Shown here: positions 1 through 45,145 of the stretch, piece by piece
Layout: the number at the start of each line of letters is the position of its first letter
Position numbering within the stretch: the first letter of the stretch is position 1
From: a virus
Reading direction: 5' to 3' (one strand)
IMG/VR virus record: IMGVR_UViG_3300045988_035404
Length of the DNA stretch: 45,145 nucleotides
Translations under genes and position numbers: made by a program
Notes under the pieces: model-generated
The model's input: the letters and a program-made list of their open reading frames with translations, nothing else
Told to the model about the DNA's origin: nothing
Database searches by the model: none

Positions 1-55
1 ACTATCGTTATTTTATGGAAATTATAGAGCGTTTTAGTTACATTCATTTCAATCA
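1..55. repeat. Terminal direct repeat copy 1, identical to 45091-45145 (assembly overlap)
   Basis: Exact 55/55 identity read directly. It contains the last 27 nt of the integrase ORF. Confidence 0.95.
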
Positions 56-118
56 AGGTTACTAAAATTCTTGATTTGAGCATAAAAAAGACTTAATAAT
101 ACTTAGCCTTTTTTGAAA

Positions 119-127
119 TGGTATAAT
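119..127 (+). promoter_or_regulatory. Extended -10 promoter TGGTATAAT for the 66-aa gene
   Basis: Exact TGnTATAAT lies 23 nt upstream of the ATG at 150. There is no good -35. Confidence 0.5.
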
Positions 128-149
128 AAAACAAAAAGGAGAAATCGAG

Positions 150-350
150 ATGGATGTTTGTAAACACACGATAGAGATTTATGATGACAAAACCAAAGAT
201 ATAGAAACACTGCTTTTTGCCAATACGAACAGCATAGATACAAGTTGCAATTGGCATTACTCTTGGATGGGACCGAGGTTGAAGTATTGCATGCACTGTG
301 GTAAAAAAATTGTTTACGACACTAAGAAATATGAATACGCGGAAGAATAA
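150..350 (+). CDS. Small Cys-rich (zinc-ribbon-like) protein, 66 aa, stand-alone transcription unit
   Basis: ATG is preceded by an AAAGGAG SD (135-141). The unit has its own promoter and a downstream hairpin plus T-run. Cys at positions 4, 33, 47 and 50 (CxxC). Confidence 0.6.
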   Translation: MDVCKHTIEIYDDKTKDIETLLFANTNSIDTSCNWHYSWMGPRLKYCMHCGKKIVYDTKKYEYAEE

Positions 351-351
351 A

Positions 352-378
352 AGTTAGGGTTGCCACTCTAGCTTTTTT
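352..378 (+). terminator. Intrinsic terminator after the 66-aa gene
   Basis: 8-bp stem AGTTAGGG/CTCTAGCT (two G.U pairs), 6-nt loop, then TTTTTGTTT. Confidence 0.5.
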
Positions 379-508
379 GTTTGGACAAAAAAACTTGGCA
401 GCATGAGCTACCAAGTGGCATGAAAAAAACAAAAACATTGAACGTTAAAGTCCATATATAGTGTACCTCTATTTAGATTAAATGTCTAATGTTATATCGA
501 GAAGACAC

Positions 509-538
509 AAAAAGGCTAGGGTTGTCCTAGCCTTTTTT
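509..538. terminator. Bidirectional intrinsic terminator
   Basis: A5-GGCTAGG-gttgt-CCTAGCC-T6. It is a perfect 7-bp stem with U-runs available on both strands, sitting directly 3' of the 183-aa gene. Confidence 0.7.
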
Positions 539-1088
539 ATCGGATATTTTCTAAATTATTTTCAATCCATTTGAGACGGTTTTGGCGACCAGACGGAATA
601 GGTTCTTGACCTCTTGAATAATCTTTAAACCGCATTTGAAGCATGTAAGAGCCCCCACCTAGCGAGCTAGATTCTAATGCAATTTCTAAATAAGCACTAG
701 AAATCCAGTTCCCGCTTGCCGTATACATTCTACCGGCACCGCCAATGATGTCTTCATGGCTAGTCTCAAGCCATTTAAGGAGTTGTTGTTTCTTAAATTG
801 GTCATAATAAGTATAGAATGCCATATTCATTTTCAAGGAATTATCCAAATAGTATTTATGCTGAGCCTTGCCAATCATAGCAAGCTCAAAATCGTCAAAT
901 AGGCAATCGAGCATGGCGTTCACTCGTGCCGCCCCCATCTTCTCTATAGAGGTGCCCCCGTTTTTGAATTTTTGCCAGTTTGCATCAGTGAATTTGATGC
1001 CTGGCAATTTGTAGAAGTCGTTTTCAAATTTGAAATAGCGTCCTACGTACTCTAAAATCAATTCTTTGATATCGTTGTTGATTTCCAT
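537..1088 (-). CDS. Hypothetical soluble protein, 183 aa; candidate anti-CRISPR (AcrIIA6-like by size and position, unverified recollection)
   Basis: ATG with an AAGGAG SD, 12 nt after the upstream ORF. No TM segment, HTH or catalytic motif recognised. It is the second gene of the insulated moron operon. Confidence 0.85.
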   Translation of the reverse strand: MEINNDIKELILEYVGRYFKFENDFYKLPGIKFTDANWQKFKNGGTSIEKMGAARVNAMLDCLFDDFELAMIGKAQHKYYLDNSLKMNMAFYTYYDQFKKQQLLKWLETSHEDIIGGAGRMYTASGNWISSAYLEIALESSSLGGGSYMLQMRFKDYSRGQEPIPSGRQNRLKWIENNLENIR

Positions 1089-1100
1089 TTTTATTTCTCC

Positions 1101-1436
1101 TTATGCTACTTCCCAGACTTTTTCAGAAATGTAGTAAGTACCGATGTTGGAACCGTCAGCTACCACTTCGATGCCGTAGTAAGCACCTACTTTGTGCATT
1201 ACTTCGTTGAATTTAACCACTTTAGCAGCGTCTAGCACTTCAACCATTGACCATTTGCCAGATTTACGCATTTTAGCTTCAACTGCTTGGAATTTAGCAA
1301 GGCTAGTGTCACTATCTTTGATAGCAGCCCACGCCATTTTCATAGCTCCAGCGATGTATTCAACAGCTTTACCACCGAATTTTTTAGCAGCTTCTTTTGC
1401 GATTCCCCAAGCGTTTTTCATAAGTTCTTTTTTCAT
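1101..1436 (-). CDS. Hypothetical protein, 111 aa (Ala/Lys-rich helical N-terminus, beta-rich C-terminus); first gene of the moron operon
   Basis: ATG with a GGGAG SD, 34 nt downstream of a consensus promoter. No family recognised. Confidence 0.85.
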   Translation of the reverse strand: MKKELMKNAWGIAKEAAKKFGGKAVEYIAGAMKMAWAAIKDSDTSLAKFQAVEAKMRKSGKWSMVEVLDAAKVVKFNEVMHKVGAYYGIEVVADGSNIGTYYISEKVWEVA

Positions 1437-1469
1437 GGTTCTTACTCCCTTTCTTTATCTTGCATGTAT

Positions 1470-1498
1470 AGTATATATCATACATGATAGTTTGTCAA
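1470..1498 (-). promoter_or_regulatory. SigmaA-type promoter TTGACA-17-TATACT of the moron operon, with an overlapping inverted repeat
   Basis: -35 at 1498..1493 and -10 at 1475..1470. The 7-bp inverted repeat CATGTAT/ATACATG (1463-1469 and 1480-1486) straddles the -10. Confidence 0.65.
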
Positions 1499-1534
1499 CG
1501 CTTTTGATAAAGAAATTTAGTTTTTTTGCAAAAT

Positions 1535-1614
1535 AAAAAACCCCGACTAAAAGCCGGGGGCAGTTCGAGAATTTTCATCGAAAGACGCCAAGTATTCCAA
1601 TGACTATAGTATCA
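1535..1614 (-). ncRNA. Candidate mini transcription unit 3 (TGATACTAT -10, ~65 nt, terminator)
   Basis: -10-like element at 1614..1606. Terminator is CCCCG/CGGGG stem (1541-1559) plus a U6 run (1540..1535). No ORF with an SD. Confidence 0.3.
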
Positions 1615-1638
1615 CTTATCACATAGATTGGCAAATAT

Positions 1639-1698
1639 AAAAAAGAGCTATGAGATACCCTCGTAGCTCTTTGCCTATGATGGATATTCATTATAGCA
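1639..1698 (-). ncRNA. Candidate mini transcription unit 2 (TGCTATAAT, ~45 nt, terminator)
   Basis: Exact extended -10 at 1698..1690. Stem AAGAGCTA/TAGCTCTT (1643-1671) is followed by U6 on the minus strand only. Confidence 0.3.
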
Positions 1699-1700
1699 CA

Positions 1701-1763
1701 AAAAATAAAAAAACGCACCAGACCCCGTAGAGTTACTGGCACTTTCCTAGATATATTATACCA
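1701..1763 (-). ncRNA. Candidate mini transcription unit 1 (TGGTATAAT, ~48 nt, terminator)
   Basis: Exact extended -10 at 1763..1755. The stem GUGCCAG/CUGGUGC (1715-1742) pairs only as minus-strand RNA (two G.U pairs) and is followed by U7AU5. Confidence 0.3.
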
Positions 1764-1766
1764 AAT

Positions 1767-1793
1767 AAAAAAGCCCCAGCAAAATGCTGAGGC
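1767..1793 (-). terminator. Intrinsic terminator of the late/lysis transcript
   Basis: Stem GCCUCAGC/GCUGGGGC (one G.U pair), 5-nt loop, U6AUUU. It lies about 85 nt after the lysin stop. Confidence 0.6.
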
Positions 1794-1879
1794 TTCGACC
1801 ACTACTGCCATGATATCCCTATTGCAGTGTGAGGGGAGGTGATATACTCCTTTTCGTTTTTTAGTTTTCGTGGTCTGGT

Positions 1880-2626
1880 TTAAGCGAATGAACCGAATGA
1901 CGTTACACGGCGGCCATTCTCTGATTGTCCGACTGCGACATAGCGACGATTTCCAGACCCGCCAATGTAGCTAATCCAGATATAGCCGTCAACGTCACAC
2001 CAGCCGTCATAGTTGATAGTTTCACCAGCTCCATAGACTGCCACGATTTCTGCGCCTAGACCGGCACCAGCTCGAACATTAAGAGCTGATACTTCAACCG
2101 TAAATGTCCCGGTTTCCTCGTTGATAGTAATTATACCATCAAACGGGGTTGGGGTTGGTGCAGGGGATTGTGGTTGATTGTCTGTTGGGAAATAGAACCA
2201 GCCCACAATACCGTCAAAATTGCGTGTATTGTAGCGAGCAGGGCCACCAACGTATAAACTATCAGCGTTGCCGTCAATATTCTGCTCGATGGTTCGCATG
2301 GTGTAGCCGTCTGAATCTTCGATAACCAGACCAGTGTGGCCGTAAGGATGGCCGTAGATGTAAATAGTATCCATGACGAATACAGCGCCACGACGTGGAC
2401 GGCTGTCGAGGTTGCCTTCTTGGTTATACTCAACCTCATAGCCTGCTGCTGCCGCTGAGTTGAGCAAGTCAATAGCGTTTCCCCAAAGAGCTCGACCAAA
2501 GAAGTTGATTGAGATAGAGTTAGGCAGGTCAACACACTGTGTTCCCCACGATCCATCTGCATCAGTACCGACACCAGCGTCAGCTAGATTTTCTGCGAAT
2601 AGAATGATGTCATTATCTGTTGCCAT
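1880..2626 (-). CDS. Endolysin, N-terminal CHAP domain plus C-terminal SH3b (SH3_5) cell-wall-binding domain
   Basis: GTQCVDL (Cys) and YGHTGLV (His) CHAP signature. The C-terminus YIWISYIGGSGNRRYVAVG resembles streptococcal phage lysin SH3b domains. AAGGAGG SD. Confidence 0.9.
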   Translation of the reverse strand: MATDNDIILFAENLADAGVGTDADGSWGTQCVDLPNSISINFFGRALWGNAIDLLNSAAAAGYEVEYNQEGNLDSRPRRGAVFVMDTIYIYGHPYGHTGLVIEDSDGYTMRTIEQNIDGNADSLYVGGPARYNTRNFDGIVGWFYFPTDNQPQSPAPTPTPFDGIITINEETGTFTVEVSALNVRAGAGLGAEIVAVYGAGETINYDGWCDVDGYIWISYIGGSGNRRYVAVGQSENGRRVTSFGSFA

Positions 2627-2639
2627 ATAGTAGGCCTCC

Positions 2640-4031
2640 TTAAATTAGTTTCGTCCAACCGCTAGGCACGGCTGGGTTAGTAGTTAAATAGTTGGCATGC
2701 CCGAAACATGCCCCGTTGGTATCCATGCCAGAACCTCTAAACGTGAGCTTACCACTGGCGTTAGCGACCAGAAATGGCGCATACCCTTGCTTAGAACTGT
2801 ACTTAGTGAATGGAATGGTTAGGTTTCCAGCGTAGTCTAGCAAGCTTTCTGGCCATGTTTCTGTCGCTTCATCCTTATCAGTCTCGGTTGAGCTACTGAT
2901 ATATTCATTGACCTTGATTGAGATATCAATAGCATTGCCATAGACGGCCATTTTAGCCGTTACCTTGCCTTTAAATAAGGCTGGCAAGTATTCGTCTGGA
3001 ATCTTATAGACAGCCATTTCTGGGGCTGATACGGTGCTTGTGGGCACGCCCGTAGTCTCTAGTTTAGAAACTCGGTCAGCAATTGCTTGACGCTTAAACA
3101 CCCAGTCACGCATGGCTTCTTGCAACCAAGGCGCTGCTGGATTGCCATAGCTCGGATTGTCAACCAGATAGAGATGCCCAACGTGTTCCTTGTCAGCTTT
3201 AGCCAATACTTGCTTGTAATTGTCTTTGGTGACATTGTAAATGCAATGCCAGAATTTAGTCGAATTCTCACGCTTGCAATAATCGGGCGTAATCTCACGC
3301 TCAAGGTACTTATCCGCTGAGCTTTCAAAATTCATGAAGACGTCAGCACTGTCAAGCAATTCCTCGACCACGTTAGAGCCTGGATTGGCCACGATAGTAG
3401 TATCAACGCCCTCGAATTTCTTGAAATACTGATTTAATTCCTTGTATTTCGGAATTAAGCTAGCTTGCTCAGAGTAGCCGTTGATAGTTTCATCGAAAAA
3501 TATACCGTCAATCAGGTTTGGCATGTCCTGCTTGTATTTGCGGTAACGACCTAGCAAATCGTCCTTATCAAAATTCCCATAGCCCGTTGGGAGATAGATT
3601 AGGACACTAGCCCCAACCGCTTTAGCACGTTTGGCTTGCTCGATATGCTCTGGTTGGACTGCACCCCTACCGCTATCAACATTGATGATAACGAAACCGA
3701 TATTATCCTTGATAGTCACTGCTTGATTCCATTTAGAATCGGCTTTGTGATAATCCGGATACCAGTAAGAGATGGGACTGATTCGACGTTCACCAGCGTT
3801 TGGATTGTCGATTTTATTTTTTAACTCTTCAATTTCCTTTGTAGGTAATTGAGATTTTAACACAAATGGGTCTGGCATCCATGCACGTGCTTCTACAACA
3901 TGAGTCACAAAGTTATCGTATGTTGGAAATAACGAATACGCGGTTTGTGTAGTCAACGATGAAGATTGTTTATCTTTAATTTCTTTAATATCAGCCCCAA
4001 CCGCTTGAGCAAATTCTGTGAACTTACTCAT
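2640..4031 (-). CDS. Fibre-like protein with a spherulin-4/GH135-like (beta/alpha)8 glycoside hydrolase domain; putative polysaccharide depolymerase
   Basis: The track start at 4040 is GTG, and the ATG at 4031 gives MSKFTEFAQAVGADIKEIK. The motif string VIINVDSGRGA..GASVLIYLPTGYG..IDGIFFDE matches the Spherulin4 (PF12138) pattern as I recall it. Confidence 0.6.
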   Translation of the reverse strand: MSKFTEFAQAVGADIKEIKDKQSSSLTTQTAYSLFPTYDNFVTHVVEARAWMPDPFVLKSQLPTKEIEELKNKIDNPNAGERRISPISYWYPDYHKADSKWNQAVTIKDNIGFVIINVDSGRGAVQPEHIEQAKRAKAVGASVLIYLPTGYGNFDKDDLLGRYRKYKQDMPNLIDGIFFDETINGYSEQASLIPKYKELNQYFKKFEGVDTTIVANPGSNVVEELLDSADVFMNFESSADKYLEREITPDYCKRENSTKFWHCIYNVTKDNYKQVLAKADKEHVGHLYLVDNPSYGNPAAPWLQEAMRDWVFKRQAIADRVSKLETTGVPTSTVSAPEMAVYKIPDEYLPALFKGKVTAKMAVYGNAIDISIKVNEYISSSTETDKDEATETWPESLLDYAGNLTIPFTKYSSKQGYAPFLVANASGKLTFRGSGMDTNGACFGHANYLTTNPAVPSGWTKLI

Positions 4032-4036
4032 AGCGC

Positions 4037-4345
4037 TCACGCTTTCGCAGAATTATATACACTTACAAGGTCTTCTTGCTCGATGGTATCGATACGAGTA
4101 CCCATCTCAATCATTTTAGTAATGATACCGCTCTCTGTATTGCCACCCGCTGCGGTGATTTTATCAGCGATTTCCTTGAGTGTATCAAGTTCTTCTGGTG
4201 CATTACCGATGATGTCAGCTTTCGCTTGCGTGATAGCTTGCGTCAAGCGTTCCTCGCTGACACCAGCCGGCTTGCTGGCAATAGATGCCTTAATCTCCTT
4301 GATGTCAGCACCGACTGCCTGGGCGAAATCACGTAATTTACTCAT
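4037..4345 (-). CDS. Small tail-fibre shaft/adaptor-like protein, 102 aa
   Basis: Contains GNAPEELDTLKEIA, a motif common in phage tail fibres. It shares its N-terminus with the 463-aa protein and its C-terminus with the 149-aa protein. Confidence 0.6.
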   Translation of the reverse strand: MSKLRDFAQAVGADIKEIKASIASKPAGVSEERLTQAITQAKADIIGNAPEELDTLKEIADKITAAGGNTESGIITKMIEMGTRIDTIEQEDLVSVYNSAKA

Positions 4346-4359
4346 TTATAGTTTCCTTT

Positions 4360-4809
4360 CTAAATTTTAGCTAGATTGTAGACATTAACGAGGTCTTCAG
4401 TCGTATCAGTGCCACTGATTAGCCCAGATTCTCGCAATTCATCAGCTAGTAACTTTAATTTAGGGCTCTTGTCCGATGGAATAGCACTGTCAGCGTTTAG
4501 TGAGTTTTTCACTTTAACCTTGAAATTATTAGACGGGAAAATATGCCCATCTAGTTTAATTTCGAGGTAGTAAGTGCCAGTAGCTACCACATTGCCCATC
4601 GAGAACGAGAACACCCCATTCTCGACAGCAACGTCTTGATAAACCGCTATTTTGTCTTTCTTAAAAATCGACACCTTGCCAGTGCCCGTTAAATCCATGC
4701 GGTTTTCGTCAGCGTCTAAAATCTCAAATGAAAAAAGCGAAGAAACATCTCCGCTCTTTAACACATTACCGCCTTTGAGTTGGCGAATTGAGGTCATGAG
4801 TCTAGCCAT
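4360..4809 (-). CDS. BppU-N-like Ig-domain protein, 149 aa (baseplate/fibre anchor-like)
   Basis: The pattern F.F.ILD...DLTG..V...........NGVFSF....V..GTYYLEI....FPS resembles the BppU_N Ig domain. C-terminal motif EDLVNVYNLAKI. Confidence 0.5.
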   Translation of the reverse strand: MARLMTSIRQLKGGNVLKSGDVSSLFSFEILDADENRMDLTGTGKVSIFKKDKIAVYQDVAVENGVFSFSMGNVVATGTYYLEIKLDGHIFPSNNFKVKVKNSLNADSAIPSDKSPKLKLLADELRESGLISGTDTTEDLVNVYNLAKI

Positions 4810-4812
4810 AGA

Positions 4813-5088
4813 CTAGTCCTCGTAAGGTTTAGTGTATGATAGTGCTCGTTCGCTATCACCAAGCCCTTTTGTTGTTGGATCTGGCAACATATTCAAGGCG
4901 TTAACCACTGTCAAACCTACCAAATAAGGGTTTGATAGGAATTTGCCAAACAACCCAAACAGCGCTCCCCAACTTGTGATATCTTCGAATTTGATACCAA
5001 AGTAAGCCAAAATTGGCAGTGCCAAAGCTAGTGCAAAACGTGTTACGAATGTGCGGTTTTTGAAACGAATAGTCCAGTTAATTTTCAT
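4813..5088 (-). CDS. Holin, phage phi LC3-type family
   Basis: MKINWTIRFKNRTF N-terminus, two hydrophobic helices, 91 aa, located in the lysis region. Confidence 0.8.
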   Translation of the reverse strand: MKINWTIRFKNRTFVTRFALALALPILAYFGIKFEDITSWGALFGLFGKFLSNPYLVGLTVVNALNMLPDPTTKGLGDSERALSYTKPYED

Positions 5089-5089
5089 G

Positions 5090-5506
5090 TTAGTTCCTCA
5101 CTTCTAAATTAATGTATTTTTTATAAAGGGCATCAATGTACCCATTGCCACCTAGTTTCTTGTAGCTGGAGTGCATCTTGTGGATCACATCTGAATTATG
5201 AACAGTGGTATATCCACGCTCTAATTCTTTGGAAATGTCACGCTCTAAACGTAGGTACATAGTCACCAAATGCGCTTCATCATGCACAGCTAACTTGTCA
5301 TTTAACTCGTTGATTTTCTCGCCGTTAATTTCTCCTAATTCTTGAACGACTTCAACGGATTGTTGAATGGTGCTTAATTCCCCTTTTAACTCACCAAACT
5401 GCTCTTTGTTTAAGTTCGCTGATTTACTAGCTTTCATCCCAAACCAGCCCGTCGCTACCACACCCACTGTTGGGGCAAGGTGAGCGATTAAATCTGAAAC
5501 ATTCAA
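5090..5506 (-). CDS. Membrane-anchored coiled-coil protein (holin-associated?), 138 aa
   Basis: TTG start with an AGAGG SD. It has an N-terminal TM helix (APTVGVVATGWFGM) and lies immediately upstream of the holin. Confidence 0.5.
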   Translation of the reverse strand: MNVSDLIAHLAPTVGVVATGWFGMKASKSANLNKEQFGELKGELSTIQQSVEVVQELGEINGEKINELNDKLAVHDEAHLVTMYLRLERDISKELERGYTTVHNSDVIHKMHSSYKKLGGNGYIDALYKKYINLEVRN

Positions 5507-5525
5507 TGAGCGATACCTCTTTTAA

Positions 5526-5672
5526 CTATTCTTTTGTCAATTGAGCCAAAAGCTCGTCGTCTTCAACCATGAGAGCGATTTGTTCCTTCACTTTTGGTTT
5601 CAAAACTTTAGGGACTTTTGCGAACGGATAGTATCCAGCAACAATGTTAATTGCAAATAATTTAGCCATCAT
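5526..5672 (-). CDS. Small XkdX-like phage protein, about 48 aa
   Basis: The long track ORF (5744) overlaps the upstream gene. The ATG at 5672 starts just after that gene's stop, and its position matches XkdX-like genes in streptococcal phages. Confidence 0.45.
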   Translation of the reverse strand: MMAKLFAINIVAGYYPFAKVPKVLKPKVKEQIALMVEDDELLAQLTKE

Positions 5673-5697
5673 ATCTTTTTCTCTTTCTATTACTTCT

Positions 5698-6126
5698 TTA
5701 CTTTTCTTCAATTTCAACGATAGACGTTTCAACCAAGTCTTCATCGGTCAATACCTCTTTCTCATATAGTTTTTGAATAATATTGATCAATGTAAGTTGC
5801 GCTGTTCTCGATTGCTCTTGCTGTTTCGTCATTTGCGCTTCCATCTTAGCAATCGTCTCAGCGGCTTTTTTATTTAGAACGTTGTATTCTTTGATTTTTT
5901 CATCAAGCTCATTAAACTTCTCGGTCTCAGCACGTTGTGGGAAATTCTCTTGATAGATCACTTCAAGCGCTGCGTTTAACAGCTCGGTATTTGACAAGTC
6001 GATTTTCTCGACCGGTAAAAAGACGGGAACGATAGCCCCGTCTGTGTTTTTTAAAATCACCTTGGTGGCGGACGCTGCACCACTTGCATCGTACTCTTGA
6101 GATTTTGAAGCGTATTCAAATTTCAT
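5698..6126 (-). CDS. DUF1366-like streptococcal phage protein, 142 aa
   Basis: Size, coiled-coil C-terminus and position after the fibre gene. The family assignment is from memory. Confidence 0.5.
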   Translation of the reverse strand: MKFEYASKSQEYDASGAASATKVILKNTDGAIVPVFLPVEKIDLSNTELLNAALEVIYQENFPQRAETEKFNELDEKIKEYNVLNKKAAETIAKMEAQMTKQQEQSRTAQLTLINIIQKLYEKEVLTDEDLVETSIVEIEEK

Positions 6127-6142
6127 AGATTAACCTTTCTGT

Positions 6143-8164
6143 TTAAATCGTGATTGTTAGTTGTCCGACGTAGAACAATCCATTCTTAGTCTCCAGAGCT
6201 GTCAATGTGTTTGTATCTTTATTGAACTGAACGTGTGTGTTGACAGATCCATCAGTTGTCCACGCTGCTGCAACAAACATATAATTCTGTTGTGAAGACA
6301 AAACCTCTTTCGGTACAGTTGCAAATGCAATGTTATTCCCGTCTCCAGTAAACTCATATCTAACTGTAAGCACGTCTCCGACACGCTTATAGAAACTCTT
6401 ATCATAGCCAGCTGGTTTCCATCCAGTGTTGATTAGATTTGTGTTTTCGTTTTTGGCAAACTCTTTCCAAGGCTCCCAGTCGTCAACTTTTTTCGACCAT
6501 CGGTGATGTCTGAAAAAAAGTTGTCCGTTATTGCCCCAAAAAATCTGGATAGCCTCTTTAAAACCGTCGGTATTCTTCCCATAATTGCTGTAGTGGAATA
6601 GGTATCCCCACTGTCCGTTAGGATTGCCCGGTGCCGATTTATCAATGTAGTATTGCCCTGGTTGATCTAACCAATTTGCGTTGGTAACGTTAGGTTTGCC
6701 GTCTATCCATTTTGGACTGCCATTGTTGCTAGTCAGCTGGTATTGCTGGATAGGGTTATTATTTGCATAAATATCACCAGCTACATCAAGAGCCCCACGT
6801 TCCCGGACCTTGGCAACACCGAGCCCCGATTGGTCATAAGATAGCGCCACGCTCTCAACAGGAACATCAAGTTTAAAACTTGTGTGAGTGAATTTGTCTT
6901 CTAAAACCGCCAAAATTTGCCACGACTTATTAGCAGCATATACACCCGCTAAATTAGCAGAGGAATTGACTAGGCTTGAAACGCCAGCCCAATCTCCAGA
7001 GGCGGGGCCGGTGTCTGTTGTGTAGGTGTCCTTGCCGTAAGGCGTCACCTTAAAGGTTAATTTCATGGTATTTTTTTGAACACCATTGACAGCCAATGGC
7101 GCCACCTTTGCGTTCCTTAGAACTTGCAAAGTGCTTGATGTAGCACCAACCCTTGTCACGTCGAATTTCAGCGATGGTGCGAAATATTCTAGGACGTTGA
7201 TGTTGACTTCTTTAAAATCGGACCATCGTCCACGGCTGTCTGAAACCCTAGCTCTTACTACTGCTTGCCCAGAATAATTCATTATCCCAAACGAAGCACC
7301 ATTCGAGTTGATAGACTGGTTCTTACCAGAAATTTCAGCATAGTACCCAGTTATAGTAGAGCCAAAAACTCCCTTGGCACCACTGAAATCAACTCGGAAA
7401 TTCGACATGATTTGAATGAAATTATTACCGCTCATTATCCGTCGAACTACCTCGTTAGTATCAGTTAGCGTTATTTCAGCCAGCGTTGGTTTAATTTCTT
7501 CTGGAACACCAATATTAATAGTAGTTGATTGCGTCCCAACTTTAGCCCCTTGAAAATACGAGTCAACCGAGATAGTACCTTGAACATTAACAGTGTTTGG
7601 AAATTTGTTGATTAAATCAAGTGGAATCGTCCAATTTGTTGATGTGTCAACGTTGCTAGCTATTGTCCCAGATGCATCTCCTATTTGATATCTAACCGTG
7701 TGTTTAAATAGCGAGTCTTTCCGGTCAATGGTAATTGTCGTTTCTTTCCCAAAAACAGCGTTAGCTACTTTAAAATCGCTAGCTTTTCGAGTGTTCGATA
7801 AATAGAAATCGTTCCCGCTTATTTCAAGTGTGTTCGGGCTGTATCCACCGCCACCCGTAAAACGAGCCATAACGCCGAATTGTCCCCTATTATAAGAGGT
7901 ACGACTAATTGCCACGGTTTCGTCGATTAGCATAATGACAGAGTTTTGACTGGTCATAGTTGGACTTCCAGACCACTCCAAACGACGGCCCCCATCAAAA
8001 TCAATAAAGGCGCTGCAAGAATAGCCCGTAAACGTCCAACCTGTGTTTAACAATGCTAATCGGAAGCGTGCTCGGCTTGTGTTTGTTGTCGGGTCAATAT
8101 CAAGTTGGTCAACCCAAAGTCTAAGTCTATAGCCTCTATCATTGTTACTCCAAAATTCAGCCAA
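6143..8164 (-). CDS. Tail fibre / receptor-binding structural protein (DUF859-like N-terminus), 673 aa
   Basis: TTG start 6 nt after an AGGAGGA SD, directly after the Tal stop. The N-terminus WSNNDRGYRLRLWVDQ...RARFRLALL resembles siphovirus DUF859. Confidence 0.65.
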   Translation of the reverse strand: MAEFWSNNDRGYRLRLWVDQLDIDPTTNTSRARFRLALLNTGWTFTGYSCSAFIDFDGGRRLEWSGSPTMTSQNSVIMLIDETVAISRTSYNRGQFGVMARFTGGGGYSPNTLEISGNDFYLSNTRKASDFKVANAVFGKETTITIDRKDSLFKHTVRYQIGDASGTIASNVDTSTNWTIPLDLINKFPNTVNVQGTISVDSYFQGAKVGTQSTTINIGVPEEIKPTLAEITLTDTNEVVRRIMSGNNFIQIMSNFRVDFSGAKGVFGSTITGYYAEISGKNQSINSNGASFGIMNYSGQAVVRARVSDSRGRWSDFKEVNINVLEYFAPSLKFDVTRVGATSSTLQVLRNAKVAPLAVNGVQKNTMKLTFKVTPYGKDTYTTDTGPASGDWAGVSSLVNSSANLAGVYAANKSWQILAVLEDKFTHTSFKLDVPVESVALSYDQSGLGVAKVRERGALDVAGDIYANNNPIQQYQLTSNNGSPKWIDGKPNVTNANWLDQPGQYYIDKSAPGNPNGQWGYLFHYSNYGKNTDGFKEAIQIFWGNNGQLFFRHHRWSKKVDDWEPWKEFAKNENTNLINTGWKPAGYDKSFYKRVGDVLTVRYEFTGDGNNIAFATVPKEVLSSQQNYMFVAAAWTTDGSVNTHVQFNKDTNTLTALETKNGLFYVGQLTITI

Positions 8165-11100
8165 TTAAAATCCTCCTACATATCGAATGACATTCATGTC
8201 TGGGTTAATGTGGTATTGTTCCTCACGATATCGCCCAATTTGAATGGTTTTCGAGAAAATACCATTCTCGATGTGAATGACACCTTGAGAAATGTACATG
8301 ACTTCAACCCCAGAACTGAACATCGAAATCCGCCCGTTAGGATTAAACATCATGCTTGAGCTGCCGTCGTTTTTACCAATAACCAGACCATCGTTTGACG
8401 AGCTCATGTAAGTGTCGATGAAATTCCAGCGCTCAGACAGCTCGCCTAAATTTTTAGCGATGGTAGACACCCGCTGGCTTGCACTAACCAAAGCTTTCTC
8501 AGCTGCGGCTCTCTCGGTCTCGTTTGACTTAACAAAATCTTGGTAAGTTTTAATCCAGTTATTCAAAATTTCAGCGCTCGCTTTGGCTTCCATTTCTGCT
8601 TGGATAATTCCAGCTCTCTCGTTGAGTGCATTAATCTGTTCTAGCGTCAATGCACTATCCGCCTTGCTGTTTAGTTGTTTCTCTAAATCTTTCGGGGACG
8701 CTTGCCATGCTCTATCAGTCGTACCCTCGTAGCAGTCCAACTCAGTGAAGAATAACAACGACTCGCTACCGTTAGCCGTCCCTTTGTTATCAATACGAAT
8801 GAAACCTTCATCACATTCACCAGAATTAAATGTCAAATGCCACTTAGCGAGTCCGGTAGTTGACGGTGATCCGTTGTGCGATTTGAAATTGACTACTTTA
8901 GTGAATGTTTTGCTAGTTTCATCCGACTTACGACCAAGGAAATAGATGTCTACGCCTTTGATGTTTCCAGTGGCAAAAGATTGAATGTTGAATGAATAGT
9001 CAGTATTTCGTTTGACTGGAAAACGTAGTGTCGAAGCTGGGACTCCTGATGACGATGTTCTTAGCAGGAACAGCGGTCTAGCGCTGTTGTAGTAAAAACC
9101 ATGGTTCGAAATGGATAGATTTTCGTTTTTCTGTGGCACTTCCCAGAAACCCCAATTATCAAGATTATCCGGAAAGGCTGAGTTAGTGATTAGATTTTCA
9201 CCGCCAACCGACACACTGCCAGTCATGTCATTCCACGTATAATCGGCTGGGTTAGTGCTGTCTGCTTGGTTGAAATTAGTACATACGCCTAAATAGCGCT
9301 TGTTTCCATTCTGGGTCAAACTGAAACCATCTCGACCATCGGCGCTGTCAGCGTAAGCGAAATGGACGTAAGGTGTTTTTCCGTCCGCCCCAGCTTTTCC
9401 GGGAATACCATCTCGCCCATCGCTACCTTTCCACTTGCTCCAGCGGTAATCTTGCGGGTTTTGACTATCGATAGCATTGAAGTCTTGATACATACCGATA
9501 AATGGTTTGTTGGTGTCTGTTTGACTAAAACCACCACCGATTGTGTTATCAGCATAAGCAATGTGGGTATACTGTGTTTTACCATCCGTACCCTTAACGC
9601 CCGGGATTCCTTGGATTCCTTGTGGGCCTTGCAAGCCTTGTGGGCCTTGCAAGCCTTGTGGACCACGCTCACCTTGCGCTCCACGTTCGCCTTTATCTCC
9701 TTTTTCACCCTTTTCGCCGACTTTAGACACCGAATAGCCCGTTTCATTGGTATTATCCGTATAAGTCCAAACCGTCTTGGTCCATAGGTATTGCCCCGCC
9801 GGCACATTAGGCACTTGGCTGTTCCAACCAGTCGTTGGAGCAGTTGTTCCCGACGTACCCACTGCGTAAGTAATTGTGGTTTTCTTAATCCCTACGCCAT
9901 CCTTGCCGGCTATACCATTGTTCCCATCGTTGCCGTCTCTTGCCACGTAGGTTTTCTGATACCCAGTTTCAGAGGTGTCATCGGTGTACGTCCAGACTGT
10001 TTTTGTCCAAAGATACTTACCTTTGACTAATGCTGGCGGATTTGCCGTCCAGTTAGTAGGCTGTGCCGTTTCGTTGTCAGATAGCCCGTAAGTGACAGTT
10101 GTGTTTTTGATCCCTACCCCATTTTTGCCGGGTAGTCCGTCGTTACCTCTGTCGCCTTTGTCCCCTTTCGGACCTCGTTCGCCATCGACTACCTCGGTGA
10201 ATGTAACCTCTCCGCTAGCTGCTAATTCATCGTCGAGGTAAGCTTCGACAGTAACTTGCAAGGTGTTCTCGAAATCTGTTGGTTTAACAACTAACTGATT
10301 GCCAGTGCCAATGATTGCGTCACCGTTTTTGTAAAACAAAAGTGGTTGGTAAATCTTACCGTTCCTTTCAAGCGATGCTTTTAACACACTTTGACCTACA
10401 TTGTTCTTAAACGTAGTCCCGTTATCGGTTGAAAGTTTCAACTCGTAAGGGATGGCTTGCTCGGCCAATTTAGCCATGCGAGTCAACAAACTGTCAGATA
10501 CTTTATTCTGCAACGCTTGGAAATTAGCGAATACCGTTTTGTTTTCAATAGGATTAGAAAAGCTAATTTGTTGTTCACTGACACGGGCTTCAAGCATAAG
10601 CATTGGTGAGAAGCCGGTGTCTTGGATTTTAACAGTGTCCCCGATATCGAGGTCGAGGAAACCGTCGACTTCGTAAGTTATGGCTGGGTAGCAGAATTTA
10701 CGCAAGTTTCTCAGCGCTGTCGAAATCAGCACGTCCTCGCTATCTGTCTCAACTTCCATATCCTTACGAATCCAGTTGTCGTCGTTTTCTTTACCAGTTA
10801 GAATAGCTGGGTATAAATCTTTTGAAAGAGGTGCATATAGCACACCGTTGGCAAGATAGAACTCAACTTGTCCTTTATCGTTCTTCCACTCCTGTTTTTT
10901 CTTCGGATCGATAGTGACTTCAACCGTGCTGACAGAAGTTTCTTCAACTTCGACCTCTGGAGCTGTGACGTTTGGTGTGCTGCCAGTTTCCGTCCGACCC
11001 TCAACAGTTTTTCCCTCTTTCAATTCAGGGGGGTAACATAGCGTTTCAATAGCGCCTAGATAAGCACTAGCTGGATAGCTGTTTTGGACGACATATTGAC

Positions 11101-12844
11101 GGCCTGCATAGTTTTGTTCTAAAACCGTAACGGTGCTGCCATTGTTAGCTACGATAATTGAAACGTGCCCCCAAACTGACGTACCTTGATAGGCATTATA
11201 TGGCTTGATATTAGCAATAGCTCCAGCTTTCAATTGGTTGGTGTTGCTAGGTCTGACAACGCTCCAGCCAAATCTATCCCATGCGTAGTCGGTACCAATC
11301 TTGCCCGCTGCCATACCAGCACCAATCAAACCAGAGATGCCGGTTACACCACCACCGAGCCCTGGGCCACCTAATTTCATGGAATACCAAGCTGCCAATG
11401 CGTAACATTGACCACTACCAACTCGACGGCCTTTCAGTCCGTGCATTTCGTTGATGACAGCGATAACTTTATCAGCCTTGACCGTCCTAGTCACTGGCTG
11501 GTTAGGTTGGGTGACTTGATTATTTGGTTGTCTCCACAAATCGTCAAGCTTGTCCAGAATGTTTCCATTCGTTCGGTTGATACCGTTTCGAATATCTCGC
11601 ATAAGAGCGATATAGTGAGCGTATCCAGCGGCAGCATAATCATAAAGAGCTCCACCGATTCGGAAGAGCCCTTTTGTGTATTCTTCGATATTCTGCTTGC
11701 CTTTAACGCCATACATTTTACGGCCACCACTTGTCTGCTCTGCTAGCAGATAAGTGTAGTCCTTCATGTAATCGTCAACACTAGCATAGTGCATATACGT
11801 CCCGCCCTCGTTAGCGGGCCTAGCGCTACCAGTGGTAACAACAACACCACTAGGGCGAGTTTGAGCACCTCCGGTGATACCGCCCCAGTTGTTGTCTCGT
11901 TTGGCTACGTTTGAAGCGCCCCACCAAGACTCAAGATAGAGTTGAGCTAGGACACCAGACGGTAATAGATTGCGCTGAACACATAGATTTAAAATGGTTT
12001 GCACCAATGCAGCACTTAACGGGTGTCCTGCATAAGACAAATTGCCCCCAGTATATTTCTTACCGCCACTAGCTGCTTGAGCTGTGGATGGGTTAGAAAC
12101 TTTTTTCGTACCCTTTTTTGTAACTTCTTTACGACCAACGGGATGGATAGCATTATAGACTTGAGTCTTATCAACGCTACGCTTGATGCCAGTTATGTTC
12201 TTCCCATATTTGAGAACGATATCGGAACGCTTGCGTCCAACACCTTGATTTTTTCCGCCGTGTGCTTTATAGACGTTTAGAATGAATTTATCTAACTGAC
12301 TGTTTGGTTTTAATCGGGTGTCAAATTCAATTTCAGCATCGAAGTTTCGAGCTAGCGAAAGCAGTCGAGCGAGAGTTGTTTCTTGCCCTTCCCACTCGAG
12401 CGTTTTCTTTTGATCTGAAACCTCGTTAATACCAAGCGTTAATTTGGCGTATTGCGACAAGCCCCAATCATCGAAATACTCTTTGAAACTCATTGCCTTT
12501 GGCGCTTTGTATGCGTTGCGGTATTCCAAAAGTAATTCAAGGCTCAAATTCTCGCAGTAACAACGGATAGTATGTTCGTTCTCTTCGATTTTCATAACAT
12601 TAAAGAGATATGAACGTTTCCTGTATTTGAAGCTGACAAAAGCTCGTTCGTTTAGGTATTTATAAGCGAGCTCCAACTTTGAATTAGCTTTAACGCTTTT
12701 TTTGAAAACCGAAAACTCAAAAACAGAAGTCCCACTCTCAAGAGAGCGTGTCCATTTGTCGTTGAAAAAGTTTAACGTGGATTGTTTCTCGTTATCGATA
12801 TAGGCCACTTTATTCAATTGATTGTCATGAATTGTTAGAAGCAT
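8165..12844 (-). CDS. Tail-associated lysin (Tal) with glucosaminidase-like and CHAP domains plus collagen-like repeats
   Basis: The ATG at 12844 overlaps the Dit stop (TAATG); the track start at 12853 is [17 protein letters not shown] suggests glucosaminidase and [19 protein letters not shown] suggests CHAP. GXY runs occur around 9590-9720 and around 10140-10190. Confidence 0.85.
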
Positions 12845-14382
12845 TAAATCCACCTTTCTTCAAATTCAATCGTTACGCTAGGTTTGTTTTTGGCCCACGG
12901 AGACTGAACAATCTCAATTTCTGACCTACCCGGTGGAATTACTGGCCACAACGAGCCGTCTACAATTTGGTCTAAATTATAGAGATTGTTAAGCGTCAGC
13001 GTGTCATTCTCGCTATTGATAACAACACTACTTCCTTGGATGTACCGGTTTGGCACATCTTCAAAAAAGTTGTTATTCGTTTTCATGTAAAGCAACTGAT
13101 CAAAATAAGCATGCGTCACAAATGGCTTAGATGGCACATTTGAAATCGTCAAATGTATTTTGGCTGACTTCTTACCTTTGATTTCTGGGATAGTGAAACT
13201 ATGATAAGAGCCCCACCAAAAGAAAGTTACCTTGTCGTCTTCTCGTCTAATATCAGACCACCCACGCTCTTTGTTGAATGGATTGTGTTCGTCCAAATGC
13301 GTTGCGTACAGTATCCATTGTTTAAGGAATTTATAGCCTCCGTGCCCGTCTGGAGCCAAGAGGTTATATTCTGTGCTGAGCCCCAAACTACGTTTAAATG
13401 TTTCAACACCATAAAGGAAATTGCCGTCAGCGTCTGATACTGTTAATTTTAGAAATCCATATTGAGATATATCCCCAGCCCAAAAAATCTGTCTCCACCA
13501 GATATATTCAGTCAAAGCCCCAACATTCCCACTGCTATCTCGTGGAATGTCAAGGGTCAATGAAGCTGTCTGGGTTTGGTTGATATTGGCATCTGGGTTT
13601 CTCAACCCAATGTGTGGTCTGTCCCACACGTTTTGAATTTCAAGGGTTCCGTTCAAATCCTCTGGAACATTAGTAATTCCGACATTTTTCGCCCCCTTTG
13701 CAAATGCTTGAGGTATGCGGTCATCTCGGAAATCGTATAGTTTCTCAGCCTTTGAAACGATTTTCCCATCAGCTTCTTCTGTATTCCCGGCTTCAAACGC
13801 AAACTTATCGCTGACAAGCCCATAATAGCCATTGTCTCCGTTTGCTTTCAACGTGATAACTGGATAAGCATCCGTCGAGCCTTCGTTGTTAATCGGGAAA
13901 ATCATTTTCCCTTTATCTTCTCGATAATCAGTAACACGCTTGTAAGTAGTCGAATGAGCCACCCCGTCCGGAACGAGGAATTCGATTGTGGCTTGGTCGT
14001 ACCAATCTGAAATACCTTGCAGATTGACCTCGCCTTTAACGAGCGCTAAATAATAGCGGTCAGGCTCCGTTGGTAGATGGAGCTTAACCGCCTCTTTTGT
14101 ATGTAGCACTCTGGCAGCTTCTTCTCTAACTCGATAAAACTGCCCGTTGTCAGTCGGTGCCGGTTGATTAGGGTCAATAAATGTCAAATCAGCCAAATCT
14201 CTGGTAGCTAGGCTGACCGTGACCTTAATCTTCTTAGCACCAATATTAACTTGTTGAACGTTAACGCCGATTGACGGCGCTGAATCTGTTGAGATAGACC
14301 GTTCATTCCCTATCTCGTGCTCTACTTTGATGAGCTTGAAATAGTTGTTTAGATCATATCCGTTAAATTGAAATAAAGCCAT
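12844..14382 (-). CDS. Distal tail protein (Dit), extended form
   Basis: Sits between TMP and Tal. The N-terminus MALFQFNGYDLNNYF..VEHEIG is typical of siphovirus tail-component proteins. 512 aa implies an inserted domain. Confidence 0.8.
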   Translation of the reverse strand: MALFQFNGYDLNNYFKLIKVEHEIGNERSISTDSAPSIGVNVQQVNIGAKKIKVTVSLATRDLADLTFIDPNQPAPTDNGQFYRVREEAARVLHTKEAVKLHLPTEPDRYYLALVKGEVNLQGISDWYDQATIEFLVPDGVAHSTTYKRVTDYREDKGKMIFPINNEGSTDAYPVITLKANGDNGYYGLVSDKFAFEAGNTEEADGKIVSKAEKLYDFRDDRIPQAFAKGAKNVGITNVPEDLNGTLEIQNVWDRPHIGLRNPDANINQTQTASLTLDIPRDSSGNVGALTEYIWWRQIFWAGDISQYGFLKLTVSDADGNFLYGVETFKRSLGLSTEYNLLAPDGHGGYKFLKQWILYATHLDEHNPFNKERGWSDIRREDDKVTFFWWGSYHSFTIPEIKGKKSAKIHLTISNVPSKPFVTHAYFDQLLYMKTNNNFFEDVPNRYIQGSSVVINSENDTLTLNNLYNLDQIVDGSLWPVIPPGRSEIEIVQSPWAKNKPSVTIEFEERWI

Positions 14383-17300
14383 TATTCAAGCCCTCTCATT
14401 CGTTTGTAAGTAAATTCTTGTGCTTTTTGGTAGCTACTCATGTCATCCGCCGCAGCATAAGCAAATTCACGACCGTTAATGTTAAGTAAAATCGGACGTT
14501 CGACCAACTCAGTGATAAGGTCAAGCGCTTGCTCCAATCTATCCATTCTCGCATCGTCCGCCAATGACAAATCAAGACTGCCACGCATCTTGCCGCCGTC
14601 GAAGCTATCAAAAATATTGTTATCTTCGAATAGATCACGGGCACTGATAGCATAGCGACTAGCAGTATCAATCATGTCAGCTATTGATGACTTGACGTAT
14701 TTAACACTCTTATCAATACCAACAGCCAAACCTTGACCGATATAGATACCGACGTTATCACGGAAACGACGTGATGGCGAGTGGATTTGGGCTGCTGCTT
14801 GCGCTGCTCGTTCTGCTTGAGCTACAAGGGCATTAGCTGCCGCTGTCACTGCTCCTAGCGCTGATAGCATACCTTGAGCCAAACCGTTACCGATTTGTGC
14901 CCCAGCTGCTCTCATACGACCTACACCAGCATTTGCTCTGGCAGCCGCCGCATTAACCAAACTATCCATAGCTGAGCCTACTTGTCCAACCGCTGATTGA
15001 ATACCGCTTGCGATGTTTCGGCCAGTCTGAGTCCCCGCTTGACGCCCCATTTGGATCATACGTTGACCGCTTGACTGGACGGCTTGAGCCATGCGCTGCA
15101 TAGCTGACTGCACTTGTCCAGCTGCACTATTCATGGCGCTGGCAATAAGTGGTGCACTAGTTGCAATGCGCATGATAGCTGACGCTGCATTATTAGCAGT
15201 GCTAGCTACGGCTGTAAGAATAGCTGGAATAGTAGCAATAGCTGTTGATAGAGCAGTCATTCCAGTTACAGATTGCACGACTTGAGCATTAAATTGCATG
15301 AATCCAGTAGATGCTAACATCAAGGCTGGTGCCATCATGGTTAGTGCCATGTTGAACATGTTTAGTGGCATCACTGCTGTTGTGAATTGCGTTGTTAGCT
15401 GCATTAGAGATGTAGCAAACATCATAAATTGACTATTCAGCATAGTTAGCGCTGTACCAATCGCAGTCATACCAGTGCCAAACATGGTCATACCCGCTGA
15501 CACTGTTGTCATGCTGCTAGTAATCATAGTTAATTGACTAGCCAAACTTGTTAGACTAGCGGTTAACACAGTCATGCTTGCGCTAATTGCAGTCATGCTA
15601 GAACTTAACGCTGTTGAAATAGAGCTGAATTGAGTCAATCCACTTGCTGCTTGCGTTAATGCTGGGGCTAGTGTCATGATTTGCGTTCTAAACGCTGTGA
15701 TAGGGGCTACAATAGCCGTCAAACCAGCTAATGATTGACTAGCTTGGCTTGAGAATGTACTAAATGCAGTTCCCGCTGTTGTAAGCAATGATTGCAAGTT
15801 AGTGAATGATGATTGAATGCTTGTAATCGTGCTTGAGAATGATGTCAAACCAGATACAGCGCTAGACGCTGAACTAGACACCTTGCTCATACCATTACCA
15901 AGGTTGGTCATACCAGTTCCCGCTTGAGCTAGACCAGCGGAATTGTTACCAATCGAACCTACCCCTTTAGCGACCGCTGCAAGAGACGCAGCCATGTCTC
16001 CAAGGTTGGTGTTGGTGATTTTAACAACACCATTCGCTAATTGGTTGAATCCAGACCCCGCTTTTTGAGCCGCTGTACCGATTGAATTGAACACATTAGC
16101 TAGGCTATTCAATACACTACTAATAGCACTACCGGCTGAAGTAATAACGCTTGAAATACCTTCAAACGCTGACTTAATACCAGTTCCGATACCTTCTGCC
16201 GCTGTGCTGATTGATGTTCCGACTGATTGCACTACGCTAGCTATGCCTTGCAATGCAGCACCGATAGCTGAACCTGTTGAGCTGATAATACTTGTAACCC
16301 CGCTCAAAGCCGTAGCGATACCTTGACCGATACCCATTGCAGCGGTGGCAATTGCCATACCAGCGGATTGGACCACGGTTGCTATACCTTGCAATGTAGT
16401 GCCAATCACGCCGCCAATAGCCGAGATAATAGGTGCAATCTGACTGAAAATAGCGACAATACCAGTAATAATTGACTGTAAAACAGGTACCAACATTTGA
16501 ACGATGGATATGATAGCAGAAACAATCTGACTAACGACTGGTGCCAACGTTTGAACTACCGTCACAATCCCTTGAATAAGTTGGCTTAAAACTGGTGCTA
16601 GTGCTTGTACCACTGCAACGATAGACTGATAGAGTGTTTGGAACACTGGGGCCATTGTTTGCATGGCAGCGACAACGACTTGCAAAATCATTGCGATTTG
16701 TGGTGCGTGAGAAGCCAAGACCTCTACAATTTGGACGATAGCGCTCGTAATTATTGGAGCGATTGCTATGATCGTGTTTGAAATTATTTGAACTACGGAT
16801 GTAATTGTGTCACTGATAATTTGGATGATCGGAGTAATTGCCGCAGCTATTTGGCTGATTGCTGAGCCTAGAGCGGAAGCTAGCCCGCTAAACGCATTAA
16901 TGATAGCTGGTAGTGTTCCTAAAATAGATGTCCAAGCGTTACCAAATGCCGTAATAGCTGGAGCAGCTTGACCAATAGCAGCACCTACTGCAACCACTAG
17001 CGGCGCTAACCGAGCAAGGCCGGGAGCGGCTTGTCCTACCGCTGTAATTACGGTGGCAAAAGCAGTCCCGAACGCTTCAACGACAGCTCCAACAGCCTTT
17101 CCGATTCCTTGGAAGGCTGTGCTGAAAGCCGAACCAACAGCGTTTAGGATTTGGGAAACGCCTTGGGATTGTGTCGCTAACAATGCAAATGAAGCAACGA
17201 TGATACCAATACCGGCACCGATTCCGACTGCTGCAATAGCAATACCAGTAGCAAACGAAAGTATCTGAGCTGAACTTAGTCCTTTAAGACCTTGTAAGGC

Positions 17301-18932
17301 GAATTTCAGACCTTGTCCAAAGCCCTTGTATGTTTCTGCGATACCTTTGAATAACGCTGTCAGCACTCCCTTAATCGCATTGCCAGATGACTTGATGACG
17401 TTAGACATACCGCTGAATAGCTGGGTAATTGTTGATTTAGAACGTTTCGCACTATTAGCAGCTTGCGCTGTCCCTTCCGCCGCATCCGCCCCGAACTTCT
17501 TGAACGGATTGAGACTTTTAATGAAATCCAACCCTCTCAACGCCGCGCTAACGGCTGAAATACCAGCCTTTGCAGTCATAAACGCTGCTACCATTGCCAG
17601 TATCCCGCCAGTAACGCCGTTGAGCACTCCTTTAGGTAGGCTGCTTACAAATTTAGCAACCGCTGACGCTGCTTGAGATATCCAATTTACAAGCGTTCCA
17701 AGAGCTGAGGCAATGCTTGCAATGACTGACTGCACTTGTGAGCTACCCAGCACCTCACCAATAGATGAACCGATAGTTTTAAGAGCGTTCCAAGTATCTT
17801 GAACCGCTGCTTTGAACGATTGAAACGCCCCGGTATCAGCAAATGAGCTGATGAAACTTCTAACTGATGTAGTGGCAATATTTAGAGCTTGTGAGATACC
17901 GTTGGCAATATCGCCAAACACCGAGCCAATGCCCTGCATGAGCTTACTACCATCAATGTTGCTAAATAGTTGCTTGATTGAGCTTGAGATGTAAGTAAAA
18001 GTAGCCCCCAGATTCTTCAAAGCTCCCGTATTAGAGAAGCCTTTCCAAAGAGAAGACAAACCACTGCCAATCTTGTCAACAATTCCGTTGATATCAACTC
18101 TTTCTAATGCATCCGTTAGCCCAACGACTGCCTTGATACCAATTTGATTGAGTTTCTCAAACTGTGGCATTAGTTTATTAGCTAGCGATTCCTTCATACC
18201 GTCGATAGCTTGGTCAACAGTCTTGAATTCTGTGGCCATCTTACTAAACGCCTCATTATTACCGACTTTAGTGATAGCGTCAAAGAAATCCTCGGTTTTA
18301 ATCTTGCCGTCTTGGACAGCTTTGACCATTTCGCTTGTACTCATGCCCATTTCCTTAGCTACCGCCGCAATACCAGCGGGCGTTTGCTCTAGCATGAGTT
18401 TGAAGTCTTGCCACTGTACCTTAGGTTTAGCAGCCATTTGAGTCGCTTGTTGGCTCAAGGTCTTCATGGCTTGAGCTGGGTTTTCAGCCGCTGCCGCAAG
18501 ACCACCAAAACCCTTAACAAGCTCGGTTGTATTCTTGGTTCCAACTGCTGCTAACTGTGAGTAGGTAGAGGCCATGTCAGACGCTGAATAGATGGTTTTA
18601 GTGGCAAAGTCTTGCAACTCGCTTTTGGCTTTTTGTATTTGGTCGGTAGGCATGTTGATTTGGCGCATGTTGCCTTCGAAAGTCTTCCATGCTTTAGCCG
18701 AGCTATTAAGCTCACTAGCCATGCCACGCATGCCACTAGTCAATGCACCGATTCCCTTAGTAATACCAGCACTAACTAAATTAGCGCCCAAAACACTTTT
18801 GAAAACCGAGCCTAACTTGGTGCCAGTTTTGCCCAAATTCTCAGCGTTTTGTTGCGCCCTTTTGAGTGCGCTAGACATGCCGTTATCTTGAGCGCTTAAT
18901 ATCGCTCGGACGTTAAACGTTTTATCTGCCAT
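14382..18932 (-). CDS. Tape measure protein, 1516 aa
   Basis: It is the second-largest ORF (Tal is slightly larger) and lies downstream of the G/G-T chaperones. It has a long Ala/Ser/Thr/Gly/Ile-rich helical repeat core. Confidence 0.9.
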   Translation of the reverse strand: MADKTFNVRAILSAQDNGMSSALKRAQQNAENLGKTGTKLGSVFKSVLGANLVSAGITKGIGALTSGMRGMASELNSSAKAWKTFEGNMRQINMPTDQIQKAKSELQDFATKTIYSASDMASTYSQLAAVGTKNTTELVKGFGGLAAAAENPAQAMKTLSQQATQMAAKPKVQWQDFKLMLEQTPAGIAAVAKEMGMSTSEMVKAVQDGKIKTEDFFDAITKVGNNEAFSKMATEFKTVDQAIDGMKESLANKLMPQFEKLNQIGIKAVVGLTDALERVDINGIVDKIGSGLSSLWKGFSNTGALKNLGATFTYISSSIKQLFSNIDGSKLMQGIGSVFGDIANGISQALNIATTSVRSFISSFADTGAFQSFKAAVQDTWNALKTIGSSIGEVLGSSQVQSVIASIASALGTLVNWISQAASAVAKFVSSLPKGVLNGVTGGILAMVAAFMTAKAGISAVSAALRGLDFIKSLNPFKKFGADAAEGTAQAANSAKRSKSTITQLFSGMSNVIKSSGNAIKGVLTALFKGIAETYKGFGQGLKFALQGLKGLSSAQILSFATGIAIAAVGIGAGIGIIVASFALLATQSQGVSQILNAVGSAFSTAFQGIGKAVGAVVEAFGTAFATVITAVGQAAPGLARLAPLVVAVGAAIGQAAPAITAFGNAWTSILGTLPAIINAFSGLASALGSAISQIAAAITPIIQIISDTITSVVQIISNTIIAIAPIITSAIVQIVEVLASHAPQIAMILQVVVAAMQTMAPVFQTLYQSIVAVVQALAPVLSQLIQGIVTVVQTLAPVVSQIVSAIISIVQMLVPVLQSIITGIVAIFSQIAPIISAIGGVIGTTLQGIATVVQSAGMAIATAAMGIGQGIATALSGVTSIISSTGSAIGAALQGIASVVQSVGTSISTAAEGIGTGIKSAFEGISSVITSAGSAISSVLNSLANVFNSIGTAAQKAGSGFNQLANGVVKITNTNLGDMAASLAAVAKGVGSIGNNSAGLAQAGTGMTNLGNGMSKVSSSASSAVSGLTSFSSTITSIQSSFTNLQSLLTTAGTAFSTFSSQASQSLAGLTAIVAPITAFRTQIMTLAPALTQAASGLTQFSSISTALSSSMTAISASMTVLTASLTSLASQLTMITSSMTTVSAGMTMFGTGMTAIGTALTMLNSQFMMFATSLMQLTTQFTTAVMPLNMFNMALTMMAPALMLASTGFMQFNAQVVQSVTGMTALSTAIATIPAILTAVASTANNAASAIMRIATSAPLIASAMNSAAGQVQSAMQRMAQAVQSSGQRMIQMGRQAGTQTGRNIASGIQSAVGQVGSAMDSLVNAAAARANAGVGRMRAAGAQIGNGLAQGMLSALGAVTAAANALVAQAERAAQAAAQIHSPSRRFRDNVGIYIGQGLAVGIDKSVKYVKSSIADMIDTASRYAISARDLFEDNNIFDSFDGGKMRGSLDLSLADDARMDRLEQALDLITELVERPILLNINGREFAYAAADDMSSYQKAQEFTYKRMRGLE

Positions 18933-19239
18933 CTAGCAACCCTCTTTCCATTTTGTAATTAAGATTGTTTCGAGCTCGTTCTAACAGTTTGCTGTTGGTG
19001 ATTTTCTCACCTAGCACCTCACGGGCTCGTTCTTTAGCATTATAGAAGTCCTCGAATTTCTCGAAGTAATACTTTTTGCCATCTTTCGTCGTAGCATTCG
19101 CCAAGCGATTGAGATAAGCAAGTTGATAGATTTCTCTTTCTTTATTCAGATAGCGCTTCTTGTGCGCTTTCTGATAGAGCTTCATCTCTTTAAGCGTCAT
19201 TCTTCGAGCTTCAAGCAATGACACACCAAAATCAGCCAT
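18922..19239 (-). CDS. Tail assembly chaperone T portion (expressed as a G-T fusion by -1 frameshift)
   Basis: Its frame is open upstream to 19374 and is -1 relative to gpG. Confidence 0.7.
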   Translation of the reverse strand: MADFGVSLLEARRMTLKEMKLYQKAHKKRYLNKEREIYQLAYLNRLANATTKDGKKYYFEKFEDFYNAKERAREVLGEKITNSKLLERARNNLNYKMERGLLDGR

Positions 19240-19301
19240 GGCATTAGTAATTAATTCCTCGTATGTTTCAGCTGAGTTTTGGCTATCACTTGTGGTTTTA
19301 G

Positions 19302-19655
19302 CTACTCTGTTGCTTCTTCCACTCGTTTCACGGTTGCTTTCGTCAAAGGCTGCGTACGCAATGCTGATAAAAAATCTTCAAAAAGTGTGTCAAGTTGGTC
19401 TTTCTCGGCCACTTCAACAACATAAGCTTCAATGCCTTTAACAGACGGTTTTTGACGTTCTGTAATTGTTGCCGCTTGAATGAGATCAAGCAAGATTACT
19501 GGATTTTTTTGTTGCAAATCAACGACTGCGTGCTGCACACCAAAACCGAACGAAACACCACCGTCTGAAACAGAATAGCGTTTGTCAAGCTCTCGGATGA
19601 AGTCGAAGCCGTAAGTCAAAGTGTAGTCTTTATTTTCGATAGTGATTGTGTTCAT
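19302..19655 (-). CDS. Tail assembly chaperone G
   Basis: The ATG at 19655 has an AGGAG SD; the track start at 19715 is an unsupported extension. It lies between the major tail protein and TMP. Confidence 0.75.
   Translation of the reverse strand: MNTITIENKDYTLTYGFDFIRELDKRYSVSDGGVSFGFGVQHAVVDLQQKNPVILLDLIQAATITERQKPSVKGIEAYVVEVAEKDQLDTLFEDFLSALRTQPLTKATVKRVEEATE
19368..19374 (-). promoter_or_regulatory. Slippery heptamer T_TTT_TTA for the -1 G-T frameshift
   Basis: The zero frame reads GAT TTT TTA. The -1 frame has a TGA immediately upstream and is then open into the 105-aa ORF. Confidence 0.6.
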
Positions 19656-19730
19656 TGTTTGTTTACTCCTATTTTTTTCTAAAATAAAAAGCCAAACTGA
19701 AACAGCTTGGCTCAAGATAATTACATACTA

Positions 19731-20237
19731 TTAGAGGGAATTGATCGCAGTAGTGTCCTGGAATGTGTATTGAATTTCCTTGACTTGCTCGGCCGTCAGT
19801 GTAGCTTCACCAGCTTGTGGTTTACCTTCGACTGACATTTCTGATTCGATTTCTACAAGTTCCTCAACGTTAGCTGGCACTTTCCAGTTTGACAAGCGTC
19901 CGATGGCATAGAGTGCGCCATATTTGCCGTTGTCCTTTTTGTCAGACAAGTCGATTTCCCAAACTTCGACCTTGTAGCCGTCGACTACTGATTTTTTCAA
20001 CATTTCGTTGAGTTCATCTTTTGTTCCAATGGCAGTGATTGAGAGTTTGGTTTCAAGACCGCCGTCTGCAACTACTGCACCATCTTTGGTTTTTGTAGTG
20101 TCCGCATCTCGTGAGTATTCCCATTCATGCTCAGTTTGCAGCGCAAGCTTAGCCGCTGCTGTCTTGTCTCCGAATTTACGGAACATTAAGATCTTCTCTT
20201 TCCCTAGTTGGGCTTCTTTGACTTTGTTTTCAGCCAT
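19731..20237 (-). CDS. Major tail protein
   Basis: 168 aa at the position before the chaperones. The sequence resembles phi13-family major tail proteins. Confidence 0.8.
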   Translation of the reverse strand: MAENKVKEAQLGKEKILMFRKFGDKTAAAKLALQTEHEWEYSRDADTTKTKDGAVVADGGLETKLSITAIGTKDELNEMLKKSVVDGYKVEVWEIDLSDKKDNGKYGALYAIGRLSNWKVPANVEELVEIESEMSVEGKPQAGEATLTAEQVKEIQYTFQDTTAINSL

Positions 20238-20246
20238 GTTTTCCTC

Positions 20247-20633
20247 CTAAACAAATTTAAAATACGTATAGACGATAAAGTGATATAAAACTTCATCCGT
20301 GCTGTTATCTCGATTGCTATCAATCGACGACTGATTGACCTCTGCTGAAAATTGCATGCCGTCGATATTTTTGATAGCAAAAAAGCTAGACATTAACTGT
20401 CCAGCCATATCTGATAATAATTTCCGGTCATCCACACGCCCCCAAATATGCACAGTGGACGATAAACGCCCAATTAAGCGTGATTTGGTAGCTTGTGGCA
20501 AGGCCTTTGTTTCTCCCATGACTACGAACGGATAGGCCACGTTTTCGGGCGGCAAATAAGTATAGGTGTCATATCCCAACTCACTACTAATCCGAAACAT
20601 TTCGTCATGAAGTAACTGATCTGGTTGTTTCAT
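20247..20633 (-). CDS. Tail terminator / head-tail joining protein
   Basis: The ATG at 20633 forms an ATGA overlap with the upstream stop; the track start at 20645 is GTG. Called from position. Confidence 0.6.
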   Translation of the reverse strand: MKQPDQLLHDEMFRISSELGYDTYTYLPPENVAYPFVVMGETKALPQATKSRLIGRLSSTVHIWGRVDDRKLLSDMAGQLMSSFFAIKNIDGMQFSAEVNQSSIDSNRDNSTDEVLYHFIVYTYFKFV

Positions 20634-20974
20634 GTTTCGTCCCACTTAGCCATCTCTTCAACCATCTTAGGCGCTACTTCTTCAAGAGCTGGTTGCATAA
20701 ATGGCTGTGCTTCCATCTTCCGTGTTCCTACTTCGACGTAACCTGAGTAGCTAGTTAACGCTTCAACGACTGCCCTGTCACTTCCAGCTTGCAAGGTAAT
20801 ACTTCTACGAGTAGCACCAGTTGAATAGCCTTTAGTGAATTGTGCCTTGTTAATAGCAGCCTCTTTTAATTTGGCTCCGTATTTCCTCAAAACTTTTGAA
20901 CGTTTTTCGGGCGATGCATTTCTCAATAGGCTTTGAGCCATTTCGTCCAAGCCTTCAAATTCTAGCGTCCCCAT
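20630..20974 (-). CDS. HK97 gp10-family tail completion protein
   Basis: The motif SGYVEVGTRKMEAQPFM and its position. Confidence 0.7.
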   Translation of the reverse strand: MGTLEFEGLDEMAQSLLRNASPEKRSKVLRKYGAKLKEAAINKAQFTKGYSTGATRRSITLQAGSDRAVVEALTSYSGYVEVGTRKMEAQPFMQPALEEVAPKMVEEMAKWDET

Positions 20975-21288
20975 TATTTGCCTACCTTGTTAGCATAGAT
21001 GACGTTGCGACCAGCTAGATAGCCCCTCGCAGTAACAGGTTTGTATTTGGCGCCATTGTATTCAATTGTGTCGATTCCAACTGTGATAGGGCTTCTAAAC
21101 CTAACAACGATGCTGTTAGCGTTCAATAGGTCTCCTAGTTTAGCTTGTAAGTCAAGGCTAGCACCAGTGACATTGCACGCTATCGTTCTAGCCCACTCCT
21201 TACCGCCAACCATGCAACCTAATTTGGGATCGTAGCGCTTATTTGTCTTATCGTTATATTTCAACACTACGGTATCAGCGTATCTCAT
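20974..21288 (-). CDS. Head closure / head-tail adaptor protein
   Basis: 104 aa, positioned between the connector and gp10-like genes. Confidence 0.65.
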   Translation of the reverse strand: MRYADTVVLKYNDKTNKRYDPKLGCMVGGKEWARTIACNVTGASLDLQAKLGDLLNANSIVVRFRSPITVGIDTIEYNGAKYKPVTARGYLAGRNVIYANKVGK

Positions 21289-21626
21289 AGAAATAGCACC
21301 TCACCCTCTTTAGATTGCCCAGAATTGCCATATAGACGCTGTAGCATGTCGTCGTAAGGTTTGAACTCATTCTCATTGTCGTAATACGACATAGAATGCC
21401 CGTCAACCGATTCAGATTTAGCGCCCTCAGCACCTCGACGATTGAAGCGTTTAATTACGCAATCTTCGAAAATGAATGCTAGTTTGTTATCGATTTCTTC
21501 GACGCCATACTCGGCCTTGAAATGGTTAACGACACGCTCCAACAGAATTTCAAGTAAATCATCGTCGTTGGTGTTAAGGTCAACGGATACATTTTCAATG
21601 ATTTGGTCTTTGTCCAATGTCTCCAT
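21285..21626 (-). CDS. Head-tail connector (gp6-like)
   Basis: Acidic 113-aa protein downstream of the capsid gene, separated from it by the 53-aa ORF at 21638-21799. Typical gp6-like N-terminus. Confidence 0.65.
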   Translation of the reverse strand: METLDKDQIIENVSVDLNTNDDDLLEILLERVVNHFKAEYGVEEIDNKLAFIFEDCVIKRFNRRGAEGAKSESVDGHSMSYYDNENEFKPYDDMLQRLYGNSGQSKEGEVLFL

Positions 21627-21637
21627 GCCACACCTCG

Positions 21638-21799
21638 CTATTCTGCTGTCTTTTTAGTTCGTGTTCTTTTCTTCGGTTTGTCGTCTTGCACGTAACCAAG
21701 TTCAATAAGTTCCTCAGTACGTTCGCCATCGTACAAGTCTCCGACGTAGTAAACTGTGCCGTCAGTCTTATCCATAAATGCTTTTAATACGATATTCAT
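21638..21799 (-). CDS. Small 53-aa protein (HeH/Rho-N-like), not in the ORF track
   Basis: Hand translation gives MNIVLKAFMDKTDGTVYYVGDLYDGERTEELIELGYVQDDKPKKRTRTKKTAE. It fills the gap between the capsid and connector genes. Confidence 0.55.
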   Translation of the reverse strand: MNIVLKAFMDKTDGTVYYVGDLYDGERTEELIELGYVQDDKPKKRTRTKKTAE

Positions 21800-21811
21800 A
21801 ATTGACACCTA

Positions 21812-22858
21812 TTAAAGCGCTGGAATTACAGTGAGCATGTAAACATCATCCAAACGTTCGAACGATGGCAATGCTACCATAGAGACTTTAGTTTGGACGT
21901 TGACTGGATCAGTAGTTTTAGTTGTAGTCACCGCAATACCGTTGTTCACAATTTCAACGTCCGCATTAACAGTGTTATCAGCGAACAAGTCTGATTCTTC
22001 TGGAGTTGTACCGAAAACAGTATTACCAAGAGCACCGTTAGGGATAAGCGTCAAATGCCCGTCTGGGAAGAATTTAGAAACCTCGCCTTTGTCATTTCGG
22101 TAAGTGCCGTTTTCAAGAACGATTGACACGCCAAAATTGTCAGCGATATAGTTTTCAAGTTCTGATTTAGTAACCGCAGCACCATCACCCGCAAGAGGTT
22201 TGATGACTTTAACAGTTGACGCTGCCTTACGGATAAGACCGAATGTTTTGGCATTCATTACAGCACGTTCTGGATTAAGTCCAAGCTCGCGTGCTGTTTC
22301 GATAGCTTCTTCCAAATCAGCAAGAGGTTTAGCGTCTGCTTCAGCCCAGCTCTTAGTTACTTGTTTTTTGTGCTCTGGTTTAACGCCGTAGTCGATATCC
22401 TTGTCTACGCCGCCGCTTGTGAAAGCAATCTTACCAGTGGCAAGCACTTGCATGCGCATAGCTTCAAGTCGAGCACGGGCACCGTTGATAAGTGTCACGT
22501 CGTCATTAAAAATGCCAGCTACGATTGTGTTAACCAACGCTTCGTTGCCAGAGTCTTTCACAAGATTGAGCTGTTGACGGTCATTTTCCTTAACAAGCAT
22601 AGCCTCTTTGAAGAATGGCATTTGTTCGTCATGCATCTCAGCGCTAACACGGTCACGAATTGTAACGTTAGTATCGAATGCAGCGGCTTTCAAGACAACA
22701 GCTTGACCAGACGCTCCTTTGACGTAAGACAATTTAGTTCCAAGTTGTTTGCGTGCTGGGAAAATAGACTCACCCAATGTCGAGTTAACATTTTCTTGCA
22801 ACGCATTGAAGTAACCAGCAATGTTAGATGCGGTTACTTTATCGTAAATAAGTCCCAT
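21812..22858 (-). CDS. Major capsid protein (capsid protein E-like family)
   Basis: 348 aa, downstream of the scaffold and decoration genes. The N-terminal pattern GESIFPARKQLG is typical. Confidence 0.85.
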   Translation of the reverse strand: MGLIYDKVTASNIAGYFNALQENVNSTLGESIFPARKQLGTKLSYVKGASGQAVVLKAAAFDTNVTIRDRVSAEMHDEQMPFFKEAMLVKENDRQQLNLVKDSGNEALVNTIVAGIFNDDVTLINGARARLEAMRMQVLATGKIAFTSGGVDKDIDYGVKPEHKKQVTKSWAEADAKPLADLEEAIETARELGLNPERAVMNAKTFGLIRKAASTVKVIKPLAGDGAAVTKSELENYIADNFGVSIVLENGTYRNDKGEVSKFFPDGHLTLIPNGALGNTVFGTTPEESDLFADNTVNADVEIVNNGIAVTTTKTTDPVNVQTKVSMVALPSFERLDDVYMLTVIPAL

Positions 22859-22875
22859 GTTTTAATAGTCCCCCT

Positions 22876-23235
22876 TTATTTTTCAGAGATAAATTTGATA
22901 AGCGGCAAAGCTTTCTTAACAGCGTCGTCTACCTCGCCACCGTTAACTTTGTTTTTGTAGACCTCACCAGCATAGAGCACTGAAACGGCGTTCTCGATTG
23001 TCAAATCTACATCATAGAGAACGATTCCTTCTGGTGCTGTTTTGTTTTCTACAACAGCTTTTGTACGATCATCAAAGATTGAGCCGTCTTTACCAGCAAC
23101 CAATGTACCGGCTTTGATGTACTTTTTGCCGTCTACCAATACACCGTCATAAGTTTTGTCTACTGTCGCCGCCACTGCCTTGTAAGGCAATGAGCGAACA
23201 ATGTTTGAAGTGTCAAAAATTTTTGTTGTTGACAT
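22876..23235 (-). CDS. Putative head decoration protein
   Basis: 119 aa, between the scaffold and major capsid genes. Confidence 0.45.
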   Translation of the reverse strand: MSTTKIFDTSNIVRSLPYKAVAATVDKTYDGVLVDGKKYIKAGTLVAGKDGSIFDDRTKAVVENKTAPEGIVLYDVDLTIENAVSVLYAGEVYKNKVNGGEVDDAVKKALPLIKFISEK

Positions 23236-23254
23236 TTAAAGATTCCTTTCTGTT

Positions 23255-23836
23255 TTAGATAAAACGAGCAGCCGGAACGCTCGTAGACTTAGCAAGTTGA
23301 GCCCCAAAATTGTCCGTTTGAGCATCACCGGCGCTTGCAGCTTTAGGTGAATTTTGACGGATAGTAGCTTTGACTTGATTAGCGACGGCATCGTTGAAGA
23401 CTTTCTCAAATGTGCCGACCATCTTAAGAGCATCAGCGGCGTTTTCAGCATGACTAAACATATCAGCCAATTCGACTGGCAAGCCTTTAGAAACAAGGTC
23501 TTCTTTGACAGCCATATTTAACTTTTCAAACTCAAATTGTGCTACTTGCTTTTCAAATTCTGCTTTTTGGTCTTCAAATTCCTTGTTAGCCCGCTCAGCA
23601 GCAGATAATTTTGAATAGTCTTGTTCTTTTTGTAATGCTTTGGCGATTGCTTCGTTTACTCGTGCTTCTTCGCCCTTTTTCTGATTTTTCAAAGCAGTTT
23701 GGACTGCCTTGTTGACAATACTATCCAGTTCTGACTGTGATTGCGGCGCTTGGAAGTCGCTCGGTTGATTGTTATCAACGTCATGGCTTACTTCCTCAGT
23801 TTCGACCGTTTCGACTGTTGTGTTATCTGGTTCCAT
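23255..23836 (-). CDS. Capsid scaffolding protein (DUF4355-like)
   Basis: Acidic N-terminus, long coiled coil, and position upstream of the capsid gene. Confidence 0.75.
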   Translation of the reverse strand: MEPDNTTVETVETEEVSHDVDNNQPSDFQAPQSQSELDSIVNKAVQTALKNQKKGEEARVNEAIAKALQKEQDYSKLSAAERANKEFEDQKAEFEKQVAQFEFEKLNMAVKEDLVSKGLPVELADMFSHAENAADALKMVGTFEKVFNDAVANQVKATIRQNSPKAASAGDAQTDNFGAQLAKSTSVPAARFI

Positions 23837-24022
23837 TTTGTTCTCCTATCTAGTCTCGCAAGCGATACCCTTTCTAAGCCACGTTAAGGCTAGCTACGCC
23901 CTATCTAGTCTTGTCTAGTGTATTTACCCGCAAGCCACGGTAGTAATGTTTATTTAGGGCTTAGAATAGCCCTATGCACCATTAGAGGCTCGCCCCCTAC
24001 GGTTTCTTGAAAACATGGTGCA

Positions 24023-24916
24023 CTATTCAACCTCAGCTACTGCACACCGGCAGTACGGGTGAATAGGCGGCGCATTCGTCCCGATTTCCATATCAGCGAT
24101 TCTGACAGGATTCTTTTCCGTCTCCTCGCCAATACCCTTACAAATCGAGCACGCTCGACTTTCTGGCATGAGCTTAAAAAACTCAAAGCCATTCTCTTTC
24201 ATAATATCTTGCTGAGCTAACGTCTGGACTCTAGCATGCTCTGTGATGCCTAAACGCTCTGCATTAGTACGTGACACATCCATGTGTTTCCTGATACGTC
24301 TTGCAATCGTCAAGCCGTTGTCTCCACGAATTAGAGCCCTTGTCACCTCAGTTCTAACTAGTTGTCTTAACTGTGCATTTCTGCCCCAAATACGCTCTGA
24401 CCACTTAGCCCCCTCAAAGTTTGCGTTAACAGCCGTCTCCATGGCATGGGCTAGAATGTTACCCTTTAGCACGCTCTGATCTAACAAGCTACCTCTTGCC
24501 ATCTCAGCTTTATAAGCAGTGTTTAGATACTCTCGAGTGAGTTTCTCTTCCTCGCTAGCAAGAGACATTAACTCAAGTTCTAATTGCTGGATAAGCAGCT
24601 CACGCCTACCGACTGACATTGAAAAGTTGTAGTTTCTCAATTCCTCGTTAGCTGTAGCACTGAAATCTTTCTCGGCAACATAGCGTCTGGCTTTGCTTTC
24701 AAACCCCTTAATGTCGAATTCGTTAGCACGTTTCTTAGCGTCTTCAACAGCTACCCCGTTCTTTTCAGCAAAATTCTGGATATAAGCATCCAACTCTTTG
24801 CGCAACTGCCCTAACTCCATCCGATAGAGGTCCTCGAGTTCTTTTTTAAACTCTTTTTCTGACTTCTGGTCAGCTCGCTCTCTCTCACGTTGGGCACGCT
24901 CTGACCAATATGTCAT
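24023..24916 (-). CDS. Minor capsid protein (SPP1 gp7 / Mu F-like)
   Basis: ATGA overlap with the portal stop. C-terminal Cys cluster CSICKG...HPYCRC. Confidence 0.8.
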   Translation of the reverse strand: MTYWSERAQRERERADQKSEKEFKKELEDLYRMELGQLRKELDAYIQNFAEKNGVAVEDAKKRANEFDIKGFESKARRYVAEKDFSATANEELRNYNFSMSVGRRELLIQQLELELMSLASEEEKLTREYLNTAYKAEMARGSLLDQSVLKGNILAHAMETAVNANFEGAKWSERIWGRNAQLRQLVRTEVTRALIRGDNGLTIARRIRKHMDVSRTNAERLGITEHARVQTLAQQDIMKENGFEFFKLMPESRACSICKGIGEETEKNPVRIADMEIGTNAPPIHPYCRCAVAEVE

Positions 24917-26421
24917 ACGTCAACCCTCGTAGAATCGTTTGTGTGCGTTTTTTTATCCTCATCGGTATATTTGCCTACGTGATTATTAAAATCGCTAGAA
25001 TACCCCTTAATATCGATTTCAGACACCTCTCTATTCATTCTGTCGAGTTCCTCGGTTGGACTCTCGACCAAACCAGACAAGCTCAAAGCTGTTTCTTGCG
25101 ATACTTGACCACCCAAACCGGTCAATACTTCAACTTGTTCAGCAAGTGAACGAGGTAAGTTTGGCGTGAAGATGATATTCAAGAGACTTTCGTCAAAATC
25201 TTTAAACTCATTGACCAGCGAGCCAATACGAGCAGCGAGACGATAACGACGTTTCAACCCTTTAGTGAATTGCGATTGTGTATCGATACGGTCTTGATCC
25301 AACCCAAATAATTTGTATTTTAATGCTTCACCGGACGTATTCCCGCTGAAATTCGTGTCTGACATGTCCGGGGTGTTTGTAAATACATGAATATCTTTAT
25401 TCAAGCGTGTCTTATACGCTTCAACACCAGTGACGTCATAGGATTTAGTGAGGTACTCAGCTTTAACTGTGCCCTCTTTACCGTCCGCTGCTTTAGGCGG
25501 TTTAAGTTGCATTAAACGAGCACGCTTCATGTCGCTAGCCTTCATGCCTTGAGGCAACGCTAAGTCACCATAGATAGCAAGGATAGCGTCAGCCATGTCG
25601 CTCATGTGATTCGCCGTGTCAGATTCTGCACTATCGTACAAATCAATTAGATAAAGCTCAGTCTCATAATCACCAATACCATCAACATTGTTTAAAAACT
25701 CTGTAATCGGTACAGTACCGAATGCGTGAGTTGTCACTGAAATCTCGTTAAAGCTATCTGACACATCAAGCGTATAGATGTATTCGGCTGTGTAGACTTC
25801 CACGACCTCTCTGGCATTTTCAAGAAAACCACGCTTATAGTAACGGACGGCTGCGATAGAGTTATCTTCTAGCGAATTATCATAGATTACGAATGTATCT
25901 AGCGGGCTAAGACGTTTGATGCGTGTTTCATCGTACTCGCTGCGATAGATAAGCTCGTAAGCTCTACCCGTTTGAGATAAGTCTCTGATAAGCGTTCTAT
26001 TGTGTGTGTCGATATCGTTAACACGTCCAATGCGCTTAATCGCTTCATCATTTTGCGAGTGATCATTATTGTCGTCATATTCCACACGAATAGGATTACC
26101 AGCTAAATAGCCCGTTTTAAACTTGCTAATCATACGACCGTAGTTGTGTACGGCTCGTTTATCAGCCATTTCCTTATCCTTGCGTCTTCCAGACTTAAGG
26201 ACGTCGTGGTTTTCACCTCTCGCATAGTCCATAAGTTCTTGAATGCGTGGGGCTTGTCTCAATTTGTGGTGATTGATGAAGTGTTTTAACAATTCCCAAT
26301 TACCAGCCATGAGTTCCTCTAAGCTATCAGCTCGATAGCGAATGCGGGACCCTCGATGGAAACGCAAGTTTAAAACTCGGTCTTGTCCGGTGCTATCTGT
26401 AAATAGTGTTCGTTCCATCAT
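24913..26421 (-). CDS. Portal protein (SPP1 gp6-like)
   Basis: 502 aa, directly after TerL. Confidence 0.85.
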   Translation of the reverse strand: MMERTLFTDSTGQDRVLNLRFHRGSRIRYRADSLEELMAGNWELLKHFINHHKLRQAPRIQELMDYARGENHDVLKSGRRKDKEMADKRAVHNYGRMISKFKTGYLAGNPIRVEYDDNNDHSQNDEAIKRIGRVNDIDTHNRTLIRDLSQTGRAYELIYRSEYDETRIKRLSPLDTFVIYDNSLEDNSIAAVRYYKRGFLENAREVVEVYTAEYIYTLDVSDSFNEISVTTHAFGTVPITEFLNNVDGIGDYETELYLIDLYDSAESDTANHMSDMADAILAIYGDLALPQGMKASDMKRARLMQLKPPKAADGKEGTVKAEYLTKSYDVTGVEAYKTRLNKDIHVFTNTPDMSDTNFSGNTSGEALKYKLFGLDQDRIDTQSQFTKGLKRRYRLAARIGSLVNEFKDFDESLLNIIFTPNLPRSLAEQVEVLTGLGGQVSQETALSLSGLVESPTEELDRMNREVSEIDIKGYSSDFNNHVGKYTDEDKKTHTNDSTRVDV

Positions 26422-26426
26422 TCCTC

Positions 26427-27662
26427 CTAACCAAACATATTTAGCAAGTCGTCATAGCTTGCTCTTTCCGTACTACCGATGACAAAATCAGAATATATAG
26501 CGTATCTCACACTATCCAGCACGTCATCAAACTCTTTCAACGGTTCATCCTTCGTGCTGTTCTCTTTCCATCGATATTGGAATATCTCATCAAAAAAACG
26601 AGGCATAAATCCTCGTTTAACGTATAATTTGCGTTCCTTAAATAATTTAGCGATAAGCTCGATACCGGCTATCACTGACTTATTAGCGTTACTGATATCA
26701 AACCCTTCGTTTTCAAATCTTGCTACGTGCTCTGGACGGGCACTATCAGCATAGAATGGAATGTTCCCATAAATGTCAGTCAGTTTCCTAGCTTGCTCTA
26801 CCCACCAATCTATCTCTTTGAATTGCGCTGCTACGCCGTCAACAAGATAGTAATTGCCGTCCACGCCCTCACCGACTACTACGATAGAGCCGTAGTGAGT
26901 GTACCCCCAGTCAATGCCAGCAAAGTAGCGTTTCATATCTGGCAATTCATCAACTACGTGAATCTTACTGTCATAATCGGCATAAATAGCGCCCTCTGCG
27001 ACTGTCCATAGTCCAAGGATATCTCTGTCGTAGAATTTCCCCTTCGGTGTGGCCGCCTTAATAGAGTCAATATAGCGTTTTGATAAAAAAGTGTTATCGT
27101 CGAGCTTAAAACTAAAATCTATAATCTTGCCATCGTTCTTGCCGATGTAGTCTCGATTCAGCCAGTGATTAGGGTTGTCTGGGTTGCTATCCCATACCAC
27201 TCGAGCACCTTCACCAGAGCACCGTGAGATAATCTCTTTGAAAACAATCTCGTTAGCTAGCGACGCCTCGTTGACATAAGCCCCGAATGCTGTAAAACCA
27301 CGGGCACGCTTAAGTCCAGATATGGAGCCAGTGTAAACTTGCACAACTTTAACACCACAAAACACAAACGAGCCATGCTTGTCATACTTAGGCTCGAAGC
27401 CGTATTTGTTGTAGAGTTCTTGCAATACGTTGTTTTGAATAGAAGTCGAAGATGTGCCGGCCAAAATGTAAATGGGTTCGTCCACGCCTAGACGGTCAGC
27501 GATTTTTCTGACGCGACTTAATTCAGTTACGAATGTATCGTTATTCACCACGGTCTTACCAGCACGTTTAGCGCCATGAAGTCCACAGATAAACCAGTCG
27601 TTATTCCAGATGTACTTAAGCACGTCTAACTGCCGCTTAGTGTATAGCTTACTCAAGTTCAT
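26427..27662 (-). CDS. terL: Terminase large subunit (PBSX/Terminase_3-like)
   Basis: Walker A-like HGAKRAGKT, 411 aa, overlaps the TerS end. Confidence 0.85.
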   Translation of the reverse strand: MNLSKLYTKRQLDVLKYIWNNDWFICGLHGAKRAGKTVVNNDTFVTELSRVRKIADRLGVDEPIYILAGTSSTSIQNNVLQELYNKYGFEPKYDKHGSFVFCGVKVVQVYTGSISGLKRARGFTAFGAYVNEASLANEIVFKEIISRCSGEGARVVWDSNPDNPNHWLNRDYIGKNDGKIIDFSFKLDDNTFLSKRYIDSIKAATPKGKFYDRDILGLWTVAEGAIYADYDSKIHVVDELPDMKRYFAGIDWGYTHYGSIVVVGEGVDGNYYLVDGVAAQFKEIDWWVEQARKLTDIYGNIPFYADSARPEHVARFENEGFDISNANKSVIAGIELIAKLFKERKLYVKRGFMPRFFDEIFQYRWKENSTKDEPLKEFDDVLDSVRYAIYSDFVIGSTERASYDDLLNMFG

Positions 27663-28110
27663 CGCTTACAGCTCCTTTGATGATGTCGAGGAAACCGGCT
27701 ATTTTTTCATCTTGACCTTCTTCTTTGCCAATCTGAGACTTAAGCTTCTCGTTCCCCAATTGAATGGCAGTGATTCTCTCTCGTTGTTCCTTGCGGTCCA
27801 AGCTGTCCTTGGTATCGATGGCGACCAGTCTGGCTATCTGTTCAAACGCCTTGACATTACCCTTCATGGCTTTCTGCATCATGACCATAGCTAAAGCCAT
27901 TTCGTTCGTAGCTTCAAACCCCAACGCTTCAAGTTGCTTTGATATGTTTTCATTCGCTACGTCTGCTTTTAAAATGGTATTAAACGCCTTTTTTAAATCC
28001 GCTTTTTTCCGTCGGGCCTTCCCGGATGCTATACCACCTCGGCGTTGTATTTCTCGTTGTTCCCTCTTACTTCTCTCAGTAATTGGTTTCAAGTTTTGTT
28101 CATTAGCCAT
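27649..28110 (-). CDS. terS: Terminase small subunit
   Basis: Basic N-terminus (RSKREQREIQRRGGIASGKARRKK) and position upstream of TerL. Confidence 0.7.
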   Translation of the reverse strand: MANEQNLKPITERSKREQREIQRRGGIASGKARRKKADLKKAFNTILKADVANENISKQLEALGFEATNEMALAMVMMQKAMKGNVKAFEQIARLVAIDTKDSLDRKEQRERITAIQLGNEKLKSQIGKEEGQDEKIAGFLDIIKGAVSDELE

Positions 28111-28129
28111 CGCCTCACTTCCTGTCGTT

Positions 28130-29401
28130 TTAGTTTATTTTTTCAGCTTTCAGTCCAGTTTCGTCTTCCCAACGCTTGATGGTTCTTTCAACGTATAACG
28201 GGTCAAGTTCCATCCCGTAGTAAATGCGCTCGGTTTTTTCACAAACCATAAGCGTCGAACCTCCACCATTAAAACTATCGAGCACGCGCTCTCCCTTTTT
28301 ACTAGAATTGAGAACACATCTAGCAATCAACTTCAACGGTTTCATAGTTGGATGGATATCATTTCTTACTGGTTTGTCTTCGTAGAAAACACTTGTCAGG
28401 CTACCCTCTTGCATTGTCTTGATATAAGCAATAAGTTCGCCTTTTGTCATTTCTTTCAAGTTGTCTTCGTCTTCTTCAATCACAGTAGCCAAAGAGCGAT
28501 TATCTACAAAATAATGCGACGCTCCATCTTTCCACCCATAGAGACACGGTTCATGTTTCCACTGGTAGTCTTGTCGACCTAAGACGATGCTGTTTTTTAC
28601 CCAGATAATATTCTGTTTTAGCAACCATCCAGTCTCTTTTACTGCAGCTCTAAAATTCAACCCTTCTGAATCTGCGTGCCAGATATAAAAGGCGCCTCCC
28701 GGCTTCAAGTGCTTGTCGGCAACCGAAAATGCGTCTTTCAAAAATTGACGGAAACTGACGTCATCCATGCTGTCATTCATAATCGTCATAGCTTCTTCAG
28801 TCCCCCCCTCATACGCTACGTTGTAAGGTGGGTCTGTGACATATAAATCTATCTTGTTGCCGTCTACGAGTTCCTCCATGTCAGCTATTGACGTGCTATC
28901 ACCACACATTAAACGGTGCCGGCCTAATTGATATATGTCGCCGTACTCAACCGCTGACGTTTGGGTGTCTTGTTCGTTTATTTCTTCTGCATCTTCGGTA
29001 TCCAACTCTTCGTCTTCAAAATCATCCAAGGTGTAATCTTGATCAGTAAAACCAAAGAGTGTCATATCAAGATTGTCGACACTATCAATCTCGCTCAATA
29101 ATAGCTCAATATCCCACTGAGCTATCTCGGCCACTTTATTGTCTGCTAATCTGAATGCCTTGACTTGTTCTTCTGTCAAATCGTCTGCGATGATAACTGG
29201 AACTGTTTTTAGTTTTAGTTTTTTAGCAGCCTTCCAGCGCGTGTGCCCATTGATGATCTCACCGTCTGACGTTGCCACGATTGGCACCTTAAAACCAAAT
29301 TCACTGATGGAATTAGCAACCGGCCCAACTGCTTCATCGTTATTTCTTGGGTTGTTTTCGTAAGGGGTTAGCCACCCTAACGGCTTATCATAGATTTGCA
29401 T
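28130..29401 (-). CDS. ParB-like nuclease domain fused to a DNA methyltransferase (N6A/N4C, PF01555-type)
   Basis: N-terminal ParB-N motif (PYENNPRNN...INGHTR). DPPY motif, then the FNGGGST AdoMet motif C-terminal to it (beta-class order). Confidence 0.85.
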   Translation of the reverse strand: MQIYDKPLGWLTPYENNPRNNDEAVGPVANSISEFGFKVPIVATSDGEIINGHTRWKAAKKLKLKTVPVIIADDLTEEQVKAFRLADNKVAEIAQWDIELLLSEIDSVDNLDMTLFGFTDQDYTLDDFEDEELDTEDAEEINEQDTQTSAVEYGDIYQLGRHRLMCGDSTSIADMEELVDGNKIDLYVTDPPYNVAYEGGTEEAMTIMNDSMDDVSFRQFLKDAFSVADKHLKPGGAFYIWHADSEGLNFRAAVKETGWLLKQNIIWVKNSIVLGRQDYQWKHEPCLYGWKDGASHYFVDNRSLATVIEEDEDNLKEMTKGELIAYIKTMQEGSLTSVFYEDKPVRNDIHPTMKPLKLIARCVLNSSKKGERVLDSFNGGGSTLMVCEKTERIYYGMELDPLYVERTIKRWEDETGLKAEKIN

Positions 29402-29417
29402 ATTCTCCTCTCAGCGT

Positions 29418-29486
29418 AAAAAAAGAGACTTAATAGTTATTAAGTCCCACTTTGTAATCAAAGCGATTTATAAGTCTCTTTTTTTG
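29418..29486. terminator. Composite bidirectional terminator in the late leader
   Basis: A7-AGAGACTTAATAgtTATTAAGTC...TAAGTCTCT-T7. Alternative hairpins with U-runs are available on both strands. Confidence 0.5.
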
Positions 29487-29548
29487 TTCATGTTATTTCA
29501 ACGCAATCACCTTCTTTCAGGTAGGTTGCTATAATTATCAATACTAAT

Positions 29549-29572
29549 ATTATACCGCTATCATTCCGCTAT
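29549..29572 (-). promoter_or_regulatory. Candidate activator-dependent late promoter with two ATAGCGG boxes
   Basis: TATAAT at 29554..29549 has no -35. ATAGCGG direct repeats (plus-strand ccgctat at 29555-29561 and 29566-29572) are spaced 11 bp apart, directly after arpU. Confidence 0.35.
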
Positions 29573-29580
29573 ATTCTTCT

Positions 29581-30030
29581 TTATTCTTCGCAATAATCTC
29601 CTGAAAATACCAGGCATTCGCCGTTTCTGTAGTTCTCAGCAAACTCTAAAATGGCTAGTTCTCTCATTCGATAATATTCACTTTCAGAATATCCAAGGTC
29701 CATATAGACTTCAATGTTGTATTGCTTTCTGTTTCTGCAATAACACTCTATCAATATCTGGCTGTAATGCCTATCTGATAATGCGTTGATAGCTCTGACA
29801 ATAGCTTGTAAGTCTTGTTCAGCGGCCACCTTGCGTGTTACCATGTTTTCGGTCTGACTATGGACCATGCCGTCGAATGATTTGGGTTCTAACGAGAATG
29901 AAGCTGTCACTTTAGGGGCGTATTCCAAGCCCGCTATCCGTGTTAGCATGCGATACCTTCTTAGCACCTTTATAGCTTTCTTTTTAGTTGCGGTTTTATC
30001 TACTTCCGCAAAGAGATTGATACTTGCCAT
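29581..30030 (-). CDS. arpU: ArpU-family late transcriptional regulator
   Basis: 149 aa upstream of the packaging genes. The sequence pattern (RRYRMLTRIAG...) resembles the ArpU/RinA-type family. Confidence 0.75.
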   Translation of the reverse strand: MASINLFAEVDKTATKKKAIKVLRRYRMLTRIAGLEYAPKVTASFSLEPKSFDGMVHSQTENMVTRKVAAEQDLQAIVRAINALSDRHYSQILIECYCRNRKQYNIEVYMDLGYSESEYYRMRELAILEFAENYRNGECLVFSGDYCEE

Positions 30031-30045
30031 GACACCCCTCTTGTG

Positions 30046-30103
30046 TGATATAATAGTTGTATCGTGTTCAAAGAGTGCCGGCCATTGTGTCGGTCTTTTT
30101 TTT
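30046..30103 (+). ncRNA. Candidate short cis-antisense unit opposite the arpU 5' UTR
   Basis: TGATATAAT at 30046-30054, hairpin at 30078-30093 (CCGGC/GUCGG), T8 at 30096-30103, all on the plus strand. Confidence 0.3.
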
Positions 30104-30398
30104 ATTTTAGCTCAAGAAACGTTAAGAGATTTTATTGAAAAGATAGAATACGTATTTATTCTTGGGGTTGTCTCTTGGGCCTTTTATCACCTCCTTTCTA
30201 GCCAAATGACACCAGCAAGGCCTTTGGCTTTGTTTAGTAATGCAAGATATCAATAAGAAAGAGGGTGTTTCACATCCTTTTTTCTTAAATTTGCTGGGTT
30301 TGTTTGGACAAGGTCTGTCAGCTTGTCCGGTGTTAAAAAAGTGTCCAAGCCACTAAAAATCTATATTCATTTTTTTATTTTTAGTGATGACAGACAAT

Positions 30399-30441
30399 GA
30401 CTGGCAAGAGGAATCGAACCCCTTGAGCAACCATTCCAGCC
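30399..30441 (-). ncRNA. T-arm-like structured element, copy A
   Basis: Minus-strand RNA reads GGCUGG-13 nt-AAGGGG UUCGAUU CCUCUU-CCAGUC. It has a tRNA-like T-loop but no cloverleaf. Confidence 0.35.
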
Positions 30442-30736
30442 TAGATATAGTGAAATCATTATCGGGGATATTCCCCTTTCGTTTTTGAAATAATACAAGA
30501 ATTAAGTCGGATGAATTATGGAGATTTCTGACCTATATCTTTTGCAGGCATACGCCTTGGATAATAACGCTACCAGTAATGCGCTTTAGATTGGTAAACA
30601 AAATAAAAAAGGTTCCTCGATTCTATAACTTATTATTTACTGGATTTTGGTAGCATCCACGACCAGACACGCTTCAGCTTGATTTGAATGAAAAAATAAA
30701 GGATTCCTCTTTTCCGTATATAGATTGACTGGTAAT

Positions 30737-30776
30737 AGCTAGGGAGGGAGTCGAACCCTCGTAAACCGTTCTAGCT
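30737..30776 (-). ncRNA. T-arm-like structured element, copy B
   Basis: Minus-strand RNA reads AGCUAG-10 nt-GAGGG UUCGACU CCCUC-C-CUAGCU. It starts at the stop codon of the 236-aa gene. Confidence 0.35.
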
Positions 30777-31485
30777 ACACGCCTAGAGCGTAGGCTTTAT
30801 ATAAGGCTTTTCTGACCGTAATTTTGTTACGTCCTAACTCGCCCTTGGTCCGATATTCGAGTGTGATGCGGTCAACTTCATCGTCCAATCTCTCGCTCCA
30901 TTCGTAGTTATTGAAGACAAAGTCAATAATTTCACTGAATAGCTCTCTTGAAAGTAGCCCTTCCATTTGGATTGCTTTCAAAGGCGTTAGGGCGGCTTTT
31001 TCCGTATAGCACAGATTGAGGGCGTTTTGGGTTTTGTTAGCACTTTTTTGGTTGCACCCTTTAACCTCTCTGATATAGCTATTTAGGTTGTTAGGGTGTT
31101 CCTTGCGCAGTGCTTCCACTTCCTCTTGGAACTGCTTGAATAGTTCTTCTGGCAGTCCTGCGTTGATTTTATCCAAAACTGGGCGAGTGATTGTGCCTCT
31201 CGTATAGTGTTTAGACAGATAGCTTTGAATATCACTGAATAATTCGTCAGAAATAATGCCATTTAGCTCGCTTGCAGTCTTAGGTGATAGCTTCAATCGT
31301 CCCACGACTACGCTATTGAATTTCTGATAAATATTCCTAGCTTGCGCTTCACTGCACTGTCGCACTTCTTGAAAATACTGTTTATAGGAGCCTTTTTTGT
31401 GTGTTTTTCTCAGTGCCGCATGTTCACTGACTAACCGTTGGTATAATTCCTCGGTCAACCCGGAATATTTGTAGGTTTTACTCAT
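30775..31485 (-). CDS. Hypothetical protein, 236 aa, made of two tandem ~95-aa repeats
   Basis: The ATG at 31485 has an AGAGGAG SD and an ATGA overlap with the upstream gene; the track start at 31563 is rejected. Internal duplication: LTEELYQRL...SDELFSDIQSYL versus LPEELFKQF...SRELFSEIIDFV. Confidence 0.75.
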   Translation of the reverse strand: MSKTYKYSGLTEELYQRLVSEHAALRKTHKKGSYKQYFQEVRQCSEAQARNIYQKFNSVVVGRLKLSPKTASELNGIISDELFSDIQSYLSKHYTRGTITRPVLDKINAGLPEELFKQFQEEVEALRKEHPNNLNSYIREVKGCNQKSANKTQNALNLCYTEKAALTPLKAIQMEGLLSRELFSEIIDFVFNNYEWSERLDDEVDRITLEYRTKGELGRNKITVRKALYKAYALGV

Positions 31486-31730
31486 GGGTGGCGCTCCTCT
31501 ATCACTTTGTGATCCATGACATATCCCTCTAACGAGATTTCTATAAGTTCTCCAGAACACCAATCATATCGGCTTTGTTTGATTATAACTGTCGACAGCG
31601 TCCGTCTGAACGACGGGTCCATCCCGCTGACAATAGCCACATCTTTTCTGAAACGGCCACGTTCAAACACCACATCATAGAGTTTTGAGACGTTTTTCAT
31701 TACCGCTTTTTTTCGCTGGCGCTTGTTCAT
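31482..31730 (-). CDS. Hypothetical early protein, 82 aa
   Basis: The ATG at 31730 forms an ATGA overlap with the YopX stop. Confidence 0.65.
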   Translation of the reverse strand: MNKRQRKKAVMKNVSKLYDVVFERGRFRKDVAIVSGMDPSFRRTLSTVIIKQSRYDWCSGELIEISLEGYVMDHKVIEERHP

Positions 31731-32125
31731 TTCTTCACCTCTACAAGCTCTGGGTCCTCCCATACATTGCCGATAATTTTAAACGGATAAGGATTATCTT
31801 CAAACAATTCACCCAGAGCTTCCTTTGCGTTGTATTTTTTTGAATCAAATACAAACAAAGCATGTTTGCTATCCCAAGAAACCTCTAATTTTACTTTTAC
31901 ATTTTCTTCATCAGTTTCAATGCTAAGAATATCCCCTTCGAATATCTCTTTGCCATTCTTGTCGGTCAGTCCAGTTGATTGCATGAGAACATAATTTTTT
32001 AGGTCCTCTTTTACAACATTTCCATTTTTGTAGGTTGCTTTGATAAGTTGTTCCTCGAAAACCAGTGCATCAACTTGCACCATCTCCTTAAACTCTTTAT
32101 CCCACGCTCTATATCTTGGTATCAT
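31727..32125 (-). CDS. YopX-family protein
   Basis: RAWDKEFKEM...TGLTDKNGKEIFEGDI...GNVWE is a typical YopX pattern. Confidence 0.8.
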   Translation of the reverse strand: MIPRYRAWDKEFKEMVQVDALVFEEQLIKATYKNGNVVKEDLKNYVLMQSTGLTDKNGKEIFEGDILSIETDEENVKVKLEVSWDSKHALFVFDSKKYNAKEALGELFEDNPYPFKIIGNVWEDPELVEVKK

Positions 32126-32139
32126 TGCCCTCTCCCGTT

Positions 32140-32568
32140 CTAAGCCTCAACTACTGGAAAATGAATTTTTCCAATAACGATAGCGGCGACGCTGTAATAA
32201 AATCCACCGTTGCCATCGTTTGCTTCACATTCTGCCAATGCTATAGGATTTTGGTTGTGGTAAATAGTGACCGTATTCTCACAAGTGGTCCCGTCGCCAT
32301 TGTCGAATTTTGTGGGTTCTCCGATTTTTAAATCAGTAATGACTGCGTCTAGCTTGACATCTTTGAACTCCCCGCCCGCATAGGCACAACAATCACTTTC
32401 TGACATCTCAATAGTTACCTTTGTACCATCTTCGAGCAACAGAAAGTCTTTATCCCATTTCACGATACGCTTGTAGAGTAACAACTCTTTAAGTTCCTCT
32501 AATGAGCCGTACCTTGCATCTTCTTGCTCAGGCTTATAGTAACCTGGTAATCCAATAGTTTCCGTCAT
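32140..32568 (-). CDS. Hypothetical early protein, 142 aa
   Basis: GAGGGAG SD. No family recognised. Confidence 0.7.
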   Translation of the reverse strand: MTETIGLPGYYKPEQEDARYGSLEELKELLLYKRIVKWDKDFLLLEDGTKVTIEMSESDCCAYAGGEFKDVKLDAVITDLKIGEPTKFDNGDGTTCENTVTIYHNQNPIALAECEANDGNGGFYYSVAAIVIGKIHFPVVEA

Positions 32569-32569
32569 C

Positions 32570-32881
32570 TTAACTCCCTCGTCCTTTCAGATAAGCTGGG
32601 ATATCATCCCCAACTTGCACGCTATCGTACTGTTCTTTGCTGACAAGAAACTTACCATAAGCCCCACAATCGAGCGTGTAGAGTTTCCCGACCATAGATT
32701 TTCCAGTAACCTTACCATGCAACTCAACGGCATTATCAGCCTTATGGATAACCACTGTCTCGATAGGTCGATTAACCACGTTAGCAACTGTACCAACGTT
32801 GATGGATAGTGAGATAACCAGTAGGGCGGTAGCTATGCCTAGTTGGTTATCTCTTTTTGGTTTCCTTGACAAAGTTGTCAT
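32570..32881 (-). CDS. Membrane-anchored protein (DUF1372-like), 103 aa
   Basis: ATG at 32881; the track start is TTG. It has an N-terminal TM helix. Confidence 0.6.
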   Translation of the reverse strand: MTTLSRKPKRDNQLGIATALLVISLSINVGTVANVVNRPIETVVIHKADNAVELHGKVTGKSMVGKLYTLDCGAYGKFLVSKEQYDSVQVGDDIPAYLKGRGS

Positions 32882-33164
32882 CAATCATCACTCCTTTTCT
32901 GTCTTTAATGTCGTTATAAGCGATTGTAAGGCACTCTTCCACGTCGTATCCTAGCTGCAAGCATAAAACTATTAGCGTCACAATCGAATCTCCTATGGCG
33001 TCTTTTAGCGACCATTCTGGGTCTGCAAAGTCAGACGGTCTCAGAAATACGTCTCTGATTTCCCCGACTTCCTCAGTCACTTTCATCCATTGAGTTTTGG
33101 GATTACCCTTATCCAATCCGTGACTGATAGCCCATTCGTTGATTTTATTGATTAGGTTATTCAT
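32847..33164 (-). CDS. mazG: MazG-like nucleotide pyrophosphohydrolase
   Basis: The pattern W.KVTEEVGEI...AIGDSIVTL is typical of small phage MazG proteins. Confidence 0.75.
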   Translation of the reverse strand: MNNLINKINEWAISHGLDKGNPKTQWMKVTEEVGEIRDVFLRPSDFADPEWSLKDAIGDSIVTLIVLCLQLGYDVEECLTIAYNDIKDRKGVMIDDNFVKETKKR

Positions 33165-33547
33165 CCGTTACCTCCGAAAATAAAAGATTCATAGAGAAAC
33201 CGCTCTTGATAAATTCTTCGGTAAGTGCTTTGTTAATGCCGTTACCTAAAAGATGGTAGACTACATCAACATTAACACTGGCACCTAAATACTTTTCTAA
33301 ACGCTCTTTGTTGAAAACGTAAAAATCAATATTTCTTTTAGCTTGGTTGTACGGAGCTGCTCTAGCAATATCTCTCGTGCACCACATCAAAACCTTTGAA
33401 ATAACATCTTCTCTTGTCAAACAACCTTCCAAGCGAAAAAAAAGTGTTTGTTTTTGGGATTAAAATAAATTCTAATTGTCTGTTTATATACGAATCAGGA
33501 AAACAATTCATGAGTTTTTTTAACTCTTCATACACTTCATTATTCAT
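33157..33547 (-). pseudogene. Frameshifted early gene (61-aa and 91-aa ORFs joined at a T8 run)
   Basis: The downstream ORF starts only at an internal-looking TTG. Removing one T from the run at 33436-33443 fuses both ORFs into a 129-aa ORF. Confidence 0.5.
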
Positions 33548-33621
33548 CTGTCACCTCCAAACAGCGTGCGCCAAGCGTAAACCGCAGCTACGAACGCCAA
33601 AATGAATTTAATCGTTTCCAT
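33544..33621 (-). CDS. Possible 25-aa hydrophobic peptide (METIKFILAFVAAVYAWRTLFGGDR)
   Basis: GAGGTGG SD. ATGA coupling to the next gene. Confidence 0.3.
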   Translation of the reverse strand: METIKFILAFVAAVYAWRTLFGGDR

Positions 33622-34126
33622 CGTCCACCTCTTTCACTTCAACGCCTGGGCAGTCAAACACCCAGCCGAAGTCGGCTTCTTCTAGCTCTTTGCGGGTGTG
33701 GGCTACTCTTACCCCCTTCGCGCCTTTACCATCATCAAAAGTCCAGTCTTTAAAAGATGTACCATAGTTCAAAAACTTGTAATTGTCGTCAATCCCTTTA
33801 AACTCAACCGTATATCTAGACTCGCTCTCGACCTCGTAGCCATCAAGCCATGCTCTAGCGAAAATTTCTTGGTTTGTCTCTGTTCCTAGAAATTCTTTTA
33901 GTTTTGAACAATCTTCTTGACTTCCATAATTGTAAAAATCTATATCACTAATAAATAAAGCCCGAACCAGATTAACATTAGTAAATTTGCAATACTCAAT
34001 CCAATCCGCCACATACTGCGGAACGACTGGTTTAGGGAAGAGCGAATCATATAAGTCTTCTGCATGGGCTATTGAAAGGCGTCCTGCTGTTGCTAGTTTC
34101 TGTACTGCTTCATCTTTGTTCATCAT
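33608..34126 (-). CDS. DUF1642-family phage protein
   Basis: The motif PQYVADWIEYCK is typical of DUF1642. Confidence 0.75.
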   Translation of the reverse strand: MMNKDEAVQKLATAGRLSIAHAEDLYDSLFPKPVVPQYVADWIEYCKFTNVNLVRALFISDIDFYNYGSQEDCSKLKEFLGTETNQEIFARAWLDGYEVESESRYTVEFKGIDDNYKFLNYGTSFKDWTFDDGKGAKGVRVAHTRKELEEADFGWVFDCPGVEVKEVDDGND

Positions 34127-34283
34127 ATTGTTTCACCTCTTCCAATTCCACACGATACATTCTTGAGTTTCGGTACTTAATACCTCTCAAACGATGTAAT
34201 TCGTTGATAGCTTCATTCTTGTTGTTGAATGTATGCACGCTATCAACCATATTGTCGTAGTATACGATAACTTTATATCTCAT
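34110..34283 (-). CDS. Possible 57-aa protein, not in the ORF track
   Basis: Hand translation gives MRYKVIVYYDNMVDSVHTFNNKNEAINELHRLRGIKYRNSRMYRVELEEVKQYDEQR. It fills an otherwise empty gap and overlaps both neighbours. Confidence 0.45.
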   Translation of the reverse strand: MRYKVIVYYDNMVDSVHTFNNKNEAINELHRLRGIKYRNSRMYRVELEEVKQYDEQR

Positions 34284-34512
34284 ATAGTTCTACCATCCTT
34301 GCTAATAACTCCTTGTCTGGCAATTGCTCCAGTGTCAGAATGCGATTGAGCTTCTTAATGTCGATACCTAACTTAACGCTGATAAGCTCCATGTCCTTAC
34401 GATTAGTCCAAAACCATTTTGCAAATTCTTGAGTCTGATCTAAAACGCTGGTATGTCCATAGTTGCCGGGTGCATACACACCAACTAACTTATCCTTGTA
34501 TTTGCTATTCAT
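34273..34512 (-). CDS. Hypothetical early protein, 79 aa
   Basis: The ATG at 34512 has a GAAGGA SD; the track start is TTG. Confidence 0.6.
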   Translation of the reverse strand: MNSKYKDKLVGVYAPGNYGHTSVLDQTQEFAKWFWTNRKDMELISVKLGIDIKKLNRILTLEQLPDKELLARMVELYEI

Positions 34513-34513
34513 T

Positions 34514-34906
34514 TCACATTCCTTCAATGTCTAACACAATCTTAAATTTCCCAGACTCACCACTTAGCCCGCCATATTGAAACGACATCATTTTGATAAC
34601 TTCGTGATTGTCGTCTGGCCACAAATTAGCGTCCGTCAAGCCGTCTATAATAGCTTTAACGGTAGGATATAGGTTGGGTGGGTCTAATCTTCGTCTGGTT
34701 GGTGCATAGACCGTGACAAGCACCTTACAAGGTTTATCCGGGCTATATACTGGCTTAATGTTAAGCCCCGCTTCTGCTCTTGCTATCAATCGCAGTTTCT
34801 TGACCATCCGGCCCTCTGCTTGATAATGAAATCTGTCATTACTGTTGATTACTAAATTTTGAGCAGGCTTAGTTTTTGACCTTGGTAATAGAAATTCTAG
34901 TTTCAT
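34514..34906 (-). CDS. rusA: RusA-family Holliday junction resolvase
   Basis: 130 aa with the motif DPPNLYPTVKAIIDGL...DDN, located next to ssb. Confidence 0.75.
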   Translation of the reverse strand: MKLEFLLPRSKTKPAQNLVINSNDRFHYQAEGRMVKKLRLIARAEAGLNIKPVYSPDKPCKVLVTVYAPTRRRLDPPNLYPTVKAIIDGLTDANLWPDDNHEVIKMMSFQYGGLSGESGKFKIVLDIEGM

Positions 34907-34917
34907 ATTTCCCCCAA

Positions 34918-35421
34918 TTAGAACGGCAAATCGTCACTGCTGATATCCATTGGGTTTGCGTTCCCGTAAGGTCCGCTTTCTCTTGCAAAGTTTGGCCCTT
35001 GCTGTTGCGGTGCTTGTTGTCCATAAGGCCCTGCATAGCCGTTGTCATTGCCAAATGCTCCCGATGTATTACCTTGATTTGCATTACTCCCTTCACGCGC
35101 TGCACGGCTTTCCAACATTTGGAAATTCTCAGCGACAACTTCGGTTACATACACACGTTGACCCTGTTGATTTTCATAGCTGCGAGTCTGAATGCGTCCA
35201 GTAATGCCAATCAATGCGCCTTTTTTAGCCCAGTTAGCCAAATTCTCAGCTTGCTGACGCCAGATAACGCAATTGATAAAGTCTGTTTCACGTTCACCGT
35301 TAGCGTCCTTGAAGTTGCGGTTGACAGCTAGGCTAAACGTAGCCACTGCGACGTTGCTAGGCGTGTAGCGTAGTTCTGGGTCTTTGGTTGTCCTTCCAAC
35401 CAATACGACATTATTGATCAT
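34918..35421 (-). CDS. ssb: Single-stranded DNA-binding protein
   Basis: OB-fold N-terminus [20 protein letters not shown], Gly/Gln-rich tail, C-terminal DDLPF. Confidence 0.95.
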
Positions 35422-36389
35422 TGATTTTCTCCTAGAATTTCATAGTTCACAAAGTTATCATCGAGCAGCTTTGCAAATTGATGCCATTGATTCTCTCCGC
35501 CGTGGAACGTAAGAGCTAGATTGACTTTGTACGGTTCAGCGGGCTTGCTAGGCACTTCATCGACTGGCTTAGTGTCTTCGATAACCTCGCCCGTTTCAGC
35601 ATTTACCGCCTTGATTTCCTCGTTAGCTGATTGTTTAGCCATTGCTTCAATTTCTGCTAGGCGTGCCGCTTCTGCTTGTTGTTTGGCTTCCGCTTTCTGC
35701 TTGCGCTCAACGGCTGCATCACGGTCCTTTTTCATTTGTTTCAAGATTTCAACTAGAGGTGTTCCGTTCTGCAACGCTCTAGTATACGGATCTGATGGCA
35801 ATTCATAATCAAGAGCGTGTTCAAAAATCATGTCAACGTTAGCCTTGTATTCCCCAAGTCGGTCATATTCAGCCAAAACAAGAGCGTCGATTTCTTCGAT
35901 GGTTTCTTTTTTGAGTTCCATCTTCTTGCCTTTGAAATACTTCTTCAAAGAATAGCCGTCGTACTTGTCTTTAAACGTGTCCTTATCCAGTCCAGCAAGC
36001 TCGCACTTTTCTTCAAATACCGCTCTAACGTGGTCAACTCGTAGCATTCTTTGGTGTTCGTCGATTTCGTCACGTTTTGCTCGCAAGGTTTCAAGAAGCC
36101 CCTCTAGCGGTTTGCATGATTTCTTTAAATCCCCTTCAAATTCGGTGAGTGGGTTTTTATAGATCTTCGCAATATCTTTACGTTTCGTTTCTAACTTGTC
36201 GTAAAGACCTTTGTAGCGTGTGATTTCTTTCTTAATATCGTCGTATTCCAGATTATCTAACTGTTCGTCTGATAGCTCACTAACTGCCGTTTGGATGGCT
36301 TTGTCAAATGCTTCAAAGTCAAAGTTGATCGTTCCCGGCGTGTATACCGGCTCAATTGTTTCTAAAAAGTTATTTGTTACGTCCTTCAT
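35418..36389 (-). CDS. DUF1351-family protein (recombination module accessory)
   Basis: 323-aa coiled-coil protein between the SSAP and SSB genes. Confidence 0.65.
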
Positions 36390-36392
36390 GCT

Positions 36393-37088
36393 CTATCCCT
36401 TTCGTTGGTAGATTTGCCCTTGAATGTCCATAGTCACCACGTCGAATCCTGGCACCAGCAACTCATGGAAATCATTAAGTTTGTATTTTCCAAGATAATA
36501 CTTGGCTACTGTTTCGACTGCTTGACCAGTAATTAGAGCTAATTCGTTGATTAGCTGCATGATAGCGTCATGCTGTTCGTTGCTAATGAAATTAGGTTGT
36601 GGGTTATTTTGTTGCTGGGGTTGTGCTTGCGGTTGCTGATTTTGATGCGGTTGTGGGCTGTGAGGTTGGTTTGGTCTCAAACTCTCCTCTGCCACTTCGA
36701 AGTGGTCCACATCTTCCTCGCCAATTGCGAATAGTGCTTGCAAGGCGTACTTCCCGGCGTATGATTGTACGGCTCCTACCCATTGCGGTTCATTCATTTG
36801 CTTTAAGTCTCCGTTGCGAGTTTTTAAAATCGGTACAGGAGATAATTCTGCGAACGCCACTGCTTGCTCTTTCTCCTCTCGGTTAGATGCCGTCGCAATC
36901 GCTTTGATAAAAGTCTTCCCAGAAAATTCGACTAGATCATAGTTGACTACAACGTTCCAATTTGATTTCAAACTTTTAAAGGCGTTGTAAATATCCTCGA
37001 CGTGCCTTGAAGCGTACTTGGCAGTCCCTTCTTTCTTTTTTTCAAGCTGCATTCGTTGCTGCAGCTCTGTGAATGTCATTTCTTCCAT
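36393..37088 (-). CDS. erf: ERF-family single-strand annealing recombinase
   Basis: The motif QWVGAVQSYAGKYALQALFAIGEEDVD, followed by a Gln/Pro-rich linker. Confidence 0.65.
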   Translation of the reverse strand: MEEMTFTELQQRMQLEKKKEGTAKYASRHVEDIYNAFKSLKSNWNVVVNYDLVEFSGKTFIKAIATASNREEKEQAVAFAELSPVPILKTRNGDLKQMNEPQWVGAVQSYAGKYALQALFAIGEEDVDHFEVAEESLRPNQPHSPQPHQNQQPQAQPQQQNNPQPNFISNEQHDAIMQLINELALITGQAVETVAKYYLGKYKLNDFHELLVPGFDVVTMDIQGQIYQRKG

Positions 37089-37202
37089 GTCATATCCTTT
37101 TTAATACCCCTAATTCTCAAATTTTGGGGGGGTTATTTGCCGTTTTACCGTTTCTCTAGTGTAATTGTGCCACTAGATTATTTAGGACGGTTACAAGCGA
37201 TT

Positions 37203-37385
37203 TTAGAGCCGTTTTTGCCCTTTGACTTTTTTTAGGTGCCAAAGCTCCTTTTTGAGCTTGGTGTTTTCTTGGGCTAGTGACAAGATTCTGTCTTGCTGAC
37301 TATTGATAATCTTGCCCAACTCACGACCTAAATTCATGTACTTGTTCCGCCAACGGCTGTCAACCTCGTATGTTTCTTGTTCCAT
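37203..37385 (-). CDS. Small coiled-coil protein, 60 aa
   Basis: ATG start. Intergenic spacing is consistent with a real gene. Confidence 0.5.
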   Translation of the reverse strand: MEQETYEVDSRWRNKYMNLGRELGKIINSQQDRILSLAQENTKLKKELWHLKKVKGQKRL

Positions 37386-37418
37386 GTTTAATGCCTACCC
37401 TCCCACCACTGCTATTAA

Positions 37419-37739
37419 CTAATTAATTATTTTTCTCAAAAATGCTTTGATTTCGTCTCTTGTAACTTCGTTACGTCCTGTGCGTTCGAAGTCGGAGCCG
37501 TCAAGTTTAGTTACATTGTATTCGGCTTCCACATTAAGCACTTCGCAGCCAAACGTTTCAGCAAGCTTGTCAAGATCGTTTTTTTGTTTTTCGTATGGTT
37601 CGAGAGGCAAGTATAGTGCATCTCTCAAACGGTCAGTAAATGTTGCTGTAAATACTAGACTTCCTTTGTCTTTGTAACTTTCAAGAAATCCATCTTTCTC
37701 AGCGCTGTAAAATACGACTTGTTTGTTATTTTCTTTCAT
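37419..37739 (-). CDS. Hypothetical early protein, 106 aa
   Basis: Its ATG (37739) lies 3 nt downstream of the upstream gene's stop (37742-37744). Confidence 0.65.
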   Translation of the reverse strand: MKENNKQVVFYSAEKDGFLESYKDKGSLVFTATFTDRLRDALYLPLEPYEKQKNDLDKLAETFGCEVLNVEAEYNVTKLDGSDFERTGRNEVTRDEIKAFLRKIIN

Positions 37740-37741
37740 GA

Positions 37742-38248
37742 TTACTCCTCTTGTTCTAATGTTTTAACTAAATTTACGTAAGCTTCGTAATGCTTGCCGC
37801 TATCTTTGCTGTCTTGATATGCTTTTTTGATAAGTTCTTCGCCTGTTCCATAGAAACAGCCAACTTTCCACATCTTATTTGATCGTGTGTAAGTGAAGTA
37901 CCGGCCACTAGACCAGTTGTTTTTGAAAACGATGTAGTCATTTAATTTTGAGACCTCAGCGTCACCAGAGACCTCAGCGTTACCATAGACCTCAGCGTCA
38001 CCATAGACCCTTGCGTCACCATAGACCCTTGCGTCACCAGAGACCCTTGCGTTACCAGAGACCCATGCGTTACCAGAGACCCATGCGTTACCAGAATGGG
38101 ATAGGTTTTCTTCTTTTTCAACATATCCGCCTAACTCGCCTTTTTTGACATTGTCGAACGAAATCAAGGCTTTGATTCTGAATAGCTCGATTCCGAACAT
38201 TGTGATTTTAGACGATAAATCTAATTCAAATTTCTTAATCATTTTCAT
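37742..38248 (-). CDS. Hexapeptide-repeat (left-handed beta-helix-like) protein, 168 aa
   Basis: Eight consecutive G[ND]A[WRE]V[SY] hexapeptides. The start overlaps the adhesin stop by 14 nt. Confidence 0.75.
   Translation of the reverse strand: MKMIKKFELDLSSKITMFGIELFRIKALISFDNVKKGELGGYVEKEENLSHSGNAWVSGNAWVSGNARVSGDARVYGDARVYGDAEVYGNAEVSGDAEVSKLNDYIVFKNNWSSGRYFTYTRSNKMWKVGCFYGTGEELIKKAYQDSKDSGKHYEAYVNLVKTLEQEE
37952..38095. repeat. 18-bp tandem repeat x8 (coding the hexapeptides)
   Basis: Units of GACC(TC/CT/CA)(A/T)GCGT(C/T)ACCA(G/T)A were read directly. Confidence 0.9.
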
Positions 38249-39974
38249 CCTCGCTGTATTTCTTGAATCCGAGAGTCAATGCGGTGATGCCTGTTGCAAT
38301 CACCACCAAGCCTAGAGTTGACATGATGCCTTCTTTTTCGCCAGTGTTTGGCAAAGTAGCGCTGTAAGTAGGTGTATTTACAGCCTCTTTTGGATCAGAA
38401 TCAAAGTTATAAGATACTGTGGTAATTTCCTTTTTGGCTTTCGGAGCGTCTACGGGCTTGCTAGGCGCCTTTTTAGGTGTCGCTGGAATTTCAAGCTCTG
38501 GCAAGTCCAAGATAGGCGCATCGTTTGGAATTACCCCGCCTTCAAACGGTGGGAGTTCTCTTACTTCGGGAATTCCAGGAATGCCACCTTGGAATTCAGG
38601 TTTGTGGTGTACCGGTGCTTCATTTGGTACTGTTCCGCCATTCCATTCTGGCAACTCTCGCACCTCTGGAATACCAGGGATGCCGCCTTGGAATTCTGGG
38701 ATATCTACTTTTGGAGCTTCACGAGGAATTTCAAAAGTTGGTTCCGGTTTGTTTTCACCAGACGCATCACCGCGTCCGCCAACAAGCTGCACTTTAGAGC
38801 TTGATTTAGCCCCAGCGTCTACAGCTACCAACTCAGCCTTGTTTGTTGGGTTGGTACTATCTTTAACCGCTTTCTTAAGTTTAGTTTGGTAATCGATGTA
38901 CAAGATACGGTTAAACTGTTTGAATTTAGCGTCGAAGCCATCAGCTCTAACATTCCAGCTTTCAAGGTAATCCTTAGCTGAAAAGTCAATGCCAGTCCAA
39001 GCAAGTGGGTCTTCAACAAAGTAGATGTTTTGAGAGCCTTCTACAAACTCTTGATTATCAGACCAAGTGTCCTTCAATTTCGCATAATTCAAGACTTGAC
39101 GGGCAGTGTTCAAACGCAAGGTCCAGTTAATGATTTGAGGGTCCTTTTTATTTTGACTGCCCCATTTAGACAGGAGTTCATTGCTTGGAAGTGGGCCTTC
39201 TTCTGCAATAGTGAAGGTTTTAACAGTGCCGTTGAAATTAACTGTCACTGGTTTACCCGGTTCGACAATATCCAACCACTTAGCGTCAAATTTCAAGCTC
39301 ATTTTCTTGTTCAATGGGTTGTTTTGGAAGTAATTGTTAAAAGTGGTTGTGATTTTGCGAGCTTGTGCATCAGCGTTAGCCTTACCAACGATGTTCTCGT
39401 TGTTGTAAACATCGAAGTCAAAGCTGGTCTGCAAACCGATTTCTTTAGGTAGTTCAGTAACTACCTTGTCCCCCTCGTTGATAGCCATATCATTGGGGAA
39501 GTTGATATCTTTGTATTCAACCTTGAAAGGTGAGTATTTGCCGTTGCCGTTAGGGAAGTCTACTTGTACGTTAGGGTTTTCAACATTGATTGTGTCGCCC
39601 TCTTTAGTAACCGTAGTAGGTGCCGCTGGGGTTTCAGCTACTGGTTGAGCTACTTCTGTAGTTGTTACTGGTGCTTCTGTAGCAACAACTGGAGTTTCAG
39701 CAATCGGTTGAGATTCCACTGGAGCTGGCGCCAATGCTTTTGGTGTTTCTACTGGTGCCACTGTTTCGCTAGGTGCCACCGTCACGTTTCCGGCATTATC
39801 AGCCGTATAGACGTTAGACACGGCTAGCTGAGTGTCTGCCACTGGTTGCGTTGTTTCGTCTGCTGACACTGCACCAGCTCCAATCAATAGAGCGATAGCA
39901 AGCGCCAATGTTCCACAAAGCCCGTAGGCTTTAGATACAGTGAATCCTGGTTTTGCAATTGTTTGTGCTTTCAT
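38235..39974 (-). CDS. LPXTG-anchored surface protein, MSCRAMM/collagen-binding-like adhesin
   Basis: The ATG at 39974 has an AAGGAG SD. Signal peptide ends ..LLIGAGAVSADE. It has a Pro/Thr/Ala-rich spacer, a TYTFTDYV-like motif (ITTTFNNYF), two ~33-aa EFQGGIPGIPEVRELP repeats, and LPNTG plus a TM helix plus a charged tail. Confidence 0.85.
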   Translation of the reverse strand: MKAQTIAKPGFTVSKAYGLCGTLALAIALLIGAGAVSADETTQPVADTQLAVSNVYTADNAGNVTVAPSETVAPVETPKALAPAPVESQPIAETPVVATEAPVTTTEVAQPVAETPAAPTTVTKEGDTINVENPNVQVDFPNGNGKYSPFKVEYKDINFPNDMAINEGDKVVTELPKEIGLQTSFDFDVYNNENIVGKANADAQARKITTTFNNYFQNNPLNKKMSLKFDAKWLDIVEPGKPVTVNFNGTVKTFTIAEEGPLPSNELLSKWGSQNKKDPQIINWTLRLNTARQVLNYAKLKDTWSDNQEFVEGSQNIYFVEDPLAWTGIDFSAKDYLESWNVRADGFDAKFKQFNRILYIDYQTKLKKAVKDSTNPTNKAELVAVDAGAKSSSKVQLVGGRGDASGENKPEPTFEIPREAPKVDIPEFQGGIPGIPEVRELPEWNGGTVPNEAPVHHKPEFQGGIPGIPEVRELPPFEGGVIPNDAPILDLPELEIPATPKKAPSKPVDAPKAKKEITTVSYNFDSDPKEAVNTPTYSATLPNTGEKEGIMSTLGLVVIATGITALTLGFKKYSEDEND

Positions 39975-40033
39975 GGTATAATCTCCTTGATAATTAATTT
40001 TGTCTTGCATGGGCCCTAACCCATGCTTTTTTT
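39953..40033 (+). ncRNA. Candidate short cis-antisense unit opposite the adhesin 5' UTR
   Basis: TTGCAA (39953-39958), 18 nt, TGGTATAAT (39974-39982), then the perfect hairpin GCATGGG/CCCATGC (40007-40026) plus T7 (40027-40033). Confidence 0.45.
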
Positions 40034-40330
40034 AGTGCTCTCAACGTGCACCCAATGCCCCATCGTGTCGTCTTTTTCAATGTTTTATTAGACTTTTTGG
40101 GGAAGATTAGGAAAAAAGTAATTTAGTAAAGTTTTTTTGGGGAAAAATTATGGGTATAAGTTACACTCCACGATGAGGCCGTGGCTGCACGCTGAAAAAA
40201 TTGACGTTATTTTATGTACTTGTTCTTGAGTCGTTCGCTCTTTTCCTCTGGCGTTTCCACCCACTCAAAGAACGGCTCTGGTTTCGGTTGTTTCTTTTTG
40301 AAAAGTTTTTCTAGTAGATGTTTCAAATCA

Positions 40331-40471
40331 TCACCCCACTAGCTGATCTAATGGCAATCCGTGGTCGGCGTTAAATTCTCTGACCTTTTCATCAATCATG
40401 CGATGTGGTTTTACTTCGAAAACTTCTACTTCTTCTTGCTTCTTTGACCAAATCCAGTTTAAAAATTTCAT
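40331..40471 (-). CDS. Possible 46-aa early protein, not in the ORF track
   Basis: AAAGGAG SD 8 nt before the ATG. Hand translation gives MKFLNWIWSKKQEEVEVFEVKPHRMIDEKVREFNADHGLPLDQLVG. Confidence 0.5.
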   Translation of the reverse strand: MKFLNWIWSKKQEEVEVFEVKPHRMIDEKVREFNADHGLPLDQLVG

Positions 40472-40504
40472 TGTTGTTTTCTCCTTTGGTTTTTTGATTT
40501 TGTT

Positions 40505-40711
40505 TTAGAATACATGGACACCACGCTCAGCCCATTTGTTACGTAAACGATTTTGAGCGTCCCCGTTATATCCGCAGATATGGAACGCCAAGCCAAAGTT
40601 TTCTTTGCTATGGCGTTTAGCCACAATTTCATCCTCAAAGATTTCGACGAATTTTTTAACTTCGTCTAGGTCTTCGCTGCATGGGTAGAATAACCAGTCG
40701 TTATCTACCAC
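40505..40711 (-). CDS. Hypothetical early protein (N-terminus uncertain)
   Basis: The track start is GTG. The frame is open a further ~36 codons upstream behind an AGAGAGG SD, but with no canonical start codon there. Confidence 0.5.
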   Translation of the reverse strand: MVDNDWLFYPCSEDLDEVKKFVEIFEDEIVAKRHSKENFGLAFHICGYNGDAQNRLRNKWAERGVHVF

Positions 40712-40900
40712 AACGTGCCAGTTGTCACCTAGAACTGTCTGGATTTTCTTATATTCAAATTTAGCCGTTTTGATTACCTCTCTTATTCTTCTGACTACTA
40801 CTGTATTGTTATCAGTTAGTAATTATTTCTAGTTAGTGCCGGTAGGCTCTAGATTGTTGTAAGTTAGTACTTGTTGTATAGTTAGTATTTATTAGTGCCC

Positions 40901-40967
40901 AATTTTACACATTGCAATTTTACACATTGCAATTTTACACATTGCAATTTTACACATTGCAATTTTT
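40901..40967. repeat. Iterons: 15-bp unit AATTTTACACATTGC x4 plus a partial copy; putative origin of replication
   Basis: Four perfect contiguous copies, then an inverted partial copy at 40972-40982. Flanked by GTTAGTA/GTTAGTG repeats (40810-40890). Confidence 0.7.
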
Positions 40968-40981
40968 GGGAAATGTAAAAT

Positions 40982-41344
40982 TTACGTTGTGCTATCTGTG
41001 GATAACTCTTTCTCAAGATGTCCCATCAGATACTCTAGGTAGTTGTCTGTTATAGGAACATCTGAGAAAAATCTGTGTACCTCACTCCCTTTTCCTCTAC
41101 CTAAGCTACGCTTAATCACTCTCATATATCCTGCTTCTTCTAAGATTTTGAAATGGCTATCAACGGTAGTGCGGCTTATGCCTAGCCGTCTTGCGATTTC
41201 ATCAGGATATACAACCCAATCGGGCTTATTGGTCAAGATGACCGTTAAAATGCCTATTGTTGCTGGTTTCAACCGTTTGTCTTGAGTAAAAGCGTTATTG
41301 ATAGATGTGTAATTTTCGTTGGCGTTCCTGATTATGTATTGCAT
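40982..41344 (-). CDS. Winged-helix DNA-binding protein, RepA_N-like replication initiator candidate
   Basis: The pattern NAFTQD..L...IGILTVIL....W..YPDEIARRLGISRTTVDSHFKILEEAGYM...R..GRGKG resembles RepA_N. Iterons lie directly 3' of it. Confidence 0.55.
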   Translation of the reverse strand: MQYIIRNANENYTSINNAFTQDKRLKPATIGILTVILTNKPDWVVYPDEIARRLGISRTTVDSHFKILEEAGYMRVIKRSLGRGKGSEVHRFFSDVPITDNYLEYLMGHLEKELSTDSTT

Positions 41345-41353
41345 ACCTCATAG

Positions 41354-41506
41354 TTAAGCCCCTTCCTGTAGCTTTTCTTTGTGAAAACCTATGATGATGT
41401 CATAGTAAGCGTGGCCGCTTGGAATGACATATTTAGTTAAATCATCAACTCTGGAACCGTCTGCCATAATGTTGATTATGGTGGGTTCCCATTTTTGTTT
41501 TTTCAT
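41354..41506 (-). CDS. Possible 50-aa early protein, not in the ORF track
   Basis: Hand translation gives MKKQKWEPTIINIMADGSRVDDLTKYVIPSGHAYYDIIIGFHKEKLQEGA. The SD is weak. Confidence 0.45.
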   Translation of the reverse strand: MKKQKWEPTIINIMADGSRVDDLTKYVIPSGHAYYDIIIGFHKEKLQEGA

Positions 41507-41568
41507 GGTACAATCTCTTTAGTTTAAATTTTCTATCGGTCTGACTCTGGCAGGGGTCAGCCTTTTTT
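41486..41568 (+). ncRNA. Candidate short cis-antisense unit opposite the early leader
   Basis: TTCCCA (41486-41491), 17 nt, TGGTACAAT (41506-41514), then the hairpin GGTCTGAC/GTCAGCC (41538-41562) plus T6. Confidence 0.4.
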
Positions 41569-41785
41569 GTTGCCTTAACGACACTGGAGAACTAGCGAGG
41601 ACTTTGAATTTATTTATTTTTAGGAGTTTTTATAAATCAAATCGTTTCACGCTAATGGTATTAGTATTGCTTACGCTTCAACAGATATGCCCCGCTAGCT
41701 CACTAGTGCCGTCAAGGTGTCGATTGCAACTGCATTATTTTTATTTAACTTTCGCTTAACTAAAACTTTTGCGGTTGCTTTTTCT

Positions 41786-42019
41786 TTAATGTTTTTGTTG
41801 CGTTTCGGGAACAGTTTGTTTAAAAAAAATACCGATTTCATCCTTACTGTACCCTAGTAAGCCGGCAAGTGTGATAAGTTCGTCAGCGGAAAATGAGATT
41901 TTCCCATTCTCTCTCTTATTATACTGATCGCGAGCCAAACCCATTAGTTCAGCCATTTTCGCTTGAGTATAACCTTTCGCTACTCGTTCAGCTCTCACAC
42001 GAAGCAAATCAACTTTCAT
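41786..42019 (-). CDS. Cro-like XRE-family HTH regulator
   Basis: HTH segment GYTQAKMAELMGLARDQYNKRENG. Divergent from the repressor gene. GGAGG SD. Confidence 0.85.
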   Translation of the reverse strand: MKVDLLRVRAERVAKGYTQAKMAELMGLARDQYNKRENGKISFSADELITLAGLLGYSKDEIGIFFKQTVPETQQKH

Positions 42020-42070
42020 AGATTACCTCCGTTTATTTAGTTTTCATTACTTGTTCCTTAGAACAATTAT

Positions 42071-42099
42071 AGTATACCTAACGCGTTCCCATTTGTCAA
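42071..42099 (-). promoter_or_regulatory. Early lytic promoter TTGACA-17-TATACT
   Basis: -35 at 42099..42094 and -10 at 42076..42071. A GGGAAC operator half-site (42085-42090) lies in the spacer. Confidence 0.65.
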
Positions 42100-42145
42100 C
42101 GATAGAATAAAAAAAATATGAAAAAAGTTTATTTCTGGGAACACC

Positions 42146-42174
42146 TTGTTTATTTTCGGGAACTGTTGTATAAT
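42146..42174 (+). promoter_or_regulatory. Repressor promoter TTGTTT-17-TATAAT
   Basis: -35 at 42146-42151 and -10 at 42169-42174. GGGAAC sites lie at 42137-42142 and 42158-42163. Confidence 0.6.
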
Positions 42175-42205
42175 GTTCTTACTATTAAGTAAAAGGAAAA
42201 AGCGC

Positions 42206-42556
42206 ATGAGAAACAACGAGGAAATTATTTTACTAATAAAAAGCTATTTAGATAATAGTTCTATGTCGATGTCTGAATTAGCTGCAAAAGCGGGGGTTTC
42301 AAAATCGACTTTATCAAGATATCTTTCTGGCAGTCGGGTGTTCCCGCTGAATAAAGCGGATGATTTCGCTAGTGCTCTAGGTTTGACAACGGAACAATTT
42401 TTGAATGTAACACCTAGCCCGACAGATACTGCTTCAACCGACATCGATAACATTATAGAAAACGCTATGATGTTCGATGGTAAACCACTGACTAGTGATG
42501 ATAAACGTGCCATTCGTGGCATAATCGCCGGTTACATGAATAGCAAGGAGAATTGA
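42206..42556 (+). CDS. Phage repressor, XRE HTH (ImmR-like, no S24 peptidase domain)
   Basis: The ATG at 42206 has an AAGGAAA SD; the track TTG extension is rejected. HTH segment MSELAAKAGVSKSTLSRYLSG. Confidence 0.85.
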   Translation: MRNNEEIILLIKSYLDNSSMSMSELAAKAGVSKSTLSRYLSGSRVFPLNKADDFASALGLTTEQFLNVTPSPTDTASTDIDNIIENAMMFDGKPLTSDDKRAIRGIIAGYMNSKEN

Positions 42557-42561
42557 TACTT

Positions 42562-42936
42562 ATGGAGAAAGAATTGCTTGAGCAGTTCAACGTGTCTCTT
42601 TGTGAGTTTAGTTCTAACGAGTGGCCCAGAAACGGCTTTATCGACCCAATAAATAGGGTCGTTTACATCAACGGGGATTTAGCCCCAGAAATACGTTTAA
42701 AGGTCATTTTACATGAATTGGGACACCTAGAGCACAACTCTAAAGACTATGAGCGATTGCATGAGAAATACGAAGCTCAAGCTAATAAAAAAATGATCCA
42801 TGAGTTGTTGAAAAATGAAAATCTTGATGATTTTAATTACTTACACTTTATGGAAAAATATAATCTCACCACAATTTGTGATGAGACGTTTGTAAAAGAC
42901 GAATATCTAAAACTAAAGGAGATTGAAAAATGTTGA
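42562..42936 (+). CDS. immA: ImmA/IrrE-family zinc metalloprotease (anti-repressor protease)
   Basis: HELGH motif (ILHELGHLEH). The ATG at 42562 lies 11 nt after AGGAG. Directly follows the repressor gene. Confidence 0.8.
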   Translation: MEKELLEQFNVSLCEFSSNEWPRNGFIDPINRVVYINGDLAPEIRLKVILHELGHLEHNSKDYERLHEKYEAQANKKMIHELLKNENLDDFNYLHFMEKYNLTTICDETFVKDEYLKLKEIEKC

Positions 42937-43535
42937 GTAAATGGAAGAATTTGAAACGCTGGCAAAAATGGGCGGTTGTGCTCGTCTGCTTGGCTGTCCT
43001 TGGGAAAGTTTTTGAAATAACTGGACTTGCACCGAAAACGGAAACAGAACCAGTCAAGACAGTTCAAACAGCTTCGTCTTCTTCAAAGACAAAACCTAAA
43101 GCTAGTAAGCCGTCTAGCAGTGCCAAAGCGTCAAGTTCAAAGAGTGAGAAAGCGACTCCGAAAGAATCAAGCTCAGAACCAAGCTCATCGGAAGATAAAC
43201 TAAAAGATATTACCGAGGGTCAAATGGGTAGCTTTATTGACTACTTCAAGCAAGATTTGACTGATAAAGGCCTGGATATTAGTACATACAGTTTCTATAA
43301 CCGTGACACAATTTTATATATGACTGTGCCTAACGAATATAAAACTTATAGCAAAGCTGATTTGCAGAATTTTGCTGATGGCATGCTTGCCAAAGAGCAT
43401 GAAGCCTTCAACGTCTGGGCTGCAATCAACAATGTCAATTATGAGCGTTATCCGATGTTTCACATTAAAACAGATGACGGCAATGCTCTAGCTAGCCAAA
43501 AACTTGACGGAACAATGAAAGTCAAGGTTAAATAA
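42930..43535 (+). CDS. Membrane-anchored Ser/Lys-rich surface protein; putative superinfection-exclusion factor
   Basis: N-terminal TM helix (WAVVLVCLAVLG), a low-complexity linker and a ~110-aa C-terminal domain. The position between repressor and integrase is typical of sie/ltp genes. Confidence 0.55.
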   Translation: MLSKWKNLKRWQKWAVVLVCLAVLGKVFEITGLAPKTETEPVKTVQTASSSSKTKPKASKPSSSAKASSSKSEKATPKESSSEPSSSEDKLKDITEGQMGSFIDYFKQDLTDKGLDISTYSFYNRDTILYMTVPNEYKTYSKADLQNFADGMLAKEHEAFNVWAAINNVNYERYPMFHIKTDDGNALASQKLDGTMKVKVK

Positions 43536-43540
43536 GACAA

Positions 43541-43587
43541 TAAAAAAAGCCCTATAATCTCCCTCGCCAAAGTTTGATTATAGAGCT
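43541..43587 (-). terminator. Minus-strand intrinsic terminator between the membrane-protein gene and int
   Basis: The 12-bp stem AGCUCUAUAAUC/GAUUAUAGGGCU (one G.U pair) is followed by U7 only on the minus strand. Confidence 0.6.
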
Positions 43588-43674
43588 AGCACCACAGAAA
43601 GAGAAATGTAAACTGGAAACAGCCTTACATGTTCTTTTCTGTACCCATTTTATCAAAAACGAGGTACAAATACA

Positions 43675-45117
43675 ATGACAATGCATAAAGTTGCTATCTA
43701 TGTCCGAGTGTCGACCACATCGCAAGCTGATGAGGGCTACTCTATCGACGAGCAAAAAGCAAAGCTGACAAGCTACTGCGACATTAAGGACTGGAATATT
43801 TACGAGATATACACAGACGGCGGTTTCTCTGGATCTAACACGGAACGCCCAGCACTAGAGCAGTTGATAAGAGATGCAAAGAGAAAACTGTTTGATACTG
43901 TCCTAGTGTATAAACTAGACCGTTTGAGCCGCAGTCAGAAAGATACACTCTATCTGATTGAAGATGTATTTCTGGAGAATGATATAGAATTTGTCAGCTT
44001 ACTCGAAAACTTCGACACCTCAACGCCGTTTGGTAAGGCAATGATTGGGCTCCTCAGCGTGTTTGCCCAGCTTGAAAGAGAACAAATCAAGGAACGCATG
44101 CAGTTAGGCAAGCTGGGGCGGGCAAAGTCCGGTAAGTCGATGATGTGGTCAAAGACATCTTACGGCTACGATTATGTCAAAGAGACCGGCACGCTCTCAA
44201 TCAACCCATATCAAGCTCTAATCGTCCGAAAGATGTTTGAATGGTATTTATCGGGTATGTCGATAACCAAGCTCAGAGATACCCTCAATGAGCAATATGG
44301 GCAAGATAAAGAGTGGAGCTATAGAACAGTGCGGGCTATCCTGTCGAACCCGGTATATTGTGGATATAACCAATTTAAAGGACAGATATTCCCTGGTACT
44401 CATGAGCCTATCATATCCGAGGAAGATTTTAACAAGACGCAAGAGGAAATCAAAATAAGGCAAAGGACAGCCGCCCAGCGATTCAACCCTCGGCCATTTC
44501 AAGCTAAATACATGCTTTCTGGTATAGCTCAATGCGGCTATTGTTCCGCCCCTCTTGCTATCAAGTTAGGCATGAAACGGAAAGACGGCACTCGCTTAGT
44601 CAAATATGAGTGTAAGCAGCGACATCCACGAAAAACCAAGGGCGTCACTGTTTATAATAACAATGAAAAATGCGACTCTGGATTTTACTTCAAAGACGAT
44701 ATAGAGCACTTCGTCCTAACTGAAATCAGCAAGCTGCAAACTGATTCAGACTATATCGACAAGCTATTTTCAAACACTGACAAAGAGACTATAGACCGTG
44801 ATAGTTACCAGAAACAGATTGATAATCTGACCGCTAAAATTAGCAGGCTTAATGATCTATACATCGACGATAGGATTTCACTAGAGGAATTACAAAAACG
44901 GTCAAGCGACTTTATGGCAGAAAGAACAGCTCTTGAAAAAGAACTAGACGCTGACAGCTCTATCAAAACCGTAGAACGAAAAAAAGACATTAGACGGGTA
45001 CTTGATACCAAGGATATATTTAGCCTTGACTACGAGCACCAAAAAGCCATAGCACGCGCCTTGATAAGCAAGGTTCGAGTGACTAGTGAAACTATCGTTA
45101 TTTTATGGAAATTATAG
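43675..45117 (+). CDS. int: Large serine recombinase (integrase)
   Basis: N-terminal resolvase catalytic motif VAIYVRVSTTSQ..GYSIDEQ, a recombinase domain, a Cys-rich zinc ribbon (CGYCSAPL...YECK) and a C-terminal coiled coil. 480 aa. Confidence 0.92.
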   Translation: MTMHKVAIYVRVSTTSQADEGYSIDEQKAKLTSYCDIKDWNIYEIYTDGGFSGSNTERPALEQLIRDAKRKLFDTVLVYKLDRLSRSQKDTLYLIEDVFLENDIEFVSLLENFDTSTPFGKAMIGLLSVFAQLEREQIKERMQLGKLGRAKSGKSMMWSKTSYGYDYVKETGTLSINPYQALIVRKMFEWYLSGMSITKLRDTLNEQYGQDKEWSYRTVRAILSNPVYCGYNQFKGQIFPGTHEPIISEEDFNKTQEEIKIRQRTAAQRFNPRPFQAKYMLSGIAQCGYCSAPLAIKLGMKRKDGTRLVKYECKQRHPRKTKGVTVYNNNEKCDSGFYFKDDIEHFVLTEISKLQTDSDYIDKLFSNTDKETIDRDSYQKQIDNLTAKISRLNDLYIDDRISLEELQKRSSDFMAERTALEKELDADSSIKTVERKKDIRRVLDTKDIFSLDYEHQKAIARALISKVRVTSETIVILWKL

Positions 45118-45145
45118 AGCGTTTTAGTTACATTCATTTCAATCA
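45091..45145. repeat. Terminal direct repeat copy 2, identical to 1-55
   Basis: Exact identity read directly. Confidence 0.95.

Follow-up and report, generated by a model that had tools for sequence, protein, structure and literature searches.

The cassette and its signals

Two genes of the minus strand, coding for proteins of 111 and 183 aa, lie between two intrinsic terminators of the window (by this we refer to the whole stretch of viral DNA analysed, 45,145 nucleotides long) and are preceded by a promoter of their own (Table 1). The first gene codes for a member of the Gp111 family and the second for AcrIIA6, a pair already described as an anti-CRISPR cassette in streptococcal phages of dairy and oral origin. 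The same gene pair is also found in D1811, Sfi19, TP-J34, SA-TP2 and others. The phage of the window is temperate, with a serine integrase, and its closest relative is the S. salivarius phage SA-TP2 (88.5% nucleotide identity). The host species is inferred from this nearest phage only, because the scan of GTDB genomes with Gp111 patterns and the exact-pattern scan with the 66-aa ORF were both without matches. A search of the whole window against Rfam was also negative.

Table 1. Features of the anti-CRISPR cassette and related signals of the window.
Feature	Positions	Strand	Details
Bidirectional intrinsic terminator, end of the operon	509..537	both	GGCTAGG-N5-CCTAGCC stem, A5/T6 flanks
AcrIIA6, 183 aa, Cas9 inhibitor with N-terminal HTH dimerisation/DNA-binding domain	537..1088	-	PDB match
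Gp111, 111 aa, pI 9.35, first gene of the operon, PF07410 (Phage_Gp111)	1101..1436	-	Pfam E 4.9e-25
CAAGATAAAG, copy of the (T/C)AAGATAA(A/G) motif	1453..1462	-	~8 nt past the -10, initial transcribed region/5'UTR
Inverted repeat CATGTAT/ATACATG of the sequence-only reading	1463..1486		arms 1463-1469 and 1480-1486; straddles the -10
Sigma-A promoter of the acr operon, TTGACA-17-TATACT	1470..1498	-	11/12 match; -35 TTGACA 1498-1493, -10 TATACT 1475-1470
Spacer dyad TATCAT-AC-ATGATA, proposed AcrIIA6 operator	1476..1489		arms TATCAT 1476-1481, ATGATA 1484-1489
Upstream intrinsic terminator	1541..1559	-	stem of 8 pairs, 6 GC, then T6
Additional terminator	1796-1770		
Early promoter, TTGACA-17-TATACT	42099-42071		no TATCAT/ATGATA-type dyad

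The promoter of the cassette is the top-scoring match within positions 1-2700, and its scaffold, TTGAC(A)-17-TATAAT, is common to all the ~135 related loci that we have compared. The early lytic promoter had been described as being of the same type, which is correct for the hexamers and the 17-nt spacing, the spacer sequences being unrelated. Upstream of the -35 there is an A/T-rich stretch, adjoined by the terminator that shields the cassette from lysin read-through, and the order terminator-TTTTGCAAAAAAA-promoter is conserved across S. thermophilus/salivarius loci. The (T/C)AAGATAA(A/G) motif located past the -10 is present with every operator class and every leader gene. At the other end, the hairpin begins directly at the stop codon of acrIIA6; with A5 on one side and T6 on the other, it is followed by a run of T on either strand. 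The gap between the two genes is 12 nt (TAA-GGAGAAATAAAA-ATG) with the Shine-Dalgarno inside it, and we have little doubt that they form one operon.

The sequence-only reading had described an insulated promoter-gene-terminator moron in the slot between the lysin and att, with a near-consensus promoter, two ORFs 12 nt apart, a terminator upstream and a bidirectional one downstream. All of these elements were found where they had been located, and the cassette has its own promoter and terminator and is insulated from the late operon. The same cassette was found downstream of three different lysis modules. A 1.6-kb transcript from the lysin-attR genes was reportedly described in the Sfi21 lysogen by Ventura and colleagues in 2002. 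Consensus sigma-A promoters precede the post-lysin "variable region," and early expression from such promoters has been reported (PMC13575424).

AcrIIA6 and the D1811 locus

The 183-aa ORF was matched over its full length (phmmer, residues 1-183 on 1-183) by the AcrIIA6 structures PDB 6EYX and 6EYY (chains 6eyx_A and 6eyy_A) with an E value of 2e-108, and 159 of its 183 residues (87%) are identical in the D1811 protein. A protein identical to that of the window is recorded as PF28149 (AcrIIA6) in a precomputed table. This homology had been proposed before any search, and with the full-length match the identification as AcrIIA6 is, on sequence grounds, practically certain. AcrIIA6 was discovered through its neighbour gene and suffices for anti-CR1 activity (Hynes et al., 2018, PMC6060171). 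In the crystal, helices 1-5 form an HTH dimer that binds dsDNA and superimposes on the C.Esp1396I-DNA complex (PMC6060171), so that the earlier statement that neither protein has an HTH holds at the level of sequence and fails at that of structure. The HTH/dimerisation domain is required for the inhibition of interference (PMC9120153, PMC13131331). It is intact in the window (residues 1-59), and only 5 substitutions with respect to D1811 were found in residues 1-76. Residues 77-82 read HKYYLD in the window vs. TNYYND in D1811. Position 81, a reported Cas9-RNA contact, is N in D1811 and L in the window, which is a point against our reading; over 70 unique AcrIIA6 alleles it was L in 32, I in 15, F in 14, M in 5, S in 3 and N in 1, and since all of these residues occur the position seems, judging from the alleles compared, hypervariable in the family and not defining.

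The acrIIA6 locus of D1811 (D1811_025 and D1811_026; PDB 6EYX/6EYY/6RJ9/6RJA) is like that of the window in gene content and order, in its position after the lysis module and in its promoter, which carries a TATCATATATGATA dyad. Besides the identity already given for AcrIIA6, the Gp111 proteins are 77% identical. The window differs in belonging to a temperate phage with a serine integrase and in having nothing between acrIIA6 and the terminator. What had been presented as a possibly new anti-defence operon is a textbook acrIIA6 locus, and it should not be chased as novel.

The dyad in the promoter spacer

An operator-like palindrome in the promoter had been predicted, and the CATGTAT/ATACATG repeat over the -10 had been singled out as the operator. 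This repeat does exist, and it can be extended to 12-nt arms with 83% complementarity, but it was complementary at 6 or more of its 7 positions in only 11 of 53 unique AcrIIA6-type promoters. In contrast, a dyad that overlaps it within the promoter spacer, TATCAT-N2-ATGATA, had at least 5 of 6 complementary positions in 49 of the same 53. The promoter carries an operator-like palindrome as predicted, only that it is the spacer dyad; the CATGTAT/ATACATG repeat is probably a peculiarity of this lineage in an AT-rich region and could at most be the outer part of a composite operator. The spacer dyad is present as a single copy in the window, with 0.24 matches expected by chance when up to one mismatch is allowed.

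Among the ~135 loci, which are phylogenetically related and partly redundant (some IMG/VR contigs are present twice) so that association counts overstate their independence, the AcrIIA6-type dyad was accompanied by AcrIIA6 in 83 of 89 promoters, irrespective of the gene in the leader position. Across 75 AcrIIA6 loci, the same dyad was found with Gp111, an orf10-type gene, another small gene or none at all as the leader. Conversely, the 17-nt spacer of 59 Gp111 loci contains a dyad that differs in sequence according to the regulator encoded downstream: TATCwT-N2-AwGATA with AcrIIA6, ACTTAGTTATAACTAAGT with an AcrIIA6-like protein (54% identical), TTGACG-N2-4-CGTCAA with Aca12, and TAGTAyATrTACTA with Aca13 or Aca13 fusions. 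Gp111 is found behind five operator types, each one matching the regulator downstream (AcrIIA6, Aca12 or Aca13). Gp111 proteins of 50-97% identity are spread over the five dyad classes, and some that are 97% identical to that of the window follow a different operator. The dyad varies also with AcrIIA6 itself. Inner bases AT correspond to K40/N43 in 37 of 38 pairs and TT or TC to R40/S43 in 18 of 21, while AA in the right arm is paired with FMVA (residues 33-36) in 6 of 7 and AT with FTDA in all 52. Every one of these covarying residues (33-36, 40 and 43) is located within the HTH domain.

Because the dyad follows AcrIIA6 and covaries with residues of its HTH, and Gp111 is found behind five operator types, the likeliest regulator is AcrIIA6 and not Gp111, and this comparative evidence makes autoregulation of AcrIIA6 through the spacer dyad likely. 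The sequence-only reading had suggested autoregulation by a non-HTH protein. Gp111 would then be an unconventional Aca acting on the promoter palindrome, an idea favoured by its conservation, the highest among the genes of these loci, by its constant promoter-proximal position, by its basic pI of 9.35 and by the published description of the flanking genes as devoid of HTH (PMC6060171). However, the operator type follows the downstream HTH protein, 97% identical Gp111s stand behind different dyads, and the AcrIIA6-type dyad remains where Gp111 has been replaced or is missing. In addition, Gp111 had no match to an HTH family in Pfam or NCBIfam, and its AF2 model none to a DNA-binding fold. Its lack of covariation with the operator led us to discard Gp111 as the operator-binding regulator, a role that we regard as highly improbable.

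It is also conceivable, if rather unlikely, that the dyad is bound by another factor (a host factor, the phage CI/Cro or an Aca acting in trans) or that it simply arises, without a function, from the AT-rich sequence of a consensus promoter. Such spacers form short palindromes easily (13% of shuffled spacers had arms of at least 5 nt), and the DNA binding of AcrIIA6 measured by bio-layer interferometry was non-sequence-specific, with dsDNA, ssDNA and DNA-RNA duplex all bound (PMC6060171). Moreover, ~10 loci carry both AcrIIA6 and Aca12, indicating that a second regulator can coexist with AcrIIA6. Nevertheless, arms of 5 nt or more were present in 32 of 58 unique promoters, well beyond the figure for the shuffles, and both arms vary together (TATCAT..ATGATA to TATCTT..AAGATA). 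The dyad class shifts according to which HTH protein is linked to it and which residues that HTH carries, the early promoter of the window has identical hexamers and no such dyad, and the window lacks any Aca (Aca11, Aca12 and Aca13 gave no match).

The Aca12 and Aca13 acr-aca operons (Song et al., 2022) share with the window the promoter scaffold, the 5'UTR motif, often the Gp111 leader, and a dyad at the same place of the spacer; they differ in the sequence of the dyad and in having a separate regulator gene. AcrIIA1, AcrIIA13-15 and AcrIF24 (PMC10901769, PMC9001735) join an HTH and a Cas inhibitor in one protein and have a palindrome inside their own promoter, like AcrIIA6, which is itself among the bifunctional Acr/Aca proteins of PMC10901769. 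Unlike them, AcrIIA6 uses its HTH also as the dimer interface needed for Cas9 inhibition, and its operator binding is predicted. C.Esp1396I is likewise a small HTH dimer, and it acts on a short dyad that overlaps the core promoter of the operon encoding it, as we propose for AcrIIA6. No sequence relationship was detected, however, and C-proteins have two adjacent sites, through which they first activate and later repress, in place of the one conserved dyad seen in the promoter of the window. With ~8 bp between its half-site centres, this dyad is tight for a classical HTH dimer, except if the protein contacts the outer bases (ACTATC...GATAT). A palindromic candidate operator in its own promoter that tracks the protein, as in self-regulating Acr-Aca proteins, was found for AcrIIA6, repression itself being predicted.

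The operon would then work as follows. The consensus sigma-A promoter would be active from the moment of DNA entry, and weakly in the lysogen, to give one mRNA for Gp111 and AcrIIA6. Dimers of AcrIIA6 would bind the host's CRISPR1-type Cas9 in its crRNA-loaded form and stop it from targeting DNA, as expected from the 87% identity to the D1811 orthologue, for which this block has been demonstrated. As AcrIIA6 accumulates, comparative genomics suggests that its N-terminal HTH dimer would sit on TATCAT-N2-ATGATA and occlude RNA polymerase, repressing its own operon. Gp111 would be co-transcribed cargo and not a regulator, most likely with another early anti-defence or host-takeover function. Overall, we are fairly confident in reading the region as an autonomous anti-CRISPR operon, carried by a temperate streptococcal phage (S. 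salivarius/thermophilus group), with AcrIIA6 as self-repressor and Gp111 as cargo. What is new here is the comparative case that AcrIIA6 probably closes the cassette's own promoter via a small palindrome.

Gp111, the leader of the operon

The sequence-only reading was unable to place the 111-aa protein in any family. However, it is a clear member of PF07410 (88.8 bits against a gathering threshold of 27.1, residues 4-110 on positions 1-116 of a profile of 117) and of phrog_8487 (E 1.4e-59). Among its homologues are D1811_025 and orf1 of Song et al. (2022), and genes of this family are the published marker found upstream of acrIIA5 and acrIIA6 (PMC6060171). They are carried by virulent as well as temperate phages. 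A first AF2 model of Gp111, built on an alignment of 21 sequences, was too poor for use (pLDDT 55); a second one with 31 sequences (pLDDT 76) has four helices and a three-stranded meander. Foldseek found no match to this model in the PDB (best E 0.5) and, in BFVD, family members and hairpin-only matches and nothing else. Sequence and profile searches of the PDB were also without match, as were NCBIfam and PADLOC, and none of the searches made revealed a resemblance to an Acr, anti-defence or defence protein.

PF07410 is held together mostly by an N-terminal hairpin of ~45 residues, shared by 807 clusters with many different C-termini. Gp111 of the window combines this helical hairpin with a family-specific C-terminal helix/beta domain that has an invariant HKxGAYYG motif, and belongs to a small streptococcal subgroup with this domain. 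The 48-residue N-terminus alone gave two matches in a word-indexed protein database. The hairpin is also shared by the alternative leader of 114 aa (orf10/e27 type). A likeness of the N-terminus to AcrIIA3 ("IMKxAW...LKxAW") was rejected as evidence that Gp111 is AcrIIA3. The AcrIIA3 query (91-93% identical to gp30 of Listeria A118) had no match to PF07410 and the hhalign probability was 4.8%; in CHPC873, CHPC640 and phage 115, genuine homologues of AcrIIA3 are encoded by distinct genes, ~1 kb downstream of Gp111.

That Gp111 is an anti-defence effector may be put forward tentatively, the case for it being one of guilt by association. Similarly tentative is the idea that Gp111 and the 114-aa leader are early effectors of a novel type, serving anti-defence or host takeover through a conserved non-Cas9 target, with the hairpin as a common adaptor. 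If this were true, the conserved target could explain the toxicity of Gp111 in E. coli, and the "AW..FGG..ALKxAW" hairpin would recur across hundreds of phage protein families as an adaptor for exchangeable effector domains. Rather unlikely is that Gp111 is itself an anti-CRISPR, perhaps already named, directed for example against type III-A, I-E or CR3 of these streptococci. In acr operons it invariably takes the first position, beside AcrIIA5, 6, 25, 30 and 31, and virulent and temperate phages carry it alike. However, the sole published assay of a homologue (orf1) was uninformative due to its toxicity in E. coli (Song et al., 2022), and Gp111 resembles neither AcrIIA3 nor any chain of the PDB. 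Furthermore, AcrIIIA2 has been described with its own internal promoter, hence not as a first gene (PMC13575424), and a 2026 survey names AcrIIA3, AcrIIA5 and AcrIIA6 alone for S. thermophilus phages. Toxicity of the first gene, followed by an HTH protein that probably autoregulates, could also recall a toxin-antitoxin-like addiction pair, but the gene neighbourhoods led us to reject this reading as extremely improbable. The HTH partners of Gp111 comprise three or more unrelated proteins, and other genes often separate them from it; AcrIIA6 is very often found without Gp111, and strictly virulent phages carry Gp111.

The comparative data provide a concrete candidate for the operator of AcrIIA6, TATCAT-N2-ATGATA in the promoter spacer, which would explain how an acr operon without an Aca stays in check. 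Matched operators are found as well for Aca12, Aca13 and the divergent AcrIIA6-like protein, and together they would form an orthogonal set of small repressor/operator pairs. As for Gp111, it is the most constant gene of the streptococcal acr operons, its N-terminal domain is modular and found in more than 800 protein clusters, and it is a reasonable candidate among the "not yet identified" anti-defence proteins of dairy phages (PMC12322248).

The AcrIIA6 cassette and the phage that carries it

The window holds the entire genome of a temperate phage, in which the minus strand encodes replication, packaging, tail and lysis functions and the acr cassette comes last. The 55 nt at either end are identical, and a circular assembly (L139) has 100% identity across the end junction; the sequence is thus a closed circular phage genome that the assembler left overlapping at its ends, and not a host-flanked prophage. 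The phage itself was absent from the GenBank phage set searched, where the nearest entry had 88.5% nucleotide identity.

Features of the window
Feature	Position	Strand	Remarks
End repeat	1-55; 45091-45145
66-aa ORF	150-350	plus	-10 at about 115-126; terminator 349-376
Hairpin	509-537		T-runs on both strands; begins at stop codon of acrIIA6
AcrIIA6 ORF	537-1088	minus	183 aa; residues 77-81 at 846-860
Gp111 ORF	1101-1436	minus	111 aa
(T/C)AAGATAA(A/G)	1453-1462		~8 nt past -10
CATGTAT/ATACATG repeat	1463-1486
-10 TATACT	1475-1470	minus	17 nt from -35
Spacer dyad TATCAT-AC-ATGATA	1476-1489
-35 TTGACA	1498-1493	minus	17 nt from -10
Terminator	1559-1541		directly upstream of acr promoter
Non-coding gap	1560-1880		320 bp, past endolysin
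Promoter-like site	1634-1606		TG-extended, in gap
Second terminator	1796-1770		in gap
CHAP/SH3_5 endolysin	1880-2626		upstream neighbour of acr cassette
466-aa ORF	2640-4040	minus
Promoter of cro-like gene	42099-42071
ImmA-like protease and repressor	42146-42936
Serine integrase	43675-45117

All the features listed in a previous sequence-only reading (promoter, terminators, ORFs and an inverted repeat) were present. Its moron-like cassette was borne out, and so was its location in the lysin-to-att slot, given the gene order and the closed ends. The acr promoter was the top promoter match (11/12) in the first 2.7 kb scanned, and a GGAG lies inside the 12-nt gap between the two ORFs. The 183-aa protein aligned end to end with PDB 6EYX/6EYY (E 2e-108) and was identical at 159 of 183 residues to AcrIIA6 of the S. 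thermophilus phage D1811; by its sequence it is AcrIIA6, as the earlier reading had suggested. The D1811 protein (D1811_026) by itself abolishes CR1 immunity, and acrIIA6 was discovered through its position downstream of a conserved Gp111-type gene that also precedes acrIIA5 in D4276 (Hynes et al., 2018, PMC6060171). AcrIIA6 is hypervariable at residues 77-82, a patch that, judging from the alleles, looks like an arms-race surface. Position 81, a reported Cas9-RNA contact, is L in the window and was L in 32, I in 15, F in 14, M in 5, S in 3 and N in one of 70 unique alleles.

Several observations concern the surroundings of the cassette. The gap before the acr promoter holds two minus-strand terminators and the promoter-like site, and neither a credible ORF nor an Rfam match was found in it by ORF scan and Rfam search. 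The 466-aa ORF, which separates the holin genes from the endolysin, had no PHROG match; its identical gene in two related contigs (L139 and L141) carries PF12138 (Spherulin4), a glycosyl-hydrolase-like family, and the product may serve as an additional lysis or depolymerase enzyme. A 66-aa Cys-rich ORF (C4...C33...C47xxC50), transcribed convergently to the acr operon, lies in the stretch from acrIIA6 to the integrase. It has its own TG-extended -10 and its own terminator, is present in L139-L141 and absent from L138, and matched no family in family-profile searches. In the integrated copy L141 (7000-7060; window ~45-56) phage identity stops at ...CCTTGATTGAAATG, followed by host comGC/comGE/comGF, and the phage side provides an ATG and ~13 codons (MLKSRILVTLIEM...), restoring the competence pseudopilin gene at its 5' end. 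This junction indicates that the serine-integrase phage splits the comG operon, a situation reminiscent of the Listeria comK "active lysogeny".

A dyad in the promoter spacer as putative operator

The sequence-only reading had taken CATGTAT/ATACATG for an operator and suggested autoregulation by a non-HTH regulator, or else a new anti-defence partner. This repeat is real, its arms extending to 12 nt at 83%, and is overlapped by the spacer dyad, which occurs only once in the whole 45-kb window. We compared 59 IMG/VR loci with Gp111 and 75 with AcrIIA6, certain contigs being in both sets. Among 53 unique AcrIIA6-type promoters, the spacer dyad was conserved in 49 and the CATGTAT/ATACATG repeat in just 11; the promoter does bear an operator-like palindrome, although the better candidate is the spacer dyad. 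Every Gp111 locus had a dyad in the 17-nt spacer, and its sequence tracked the downstream DNA-binding protein. TATCwT-N2-AwGATA was linked to AcrIIA6 in 83/89 such promoters, the rest lying in truncated contigs or being second copies shortly past acrIIA6 (this and the other association counts are non-independent because the phages are related). The remaining dyads were ACTTAGTTATAACTAAGT with an AcrIIA6-like protein, TTGACG-N2-4-CGTCAA with Aca12, CGTATATTTAAATATACG with an Aca12-like protein (45% identical) and TAGTAyATrTACTA with Aca13. The leader gene did not determine the dyad: in loci L004-6 Gp111 is 97% identical to that of the window, yet lies behind an Aca13-type dyad, and the AcrIIA6-type dyad is retained with a 114-aa orf10/e27-type, an acidic 60-aa or an orf14/orf13-type leader, and also without leader, the promoter being then 62 nt from acrIIA6.

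Within the AcrIIA6-class loci, the inner dyad bases covary with residues of the AcrIIA6 N-terminal domain. Left-arm AT went with K40/N43 (37/38 pairs) and TT or TC with R40/S43 (18/21), and at residues 33-36 right-arm AA went with F-M-V-A (6/7) and AT with F-T-D-A (52/52). All these residues are within region 1-59, the HTH dimer of the crystal structure, which superimposes on C.Esp1396I-DNA; AcrIIA6 also binds dsDNA (PMC6060171) and is counted in reviews among the bifunctional HTH Acrs. Aca11, Aca12 and Aca13 were all absent from the window, and our literature search found no published definition of an AcrIIA6 operator (Fuchsbauer 2019 aside). AcrIIA6 is most likely an autorepressor with 1476-1489 as its putative operator, and its HTH would take the place of the suggested non-HTH regulator, since the dyad tracks the downstream DNA-binding protein and not Gp111.

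The (T/C)AAGATAA(A/G) motif was conserved across all operator classes and leader genes, indicating part of the promoter/5'UTR scaffold and not the site of one regulator. Loci L069, L081, L102 and L136 have a second promoter and operator copy ~30-80 nt after acrIIA6, driving Aca12 in L081, and L042-L046 have two Aca13-type promoters per locus; through such copies one regulator probably controls two transcription units.

The leader protein Gp111

The 111-aa protein, assigned to no family by the earlier reading, belongs over its full length to Pfam PF07410 "Phage_Gp111" (88.8 bits, cut-off 27.1), and also to phrog_8487. The P7602 homologue, "orf1" (111 aa), was toxic in E. coli, which prevented an assessment of whether it is an Acr (Song et al., 2022, PMC8934645). 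Across homologues that share 62-95% identity with the window's Gp111, 45 positions are invariant, and H81, K82, G84-A85-Y86-Y87-G88, E105 and W108 are invariant in a wider full-length set. An exhaustive HMM search gave 807 clusters, nearly all of which match just the two-helix "AW..FGG..ALKxAW" hairpin of residues 1-47 and carry many different C-termini. The orf10/e27-type leader has the same hairpin (hhalign probability 94.7%, E 6e-8) and a different C-terminal domain. This 114-aa protein, with a basic C-terminal domain, is the commonest alternative acrIIA6 leader (L003, L066-L137); in CHPC663 "orf10" (Song 2022) the start is annotated later and the first helix is missing. Several prophages, including S. 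uberis Javan633/628 (L054-L061), have Gp111 reduced to its C-terminal 65-80 residues, as first gene before an AcrIIA31-like gene and Aca12, suggesting that this domain may work alone.

An AF2 model from a 31-sequence alignment (pLDDT 76) has four helices, a three-stranded meander and a short helix. Foldseek gave no PDB fold relative (best E 0.5) and, in BFVD, just family members and hairpin matches; no PDB sequence relative was found, and NCBIfam and PADLOC searches gave no match. Identity with AcrIIA3 was rejected, as no relationship was found. The presence of Gp111 in the strictly virulent phages D1811, D4276 and Sfi19 makes a host-protective or superinfection role unlikely. Going by position alone, our best guess, a tentative one, is an early anti-defence or host-takeover protein.

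Exchange of the cassette among streptococcal phages

The Gp111-AcrIIA6 pair is annotated in D1811 (D1811_025/026) and in SA-TP2, the S. salivarius phage closest to the window, and was found by tblastn in Sfi19, Sfi11, TP-J34, 5093 and others. Throughout the 59 Gp111 loci, Gp111 was always the first gene past a TTGAC(A)-17-TATAAT promoter and the cargo behind varied: AcrIIA6; AcrIIA25 and AcrIIA6; a 74-aa ORF, AcrIIA5 and Aca12 (Sfi21, O1205); AcrIIA30 and Aca12; AcrIIA31 and Aca12; Aca13, free or fused to AcrIIA31.1; or an AcrIIA6-like protein (54% identical). L138-L140 and the window share an identical AcrIIA6 protein and a Gp111 gene equal in length and position, while the lysis cassettes that precede them are of three kinds (Amidase_5 and ZoocinA_TRD; Spherulin4 and CHAP/SH3_5; CHAP and GH25) and the repressor modules also differ. 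One cassette behind three lysis modules indicates a unit that moves between phages and suggests that the exchange was horizontal and recent.

In S. thermophilus phages, the "variable region" that follows the lysin contains early genes behind a consensus sigma-A promoter with UP element, sometimes with internal promoters of the same type (PMC13575424, 2026). A 2025 survey of 191 streptococcal phages found no known anti-RM protein and expected unidentified anti-defence proteins (PMC12322248), and AcrIIA3, AcrIIA5 and AcrIIA6 are still the sole Acrs that a 2026 survey gives for S. thermophilus phages. The cassette adds a new allele to an operon that is well known, and its remaining value is in a testable operator assignment and in a widely conserved leader protein, Gp111, that is uncharacterised (two Johnson et al. 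2025 papers aside).

Follow-up and report, generated by a model that had tools for sequence, protein, structure and literature searches.

Introduction

In the MALAT1/MEN-beta mascRNA-type modules and the TMER units of MHV68, an embedded tRNA-like module recruits RNase P and/or RNase Z, by which the ends of the flanking RNA are defined and a small tRNA-like by-product is supplied with CCA. Structures located between cistrons also let a host RNase cut polycistronic transcripts into defined and stabilized mRNAs in the early region of phage T7, at its RNase III sites, and in mitochondrial "tRNA punctuation". Plant mitochondria define mRNA ends via RNase P and RNase Z at t-elements, which carry the motif GGTTCRANYCC (Forner et al. 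2007, PMC1920247); the 3' ends of ccmC and nad6 fall inside reading frames, and the excised t-elements bear non-encoded C/A residues (PMC1920247). Among bacteria, the YrlA of M. smegmatis is an RNase P substrate to which CCA is added (Chen et al. 2014, PMC4201824). The tRNA elbow is a recognition feature common to RNase P, RNase Z, and CCA-adding enzymes (PMC4810234), and the tRNA genes of the Streptococcaceae are all CCA-less and are matured by RNase Z cutting right after the discriminator base (PMC8549757).

The current study concerns two tRNA-like elements (TLE), referred to as copies A and B, on the minus strand of a 45,145-nt stretch of viral DNA (IMG/VR record IMGVR_UViG_3300045988_035404), hereafter the window. 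Like t-elements, which were found through the same T-arm motif, the phage elements are non-decoding tRNA-like structures with an acceptor-like stem, and the cuts inside the ccmC and nad6 frames are paralleled by a stop codon located inside copy B. However, t-elements are organellar, few in number, and heterogeneous non-canonical cloverleaves with ends mapped to mRNA termini, whereas the phage elements share a uniform minimal architecture, appear in bacteriophages of several host phyla, and are known from sequence alone. YrlA is likewise a tRNA mimic with T-arm and D-loop-like contacts, found in bacteria and some phages, but it is a stand-alone ncRNA that adjoins rsr (Ro60) and possesses a full D-arm and a Ro60-binding helix, whereas the phage elements have no D-stem and their neighbors vary. 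The MALAT1, MEN-beta, and TMER modules differ in being eukaryotic or herpesviral and in adopting a full cloverleaf-like fold. The tRNA-like domain of tmRNA likewise lacks an anticodon arm and joins its acceptor stem and T-arm to a reduced analogue of the D-loop, but its acceptor strands lie hundreds of nt apart and enclose pseudoknots and a tag ORF, unlike those of the phage elements. With the T7 RNase III sites and mitochondrial punctuation the analogy is functional, as enzyme and fold differ in the former and real decoding tRNAs are used in the latter.

Results

Two tRNA-like elements between the DUF1340 gene and arpU

The original prediction had singled out a 745-bp gap (30031-30774) between a 236-aa gene and arpU, with two related T-arm-like RNA structures on its minus strand. 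The gap indeed contains only short unconserved ORFs, and both structures are borne out by their sequences, their minimum-free-energy (MFE) folds, and covariation across a phage family. The 236-aa gene (30775-31485, minus strand; TAG stop codon at 30775-30777) encodes a DUF1340 protein (Pfam PF07067, E=1.8e-78) having homologues in 336 Streptococcus phage records. The arpU ORF (29581-30030, minus strand; ATG at 30030) belongs to a late transcription activator family; its homologues carry the labels ArpU or transcriptional activator, its product has a weak Pfam match to DUF1492, and a ParB-methylase gene comes after it.

The letters of both copies had been given correctly, while their limits are revised here to 30736-30777 for copy B and 30398-30442 for copy A (both minus strand). 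Copy B consists of a 7-bp acceptor-like stem (UAGCUAG/CUAGCUA, 30771-30777 with 30736-30742), the linker AACGGUUUAC (30761-30770), and the T-arm GAGGG-UUCGACU-CCCUC (30744-30760), with one bulged C at 30743. It starts exactly at the UAG stop codon of the DUF1340 gene, which supplies its first three bases. Copy A has a 6-bp stem of GGCUGG (30436-30441) with CCAGUC (30399-30404), the linker AAUGGUUGCU (30426-30435), and a T-arm (30405-30425) composed of the 7-bp T-stem CAAGGGG/CCUCUUG and the loop UUCGAUU. Both copies therefore join an acceptor-like stem of 6-7 bp to a 10-nt AAYGGUU linker and a canonical T-arm, both are without D-stem and without anticodon arm, and the MFE folds of both are the proposed minihelices. 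Both are also sense-oriented and occupy the coding strand of the gap that separates the DUF1340 gene from arpU.

The sequence GGTTCGANTCC occurs exactly twice in the window (30410-30420 and 30747-30757, both minus strand), compared to 0.05 occurrences expected from shuffled sequence, and 0 of 100 shuffles reached two. Copy B scores 58.9 bits (E=2.8e-13) with the covariance model R1, a value that is partly by construction, as copy B is one of the 21 R1 seeds; copy A, which is outside the seed, scores 23.6 bits (E=0.0011). In the phage record SA-TP2, copy B is changed only by one G-C to G-U replacement and a bulged base, and copy A by one U-A pair turned U-G, such that only structure-neutral changes are found inside the elements while the flanks have diverged. 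Copy A has orthologues at six viral loci (L005, L019, L043, L086, L097, and L111). Copies A and B are not simply a local duplication; they represent two subtypes with separate sets of orthologues.

Several other features of the gap agree with the earlier description. The repeated AAAGGWTTCCTC and ATTKACTGG blocks are present and correspond to conserved modules of related phages. A long imperfect hairpin located 5' of copy A (30443-30540, minus strand) is likewise predicted, being closed by AGAUAUAG (30533-30540) with CUAUAUCU (30443-30450) and containing the inner hairpin GGGGAAUAUCCCC. Its pairing is kept in relatives with other letters (GAUAAAAU/AUUUUAUC plus GCGA/UCGC; also GGAGAAAUAUCUCC). 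On the minus strand of the gap, neither a sigma-70-like promoter nor an intrinsic terminator is predicted, which fits co-transcription with the neighboring genes. A single large RNA fold of 421 nt was rejected (z = -1.35, not significant), the two T-arms being mispaired with each other in that fold. A plasmid search gave no match.

Comparison with known RNAs

In agreement with the view that neither copy is a tRNA or a full cloverleaf, ARAGORN detected no tRNA and no tmRNA in the window, and Rfam gave no tRNA match at E<=10. At the gathering score, Rfam 15 yielded no match in the whole window. In E-value mode, searches of the gap and 8 diverse loci returned T-arm fragments only, mainly of tmRNA, the model of which matched 17-18 nt of T-arm at 8-12 bits versus a gathering score of 47; a Tymo_tRNA-like match reached 13.7 bits versus a gathering score of 40. 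A canonical tRNA gene is further inconsistent with the presence of just 10 nt between the acceptor strand and the T-stem, and the likeness to tmRNA is limited to the T-arm. ROOL, GOLLD, mascRNA, and the viral tRNA-like families were ruled out as identities by the Rfam searches. YrlA and other bacterial Y RNAs were rejected as well, as the elements have no D stem-loop, the flanking genes scanned in the window gave a DUF1340 match and are followed by arpU and a ParB-methylase gene, and no TROVE protein is found among the recurrent neighbors of the family. A TYMV-type 3'-terminal tRNA-like structure was also rejected, since both copies occupy an interior position in the DNA genome of a phage and do not encode CCA.

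By contrast with these rejected identities, copies A and B both contain, at the sequence level, the combination typical of t-elements, a GGTTCRANYCC T-arm motif plus an acceptor-like stem within an mRNA or UTR. Both also possess the closing stem, linker/T-loop, and sense position within a gap that characterize the "top-half" family described below. A full-text literature search found no description of such a top-half element, and in a catalogue of 10,006 viral candidate RNAs, the tRNA-like candidates mentioned are confined to those that ARAGORN likewise identifies as tRNAs.

A family of tRNA-like elements among phages

Viral contigs were scanned with a pattern in which only the linker and one half of the T-arm are specified; as it contains the AAYGGUU linker, conservation of the linker across the family is partly by construction. 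Among the matches listed, the scan identified more than 70 distinct elements of the same architecture with unrelated stem sequences. A perfect 6/6 closing stem is present in 63 of the 130 distinct viral matches listed, compared to 0-1 at shifted control positions. Across 97 matches to R1, the seed of which was restricted to bulge-bearing sequences because MAFFT misplaced the one-base bulge, 94.6% of cells are paired, the covariation score is 0.861 versus 0.165 for shuffled data, and stem pairs 2-7 show each of the four Watson-Crick pair types. The compensatory changes originally noted between the closing stems of copies A and B are real and are strongly backed by this family-wide covariation. 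The constant features of the family are the T-loop UUCGAYU, the G53-C61-type pairs, and the GG linker, whereas the acceptor stem is free in sequence, indicating that there is no conserved synthetase identity. Only 6 bp of the closing stem are reliable. CCA is encoded by no element, and the 3' tail has the consensus A-Y-W-A. In S. thermophilus phages, the GG linker is lost and the T-loop hairpin is retained, which means that the elbow lock is not indispensable. Taken together, the comparisons confirm that copies A and B belong to a large family of conserved RNA structures mimicking the upper half of tRNA only. Homologous phages conserve the motif with covariation, and judging from the sharply defined ends and architecture seen in more than 70 lineages, the top-half elements are not shapeless tRNA debris.

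Phages encoding the element include Streptococcus phages, crAss-like phages, and high-GC phages. A spread to several bacterial phyla is evident for the Streptococcus and crAss-like phages and is suggested for further ones by one high-GC phage contig together with MAG matches bearing the labels Lactobacillus, Lachnospiraceae, and Corynebacterium. When contigs of cellular genomes were scanned, most matches were chance occurrences in coding sequence and real tRNAs, and about 8-10 of the matches listed had the structure of the element. Among the matches listed, the element is thus rare in cellular genomes and strongly enriched in viral over cellular sequence. It is not annotated in the public records inspected, namely SA-TP2, Javan phages, YMC-2011, four S. 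thermophilus phages, and six crAss-like genomes.

The elements run in the same direction as their flanking genes and occupy short intergenic gaps, often beginning at the upstream stop codon and sometimes forming arrays. For 37 of 71 distinct elements, an ORF lying upstream terminates between positions -21 and +5 relative to the first base of the stem, and a downstream ORF starts within 150 nt (median about 30) in 53 of the 71; several lineages have the stop codon within the 5' strand of the element itself. The high-GC array locus L054, for which BLAST against named phages gave no match, contains seven elements matched by R1, and its successive gaps harbor the cassette stop-TLE-hairpin-SD-ATG, the sequence of which was read for three. 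In the array L056, at least 6 nearly identical copies alternate with A/C-rich spacers, and no convincing ORF is seen there. It is common for one genome to carry several copies (L054, L062, L089, L040, and L099), and certain elements are located inside or adjoining true tRNA clusters. In dozens of unrelated phages, the element precedes quite different genes (primase, scaffold, small early genes). All-against-all clustering of the ORFs around 89 elements revealed no partner protein family common beyond close relatives, and no defense system co-occurred with the element in the neighbor clustering. A 5' stabilizer hairpin was rejected as a general feature, since the 45 nt downstream have a mean z of -0.70 versus -0.94 for the upstream flank; a clear hairpin 3' of the element is found in only about 30% of cases.

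Conserved sequence downstream of the elements in Streptococcus phages

Behind both copies in the window lies, on the minus strand, a short tail whose complementary partner is located further downstream. The tail 3' of copy B, ACCAGUC (30727-30733), is complementary to the GACUGGU of a downstream element, its partner in the window being GUCUGGU (30662-30668) with one mismatch. The tail 3' of copy A, GUCUGUCA (30388-30395), would be the 5' strand of a proposed pseudoknot and is complementary to the loop (30313-30320) of the hairpin GGACAAG-CUGACAGAC-CUUGUCC (30306-30328). The pairing of GUCUGUC with GACAGAC in the hairpin loop is found in 14 of the 15 Streptococcus phage regions that were aligned; in the exception, L035, the whole helix is swapped for ACCAGUC/GACUGGU at homologous alignment columns. 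The hairpin stem exhibits changes on both sides at 6 of its 7 pairs, and the loop is nearly invariant. A long-range helix (30212-30297) pairs CCAGCAA (30291-30297) with UUGCUGG (30212-30218), enclosing a hairpin, then a U-run; relatives contain CCAGUAA with UUACUGG or UUGCUGG, and with this one variable position the helix has moderate support. Next is a strong Shine-Dalgarno-like sequence, AGAAAGGAGGUGAU (30186-30199), with no start codon at a usable distance. Its GGAGGUG(A/G)U is kept in Javan535, YMC-2011, Javan536, and S. thermophilus phages, with no conserved ORF after it. Each copy constitutes the 5' portion of a longer conserved RNA, in which tail and loop would form a pseudoknot. The copy-A-type module of 191 nt is found in 332 Streptococcus phage records, mostly at 80-90% identity, is unannotated in most of the listed records, and is always located directly upstream of the late activator gene.

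Discussion

Presumably, the principal role of the elements is to recruit host tRNA-processing enzymes to cut phage mRNA, a reading to which we assign a probability of roughly one half. From the observed structure, family, and gene context we infer every enzymatic step of the following scheme. Copies A and B would be transcribed as part of a minus-strand early/middle transcript, in which the acceptor-like stem would stack on the T-arm while the GG of the linker most likely docks on the T-loop, creating a tRNA elbow. Host RNase Z would then cut just 3' of the element, RNase P would cut its 5' edge where allowed, and the freed 42-45-nt minihelix would be a substrate for the CCA-adding enzyme. In this way, the polycistronic RNA would be severed in the gap that separates the DUF1340 gene from arpU and the RNA ends would be set, with new 5' ends predicted at UUACCAGUC and UGUCUGUCA. 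For copy B, only the 3' cut would be favored, because a 5' cut would remove the UAG stop; the element would thus stay on the upstream mRNA as a structured 3' cap. The RNAs left downstream would begin with ACCAGUC after copy B and with GUCUGUCA after copy A, both complementary to the loop of a downstream hairpin. Such end/loop pairing could hide the 5' end from 5'-dependent decay and would start the conserved leader RNA before arpU.

Several observations count in favor of the processing model: the covarying structure, the retention of only those features read by elbow-measuring enzymes, the absence of encoded CCA, as in the RNase Z-matured tRNA genes of the Streptococcaceae, the position in gaps between co-oriented genes, the proximity of some elements to tRNA clusters, the crAss-like sites described below, the signs of co-transcription, and the precedents of t-elements and YrlA. 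Against it count the short closing stem, the lack of a general hairpin after the element, and the loss of the GG linker in S. thermophilus phages. In addition, the stop codons found inside the 5' strand in several lineages mean that a 5' cut would yield stop-less mRNAs, and the L056 array resembles a multi-copy small-RNA gene cluster more than punctuation between genes. The latter is better suited to a trans-acting role, in which the released minihelix would serve as a mini-tRNA with added CCA and titrate a host factor that reads the acceptor/T-arm half, whether a defense toxin acting on tRNA 3' ends by modification or cleavage, or an enzyme of tRNA modification or processing. The ORF-free A/C-rich spacers between near-identical copies, the frequent occurrence of several copies per genome, the copies within tRNA gene clusters, and the strong viral over cellular enrichment are all compatible with such a decoy, and without an anticodon it could not disturb decoding and would be harmless. 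However, most copies are found in short gaps between co-oriented ORFs, where an independent promoter and terminator would not fit, and the window holds just two copies of different subtypes. The unconstrained acceptor sequences would further require the target to read shape alone, anticodon nucleases are impossible as a target, and no defense system or partner protein co-occurs with the elements. We therefore regard the decoy as unlikely to be their main purpose.

The conserved sequence following copy A raises the question of whether the elements are instead structural modules of one long cis-acting leader RNA of about 250-700 nt, which would control arpU by anti-termination, RNA stability, or translation and would use its tRNA-like shape for folding or factor binding, not for cleavage. 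The conserved or covarying modules that follow the element (the tail/loop pseudoknot, the CUGACAGAC-loop hairpin, the CCAGYAA/UURCUGG helix, and the orphan SD-like GGAGGUGAU), the retention of the 191-nt module among so many Streptococcus phages, and its constant position directly 5' of the late activator gene are all expected of such a leader. As an exclusive explanation it is nonetheless distinctly improbable, since the same element precedes quite different genes in dozens of unrelated phages without the extra modules, which argues for a context-independent role of the tRNA-like part; moreover, leader control is compatible with the processing model. A role at the DNA level, as a replication origin, packaging site, or protein-binding platform with an incidental T-arm likeness, could draw upon the long non-coding stretch with its many repeats and inverted repeats and upon the terminator-like hairpins predicted on the plus strand. 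This is scarcely credible, as the motif always has the sense orientation with respect to its neighboring genes, G-U pairs, which are meaningful in RNA only, occur among the compensatory changes, and cos-type relatives have their genome ends beyond the HNH gene, outside the gap.

When examining the origin of the elements, the crAss-like phages are particularly informative. At a syntenic site upstream of the primase gene, cr53_1 contains a minihelix, the Rfam tRNA model matches cr4_1 at 38.6 bits with an insert of 64 nt, and the tRNA match of cr109_1 is weak; all three share a closely similar 3' tail that ends at the primase AUG. The D loop of the cr4_1 tRNA-like gene reads AAUGGUA, and the AAYGGUU linker is D-loop-like. 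Given the degenerate tRNA at this site, the elements appear to derive by reduction from phage tRNA genes, of which only the half read by end-processing enzymes would have been kept. The varying completeness of these tRNA-like genes is also what one would expect if the elements were non-functional remains of decaying phage tRNA genes or fragments of tRNA-derived attachment sites, as are the truncated remnant of the first copy in phage Abc2 and the frequency of tRNA gene fragments beside integrated elements. Yet covariation largely refutes this explanation, which we consider very improbable: compensatory changes hold nearly all cells of the stems paired, and the precise succession of stem, 10-nt GG linker, and T-arm recurs with unrelated stems throughout the family. 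In addition, two separate deletions would be required to derive the element from a tRNA, all differences between the window and SA-TP2 elements are structure-neutral while the flanks diverge, both strands of the acceptor stem are present, unlike in att fragments, and the elements of S. thermophilus and crAss-like records lie far from any annotated integrase.

Considered as a whole, the original prediction is partly supported. Its core structural reading holds, and of the roles it had listed, a processing signal is the best fit to the genomic contexts and a decoy sRNA is less probable, while a pac/regulatory platform in the sense of a DNA site is unsupported. A broader and more tentative proposal, which we hold to be somewhat doubtful, is that phages of several phyla share these undescribed minimal tRNA mimics as a general form of "tRNA punctuation" that hijacks the essential RNase P/RNase Z/CCA-adding machinery of the host, with the minihelices doubling as decoys. 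Polycistronic mRNAs would thereby be cut and stabilized, sometimes with removal of stop codons or production of near-leaderless mRNAs, and CCA-tailed minihelices would be freed in bulk as decoys for defenses that target the tRNA acceptor end.

In practical terms, the element could serve as a phage-sequence marker, may be a source of false or missed calls by tRNA finders, and would offer a ready insulator or processing part for synthetic operons. If the family is as it appears, the phage toolkit gains a compact RNA module of ~42 nt that is recognizable from its sequence and, if the proposed function is true, would constitute a counterpart in bacteria and phages of mitochondrial tRNA punctuation and plant t-elements. 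It would also be a processing signal that hosts could hardly escape, because RNase P and RNase Z cannot be lost. For the dairy and oral Streptococcus phages, 332 records of which contain the element before the late activator, the finding may bear on the early-to-late switch of the industrially important S. thermophilus phages.

Results

The window belongs to the S. salivarius / S. thermophilus type of Streptococcus phage, and its nearest record in a sequence search is phage SA-TP2. Two elements resembling the top half of a tRNA lie on the minus strand, the coding strand of the surrounding genes, within a 744-nt gap (30031-30774) between two minus-strand neighbours, namely an upstream 236-aa gene (Pfam DUF1340, E=1.8e-78; stop codon TAG at 30775-30777) and arpU, whose start codon is placed at 30030 by the ORF call. 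Neither a sigma-70-like promoter nor an intrinsic terminator was predicted for the gap on its minus strand, which makes co-transcription with the flanking genes probable. Separately, four terminator-like hairpins were predicted on the antisense (plus) strand versus 0.8 expected, and none on the coding strand; plus-strand hairpins with T-runs are predicted at 30077-30104, 30257-30283 and 30464-30476, antisense to all flanking genes. The first of these (GCCGGCCATTGTGTCGGT followed by T8) falls within a ~120-nt stretch upstream of arpU (30046-30165) exhibiting 76-79% identity in many S. thermophilus phages. An antisense RNA is reported from RNA-seq in a non-coding region between ORF37 and ORF38 of S. 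thermophilus phage 2972 (2026; PMC13575424). The next gene after arpU (28130-29401, minus strand) encodes a ParB N-terminal domain (PF02195) fused to an N6/N4 DNA methylase (PF01555), at a position occupied by an HNH endonuclease and then the small terminase in relatives such as SA-TP2.

The original prediction of two minus-strand T-arm-like RNA motifs, each with a closing stem, is borne out by both motif counts and folds. The window contains two occurrences of GGTTCGANTCC, each on the minus strand, versus 0.05 expected. In copy B (30736-30777, minus strand) the fold comprises the 7-bp stem UAGCUAG/CUAGCUA, the 10-nt linker AACGGUUUAC, the T-arm GAGGG-UUCGACU-CCCUC and one bulged C, while in copy A (30398-30442, minus strand) GGCUGG pairs with CCAGUC in a 6-bp stem, with AAUGGUUGCU as linker and a T-stem of 7 bp. 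As had been proposed, neither is a full cloverleaf tRNA: ARAGORN detected no tRNA or tmRNA in the window, and Rfam 15 yielded no match in the window at the gathering score and only 17-18 nt T-arm fragments of the tmRNA model in E-value mode. The covariance model built here for the element family, R1 (a seed of 21 sequences, including copy B and excluding copy A), matches copy B at 58.9 bits and copy A at 23.6 bits, with no other matches in the window.

Viral contigs were scanned with the pattern AATGGTN{2,9}GGTTCGAYTCC, which leaves the closing stem unspecified, and at least 120 stretches were obtained. When the six bases immediately preceding the linker were compared with the six immediately following the T-arm, a perfect 6/6 stem was present in 63 of the 130 distinct viral matches listed, versus 0-1 at control positions shifted by 8-32 nt. 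At least 75 unique elements are listed, all family counts being lower bounds. A typical element comprises a 6-7 bp stem, the linker AAUGGUUNNN (its conservation is partly by construction, because the search pattern used for choosing loci contains it), a T-stem of 5 bp (7 bp in elements of the copy-A type), a UUCGAYU loop and then a 0-1 nt bulge ahead of the stem's second strand. Among 97 R1 matches, 94.6% of cells are paired, the covariation score is 0.861 (shuffles, 0.165; slid partners, no higher than 0.124), and all four Watson-Crick pair types are present at stem pairs 2-7. Because pair 1:72 is open in 38/79 cases, the reliable closing stem is 6 bp. It is followed by the tail consensus A-Y-W-A, and CCA is encoded in none of the elements examined. 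No Rfam family covers the diverse members, and a full-text search of the published literature found no description of the element.

Where carriers of the element could be identified, they comprise phages of Streptococcus, crAss-like phages and one contig of a high-GC phage, L054 (IMGVR_UViG_3300009508_001595). When 185,579 species genomes were scanned with the pattern used for viral contigs, real tRNAs and chance hits within coding DNA made up most of the matches listed, with ~8-10 among them having the element structure; a few matches are in MAGs labelled Lactobacillus, Lachnospiraceae and Corynebacterium. Elements share the orientation of neighbouring genes, and some are within or adjoining tRNA gene clusters; no neighbouring protein family is common across lineages. 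Among 71 distinct elements listed, an upstream ORF stops at -21 to +5 of the stem start in 37, with the distribution peaking where stop codon and stem start overlap (the Streptococcus group and viral stretches L040, L041/L082 and L089), and a downstream ORF starts within 150 nt in 53 (median ~30 nt). In L054:60-2630, a near-identical cassette recurs in successive gaps between small genes in the order stop codon, ~8 nt, tRNA-like element, ACGAUUCG, small hairpin, SD and ATG; three of the gaps were read at sequence level and R1 matches seven elements in the locus, which had no BLAST match among named phages.

Close relatives retain the arrangement to varying degrees. SA-TP2 keeps both copies between diverged flanks, and its differences from the window inside the copies (G-C to G-U, U-A to U-G, a bulged base and the linker) are all structure-neutral. 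Javan535, YMC-2011 and Javan536 carry a single copy, UAGCCAG-AAUGGUAUA-GACGG-UUCGAUU-CCGUC-A-CUGGCU, which, like copy B, starts at the DUF1340 stop codon. Covariation of the closing stem, originally noted between the two copies, extends to close relatives (GGCUGG, AGCUAG, AGCCAG) as well as to the wider family, and the T-stems covary likewise (AGGGG, GAGGG, GACGG). The layout, but not the GG linker, has been retained in the S. thermophilus phages TP-778L, Abc2, CHPC1230 and ALQ13.2. One version, a T-loop hairpin of 12 bp, includes the DUF1340 stop codon and is unbroken in TP-778L (L246:2198-2236; z = -6.3) with UAG in its 5' strand; a second T-loop hairpin (4+6 bp), ~160 nt downstream, is retained in all four. 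Because only a truncated remnant of the first, GUAGCGGUUCGAAAAU, is present in Abc2 (L247:2195-2215), the first copy is dispensable in some dairy phages.

From comparison with its relatives, the gap is predicted to form a larger structured RNA. Across 15 aligned regions from Streptococcus phages, GUCUGUC(A) comes after the element, and beyond it lies a hairpin that has the conserved loop CUGACAGAC and a stem altered on both sides at 6/7 pairs. The GUCUGUC(A) tail is complementary to this loop, with pairing in 14/15 sequences, and ACCAGUC / GACUGGU replaces the whole helix in viral stretch L035 and also downstream of copy B, both in the window and in its relatives, a helix-level compensatory swap that supports a putative pseudoknot downstream of the element. 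Another long-range helix, CCAGYAA / UURCUGG, surrounds a hairpin that has a U-run after it. The hairpin before copy A and the repeated blocks, both pointed out originally, are indeed present and are conserved in relatives by compensatory changes. Downstream of the long-range helix is an orphan SD-like sequence, AGAAAGGAGGUGAU (30186-30199, minus strand), which we take to be an almost perfect 14-nt complement of the 16S rRNA 3' end, with no start codon at a usable distance downstream. GGAGGUG(A/G)U occupies the same place in Javan535, YMC-2011, Javan536 and the S. thermophilus phages with no conserved ORF; AGAAAGGAGGUGAU could be a "Stab-SD"-type ribosome-binding stabiliser or part of a switch. 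Conservation of TP-778L's 191-nt module extends to 332 Streptococcus phage records (305 at ≥80% coverage), and the region is unannotated in most records listed.

Discussion

A plausible origin is suggested by a site that crAss-like phages have ahead of their primase gene, at which the version differs between relatives. In cr53_1 (Suoliviridae) it is an unannotated minihelix (R1, 42 bits); cr4_1 scores 38.6 bits with the Rfam tRNA model, its anticodon arm carrying an insert of 64 nt and its D-loop reading AAUGGUA; cr109_1 is a weak tRNA match (23.3 bits); and cr56_1 is a cloverleaf-like element without GG. ARAGORN called no tRNA at these four sites, and all versions then carry a closely similar 3' tail running to the primase AUG. 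Based upon these syntenic versions and their shared tail, the elements are best seen as reduced tRNA genes in which selection acts on the top half only, the linker being the former D-loop. Also at the primase site of crAss-like phages, 150-250 nt of non-coding sequence ahead of the element (L245:1830-2075, L250:1515-1690 and L251:1500-1650) contains conserved blocks, GCCUACGCUAGGC and AUAGCGAUACGUGAGUAGCAUGCCGCUAUGUGAG ... GCAUGCACUCACG; it looks like another structured RNA and had no match in Rfam.

The tRNA elbow is the recognition point from which RNase P, RNase Z and the CCA-adding enzyme gauge the acceptor/T helix (PMC4810234), and we infer that the features conserved in the elements are those read by these enzymes. 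Streptococcaceae tRNA genes are all CCA-less and are matured by RNase Z, which cuts directly after the discriminator base (PMC8549757), a format that the elements fit. There is also documented precedent for tRNA-like processing signals in plant mitochondrial t-elements, including cuts inside reading frames (PMC1920247), while YrlA of M. smegmatis is a bacterial tRNA mimic that is cut by RNase P and given CCA (PMC4201824). Taken together, these points favour a role as punctuation, in which the elements would define RNA ends. For copy B, 3' cleavage only would be expected, because the stop codon would be lost with a 5' cut. In the main alternative, a released minihelix would act in trans as a decoy, a reading that finds its support in L056:930-1800 (minus strand; IMGVR_UViG_3300028883_000018), where at least six near-identical elements lie 150-200 nt apart, separated by spacers of almost only A and C with AACAUAAC- and AACUUAAC-like repeats and no convincing ORF. 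Either role is compatible with the elements being a module of an arpU leader RNA. Beside the covariation and conserved pairing described here, decay debris and a DNA-level site are both poorly supported readings. The idea of a general 5' hairpin following the element failed its test.

In a few elements the downstream AUG lies 3 nt past the element end. Such is the case for an ORF AUG at L089:2961-3001 and L051:876-919, two viral stretches with the tails ACAAUG and ACUAUG. The ACUAUG tail is also found in L122 and L100, yet there the AUG opens no long ORF and the next ORF of at least 50 codons begins 133 and 139 nt downstream, respectively. If the elements act as punctuation, a cut at the 3' edge in L089 and L051 would yield a nearly leaderless mRNA.

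Follow-up and report, generated by a model that had tools for sequence, protein, structure and literature searches.

Genes and features at the locus

The window, a stretch of viral DNA of 45,145 nt (IMG/VR record IMGVR_UViG_3300045988_035404) from a temperate phage of the oral bacterium Streptococcus salivarius, carries a gene for a predicted LPXTG surface protein that is preceded by a structured RNA leader (Table 1). The gene is on the early-lytic strand, and the switch is about 2 kb away. The ORF list confirmed 38235..40010 (-) as a real reading frame. The start of the 579-aa product was placed at the ATG at 39974, which has AAGGAG upstream and is common to the homologues, while the ATG at 40010, giving 591 aa, was rejected because the 12-aa extension is not conserved as coding sequence among them. 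The overlap of 14 nt with the next gene, given by the initial annotation, is right for the first ATG of that gene (38248) but falls to 8 nt with the start of its homologues (MIKKFEL, ATG 38242); among related phages the spacing is either a gap of 2-37 nt or an overlap. Upstream lie a gene for a 120-aa wHTH protein with N-terminal similarity to replication initiators and a 15-bp repeat in 4.5 copies, and downstream lie Erf, SSB and RusA genes; the window phage has a serine integrase. With these neighbors, the proposed position between ori/initiator genes and a recombination module is a plausible reading. The gene does lie outside the typical att-proximal (lysogeny) slot, as first noted, that slot being held by a gene for a membrane-anchored protein (42930-43535). 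The 106-aa gene directly follows the LPXTG gene in 10 of the 21 loci retaining downstream sequence and also occurs without it, directly behind the leader in L027, so an obligatory pairing of the two was rejected. In SVep1, a homologue of the beta-solenoid gene directly follows the leader.

Table 1. Features of the LPXTG gene locus (window coordinates).
Feature	Coordinates	Strand	Basis or remark
PR-like early promoter, TTGACA-17-TATACT	42071..42099	-	11/12 match; inferred source of the transcript reaching the LPXTG gene
cro-like gene	41786-42019		follows PR-like promoter
Conserved structured RNA leader, ~230 nt	39975..40205	-	folding, covariation
Antisense promoter-like site TTGCAA-18-TGgTATAAT (39953-39982) with terminator-like hairpin and T7 (40007-40033)	39953..40033	+	pattern scan
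LPXTG surface protein CDS, 579 aa	38235..39974	-	stop codon 38235-37; ORF list, homologues, Pfam, NCBIfam, Foldseek
Sec signal peptide (aa 1-38), cleavage predicted at VSA|DE	39861..39974	-	hydropathy and conservation
Disordered Pro/Thr/Ala/Val-rich N-terminal region (N1-like)	39618..39860	-	composition, pLDDT, alignment
First Ig-like domain (N2-type, Pfam Big_8)	39207..39617	-	Pfam, AlphaFold model
Second Ig-like domain (N3-type, Pfam Collagen_bind)	38787..39206	-	Pfam, AlphaFold model
Gly-rich conserved motif QLVGGRGDASGE right behind second domain, candidate lock/latch segment	38754..38789	-	
Two proline-rich repeats of 33 aa, SIALI-17 type; probable stalk across the wall	38499..38696	-	
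Cell-wall sorting signal: LPNTG, hydrophobic segment, KK and acidic tail	38238..38354	-	
168-aa YdcK-type beta-solenoid repeat protein, overlapping downstream gene, predicted on the same transcript	37742..38248	-	Pfam B_solenoid_ydck, 35.9 bits; phrog_7964
106-aa gene, phrog_2486	37419..37739	-	cluster c20

Architecture of the predicted surface protein

The signal peptide has a hydropathy peak of 2.18 in its h-region (aa 18-36); its cleavage site was placed by the AXA rule, and A38 and D39 are invariant across an alignment of 31 homologues. Pfam gave no YSIRK match in the 579-aa protein. The N1-like region is rich in T (18%), A (17%), V (16%) and P (14%), is modeled with pLDDT <50 and differs in length between the aligned homologues. 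Both the signal peptide and this spacer had been recognized in the initial annotation and are borne out by these values, as are the LPNTG motif (38340-38354), transmembrane helix and charged tail claimed for the C-terminus: a 22-residue hydrophobic stretch (hydropathy 2.01) is followed by KK and acidic residues, and LP.TG, G545 and KK are kept in the alignment. The sortase A substrate pattern (LPXTG, hydrophobic segment, positive C-terminal residues) is thus present by motif, with borderline HMM support, since the TIGR01167 LPXTG model scored 14.3, slightly under its cut-off of 15.9.

Between the Ig-like domains and the sorting signal are the two repeat units that had been proposed, although their span is slightly off the 38515-38712 first given for them. 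They are identical at 23 of 33 residues (counted by eye from the translation) and share an exact 16-aa repeat, EFQGGIPGIPEVRELP, at 38649-38696 and 38550-38597; the copy number of SIALI-17 repeats differs between the aligned homologues. TRF did not report the underlying 99-nt repeats because the DNA copies are too diverged (63/99 nt identity, from an out-of-frame slice).

Domains, fold and motifs

Pfam placed Big_8 at aa 156-232 (E 3.8e-10) and Collagen_bind at aa 267-383 (E 8.4e-11), both above their gathering cut-offs, and NCBIfam NF043031 (SIALI-17 repeat-containing surface protein), an equivalog model with a curated cut-off of 30, matched in three stretches at 48.6 bits. The name SIALI-17 is also attached to close homologues in NCBI. 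Since these scores exceed their cut-offs and about 8000 homologues were found, thousands of them metagenomic proteins, the assignment as an adhesin-type protein is not a chance result. The AlphaFold (AF2) model has two all-beta domains over residues 120-396, the first with pLDDT of about 85 and the second, strand-rich, at 55-80. When the model was compared with the PDB by Foldseek, ranks 1-39 went without exception to cell-wall adhesins of bacteria (MSCRAMM N2N3/Cna type), including SdrC/D/E/G, ClfA/B, FnBPA, Cna, RspB, UafA and Bbp (E 3e-13 to 6e-10, probability 1.00). The alignments to N2N3 regions covered about 300 columns at 11-16% sequence identity, with low TM-scores of 0.32-0.42 that are partly due to the inter-domain angle and the moderate confidence in domain 2. 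A sequence search of the PDB with the full protein gave no match at E <= 1, so homology to solved adhesins is visible by profile or fold only. The A region therefore has at least two adjacent IgG-like (DEv-IgG) subdomains by Pfam, AF2 and Foldseek, and the adhesin-like fold sought there was found. Together, these results support the initial annotation of the 38235-39974 product as an MSCRAMM-like, LPXTG-anchored predicted surface protein. PHROGs gave no family for the 579-aa protein. Some phage copies (Javan534/535/539) are labeled "sialidase", a label rejected here as the window's 62%-identical protein has no sialidase domain (the Javan proteins themselves were not scanned).

Two short motifs had been singled out, and both are present. 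The first, ITTTFNNYF (39327-39353), falls within the Big_8 (N2-type) domain and belongs to a nearly invariant K[IV]TT[TV]FN[ND]YF motif, here KITTTFNNYF (39327-39356), which is like the TYTFTDYV signature by resemblance only. The second, GGRGDASGE (38754-38780), is part of a conserved QLVGG[RK]GDAxGE segment directly after the last strand, in which Q396, L397, V398, G399, G400, G402, A404 and G406 are invariant in 31 homologues. Its RGD triplet had been suspected of being coincidental, rightly so: R401 is K in 12 of the 31 aligned sequences (and one has KGN), on which ground an integrin-type reading was rejected. AlphaFold models the segment as disordered, and by analogy with Clf/Sdr proteins it is a candidate latch.

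Transcription and a structured RNA leader

In consensus scans, the PR-like promoter was the only strong promoter on the minus strand. Two further minus-strand promoter-like sites lie upstream of it (42389-42360) and inside the LPXTG gene (39296-39267); between the PR-like promoter and 39296 no sigma-70-like promoter or terminator was found on this strand, and no terminator was found down to 36900. These were simple consensus scans that weak promoters could escape. Co-transcription with the early genes, as initially annotated, is supported by this lack of an own promoter or terminator, by the gene overlap and by an RNA structure whose 5' arm lies close behind the upstream gene. On three unrelated phage backbones, the gene always lies among early/replication genes on the same strand.

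The leader is built on a 27-bp stem (5' arm 40169-40198, 3' arm 40038-40067) that closes a 101-nt AT-rich loop, followed by an A-run, a hairpin (40007-40026) and the Shine-Dalgarno sequence AAGGAG. Its minimum free energy is -63.9 kcal/mol (z = -4.87), and RNAalifold gave the same structure for 19 leaders. In the stem, 98.1% of cells were paired compared with 31-47% when the arms were slid, 8-9 pairs showed compensatory (double-sided) changes, and the covariation score was reached by 0 of 500 shuffles. Because G·U cells far outnumber A·C cells (95 vs. 3), a DNA palindrome or an antisense-strand structure was rejected for the long stem; a strand-specific ssDNA structure, in which G·T would be tolerated, would pass the same test. 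Since the 5' arm begins about 8-10 nt past the stop codon of the upstream gene, the leader would have to be transcribed from upstream, and neither inspection by eye nor a scan found a sigma-70 promoter in its loop that is conserved across leader variants. A search of 37000-42500 against Rfam (E <= 1) gave nothing for the leader, only a chance match to isrG. In S. salivarius-type phages the LPXTG gene is the first ORF behind the leader, and this leader also stands at the head of the replication module in S. thermophilus phages.

On the opposite strand, TGnTATA(A/C)T is present in 77 of 78 distinct leaders and the hairpin in all 78, and a predicted cis-antisense RNA of ~45 nt over the 5' UTR is possible. 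The gene had been credited with its own antisense unit. A site does exist at 39953, but it belongs to the leader and slot, not to the LPXTG gene, and in SVep1, L027 and S. thermophilus phages the antisense-bearing leader precedes non-LPXTG genes as well.

Distribution, selection and loss

The gene was found in nine phage records representing seven distinct phages, and on 18 + 70 viral contigs. Carriers include YMC-2011 (81% identity), Javan534/535/536/539 and SA-TP2, as well as S. mitis and S. parasanguinis phages; identity across the family is 45-90%. Among GTDB species-representative genomes, all 17 loci had phage-homologous ORFs on both sides, none being a non-prophage chromosomal copy, and metagenomic contigs with the gene cluster at 38-45 kb. 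The family is confined almost wholly to phages of oral streptococci. An adhesin in a phage early operon had been called unusual, a view that does not hold within this phage group: nearly every S. salivarius-type prophage carries the gene, and annotations of it go back to YMC-2011. The window copy reads as a new allele of a family already annotated in published phage genomes, for which the literature searched yielded no functional study.

Over 16 loci, dN/dS was about 0.15 at a dS of about 1.3 (0.10 for the first Ig-like domain, 0.18 for the second), and the ORF was intact in each examined locus containing the whole gene. For these reasons the sequences indicate a functional and old gene. Its absence is also precise. 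SVep1 and L027 lack exactly the ORF, with flanks conserved, and in the S. thermophilus phages P7954 and MM25 a remnant of 17-27 nt survives, joined to the post-stop spacer (identities 24/27 and 26/31). Short repeats, TCATGAAA, occur at both gene ends, at the ORF boundaries of presence and absence. Phages of S. thermophilus, a dairy species, have lost the gene by clean deletion, and in this loss niche (milk) is confounded with lifestyle (virulent). Such presence and absence between syntenic phages (SVep1, L027, P7954, MM25) is that of a moron, whereas a promoter and terminator of its own, also expected of a moron, do not flank the gene on the minus strand.

The precise boundaries with their short repeats, and the dispensability of the gene in SVep1, L027 and S. 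thermophilus phages, would also suit a passenger, i.e., a host adhesin gene acquired by illegitimate recombination and decaying with no selected role in the phage. We regard this as very improbable: low dN/dS at saturated dS and intact ORFs largely refute it, and the position is conserved with no chromosomal, non-prophage copy among the 17 loci. Another candidate role is superinfection exclusion or receptor masking, by which the protein would shield or bind the wall polysaccharide receptor, or trap incoming phage, protecting the lysogen or infected cell or keeping progeny from adsorbing to debris. A phage-encoded protein with a predicted surface location and such family diversity could serve this end, and Sie proteins exposed at the surface are known from streptococcal phages, e.g., Ltp, a surface-exposed superinfection-exclusion lipoprotein of the S. 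thermophilus temperate phage TP-J34 of the same phage family (PMC3952083). However, the fold is that of host- or ligand-binding adhesins, the dN/dS of the binding domains gives no sign of an arms race, and the protein is no lipoprotein and is encoded outside the lysogeny module where Ltp-type genes sit, the slot there being occupied. PADLOC matched no defense system to the LPXTG protein or to four accessory neighbors. Exclusion is accordingly an improbable role.

Proposed biological role

In the human mouth and small intestine, S. salivarius is a dominant pioneer colonizer. It depends on sortase-anchored proteins to adhere, and its SrtA is functional and required for adhesion (PMC5847202; PMC5826255), so the host should be able to anchor the phage adhesin. 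We consider it probable that temperate siphophages of the S. salivarius group carry the LPXTG gene as a functional accessory gene, that it encodes an MSCRAMM-type adhesin expressed early by read-through, and that this adhesin benefits the carrier by lysogenic conversion. By analogy with the family, the precursor would be exported by Sec and cut after VSA38, and host sortase A would cleave LPNT|G and join the protein to peptidoglycan. A stalk of proline-rich SIALI-17 repeats would cross the wall, and a ligand (peptide or protein) would be gripped, by dock-lock-latch or collagen hug, in the trench between the two Ig-like domains. Since the scans gave the gene neither a promoter nor a terminator of its own and it is the first ORF behind the replication-module leader, any expression of the replication module would, by read-through from the PR-like promoter, also yield the adhesin. 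The leader, with its long dsRNA stem and hairpin, may be an RNase III processing or stabilizing site, possibly together with the short cis-antisense RNA, and probably sets the amount of adhesin. The benefit would be that basal or induced expression alters the adhesion or aggregation of carrier cells in the mouth or gut. Lysogenic conversion is the weakest step, since placement in a lytic early operon speaks against high expression while the lysogen is quiescent.

That placement could instead point to a function in the lytic cycle, in which early adhesin sticks the doomed cell to streptococci, biofilm or mucosa so that progeny are freed beside new hosts or, in a variant, retains cell debris, with no direct gain for the host lysogen. 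The wiring into the early/replication transcript on three unrelated backbones, the S. salivarius-type position behind the replication-module leader and outside the lysogeny module, the lack of an own promoter in the consensus scan and the strong conservation within phages only are all in keeping with this. Nevertheless, the gene is deleted in the virulent phages of S. thermophilus, whose transmission is entirely lytic, SVep1 and L027 manage without it, and sortase anchoring presumably requires continuing wall synthesis within a short latent period. We therefore judge a lytic function unlikely, though worth keeping in view. A somewhat more doubtful proposal is that the structured leader and the conserved cis-antisense RNA gate the adhesin to cells in which the phage replicates, tethering them for phage transmission and not for host fitness. 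The displaying cells would be induced cells, newly infected cells or cells with a plasmid-like prophage, and the targets would be mucosa, biofilm or partner bacteria, as in the strain-specific, SrtA-dependent co-aggregation of JIM8777 with F. nucleatum. On this proposal, the leader would be a previously undescribed one that heads the replication module across Aliceevansviridae-like streptococcal phages.

As these results show, prophages carry an entire MSCRAMM-type adhesin family of oral streptococci, which is under strong purifying selection, is wired into the early/replication transcript, and has been cleanly lost where the phages infect the dairy descendant S. thermophilus. If adhesion or co-aggregation is altered by the protein, prophage content would account for part of the strain-to-strain variation in colonization, and adhesin display would be coupled to phage replication and not to the lysogenic state. 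The leader RNA is a separate, testable lead on control of the replication module in streptococcal phages, including the industrially important S. thermophilus phages.

Comparison with known systems

The protein shares its overall architecture with the MSCRAMMs of staphylococci and enterococci (ClfA/B, SdrC/D/E/G, FnBPA, Bbp, Cna and Ace) and RspB of Erysipelothrix: a signal peptide, an N1-like region, two Ig-like domains, a repeat stalk, LPXTG, a transmembrane segment and a charged tail. A motif that resembles TYTFTDYV lies in the first domain, and a Gly-rich segment lies behind the second. It differs in sequence (11-16% identity), in having a stalk of SIALI-17 repeats and not SD or B repeats, and in being phage-encoded inside an early operon whereas theirs are chromosomal. 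Full-length orthologues (61-81% identity) are Ssal_phage00024 of YMC-2011 (YP_006561239.1), gp23 of SA-TP2 and the copies in Javan534/535/539 and Javan536. These annotated S. salivarius phage copies occupy the same slot, between the switch/anti-repressor genes and the replication module; the window phage differs in its Erf/SSB/RusA module, its serine integrase and the extra beta-solenoid gene inserted behind.

PblA and PblB are virion tail proteins that are surface-located after lysis and bind choline residues; they are late genes and not sortase substrates. They are the adhesion factors encoded by S. mitis phage SM1, which is likewise temperate, lives in an oral streptococcus and changes the binding of its host cells (cited in PMC6813308). 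Ltp is a lipoprotein of the lysogeny module expressed in the lysogen, whereas the LPXTG gene lies in the early lytic operon and its product has no lipobox but a VSA|D-type cleavage site and an LPXTG anchor. SasX is a far smaller protein and is not known as an N2N3 MSCRAMM. Like the protein studied here, SasX/SesI, an LPXTG surface protein of phiSPbeta-like prophages in S. aureus and S. epidermidis that has been linked to colonization, is both prophage-borne and of the sortase-anchored type (PMC7047976; PMC7285666), the comparison being one of concept alone and not of sequence or fold. Among precedents for lysogenic conversion by an LPXTG protein, SasX/SesI is the best known.

Identity and fold of the LPXTG protein

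Comparison with 22 related loci placed the conserved start of the LPXTG gene at the second ATG of its longest ORF (39974), which has the Shine-Dalgarno (SD) sequence AAGGAG ahead of it and yields the 579-aa length of the initial annotation. A start 12 codons further upstream was rejected, since the extension is not kept as coding sequence in these loci. The position proposed earlier for LPNTG was exact, ITTTFNNYF and GGRGDASGE are present at the positions in the table, and the 16-aa repeat core EFQGGIPGIPEVRELP occurs twice in the translation, as claimed. The two repeat units of ~33 aa (23/33 residues identical, counted by eye on the translation) are also present, slightly offset from the proposed ~38515-38712. 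A signal-peptide-like hydrophobic core lies at the N-terminus, together with a VSA|DE site in which A38 and D39 are invariant among homologs, bearing out the annotated signal peptide; at the C-terminus, a hydrophobic stretch and then a KK tail come after LPNTG. As annotated, the gene's stop lies within the next ORF, with 14 nt in common; taking the homologous start MIKKFEL for that ORF reduces the overlap to 8 nt.

Pfam placed Big_8 at residues 156-232 (3.8e-10) and Collagen_bind at residues 267-383 (8.4e-11), both above the gathering score. The NCBIfam equivalog "SIALI-17 repeat-containing surface protein" scored 48.6 bits against a cut-off of 30, and the generic LPXTG model fell just short of its threshold (14.3 vs 15.9). 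Sequence searches returned no match in the PDB and no PHROG family for the protein. An AlphaFold2 model, built on an alignment of 31 homologous sequences (44-90% identity), contained two all-beta domains within residues 120-396 (pLDDT ~85 and 55-80), the remainder being disordered. In a Foldseek search against the PDB, every structure at ranks 1-39 was a cell-wall adhesin from a bacterium, of the MSCRAMM N2N3/Cna type (SdrC, SdrD, SdrE, SdrG, ClfA, ClfB, FnBPA, Bbp, UafA, Cna, and RspB; E 3e-13 to 6e-10, probability 1.00), with Candida Als adhesins among the lower ranks. A library of viral structures yielded a single strong match, a metagenomic "Clumping factor [Siphoviridae sp.]". Taken with the order of the motifs, the Pfam, NCBIfam, and model-based results give a complete MSCRAMM layout, i.e., signal peptide, disordered N1-like Pro/Thr region, N2-like domain, N3-like domain, Gly-rich segment, proline-rich repeats, LPXTG, transmembrane helix, and tail. 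Judged by predicted fold and architecture, the protein is very probably an MSCRAMM-type adhesin, in agreement with the initial annotation of an MSCRAMM-like protein.

Within the N2-type domain, K[IV]TT[TV]FN[ND]YF hardly varies among the 31 aligned sequences. The RGD triplet falls in a conserved QLVGG[RK]GDAxGE, and since R is replaced by K in 12/31 homologs, the conserved element is not an integrin-type RGD; the earlier caution that the triplet may be coincidental was well placed. Comparison with Clf/Sdr proteins makes the Gly-rich segment a candidate lock/latch.

Features of the window and of related loci (positions refer to the window unless a locus is named)
Feature	Position	Strand	Basis or remark
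LPXTG ORF, longest form	38235..40010	-	ORF list
ITTTFNNYF	39327-39353	-	translation
GGRGDASGE	38754-38780	-	translation
Two 33-aa repeat units	38499-38696		translation
LPNTG	38340-38354	-	translation
Structured leader	39975-40205	-	also L143:3495-3698, L144:3487-3691, L145:3404-3584
Leader 27-bp stem	5' arm 40169-40198, 3' arm 40038-40067	-	closes 101-nt AT-rich, poorly conserved loop
Leader hairpin, 7-8 bp	40007-40026	-	after A-run, before SD
Extended -10 TGgTATAAT, then hairpin + T7	39953-40033	+	pattern scan
PR-like promoter TTGACA-17-TATACT	42099-42071	-	only strong minus-strand sigma-70-like site; just 5' of cro-like gene
Weaker promoter-like site, 9/12 matches	42389-42360	-	5' of PR-like promoter
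Weaker promoter-like site, 9/12 matches	39296-39267	-	within LPXTG gene
120-aa wHTH gene	40982-41344
15-bp x 4.5 perfect tandem repeat CAATTTTACACATTG	40900-40966
17-bp x 1.9 repeat	40854-40887
cI-like HTH	42146-42556	+	lysogeny module
ImmA-like protease	42553-42936	+	lysogeny module
201-aa protein	42930-43535	+	lysogeny module; phrog_9505
Serine integrase	43675-45117	+	lysogeny module
168-aa YdcK-type beta-solenoid, weakly bactofilin-like	37742-38248	-	overlaps LPXTG stop; built on 18-bp x 8 repeats, 37950-38095 (GNAWVS/GDARVY...)
423-aa fusion, ParB-like nuclease/partition N-terminal domain + DNA methyltransferase	28130-29401	-	phrog_498, 4.9e-151; adjoins packaging genes
Mini-ORF, 14 codons, phage P7954	L144:3689-3735		opened by leader SD-ATG
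Mini-ORF, 11 codons, phage MM25	L145:3582-3627		opened by leader SD-ATG

Relatives and phage residence

The window phage is a temperate siphophage of the S. salivarius/thermophilus type. Orthologs of its LPXTG protein were found in the S. salivarius phages YMC-2011 (81% identity), Javan536 (68%), Javan534/535/539 (62%), and SA-TP2 (61%), as well as in Javan311 of S. mitis (52%) and Javan371 of S. parasanguinis (46%). The gene is already known: GenBank annotations of it go back to YMC-2011, and there is an NCBIfam model for its family. Within this phage group, an adhesin in the early operon is not unusual, contrary to the initial view. The Javan534/535/539 orthologs are annotated "sialidase" (e.g., positions 4713-6434 of the Javan535 locus). 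A Pfam scan of the window's 62%-identical protein gave just Big_8 and Collagen_bind and no sialidase domain; the label may be mistaken, or may have been taken from the name of the "SIALI-17" repeat.

Two large protein searches returned at least ~8000 matches each, many on contigs of 38-45 kb. From IMG/VR, 18 loci were collected by protein search and 70 more with a leader DNA pattern. GTDB, represented by one genome per species, contributed 17 loci, nearly all from Streptococcus (a salivarius-group species, S. parasanguinis, S. gingivalis, and unnamed species); three come from MAG or isolate bins labeled uncultured bacterium, Carnobacterium sp., and Streptococcaceae bacterium. Phage-homologous ORFs flank the gene on both sides in 17/17 GTDB loci. 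Pairwise dN/dS across 16 loci, in a comparison where dS is saturated (~1.3), was 0.15 for the whole gene; the N2-like domain gave 0.10 and the N3-like domain 0.18. These selection data essentially exclude that the gene is passive cargo. Collectively, these sequence comparisons point to an old, selected family of phage-resident adhesins and not to a single capture event.

By tblastn, a 35%-identical relative was also seen in MW057932.1 (11423-12655), a record labeled Campylobacter phage CJLB-5, an odd label for a sortase substrate considering that Campylobacter is Gram-negative. N2N3-like regions of 26% identity occur in unannotated Listeria phage contigs (OR848115.1, OR846734.1, and related contigs).

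The leader and its possible antisense unit

Every related locus keeps the ~230 nt 5' of the LPXTG start, including loci with a different upstream gene, and this leader heads the replication module in phages of S. salivarius, S. vestibularis, and S. thermophilus. The window leader folds with an MFE of -63.9 kcal/mol (z = -4.87), and no Rfam family matches it. In an alignment of 17 sequences, 98.1% of cells were paired vs 31-47% when partners were slid, double-sided changes occurred at 8 pairs, and the observed covariation score was reached by 0/500 shuffles. RNAalifold recovered the same structure (34 pairs, 9 compensatory) from 19 leaders, four of which are not ahead of an LPXTG gene. Since the pairs include 95 G·U cells vs 3 A·C cells, the structure appears to be selected on the sense strand, in the mRNA; a structure in sense-strand ssDNA instead is formally still conceivable. 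We would guess that the long imperfect duplex serves in processing or stability as an RNase III-type element, and the hairpin could be a 5' stabilizer.

The initial annotation had given the LPXTG gene its own antisense unit. The site is indeed present, but it belongs to the leader. Plus-strand TGnTATAAT/TGnTATACT lies mostly 20-24 nt from a hairpin and T7; read on the opposite strand, this extended -10 is the spacer between SD and ATG. It is kept in 77/78 distinct leaders and the hairpin in 78/78, LPXTG-free leaders included. This arrangement is compatible with a predicted ~45-nt RNA, running antisense over the 5' UTR ahead of the first gene in the replication module, that would act as a cis-antisense regulator and resemble P22 sar or plasmid countertranscripts.

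Genomic position and transcription

In S. salivarius-type phages, the LPXTG gene always lies between small early genes (a wHTH gene with ORFs of 39-50 aa, or Ant and HTH genes) and a replication/recombination module that varies, being Erf-SSB-RusA in the window and otherwise replisome organizer-DnaC-RecT, Gam-Sak4-helicase-primase, or a helicase/primase set. It sits between two helicase genes in S. mitis Javan311 and after the SSB and initiator genes in S. parasanguinis phages, and is on the early strand in all of these. Scanning revealed no minus-strand promoter-like site between the PR-like promoter and the LPXTG gene, and no minus-strand terminator-like site from 42071 to 36900. The 5' arm of the leader starts 8-10 nt past the preceding stop codon, and the leader would therefore have to be transcribed from upstream. 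Its position is the best evidence at hand for co-transcription with the early genes, as originally proposed.

Both short tandem repeats are immediately 3' of the 120-aa wHTH gene, whose similarity to replication-initiator/DnaD-like PHROGs is confined to their N-terminal third, an iteron/ori-like arrangement; no helicase, primase, or organizer gene was recognizable in the window phage. The classical sie/moron slot, from the ImmA-like protease to the serine integrase, is filled by the gene for the 201-aa protein, in which a Ser/Lys/Pro-rich linker joins an N-terminal hydrophobic anchor to a globular C-terminal part. This protein has no canonical lipobox and no Pfam or PADLOC match, and is a candidate surface-exposed, lysogeny-expressed protein.

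Presence, absence and a probable deletion scar

The leader also precedes other genes, i.e., a homolog of the window's YdcK beta-solenoid gene in S. vestibularis SVep1, a 106-aa gene in contig L027, and a Gam-like first replication-module gene in the virulent S. thermophilus Brussowvirus and Moineauvirus. SVep1 and L027 are without exactly the LPXTG ORF, and short repeats TCATGAAA lie on both sides of that ORF. By these comparisons, the leader belongs to the slot and the LPXTG gene is an ORF-sized indel.

The first 27 nt of the P7954 mini-ORF agree at 24/27 positions with the beginning of an LPXTG allele (locus L011, MKTSKITT...), and the first 17 nt of the MM25 mini-ORF resemble, by eye, the beginning of the same allele. 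The rest of the MM25 region is the spacer TGAAGTGGTGGGAGGGTAGGCATTAAATATG (26/31 identities), which comes after the LPXTG stop in six LPXTG-bearing loci. The simplest reading would be a precise deletion of the adhesin gene in dairy phages rather than an insertion in oral ones, the adhesin being ancestral. Reductive evolution in S. thermophilus has removed surface adhesins and, in several strains, sortase, which would fit the loss of a sortase substrate. The scar-bearing phages are all virulent too, so that niche and lifestyle are confounded. In the literature searched (which did not include the YMC-2011 paper), we found no description of the phage-only residence of the LPXTG family, of its fixed position behind a covarying leader common to S. 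thermophilus phages, or of the deletion scar.

Possible function and comparison with known systems

We propose that read-through from the early promoter would produce a transcript with the structured leader, that the adhesin ORF would be translated from the leader SD, and that the product would be exported by Sec and anchored by SrtA, with its N2N3 ligand-binding module carried at the end of a stalk rich in proline. As a whole, we regard this account as somewhat favored. S. salivarius has a functional SrtA, and deleting it makes adhesion 7.5-fold lower (PMC5847202). For S. salivarius JIM8777, a SrtA-anchored, non-CshA, non-SRR adhesin was inferred for strain-specific co-aggregation with F. nucleatum (PMC5826255). 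JIM8777 is the host of Javan536, and the 68%-identical protein of this phage is a candidate for that adhesin.

A benefit to the lysogen, via basal or subpopulation expression, seems the likelier outcome. That the phage itself might benefit, with replicating cells tethered near new hosts, is unlikely, and a role in superinfection exclusion is more doubtful still, because the LPXTG protein has no PADLOC match, an adhesin fold, and a low dN/dS, while the classical sie slot is taken by another membrane-anchored protein.

Compared with the definition of a moron, the LPXTG gene shows the presence/absence pattern but, in the consensus scan, not the promoter and terminator. PblA and PblB are tail proteins, whereas the window protein is an LPXTG surface protein. 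It likewise differs from Ltp, a lipoprotein of the lysogeny module (PMC3952083). SasX, in turn, offers a conceptual precedent for a phage-borne LPXTG protein (PMC7047976, PMC7285666).

Follow-up and report, generated by a model that had tools for sequence, protein, structure and literature searches.

A promoter and a terminator opposite the adhesin leader

The window, that is, the whole stretch of DNA analysed here (45,145 nucleotides, IMG/VR virus record IMGVR_UViG_3300045988_035404), is a temperate phage of salivarius-group Streptococcus with its lytic genes on the minus strand (Table 1). One of these genes codes for an LPXTG-anchored surface protein, hereafter the adhesin, with a signal peptide, an LPNTG anchor motif and the Pfam domains Collagen_bind (8e-11) and Big_8 (4e-10); its homologs carry the LPXTG-protein annotation. 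The longest minus-strand ORF at the locus nominally starts at 40010, and the ATG at 39974, which is backed by a Shine-Dalgarno sequence (SD), yields the 579-aa protein; the homologous start is annotated in phage SA-TP2. Neither a promoter scan nor reading by eye found a sense-strand sigma-A promoter for the adhesin in 40034-40330, and hence it could not be shown to be an independently expressed moron.

On the plus strand, the beginning of this gene and its leader are covered by what we call unit 1 (39953-40033). The preliminary description had proposed here a promoter composed of TTGCAA, an 18-nt spacer and a -10 element, followed by a hairpin and a run of seven T; all of these positions check in the sequence, and the spacer from the -10 to the hairpin measures 24 nt. 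The -10 element is an extended one of the sigma-A/sigma-70 type, with TG one base upstream of a hexamer that matches at 6/6 positions, and it scored 10/12 (with the TG) in the promoter scan. It does overlap the start codon of the adhesin, as had been claimed, through a single base: T39974, the first T of the element, complements the A of the minus-strand start codon (CAT, 39972-39974). The complement of the SD, CTCCTT at 39984-39989, follows directly. Relatives with other N-terminal coding sequence carry other TTGnnn hexamers at 17-18 nt (TTGAGT, TTGTGA), and the -35-like hexamer is probably dispensable beside an extended -10.

The hairpin and its T7 run have the form of an intrinsic (Rho-independent) terminator of plus-strand transcription. 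The hairpin is nearly as stable on the sense strand (-14.9 kcal/mol for plus versus -13.9 kcal/mol), where no U-tract follows it. Among the ORFs of the window there is no credible one upstream on the plus strand that this terminator could serve, in agreement with what had first been noticed. Transcription would start at 39989/39990, 7 nt past the -10, and yield a short RNA whose predicted fold, at -14.9 kcal/mol (z = -4.6), contains the expected hairpin. This predicted RNA is complementary to the sense leader from the base beside the SD back through the mirrored hairpin; its 5' end abuts the SD complement, so the RNA stops short of the SD. The sense leader between hairpin and SD is predicted to be unpaired.

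Table 1. Features of the three units and of the genes and structures next to them
Feature	Position	Strand	Description
Late transcriptional activator gene	29581-30030	-	phrog_248 (transcriptional activator), 2e-43
Unit 3	30044-30103	+	TGTGATATAAT 30044-30054, 22 nt, hairpin 30077-30094, T8 30096-30103; first found here
Predicted unit-3 RNA	~30061-30103	+	From unit-3 promoter/terminator anatomy
LPXTG-anchored surface protein (adhesin)	38235-39974	-	579 aa; first gene downstream of unit 1
Unit-1 -35-like hexamer	39953-39958	+	TTGCAA, within sense codons 6-7; 18-nt spacer to -10
Adhesin translation start	39972-39989	-	SD AAGGAG (39989-39984), 9-nt spacer, ATG (39974-39972)
Unit-1 extended -10	39974-39982	+	TGGTATAAT; hexamer 39977-39982
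Predicted unit-1 RNA	39989-40033	+	~45 nt: 18-nt A/U-rich 5' tail, hairpin, U7
Unit-1 intrinsic terminator	40007-40033	+	GCATGGG-CCCTAA-CCCATGC (40007-40026), 7-bp stem (5 G-C), 6-nt loop, T7 (40027-40033)
Structured RNA element	40038-40198	-	Long-range stem of ~22 bp, two helices, 111-136-nt A/U-rich variable interior
Unit 2	41486-41568	+	TTCCCA 41486-41491, 17 nt, TGGTACAAT 41506-41514, hairpin 41541-41560, T6 41563-41568
Predicted unit-2 RNA	~41521-41568	+	From unit-2 promoter/terminator anatomy

Unit 1 forms the end of a noncoding module of ~250 bp that is conserved across salivarius-group phages. What follows the module in relatives is another LPXTG allele or another gene, and in S. thermophilus phages no more than a remnant ORF of 14 codons and then the replication module; homology ends at the start codon or ~20 nt beyond. 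The initial view of unit 1 as a feature of the adhesin is thus not tenable. We also considered the conserved noncoding block as a replication origin and rejected this, given that the replication modules which follow it are unrelated: the window has an ERF-type module, SA-TP2 a replisome organiser/DnaC, and 2972 and MM25 have Gam/Sak4/helicase. The origin reading is further opposed by the G·U wobbles in the long stem of the block, which indicate structure at the RNA level.

Two further units in the window

The 17-mer TTTCATGGTAYAATCTC is found exactly twice in the window, at 39969 and 41501, against 0.17 matches in shuffled sequence even with 3 mismatches. The second occurrence belongs to unit 2, whose TG overlaps the start codon (CAT, 41504-41506) of a 50-aa gene at 41354-41506. 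The unit is conserved in about 18 loci, where the n of TGnTATAAT is G, A, C or T, and the element is kept in a locus in which the CAT has shifted. Two G·U pairs of the unit-2 hairpin can form only in the plus RNA, which folds at -14.1 kcal/mol versus -8.4 kcal/mol for its complement.

The repeat had been interpreted as a reused cassette. The units are, however, not copies of one cassette: outside the subtype to which the window belongs, unit 2 reads CATGATATAATTACCTTGATTTC... A duplication was rejected, as most unit-2 homologs differ from unit 1 outside CATGnTATAAT. What the two share is the design only, in which the start codon supplies the TG of TGnTATAAT and the SD complement comes next; each has its own conserved terminator.

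Unit 3 was overlooked in the preliminary description, whose account was incomplete in this respect and with regard to the long stem described below. Read in the sense direction, it precedes the SD of the late activator gene. Its -10 overlaps neither start codon nor SD, and the predicted unit-3 RNA stops short of the SD. From the -10 onward the unit matches 86 Streptococcus phage records, and in six homologs and phage 2972 its TGnTATAAT is invariant amid variable flanks. The unit-3 hairpin forms on the plus RNA only. All three units lie on the strand of cI and integrase, facing incoming lytic transcription.

TGNTAYAAT sites number 9 in the window (6 of them on the plus strand), where 3.9 +/- 2.1 are expected. 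Such a -10 element stands upstream of 3 of the 11 plus-strand terminator-like sites, at 22, 24 and 26 nt, and by a rough estimate ~0.03 pairs with that spacing would arise by chance. Among the ~60 minus-strand genes of the window, only two have the SD-to-ATG spacer seen here, namely the two that are followed by an antisense terminator. A chance origin of the pairing of promoter and terminator is excluded.

Conservation of unit 1

Homologs of unit 1 were collected with a pattern lying outside both promoter and hairpin, and the conservation of these two elements is hence not a search artefact. Of 109 distinct homologous loci, 104 have an extended -10 (TGnTA...T) placed 18-24 nt ahead of the hairpin, a count that is independent of the anchored set used for single positions. 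Promoter, short spacer and terminator are also kept in those S. thermophilus dairy phages from which the adhesin gene has disappeared. The anchor pattern demanded T-12, A-11 and T-7, whose invariance among the anchored sequences is by construction; positions -10 and -9, which the search pattern left free, are conserved in 66/68 and 67/68 sequences, respectively. Position -8 varies (A43/C20/T5), and so does the n of TGn (G55/A12/T1). This variation resembles that of a -10 hexamer more than that of a merely AT-rich spacer.

The TG coincides with the start codon in 103/109 loci, so that most of the conservation of the unit-1 -10 is inseparable from that of the translation start region. TGnTATAAT is nevertheless kept where the start codon CAT has moved by 3-4 nt (SVep1 and one other locus) and, in three loci, where the remnant ORF has no SD. 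The tail of the predicted RNA is highly variable among homologs, as one would expect of a cis-antisense RNA, and the coding flank is free (24 different N-terminal hexapeptides). In phage 2972 the tail is deleted and the -10 lies only ~7 nt from the hairpin, while four other phages, mostly of S. thermophilus, have no -10 or no hairpin; unit 1 is therefore dispensable in some virulent phages.

The stem occurs in 16 distinct variants, with compensatory double changes at three pairs. Scored over all variants, 98.2% of stem cells are paired on the plus strand versus 93.8% on the minus strand, and the ratio of G·U to unpaired is 7:2 for the former and 2:7 for the latter, a bias that is modest taken alone. 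Interior G·U variants fit the plus strand only. Every homolog with a hairpin also has a T-run, which is always 3' of the hairpin as read on the plus strand. The pattern argues that the terminator stem is maintained by RNA-level selection on the plus strand, even if the unit-1 bias by itself is modest. Conservation, variation within the -10, compensatory changes and strand-specific G·U pairs thus all back the original proposal of a promoter/terminator pair that would specify an antisense RNA of ~45 nt upstream of the SD.

When 185,579 species genomes were scanned for the flanking pattern, 73 matches were obtained, two of them in Streptococcus and the others due to chance, which indicates that the element is confined to salivarius-group phages.

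A long stem on the sense strand

Directly upstream of the unit-1 hairpin in the sense direction, at a distance of 4 nt plus A7, lies a long-range stem of the minus-strand RNA. RNAalifold predicts 22 pairs; compensatory double changes occur at 11 of these, and G·U pairs are frequent on the sense strand. Wobble variants of the outer helix favour the sense strand 7:1, and the alifold energy is -32 kcal/mol in sense versus -11 in antisense. The stem matches no Rfam family.

Database and literature searches

No match to Rfam 15, which includes ctRNA families and phage sRNAs, was obtained at gathering score anywhere in the window, and permissive searches returned only noise at E <= 10 in 39000-42500 and E <= 5 in 29900-30900. 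T-arm-like hairpins are present at 30407-30423 and 30744-30761, but no tRNA was detected by ARAGORN. The RNA-seq papers on phage 2972 that were examined mention no antisense RNA at the unit-1 locus, only at ORF37/38, where we found no matching promoter-terminator unit. The units and the adjoining structured RNA are unannotated in the phage records that we inspected, and our literature search found no prior description of them. S. thermophilus phages are economically important and among the most intensively sequenced, yet no record that we inspected annotates the units. The TP-J34 record annotates stem-loops, which the TP-J34 paper does not discuss.

A model of antisense control and its alternatives

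We propose that the plus-strand units probably make antisense RNAs of ~45 bases that damp the adjoining gene. In its complete form, to which we give about an even chance, the model is as follows. Positions 39953-40033 of the plus strand would be a complete, very small transcription unit of host sigma-A, ended by its own intrinsic terminator, and the product would be a cis-antisense countertranscript of the lytic minus-strand operon. The RNA tail would anneal to the A/U-rich, single-stranded bases that immediately precede the SD, and pairing would spread into the hairpin, blocking 30S binding and/or creating a substrate for RNase III; translation would thereby be inhibited. The head-on promoter may also interfere with incoming RNA polymerase. 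Unit 2 stands before an early small gene, unit 1 before the adhesin and the recombination/replication block, and unit 3 before the late activator. As all three lie on the cI/integrase strand, their synthesis by host polymerase would be constitutive, and they may damp leaky expression or time lytic checkpoints.

Part of the evidence for the -10 element could also be explained without any functional antisense RNA, if GGTATAAT were kept as the spacer between SD and ATG and the hairpin and T-run acted only as an insulator against stray antisense transcription into the upstream early genes. AT-rich spacers are usual in low-GC Gram-positive bacteria, the TG coincides with the start codon in nearly all unit-1 loci and the SD complement stands right after the -10; with this overlap, spacer and promoter readings are confounded for most unit-1 and unit-2 sequences. 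What makes this explanation rather improbable is that so few minus-strand genes of the window have this spacer, each with an antisense terminator, that TGnTATAAT outlasts a shift of the start codon or loss of the SD, that unit 3 combines the same extended -10 with a terminator where neither start codon nor SD overlaps it, and that the variation pattern resembles that of a -10 hexamer. The hairpin might instead act on the sense mRNA, for instance by stabilising its 5' end once it has been processed at the nearby long stem, or by binding a protein, and the plus-strand promoter and terminator would then be only apparent. The strongly covarying sense stem close by and the near-equal stability of the unit-1 hairpin on both strands are compatible with this, but we consider it slightly less probable still: interior G·U variants of the unit-1 stem fit the plus strand only, the unit-2 and unit-3 hairpins are poor or absent on sense RNA, and on the sense strand, which has nothing U-rich past the hairpin, the invariant run of T6-8 is without a role.

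The alternative closest to our model accepts promoter and terminator as real and regards the RNA as a by-product. The head-on promoter would throttle read-through of the early operon as a sitting duck, by collision or as a roadblock, with the terminator confining antisense transcription; or else the RNA would have a trans target in the host. In its favour, phage 2972 has lost the tail and kept -10 and hairpin, the predicted unit-3 RNA falls short of the SD, the tail sequence is unconstrained and all three units face incoming lytic transcription. Against a conserved trans-acting seed speaks the variable tail, complementarity elsewhere in the window reaches only 10-12 nt, near chance level, and the architecture is close to that of pMV158 RNAII, a proven pairing regulator, which favours an effect mediated by the RNA. 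We regard this alternative as unlikely, bearing in mind that interference and pairing are compatible and do not form an either/or. Finally, the conserved block could be mainly a recombination linker at a module boundary, kept for the exchange of downstream genes. In T4-type phages, promoter/stem-loop cassettes reportedly lie at gene boundaries on the coding strand, where they drive the next gene. As there, a short conserved block of promoter plus hairpin recurs here where downstream genes vary; the genes and adhesin alleles that follow the ~250-bp module are many and different, and homology stops at or shortly past the start codon. Unlike the T4-type cassettes, the block is on the opposite strand and is predicted to make only the short RNA. 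Linkage leaves the compensatory changes, the strand-specific wobbles and the promoter-like variation unexplained, and as the main function it is very improbable; a linker role is in fact compatible with the antisense model rather than an alternative to it.

Extended to the whole group, the antisense model would imply that salivarius-group phages, including the S. thermophilus dairy phages, have an unrecognised layer of RNA control, with at least three constitutive countertranscripts of ~45 nt, synthesised by host sigma-A polymerase from promoters that abut or are fused to the starts of checkpoint genes (an early gene, the replication/adhesin block and an ArpU-type late activator), which together with the RNase III-type long stem of the sense strand would lock the prophage silent and time the lytic cascade. 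We put this forward tentatively and consider it less likely than not. If the RNAs exist, post-transcriptional control would act at three decision points, namely early genes, the replication/adhesin block and the late activator. The design principle is that the start codon of the target contains the TG of the antisense promoter. Through the element, phage regulation is linked to the sortase-anchored adhesin cassette of S. salivarius phages, which the dairy lineage has lost. Type III CRISPR immunity, which senses RNA, would find natural targets in the RNAs, and these could also serve streptococcal engineering as compact regulatory parts.

Relation to known antisense systems

The closest likeness is to RNAII of plasmid pMV158, which has 48 nt and consists of a 17-nt tail, a stem of 8 bp, a loop of 6 nt and U8. 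RNAII is wholly complementary to its target mRNA, pairs with it directly before the translation signals of repB and inhibits translation (PMC4485353). The predicted unit-1 RNA has the features of an RNAII-type molecule, that is, ~50 nt consisting of a 5' tail and a terminator hairpin and complementary to a leader by its start signals; architecture and placement are near-identical, and both are streptococcal. RNAII is encoded on a rolling-circle plasmid and unit 1 in a phage, without sequence homology. In contrast to RNAII, the -10/TG of unit 1 is fused to the start codon of its target, and three units per genome stand before different kinds of genes.

Similar arrangements exist in enteric phages. 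P22 sar is complementary to the ribosome-binding site of ant, and lambda oop to the cII 3' end; both are RNAs of ~68-77 nt made from constitutive promoters inside early/immunity operons, on the opposite strand and with intrinsic terminators, and they damp a lytic or anti-repressor gene. Neither has homology to the units described here. Whereas sar covers a ribosome-binding site and oop a 3' end, the predicted unit-1 RNA is shorter and abuts an SD that it leaves uncovered. Lambda P_RE, too, is an antisense promoter within the start region of an early lytic gene (cII), located on the strand of the repressor gene and directed against lytic transcription. P_RE requires an activator, and transcription from it continues through cro into cI, whereas the promoters described here are activator-independent in form, with an extended -10, and meet strong terminators within 22-26 nt.

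A promoter and terminator opposite the adhesin leader

The preliminary description reported a plus-strand promoter and terminator opposite the 5′ untranslated region of the adhesin gene, and we confirm this observation, with all coordinates correct (unit 1, 39953-40033). T39974 belongs both to the -10 element and to the start codon of the minus-strand gene (CAT, 39972-39974), which encodes a 579-aa surface protein with a signal peptide, Big_8 and Collagen_bind domains and an LPNTG anchor. No plus-strand gene had been seen for this terminator, and indeed no credible plus-strand ORF lies upstream of it in the window. The window represents a temperate siphophage or a prophage from salivarius-group streptococci, with DNA kin among S. 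salivarius phages (SA-TP2, YMC-2011, Javan phages) and S. thermophilus Moineauvirus and Brussowvirus.

Features of the window, with coordinates and strand
Feature	Position	Strand	Remark
Unit 1, -35-like TTGCAA	39953-39958	+	18-nt spacer to -10
Unit 1, extended -10 TGGTATAAT	39974-39982	+	
Shine-Dalgarno (SD) complement CTCCTT	39984-39989	+	
Unit 1, hairpin GCATGGG-CCCTAA-CCCATGC	40007-40026	+	24 nt after -10
Unit 1, T7	40027-40033	+	directly after hairpin
Unit 3, -10 TGTGATATAAT	30044-30054	+	then 22 nt
Unit 3, hairpin and T8	30077-30094, T8 to 30103	+	
First minus-strand mini-unit, TGGTATAAT	1763-1755	-	then hairpin, T7
Second minus-strand mini-unit, TGCTATAAT	1698-1690	-	then hairpin, T6
Lytic genes		-	downstream of promoter 42099-42071
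cI-like repressor and serine integrase		+	

There are 9 TGNTAYAAT sites in the window against 3.9 ± 2.1 expected. An element of this type precedes exactly 3 of the 11 plus-strand terminator-like sites, at distances of 22, 24 and 26 nt, and we estimate that about 0.03 such pairs would arise by chance. The 17-nt core of unit 1 (39969-39985) occurs exactly twice in the window; in shuffled sequences, 0.17 matches arise even with a tolerance of three mismatches. Elsewhere, TGGTATAAT at 119-160 (+) lacks a clear -35 and precedes AAGGAG and ATG. It resembles a standard extended -10 promoter serving a plus-strand gene at the window's left end, and suggests that the organism routinely uses promoters of this format.

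Conservation of promoter and terminator

Homologues were collected with a search pattern taken from sequence that belongs to neither the promoter nor the hairpin; it retrieved 119 IMG/VR loci and, in 185,579 species genomes, only two Streptococcus genomes. In 104 of 109 distinct homologous sequences, TGnTA...T stands 18-24 nt before the hairpin. Most of the five that lack this arrangement come from virulent S. thermophilus phages; in phage 2972 the tail is deleted. Where the search pattern left the -10 element free, positions -10 (66/68) and -9 (67/68) are conserved and variation is seen at -8 (A/C/T) and at the n of TGn, as would be expected of a -10 element. The 18-24 nt between -10 and hairpin vary freely, and so does the coding side (24 different N-terminal hexapeptides).

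One possible reading is a conserved translation start region combined with an insulator terminator. It is weakened by TGnTATAAT being retained where the start codon has moved 3-4 nt (SVep1 and another homologous locus, L080), and further by unit 3, described below; the -10 hexamer is also retained in remnant ORFs lacking an SD.

The unit-1 stem has 16 distinct variants, with double compensatory changes at three pairs (for example GCATGGG/CCCATGC versus GCACAGG/CCTGTGC and ACACGGG/CCCGTGT). The hairpin could instead act on the sense strand, where 93.8% of cells pair (2 G·U, 7 non-pairs); read as plus-strand RNA, however, 98.2% pair; 7 of these are G·U, and the 2 non-pairs fall at the terminal and the loop-closing pair. 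This wobble bias weakens a sense-strand role, as does the T6-8 run, which lies on the plus-strand 3′ side in every case; no U-rich stretch follows the hairpin on the sense strand. In two IMG/VR loci (L011, L027) the hairpin is the exact reverse complement, with its loop flipped (GCATGGGTTAGGGCCCATGC, plus strand) and the T-run unmoved, as would result from inversion between the two stem arms.

The module is not bound to the adhesin

From the start codon to about 40200, the noncoding DNA shows stronger conservation than the genes on either side. Contrary to the initial view of an adhesin feature, the same module precedes different genes: other LPXTG alleles and a gene annotated as a sialidase in relatives, and the first gene of the replication module in S. 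thermophilus phages. In phage 2972 (L128:4905-4966) the conserved start opens just a 14-codon ORF, MKTFKITTIREGRN, which is what remains of the LPXTG adhesin gene found at this site in S. salivarius phages; the S. thermophilus phages P7954 and MM25 likewise retain no more than this remnant. Its stop codon and the SD region of the first gene in the replication module overlap. At the DNA level the 2972 ORF corresponds to the beginning of an LPXTG gene of the S. salivarius type (MKTSKITT...), from which we conclude that dairy phages lost the adhesin and kept the element. A role as recombination linker is compatible with the countertranscript proposed below and does not exclude it. A replication origin was ruled out, since phages with unrelated replication genes share the module.

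On the sense strand, a long-range stem of about 22 bp (40038-40198, minus strand) immediately precedes the A7 run and hairpin; its interior, 111-136 nt long, is A/U-rich and variable. Compensatory double changes affect 11 of the 22 pairs, the numerous G·U pairs agree with pairing on the sense strand, and Rfam has no matching family. We conjecture that it is an RNase III-type processing site. The interior also holds a direct repeat, TTTTTGGGGAA(G/A)A..TTA twice (40093-40146, plus strand), seen only in the window-type subgroup of homologues.

A putative antisense countertranscript

The predicted unit-1 RNA would span 39989-40033: an 18-nt tail, then a 7-bp stem with a 6-nt loop, and finally U7. 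RNAII of pMV158 (48 nt; 17-nt tail, 8-bp stem, 6-nt loop, U8) base-pairs directly ahead of the repB translation signals, and its 5′ tail inhibits translation (PMC4485353). The predicted RNA nearly matches RNAII in architecture and target position, and we therefore propose unit 1 as a cis-antisense countertranscript, a new and apparently undescribed member of this class. The part of the phage 2972 literature covered reports antisense RNA only elsewhere, not at these units.

The RNA would pair with the unstructured A/U-rich leader adjoining the SD, blocking ribosome loading and/or triggering RNase III cleavage. Head-on promoter interference could contribute, and the effect may even stem from polymerase interference rather than from RNA. 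Units 1-3 all share a strand with cI and the integrase, and the form of their promoters is activator-independent. Their RNAs could be produced in the lysogen and there damp leaky expression of lytic checkpoints. The preliminary interpretation is supported at its core and too narrow in scope. The design is conserved across a well-studied phage family, with three copies per genome.

Further units

About 18 loci retain unit 2 (41486-41568). All four bases are seen at the n of TGn, the element is retained with a shifted CAT in one locus (L114), and two G·U pairs of the hairpin are specific to the plus strand. The 17-nt repeat shared with unit 1 had been taken for a reused cassette; most unit-2 homologues differ from unit 1 outside CATGnTATAAT, so that the identity reflects a shared design and not a copied cassette.

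Unit 3 (30044-30103), newly found here, precedes, when read in the sense direction, the SD of a late transcriptional activator gene (29581-30030, minus strand; phrog_248 in the window, annotated as ArpU-type in TP-J34). The stretch from its -10 onward matches 86 Streptococcus phage records, and the element is invariant between variable flanks in the homologues examined, including phage 2972. Its -10 overlaps neither start codon nor SD, and therefore conservation of a translation start region cannot explain unit 3.

On the minus strand at 1620-1800, immediately past the lysin terminator (1796-1770), there is a tandem pair of mini transcription units; none of the 15 matches listed, of 332 Streptococcus phage records matching this 310-bp stretch, has an annotated feature there. 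Beyond unit 3, the unusually long noncoding region 30104-30775 (~670 bp) contains several stem-loops, among them two tRNA T-arm-like hairpins on the sense strand (30407-30423 and 30744-30761); ARAGORN finds no tRNA in it, and six stem-loops are annotated, without comment, in the homologous region of the TP-J34 record.
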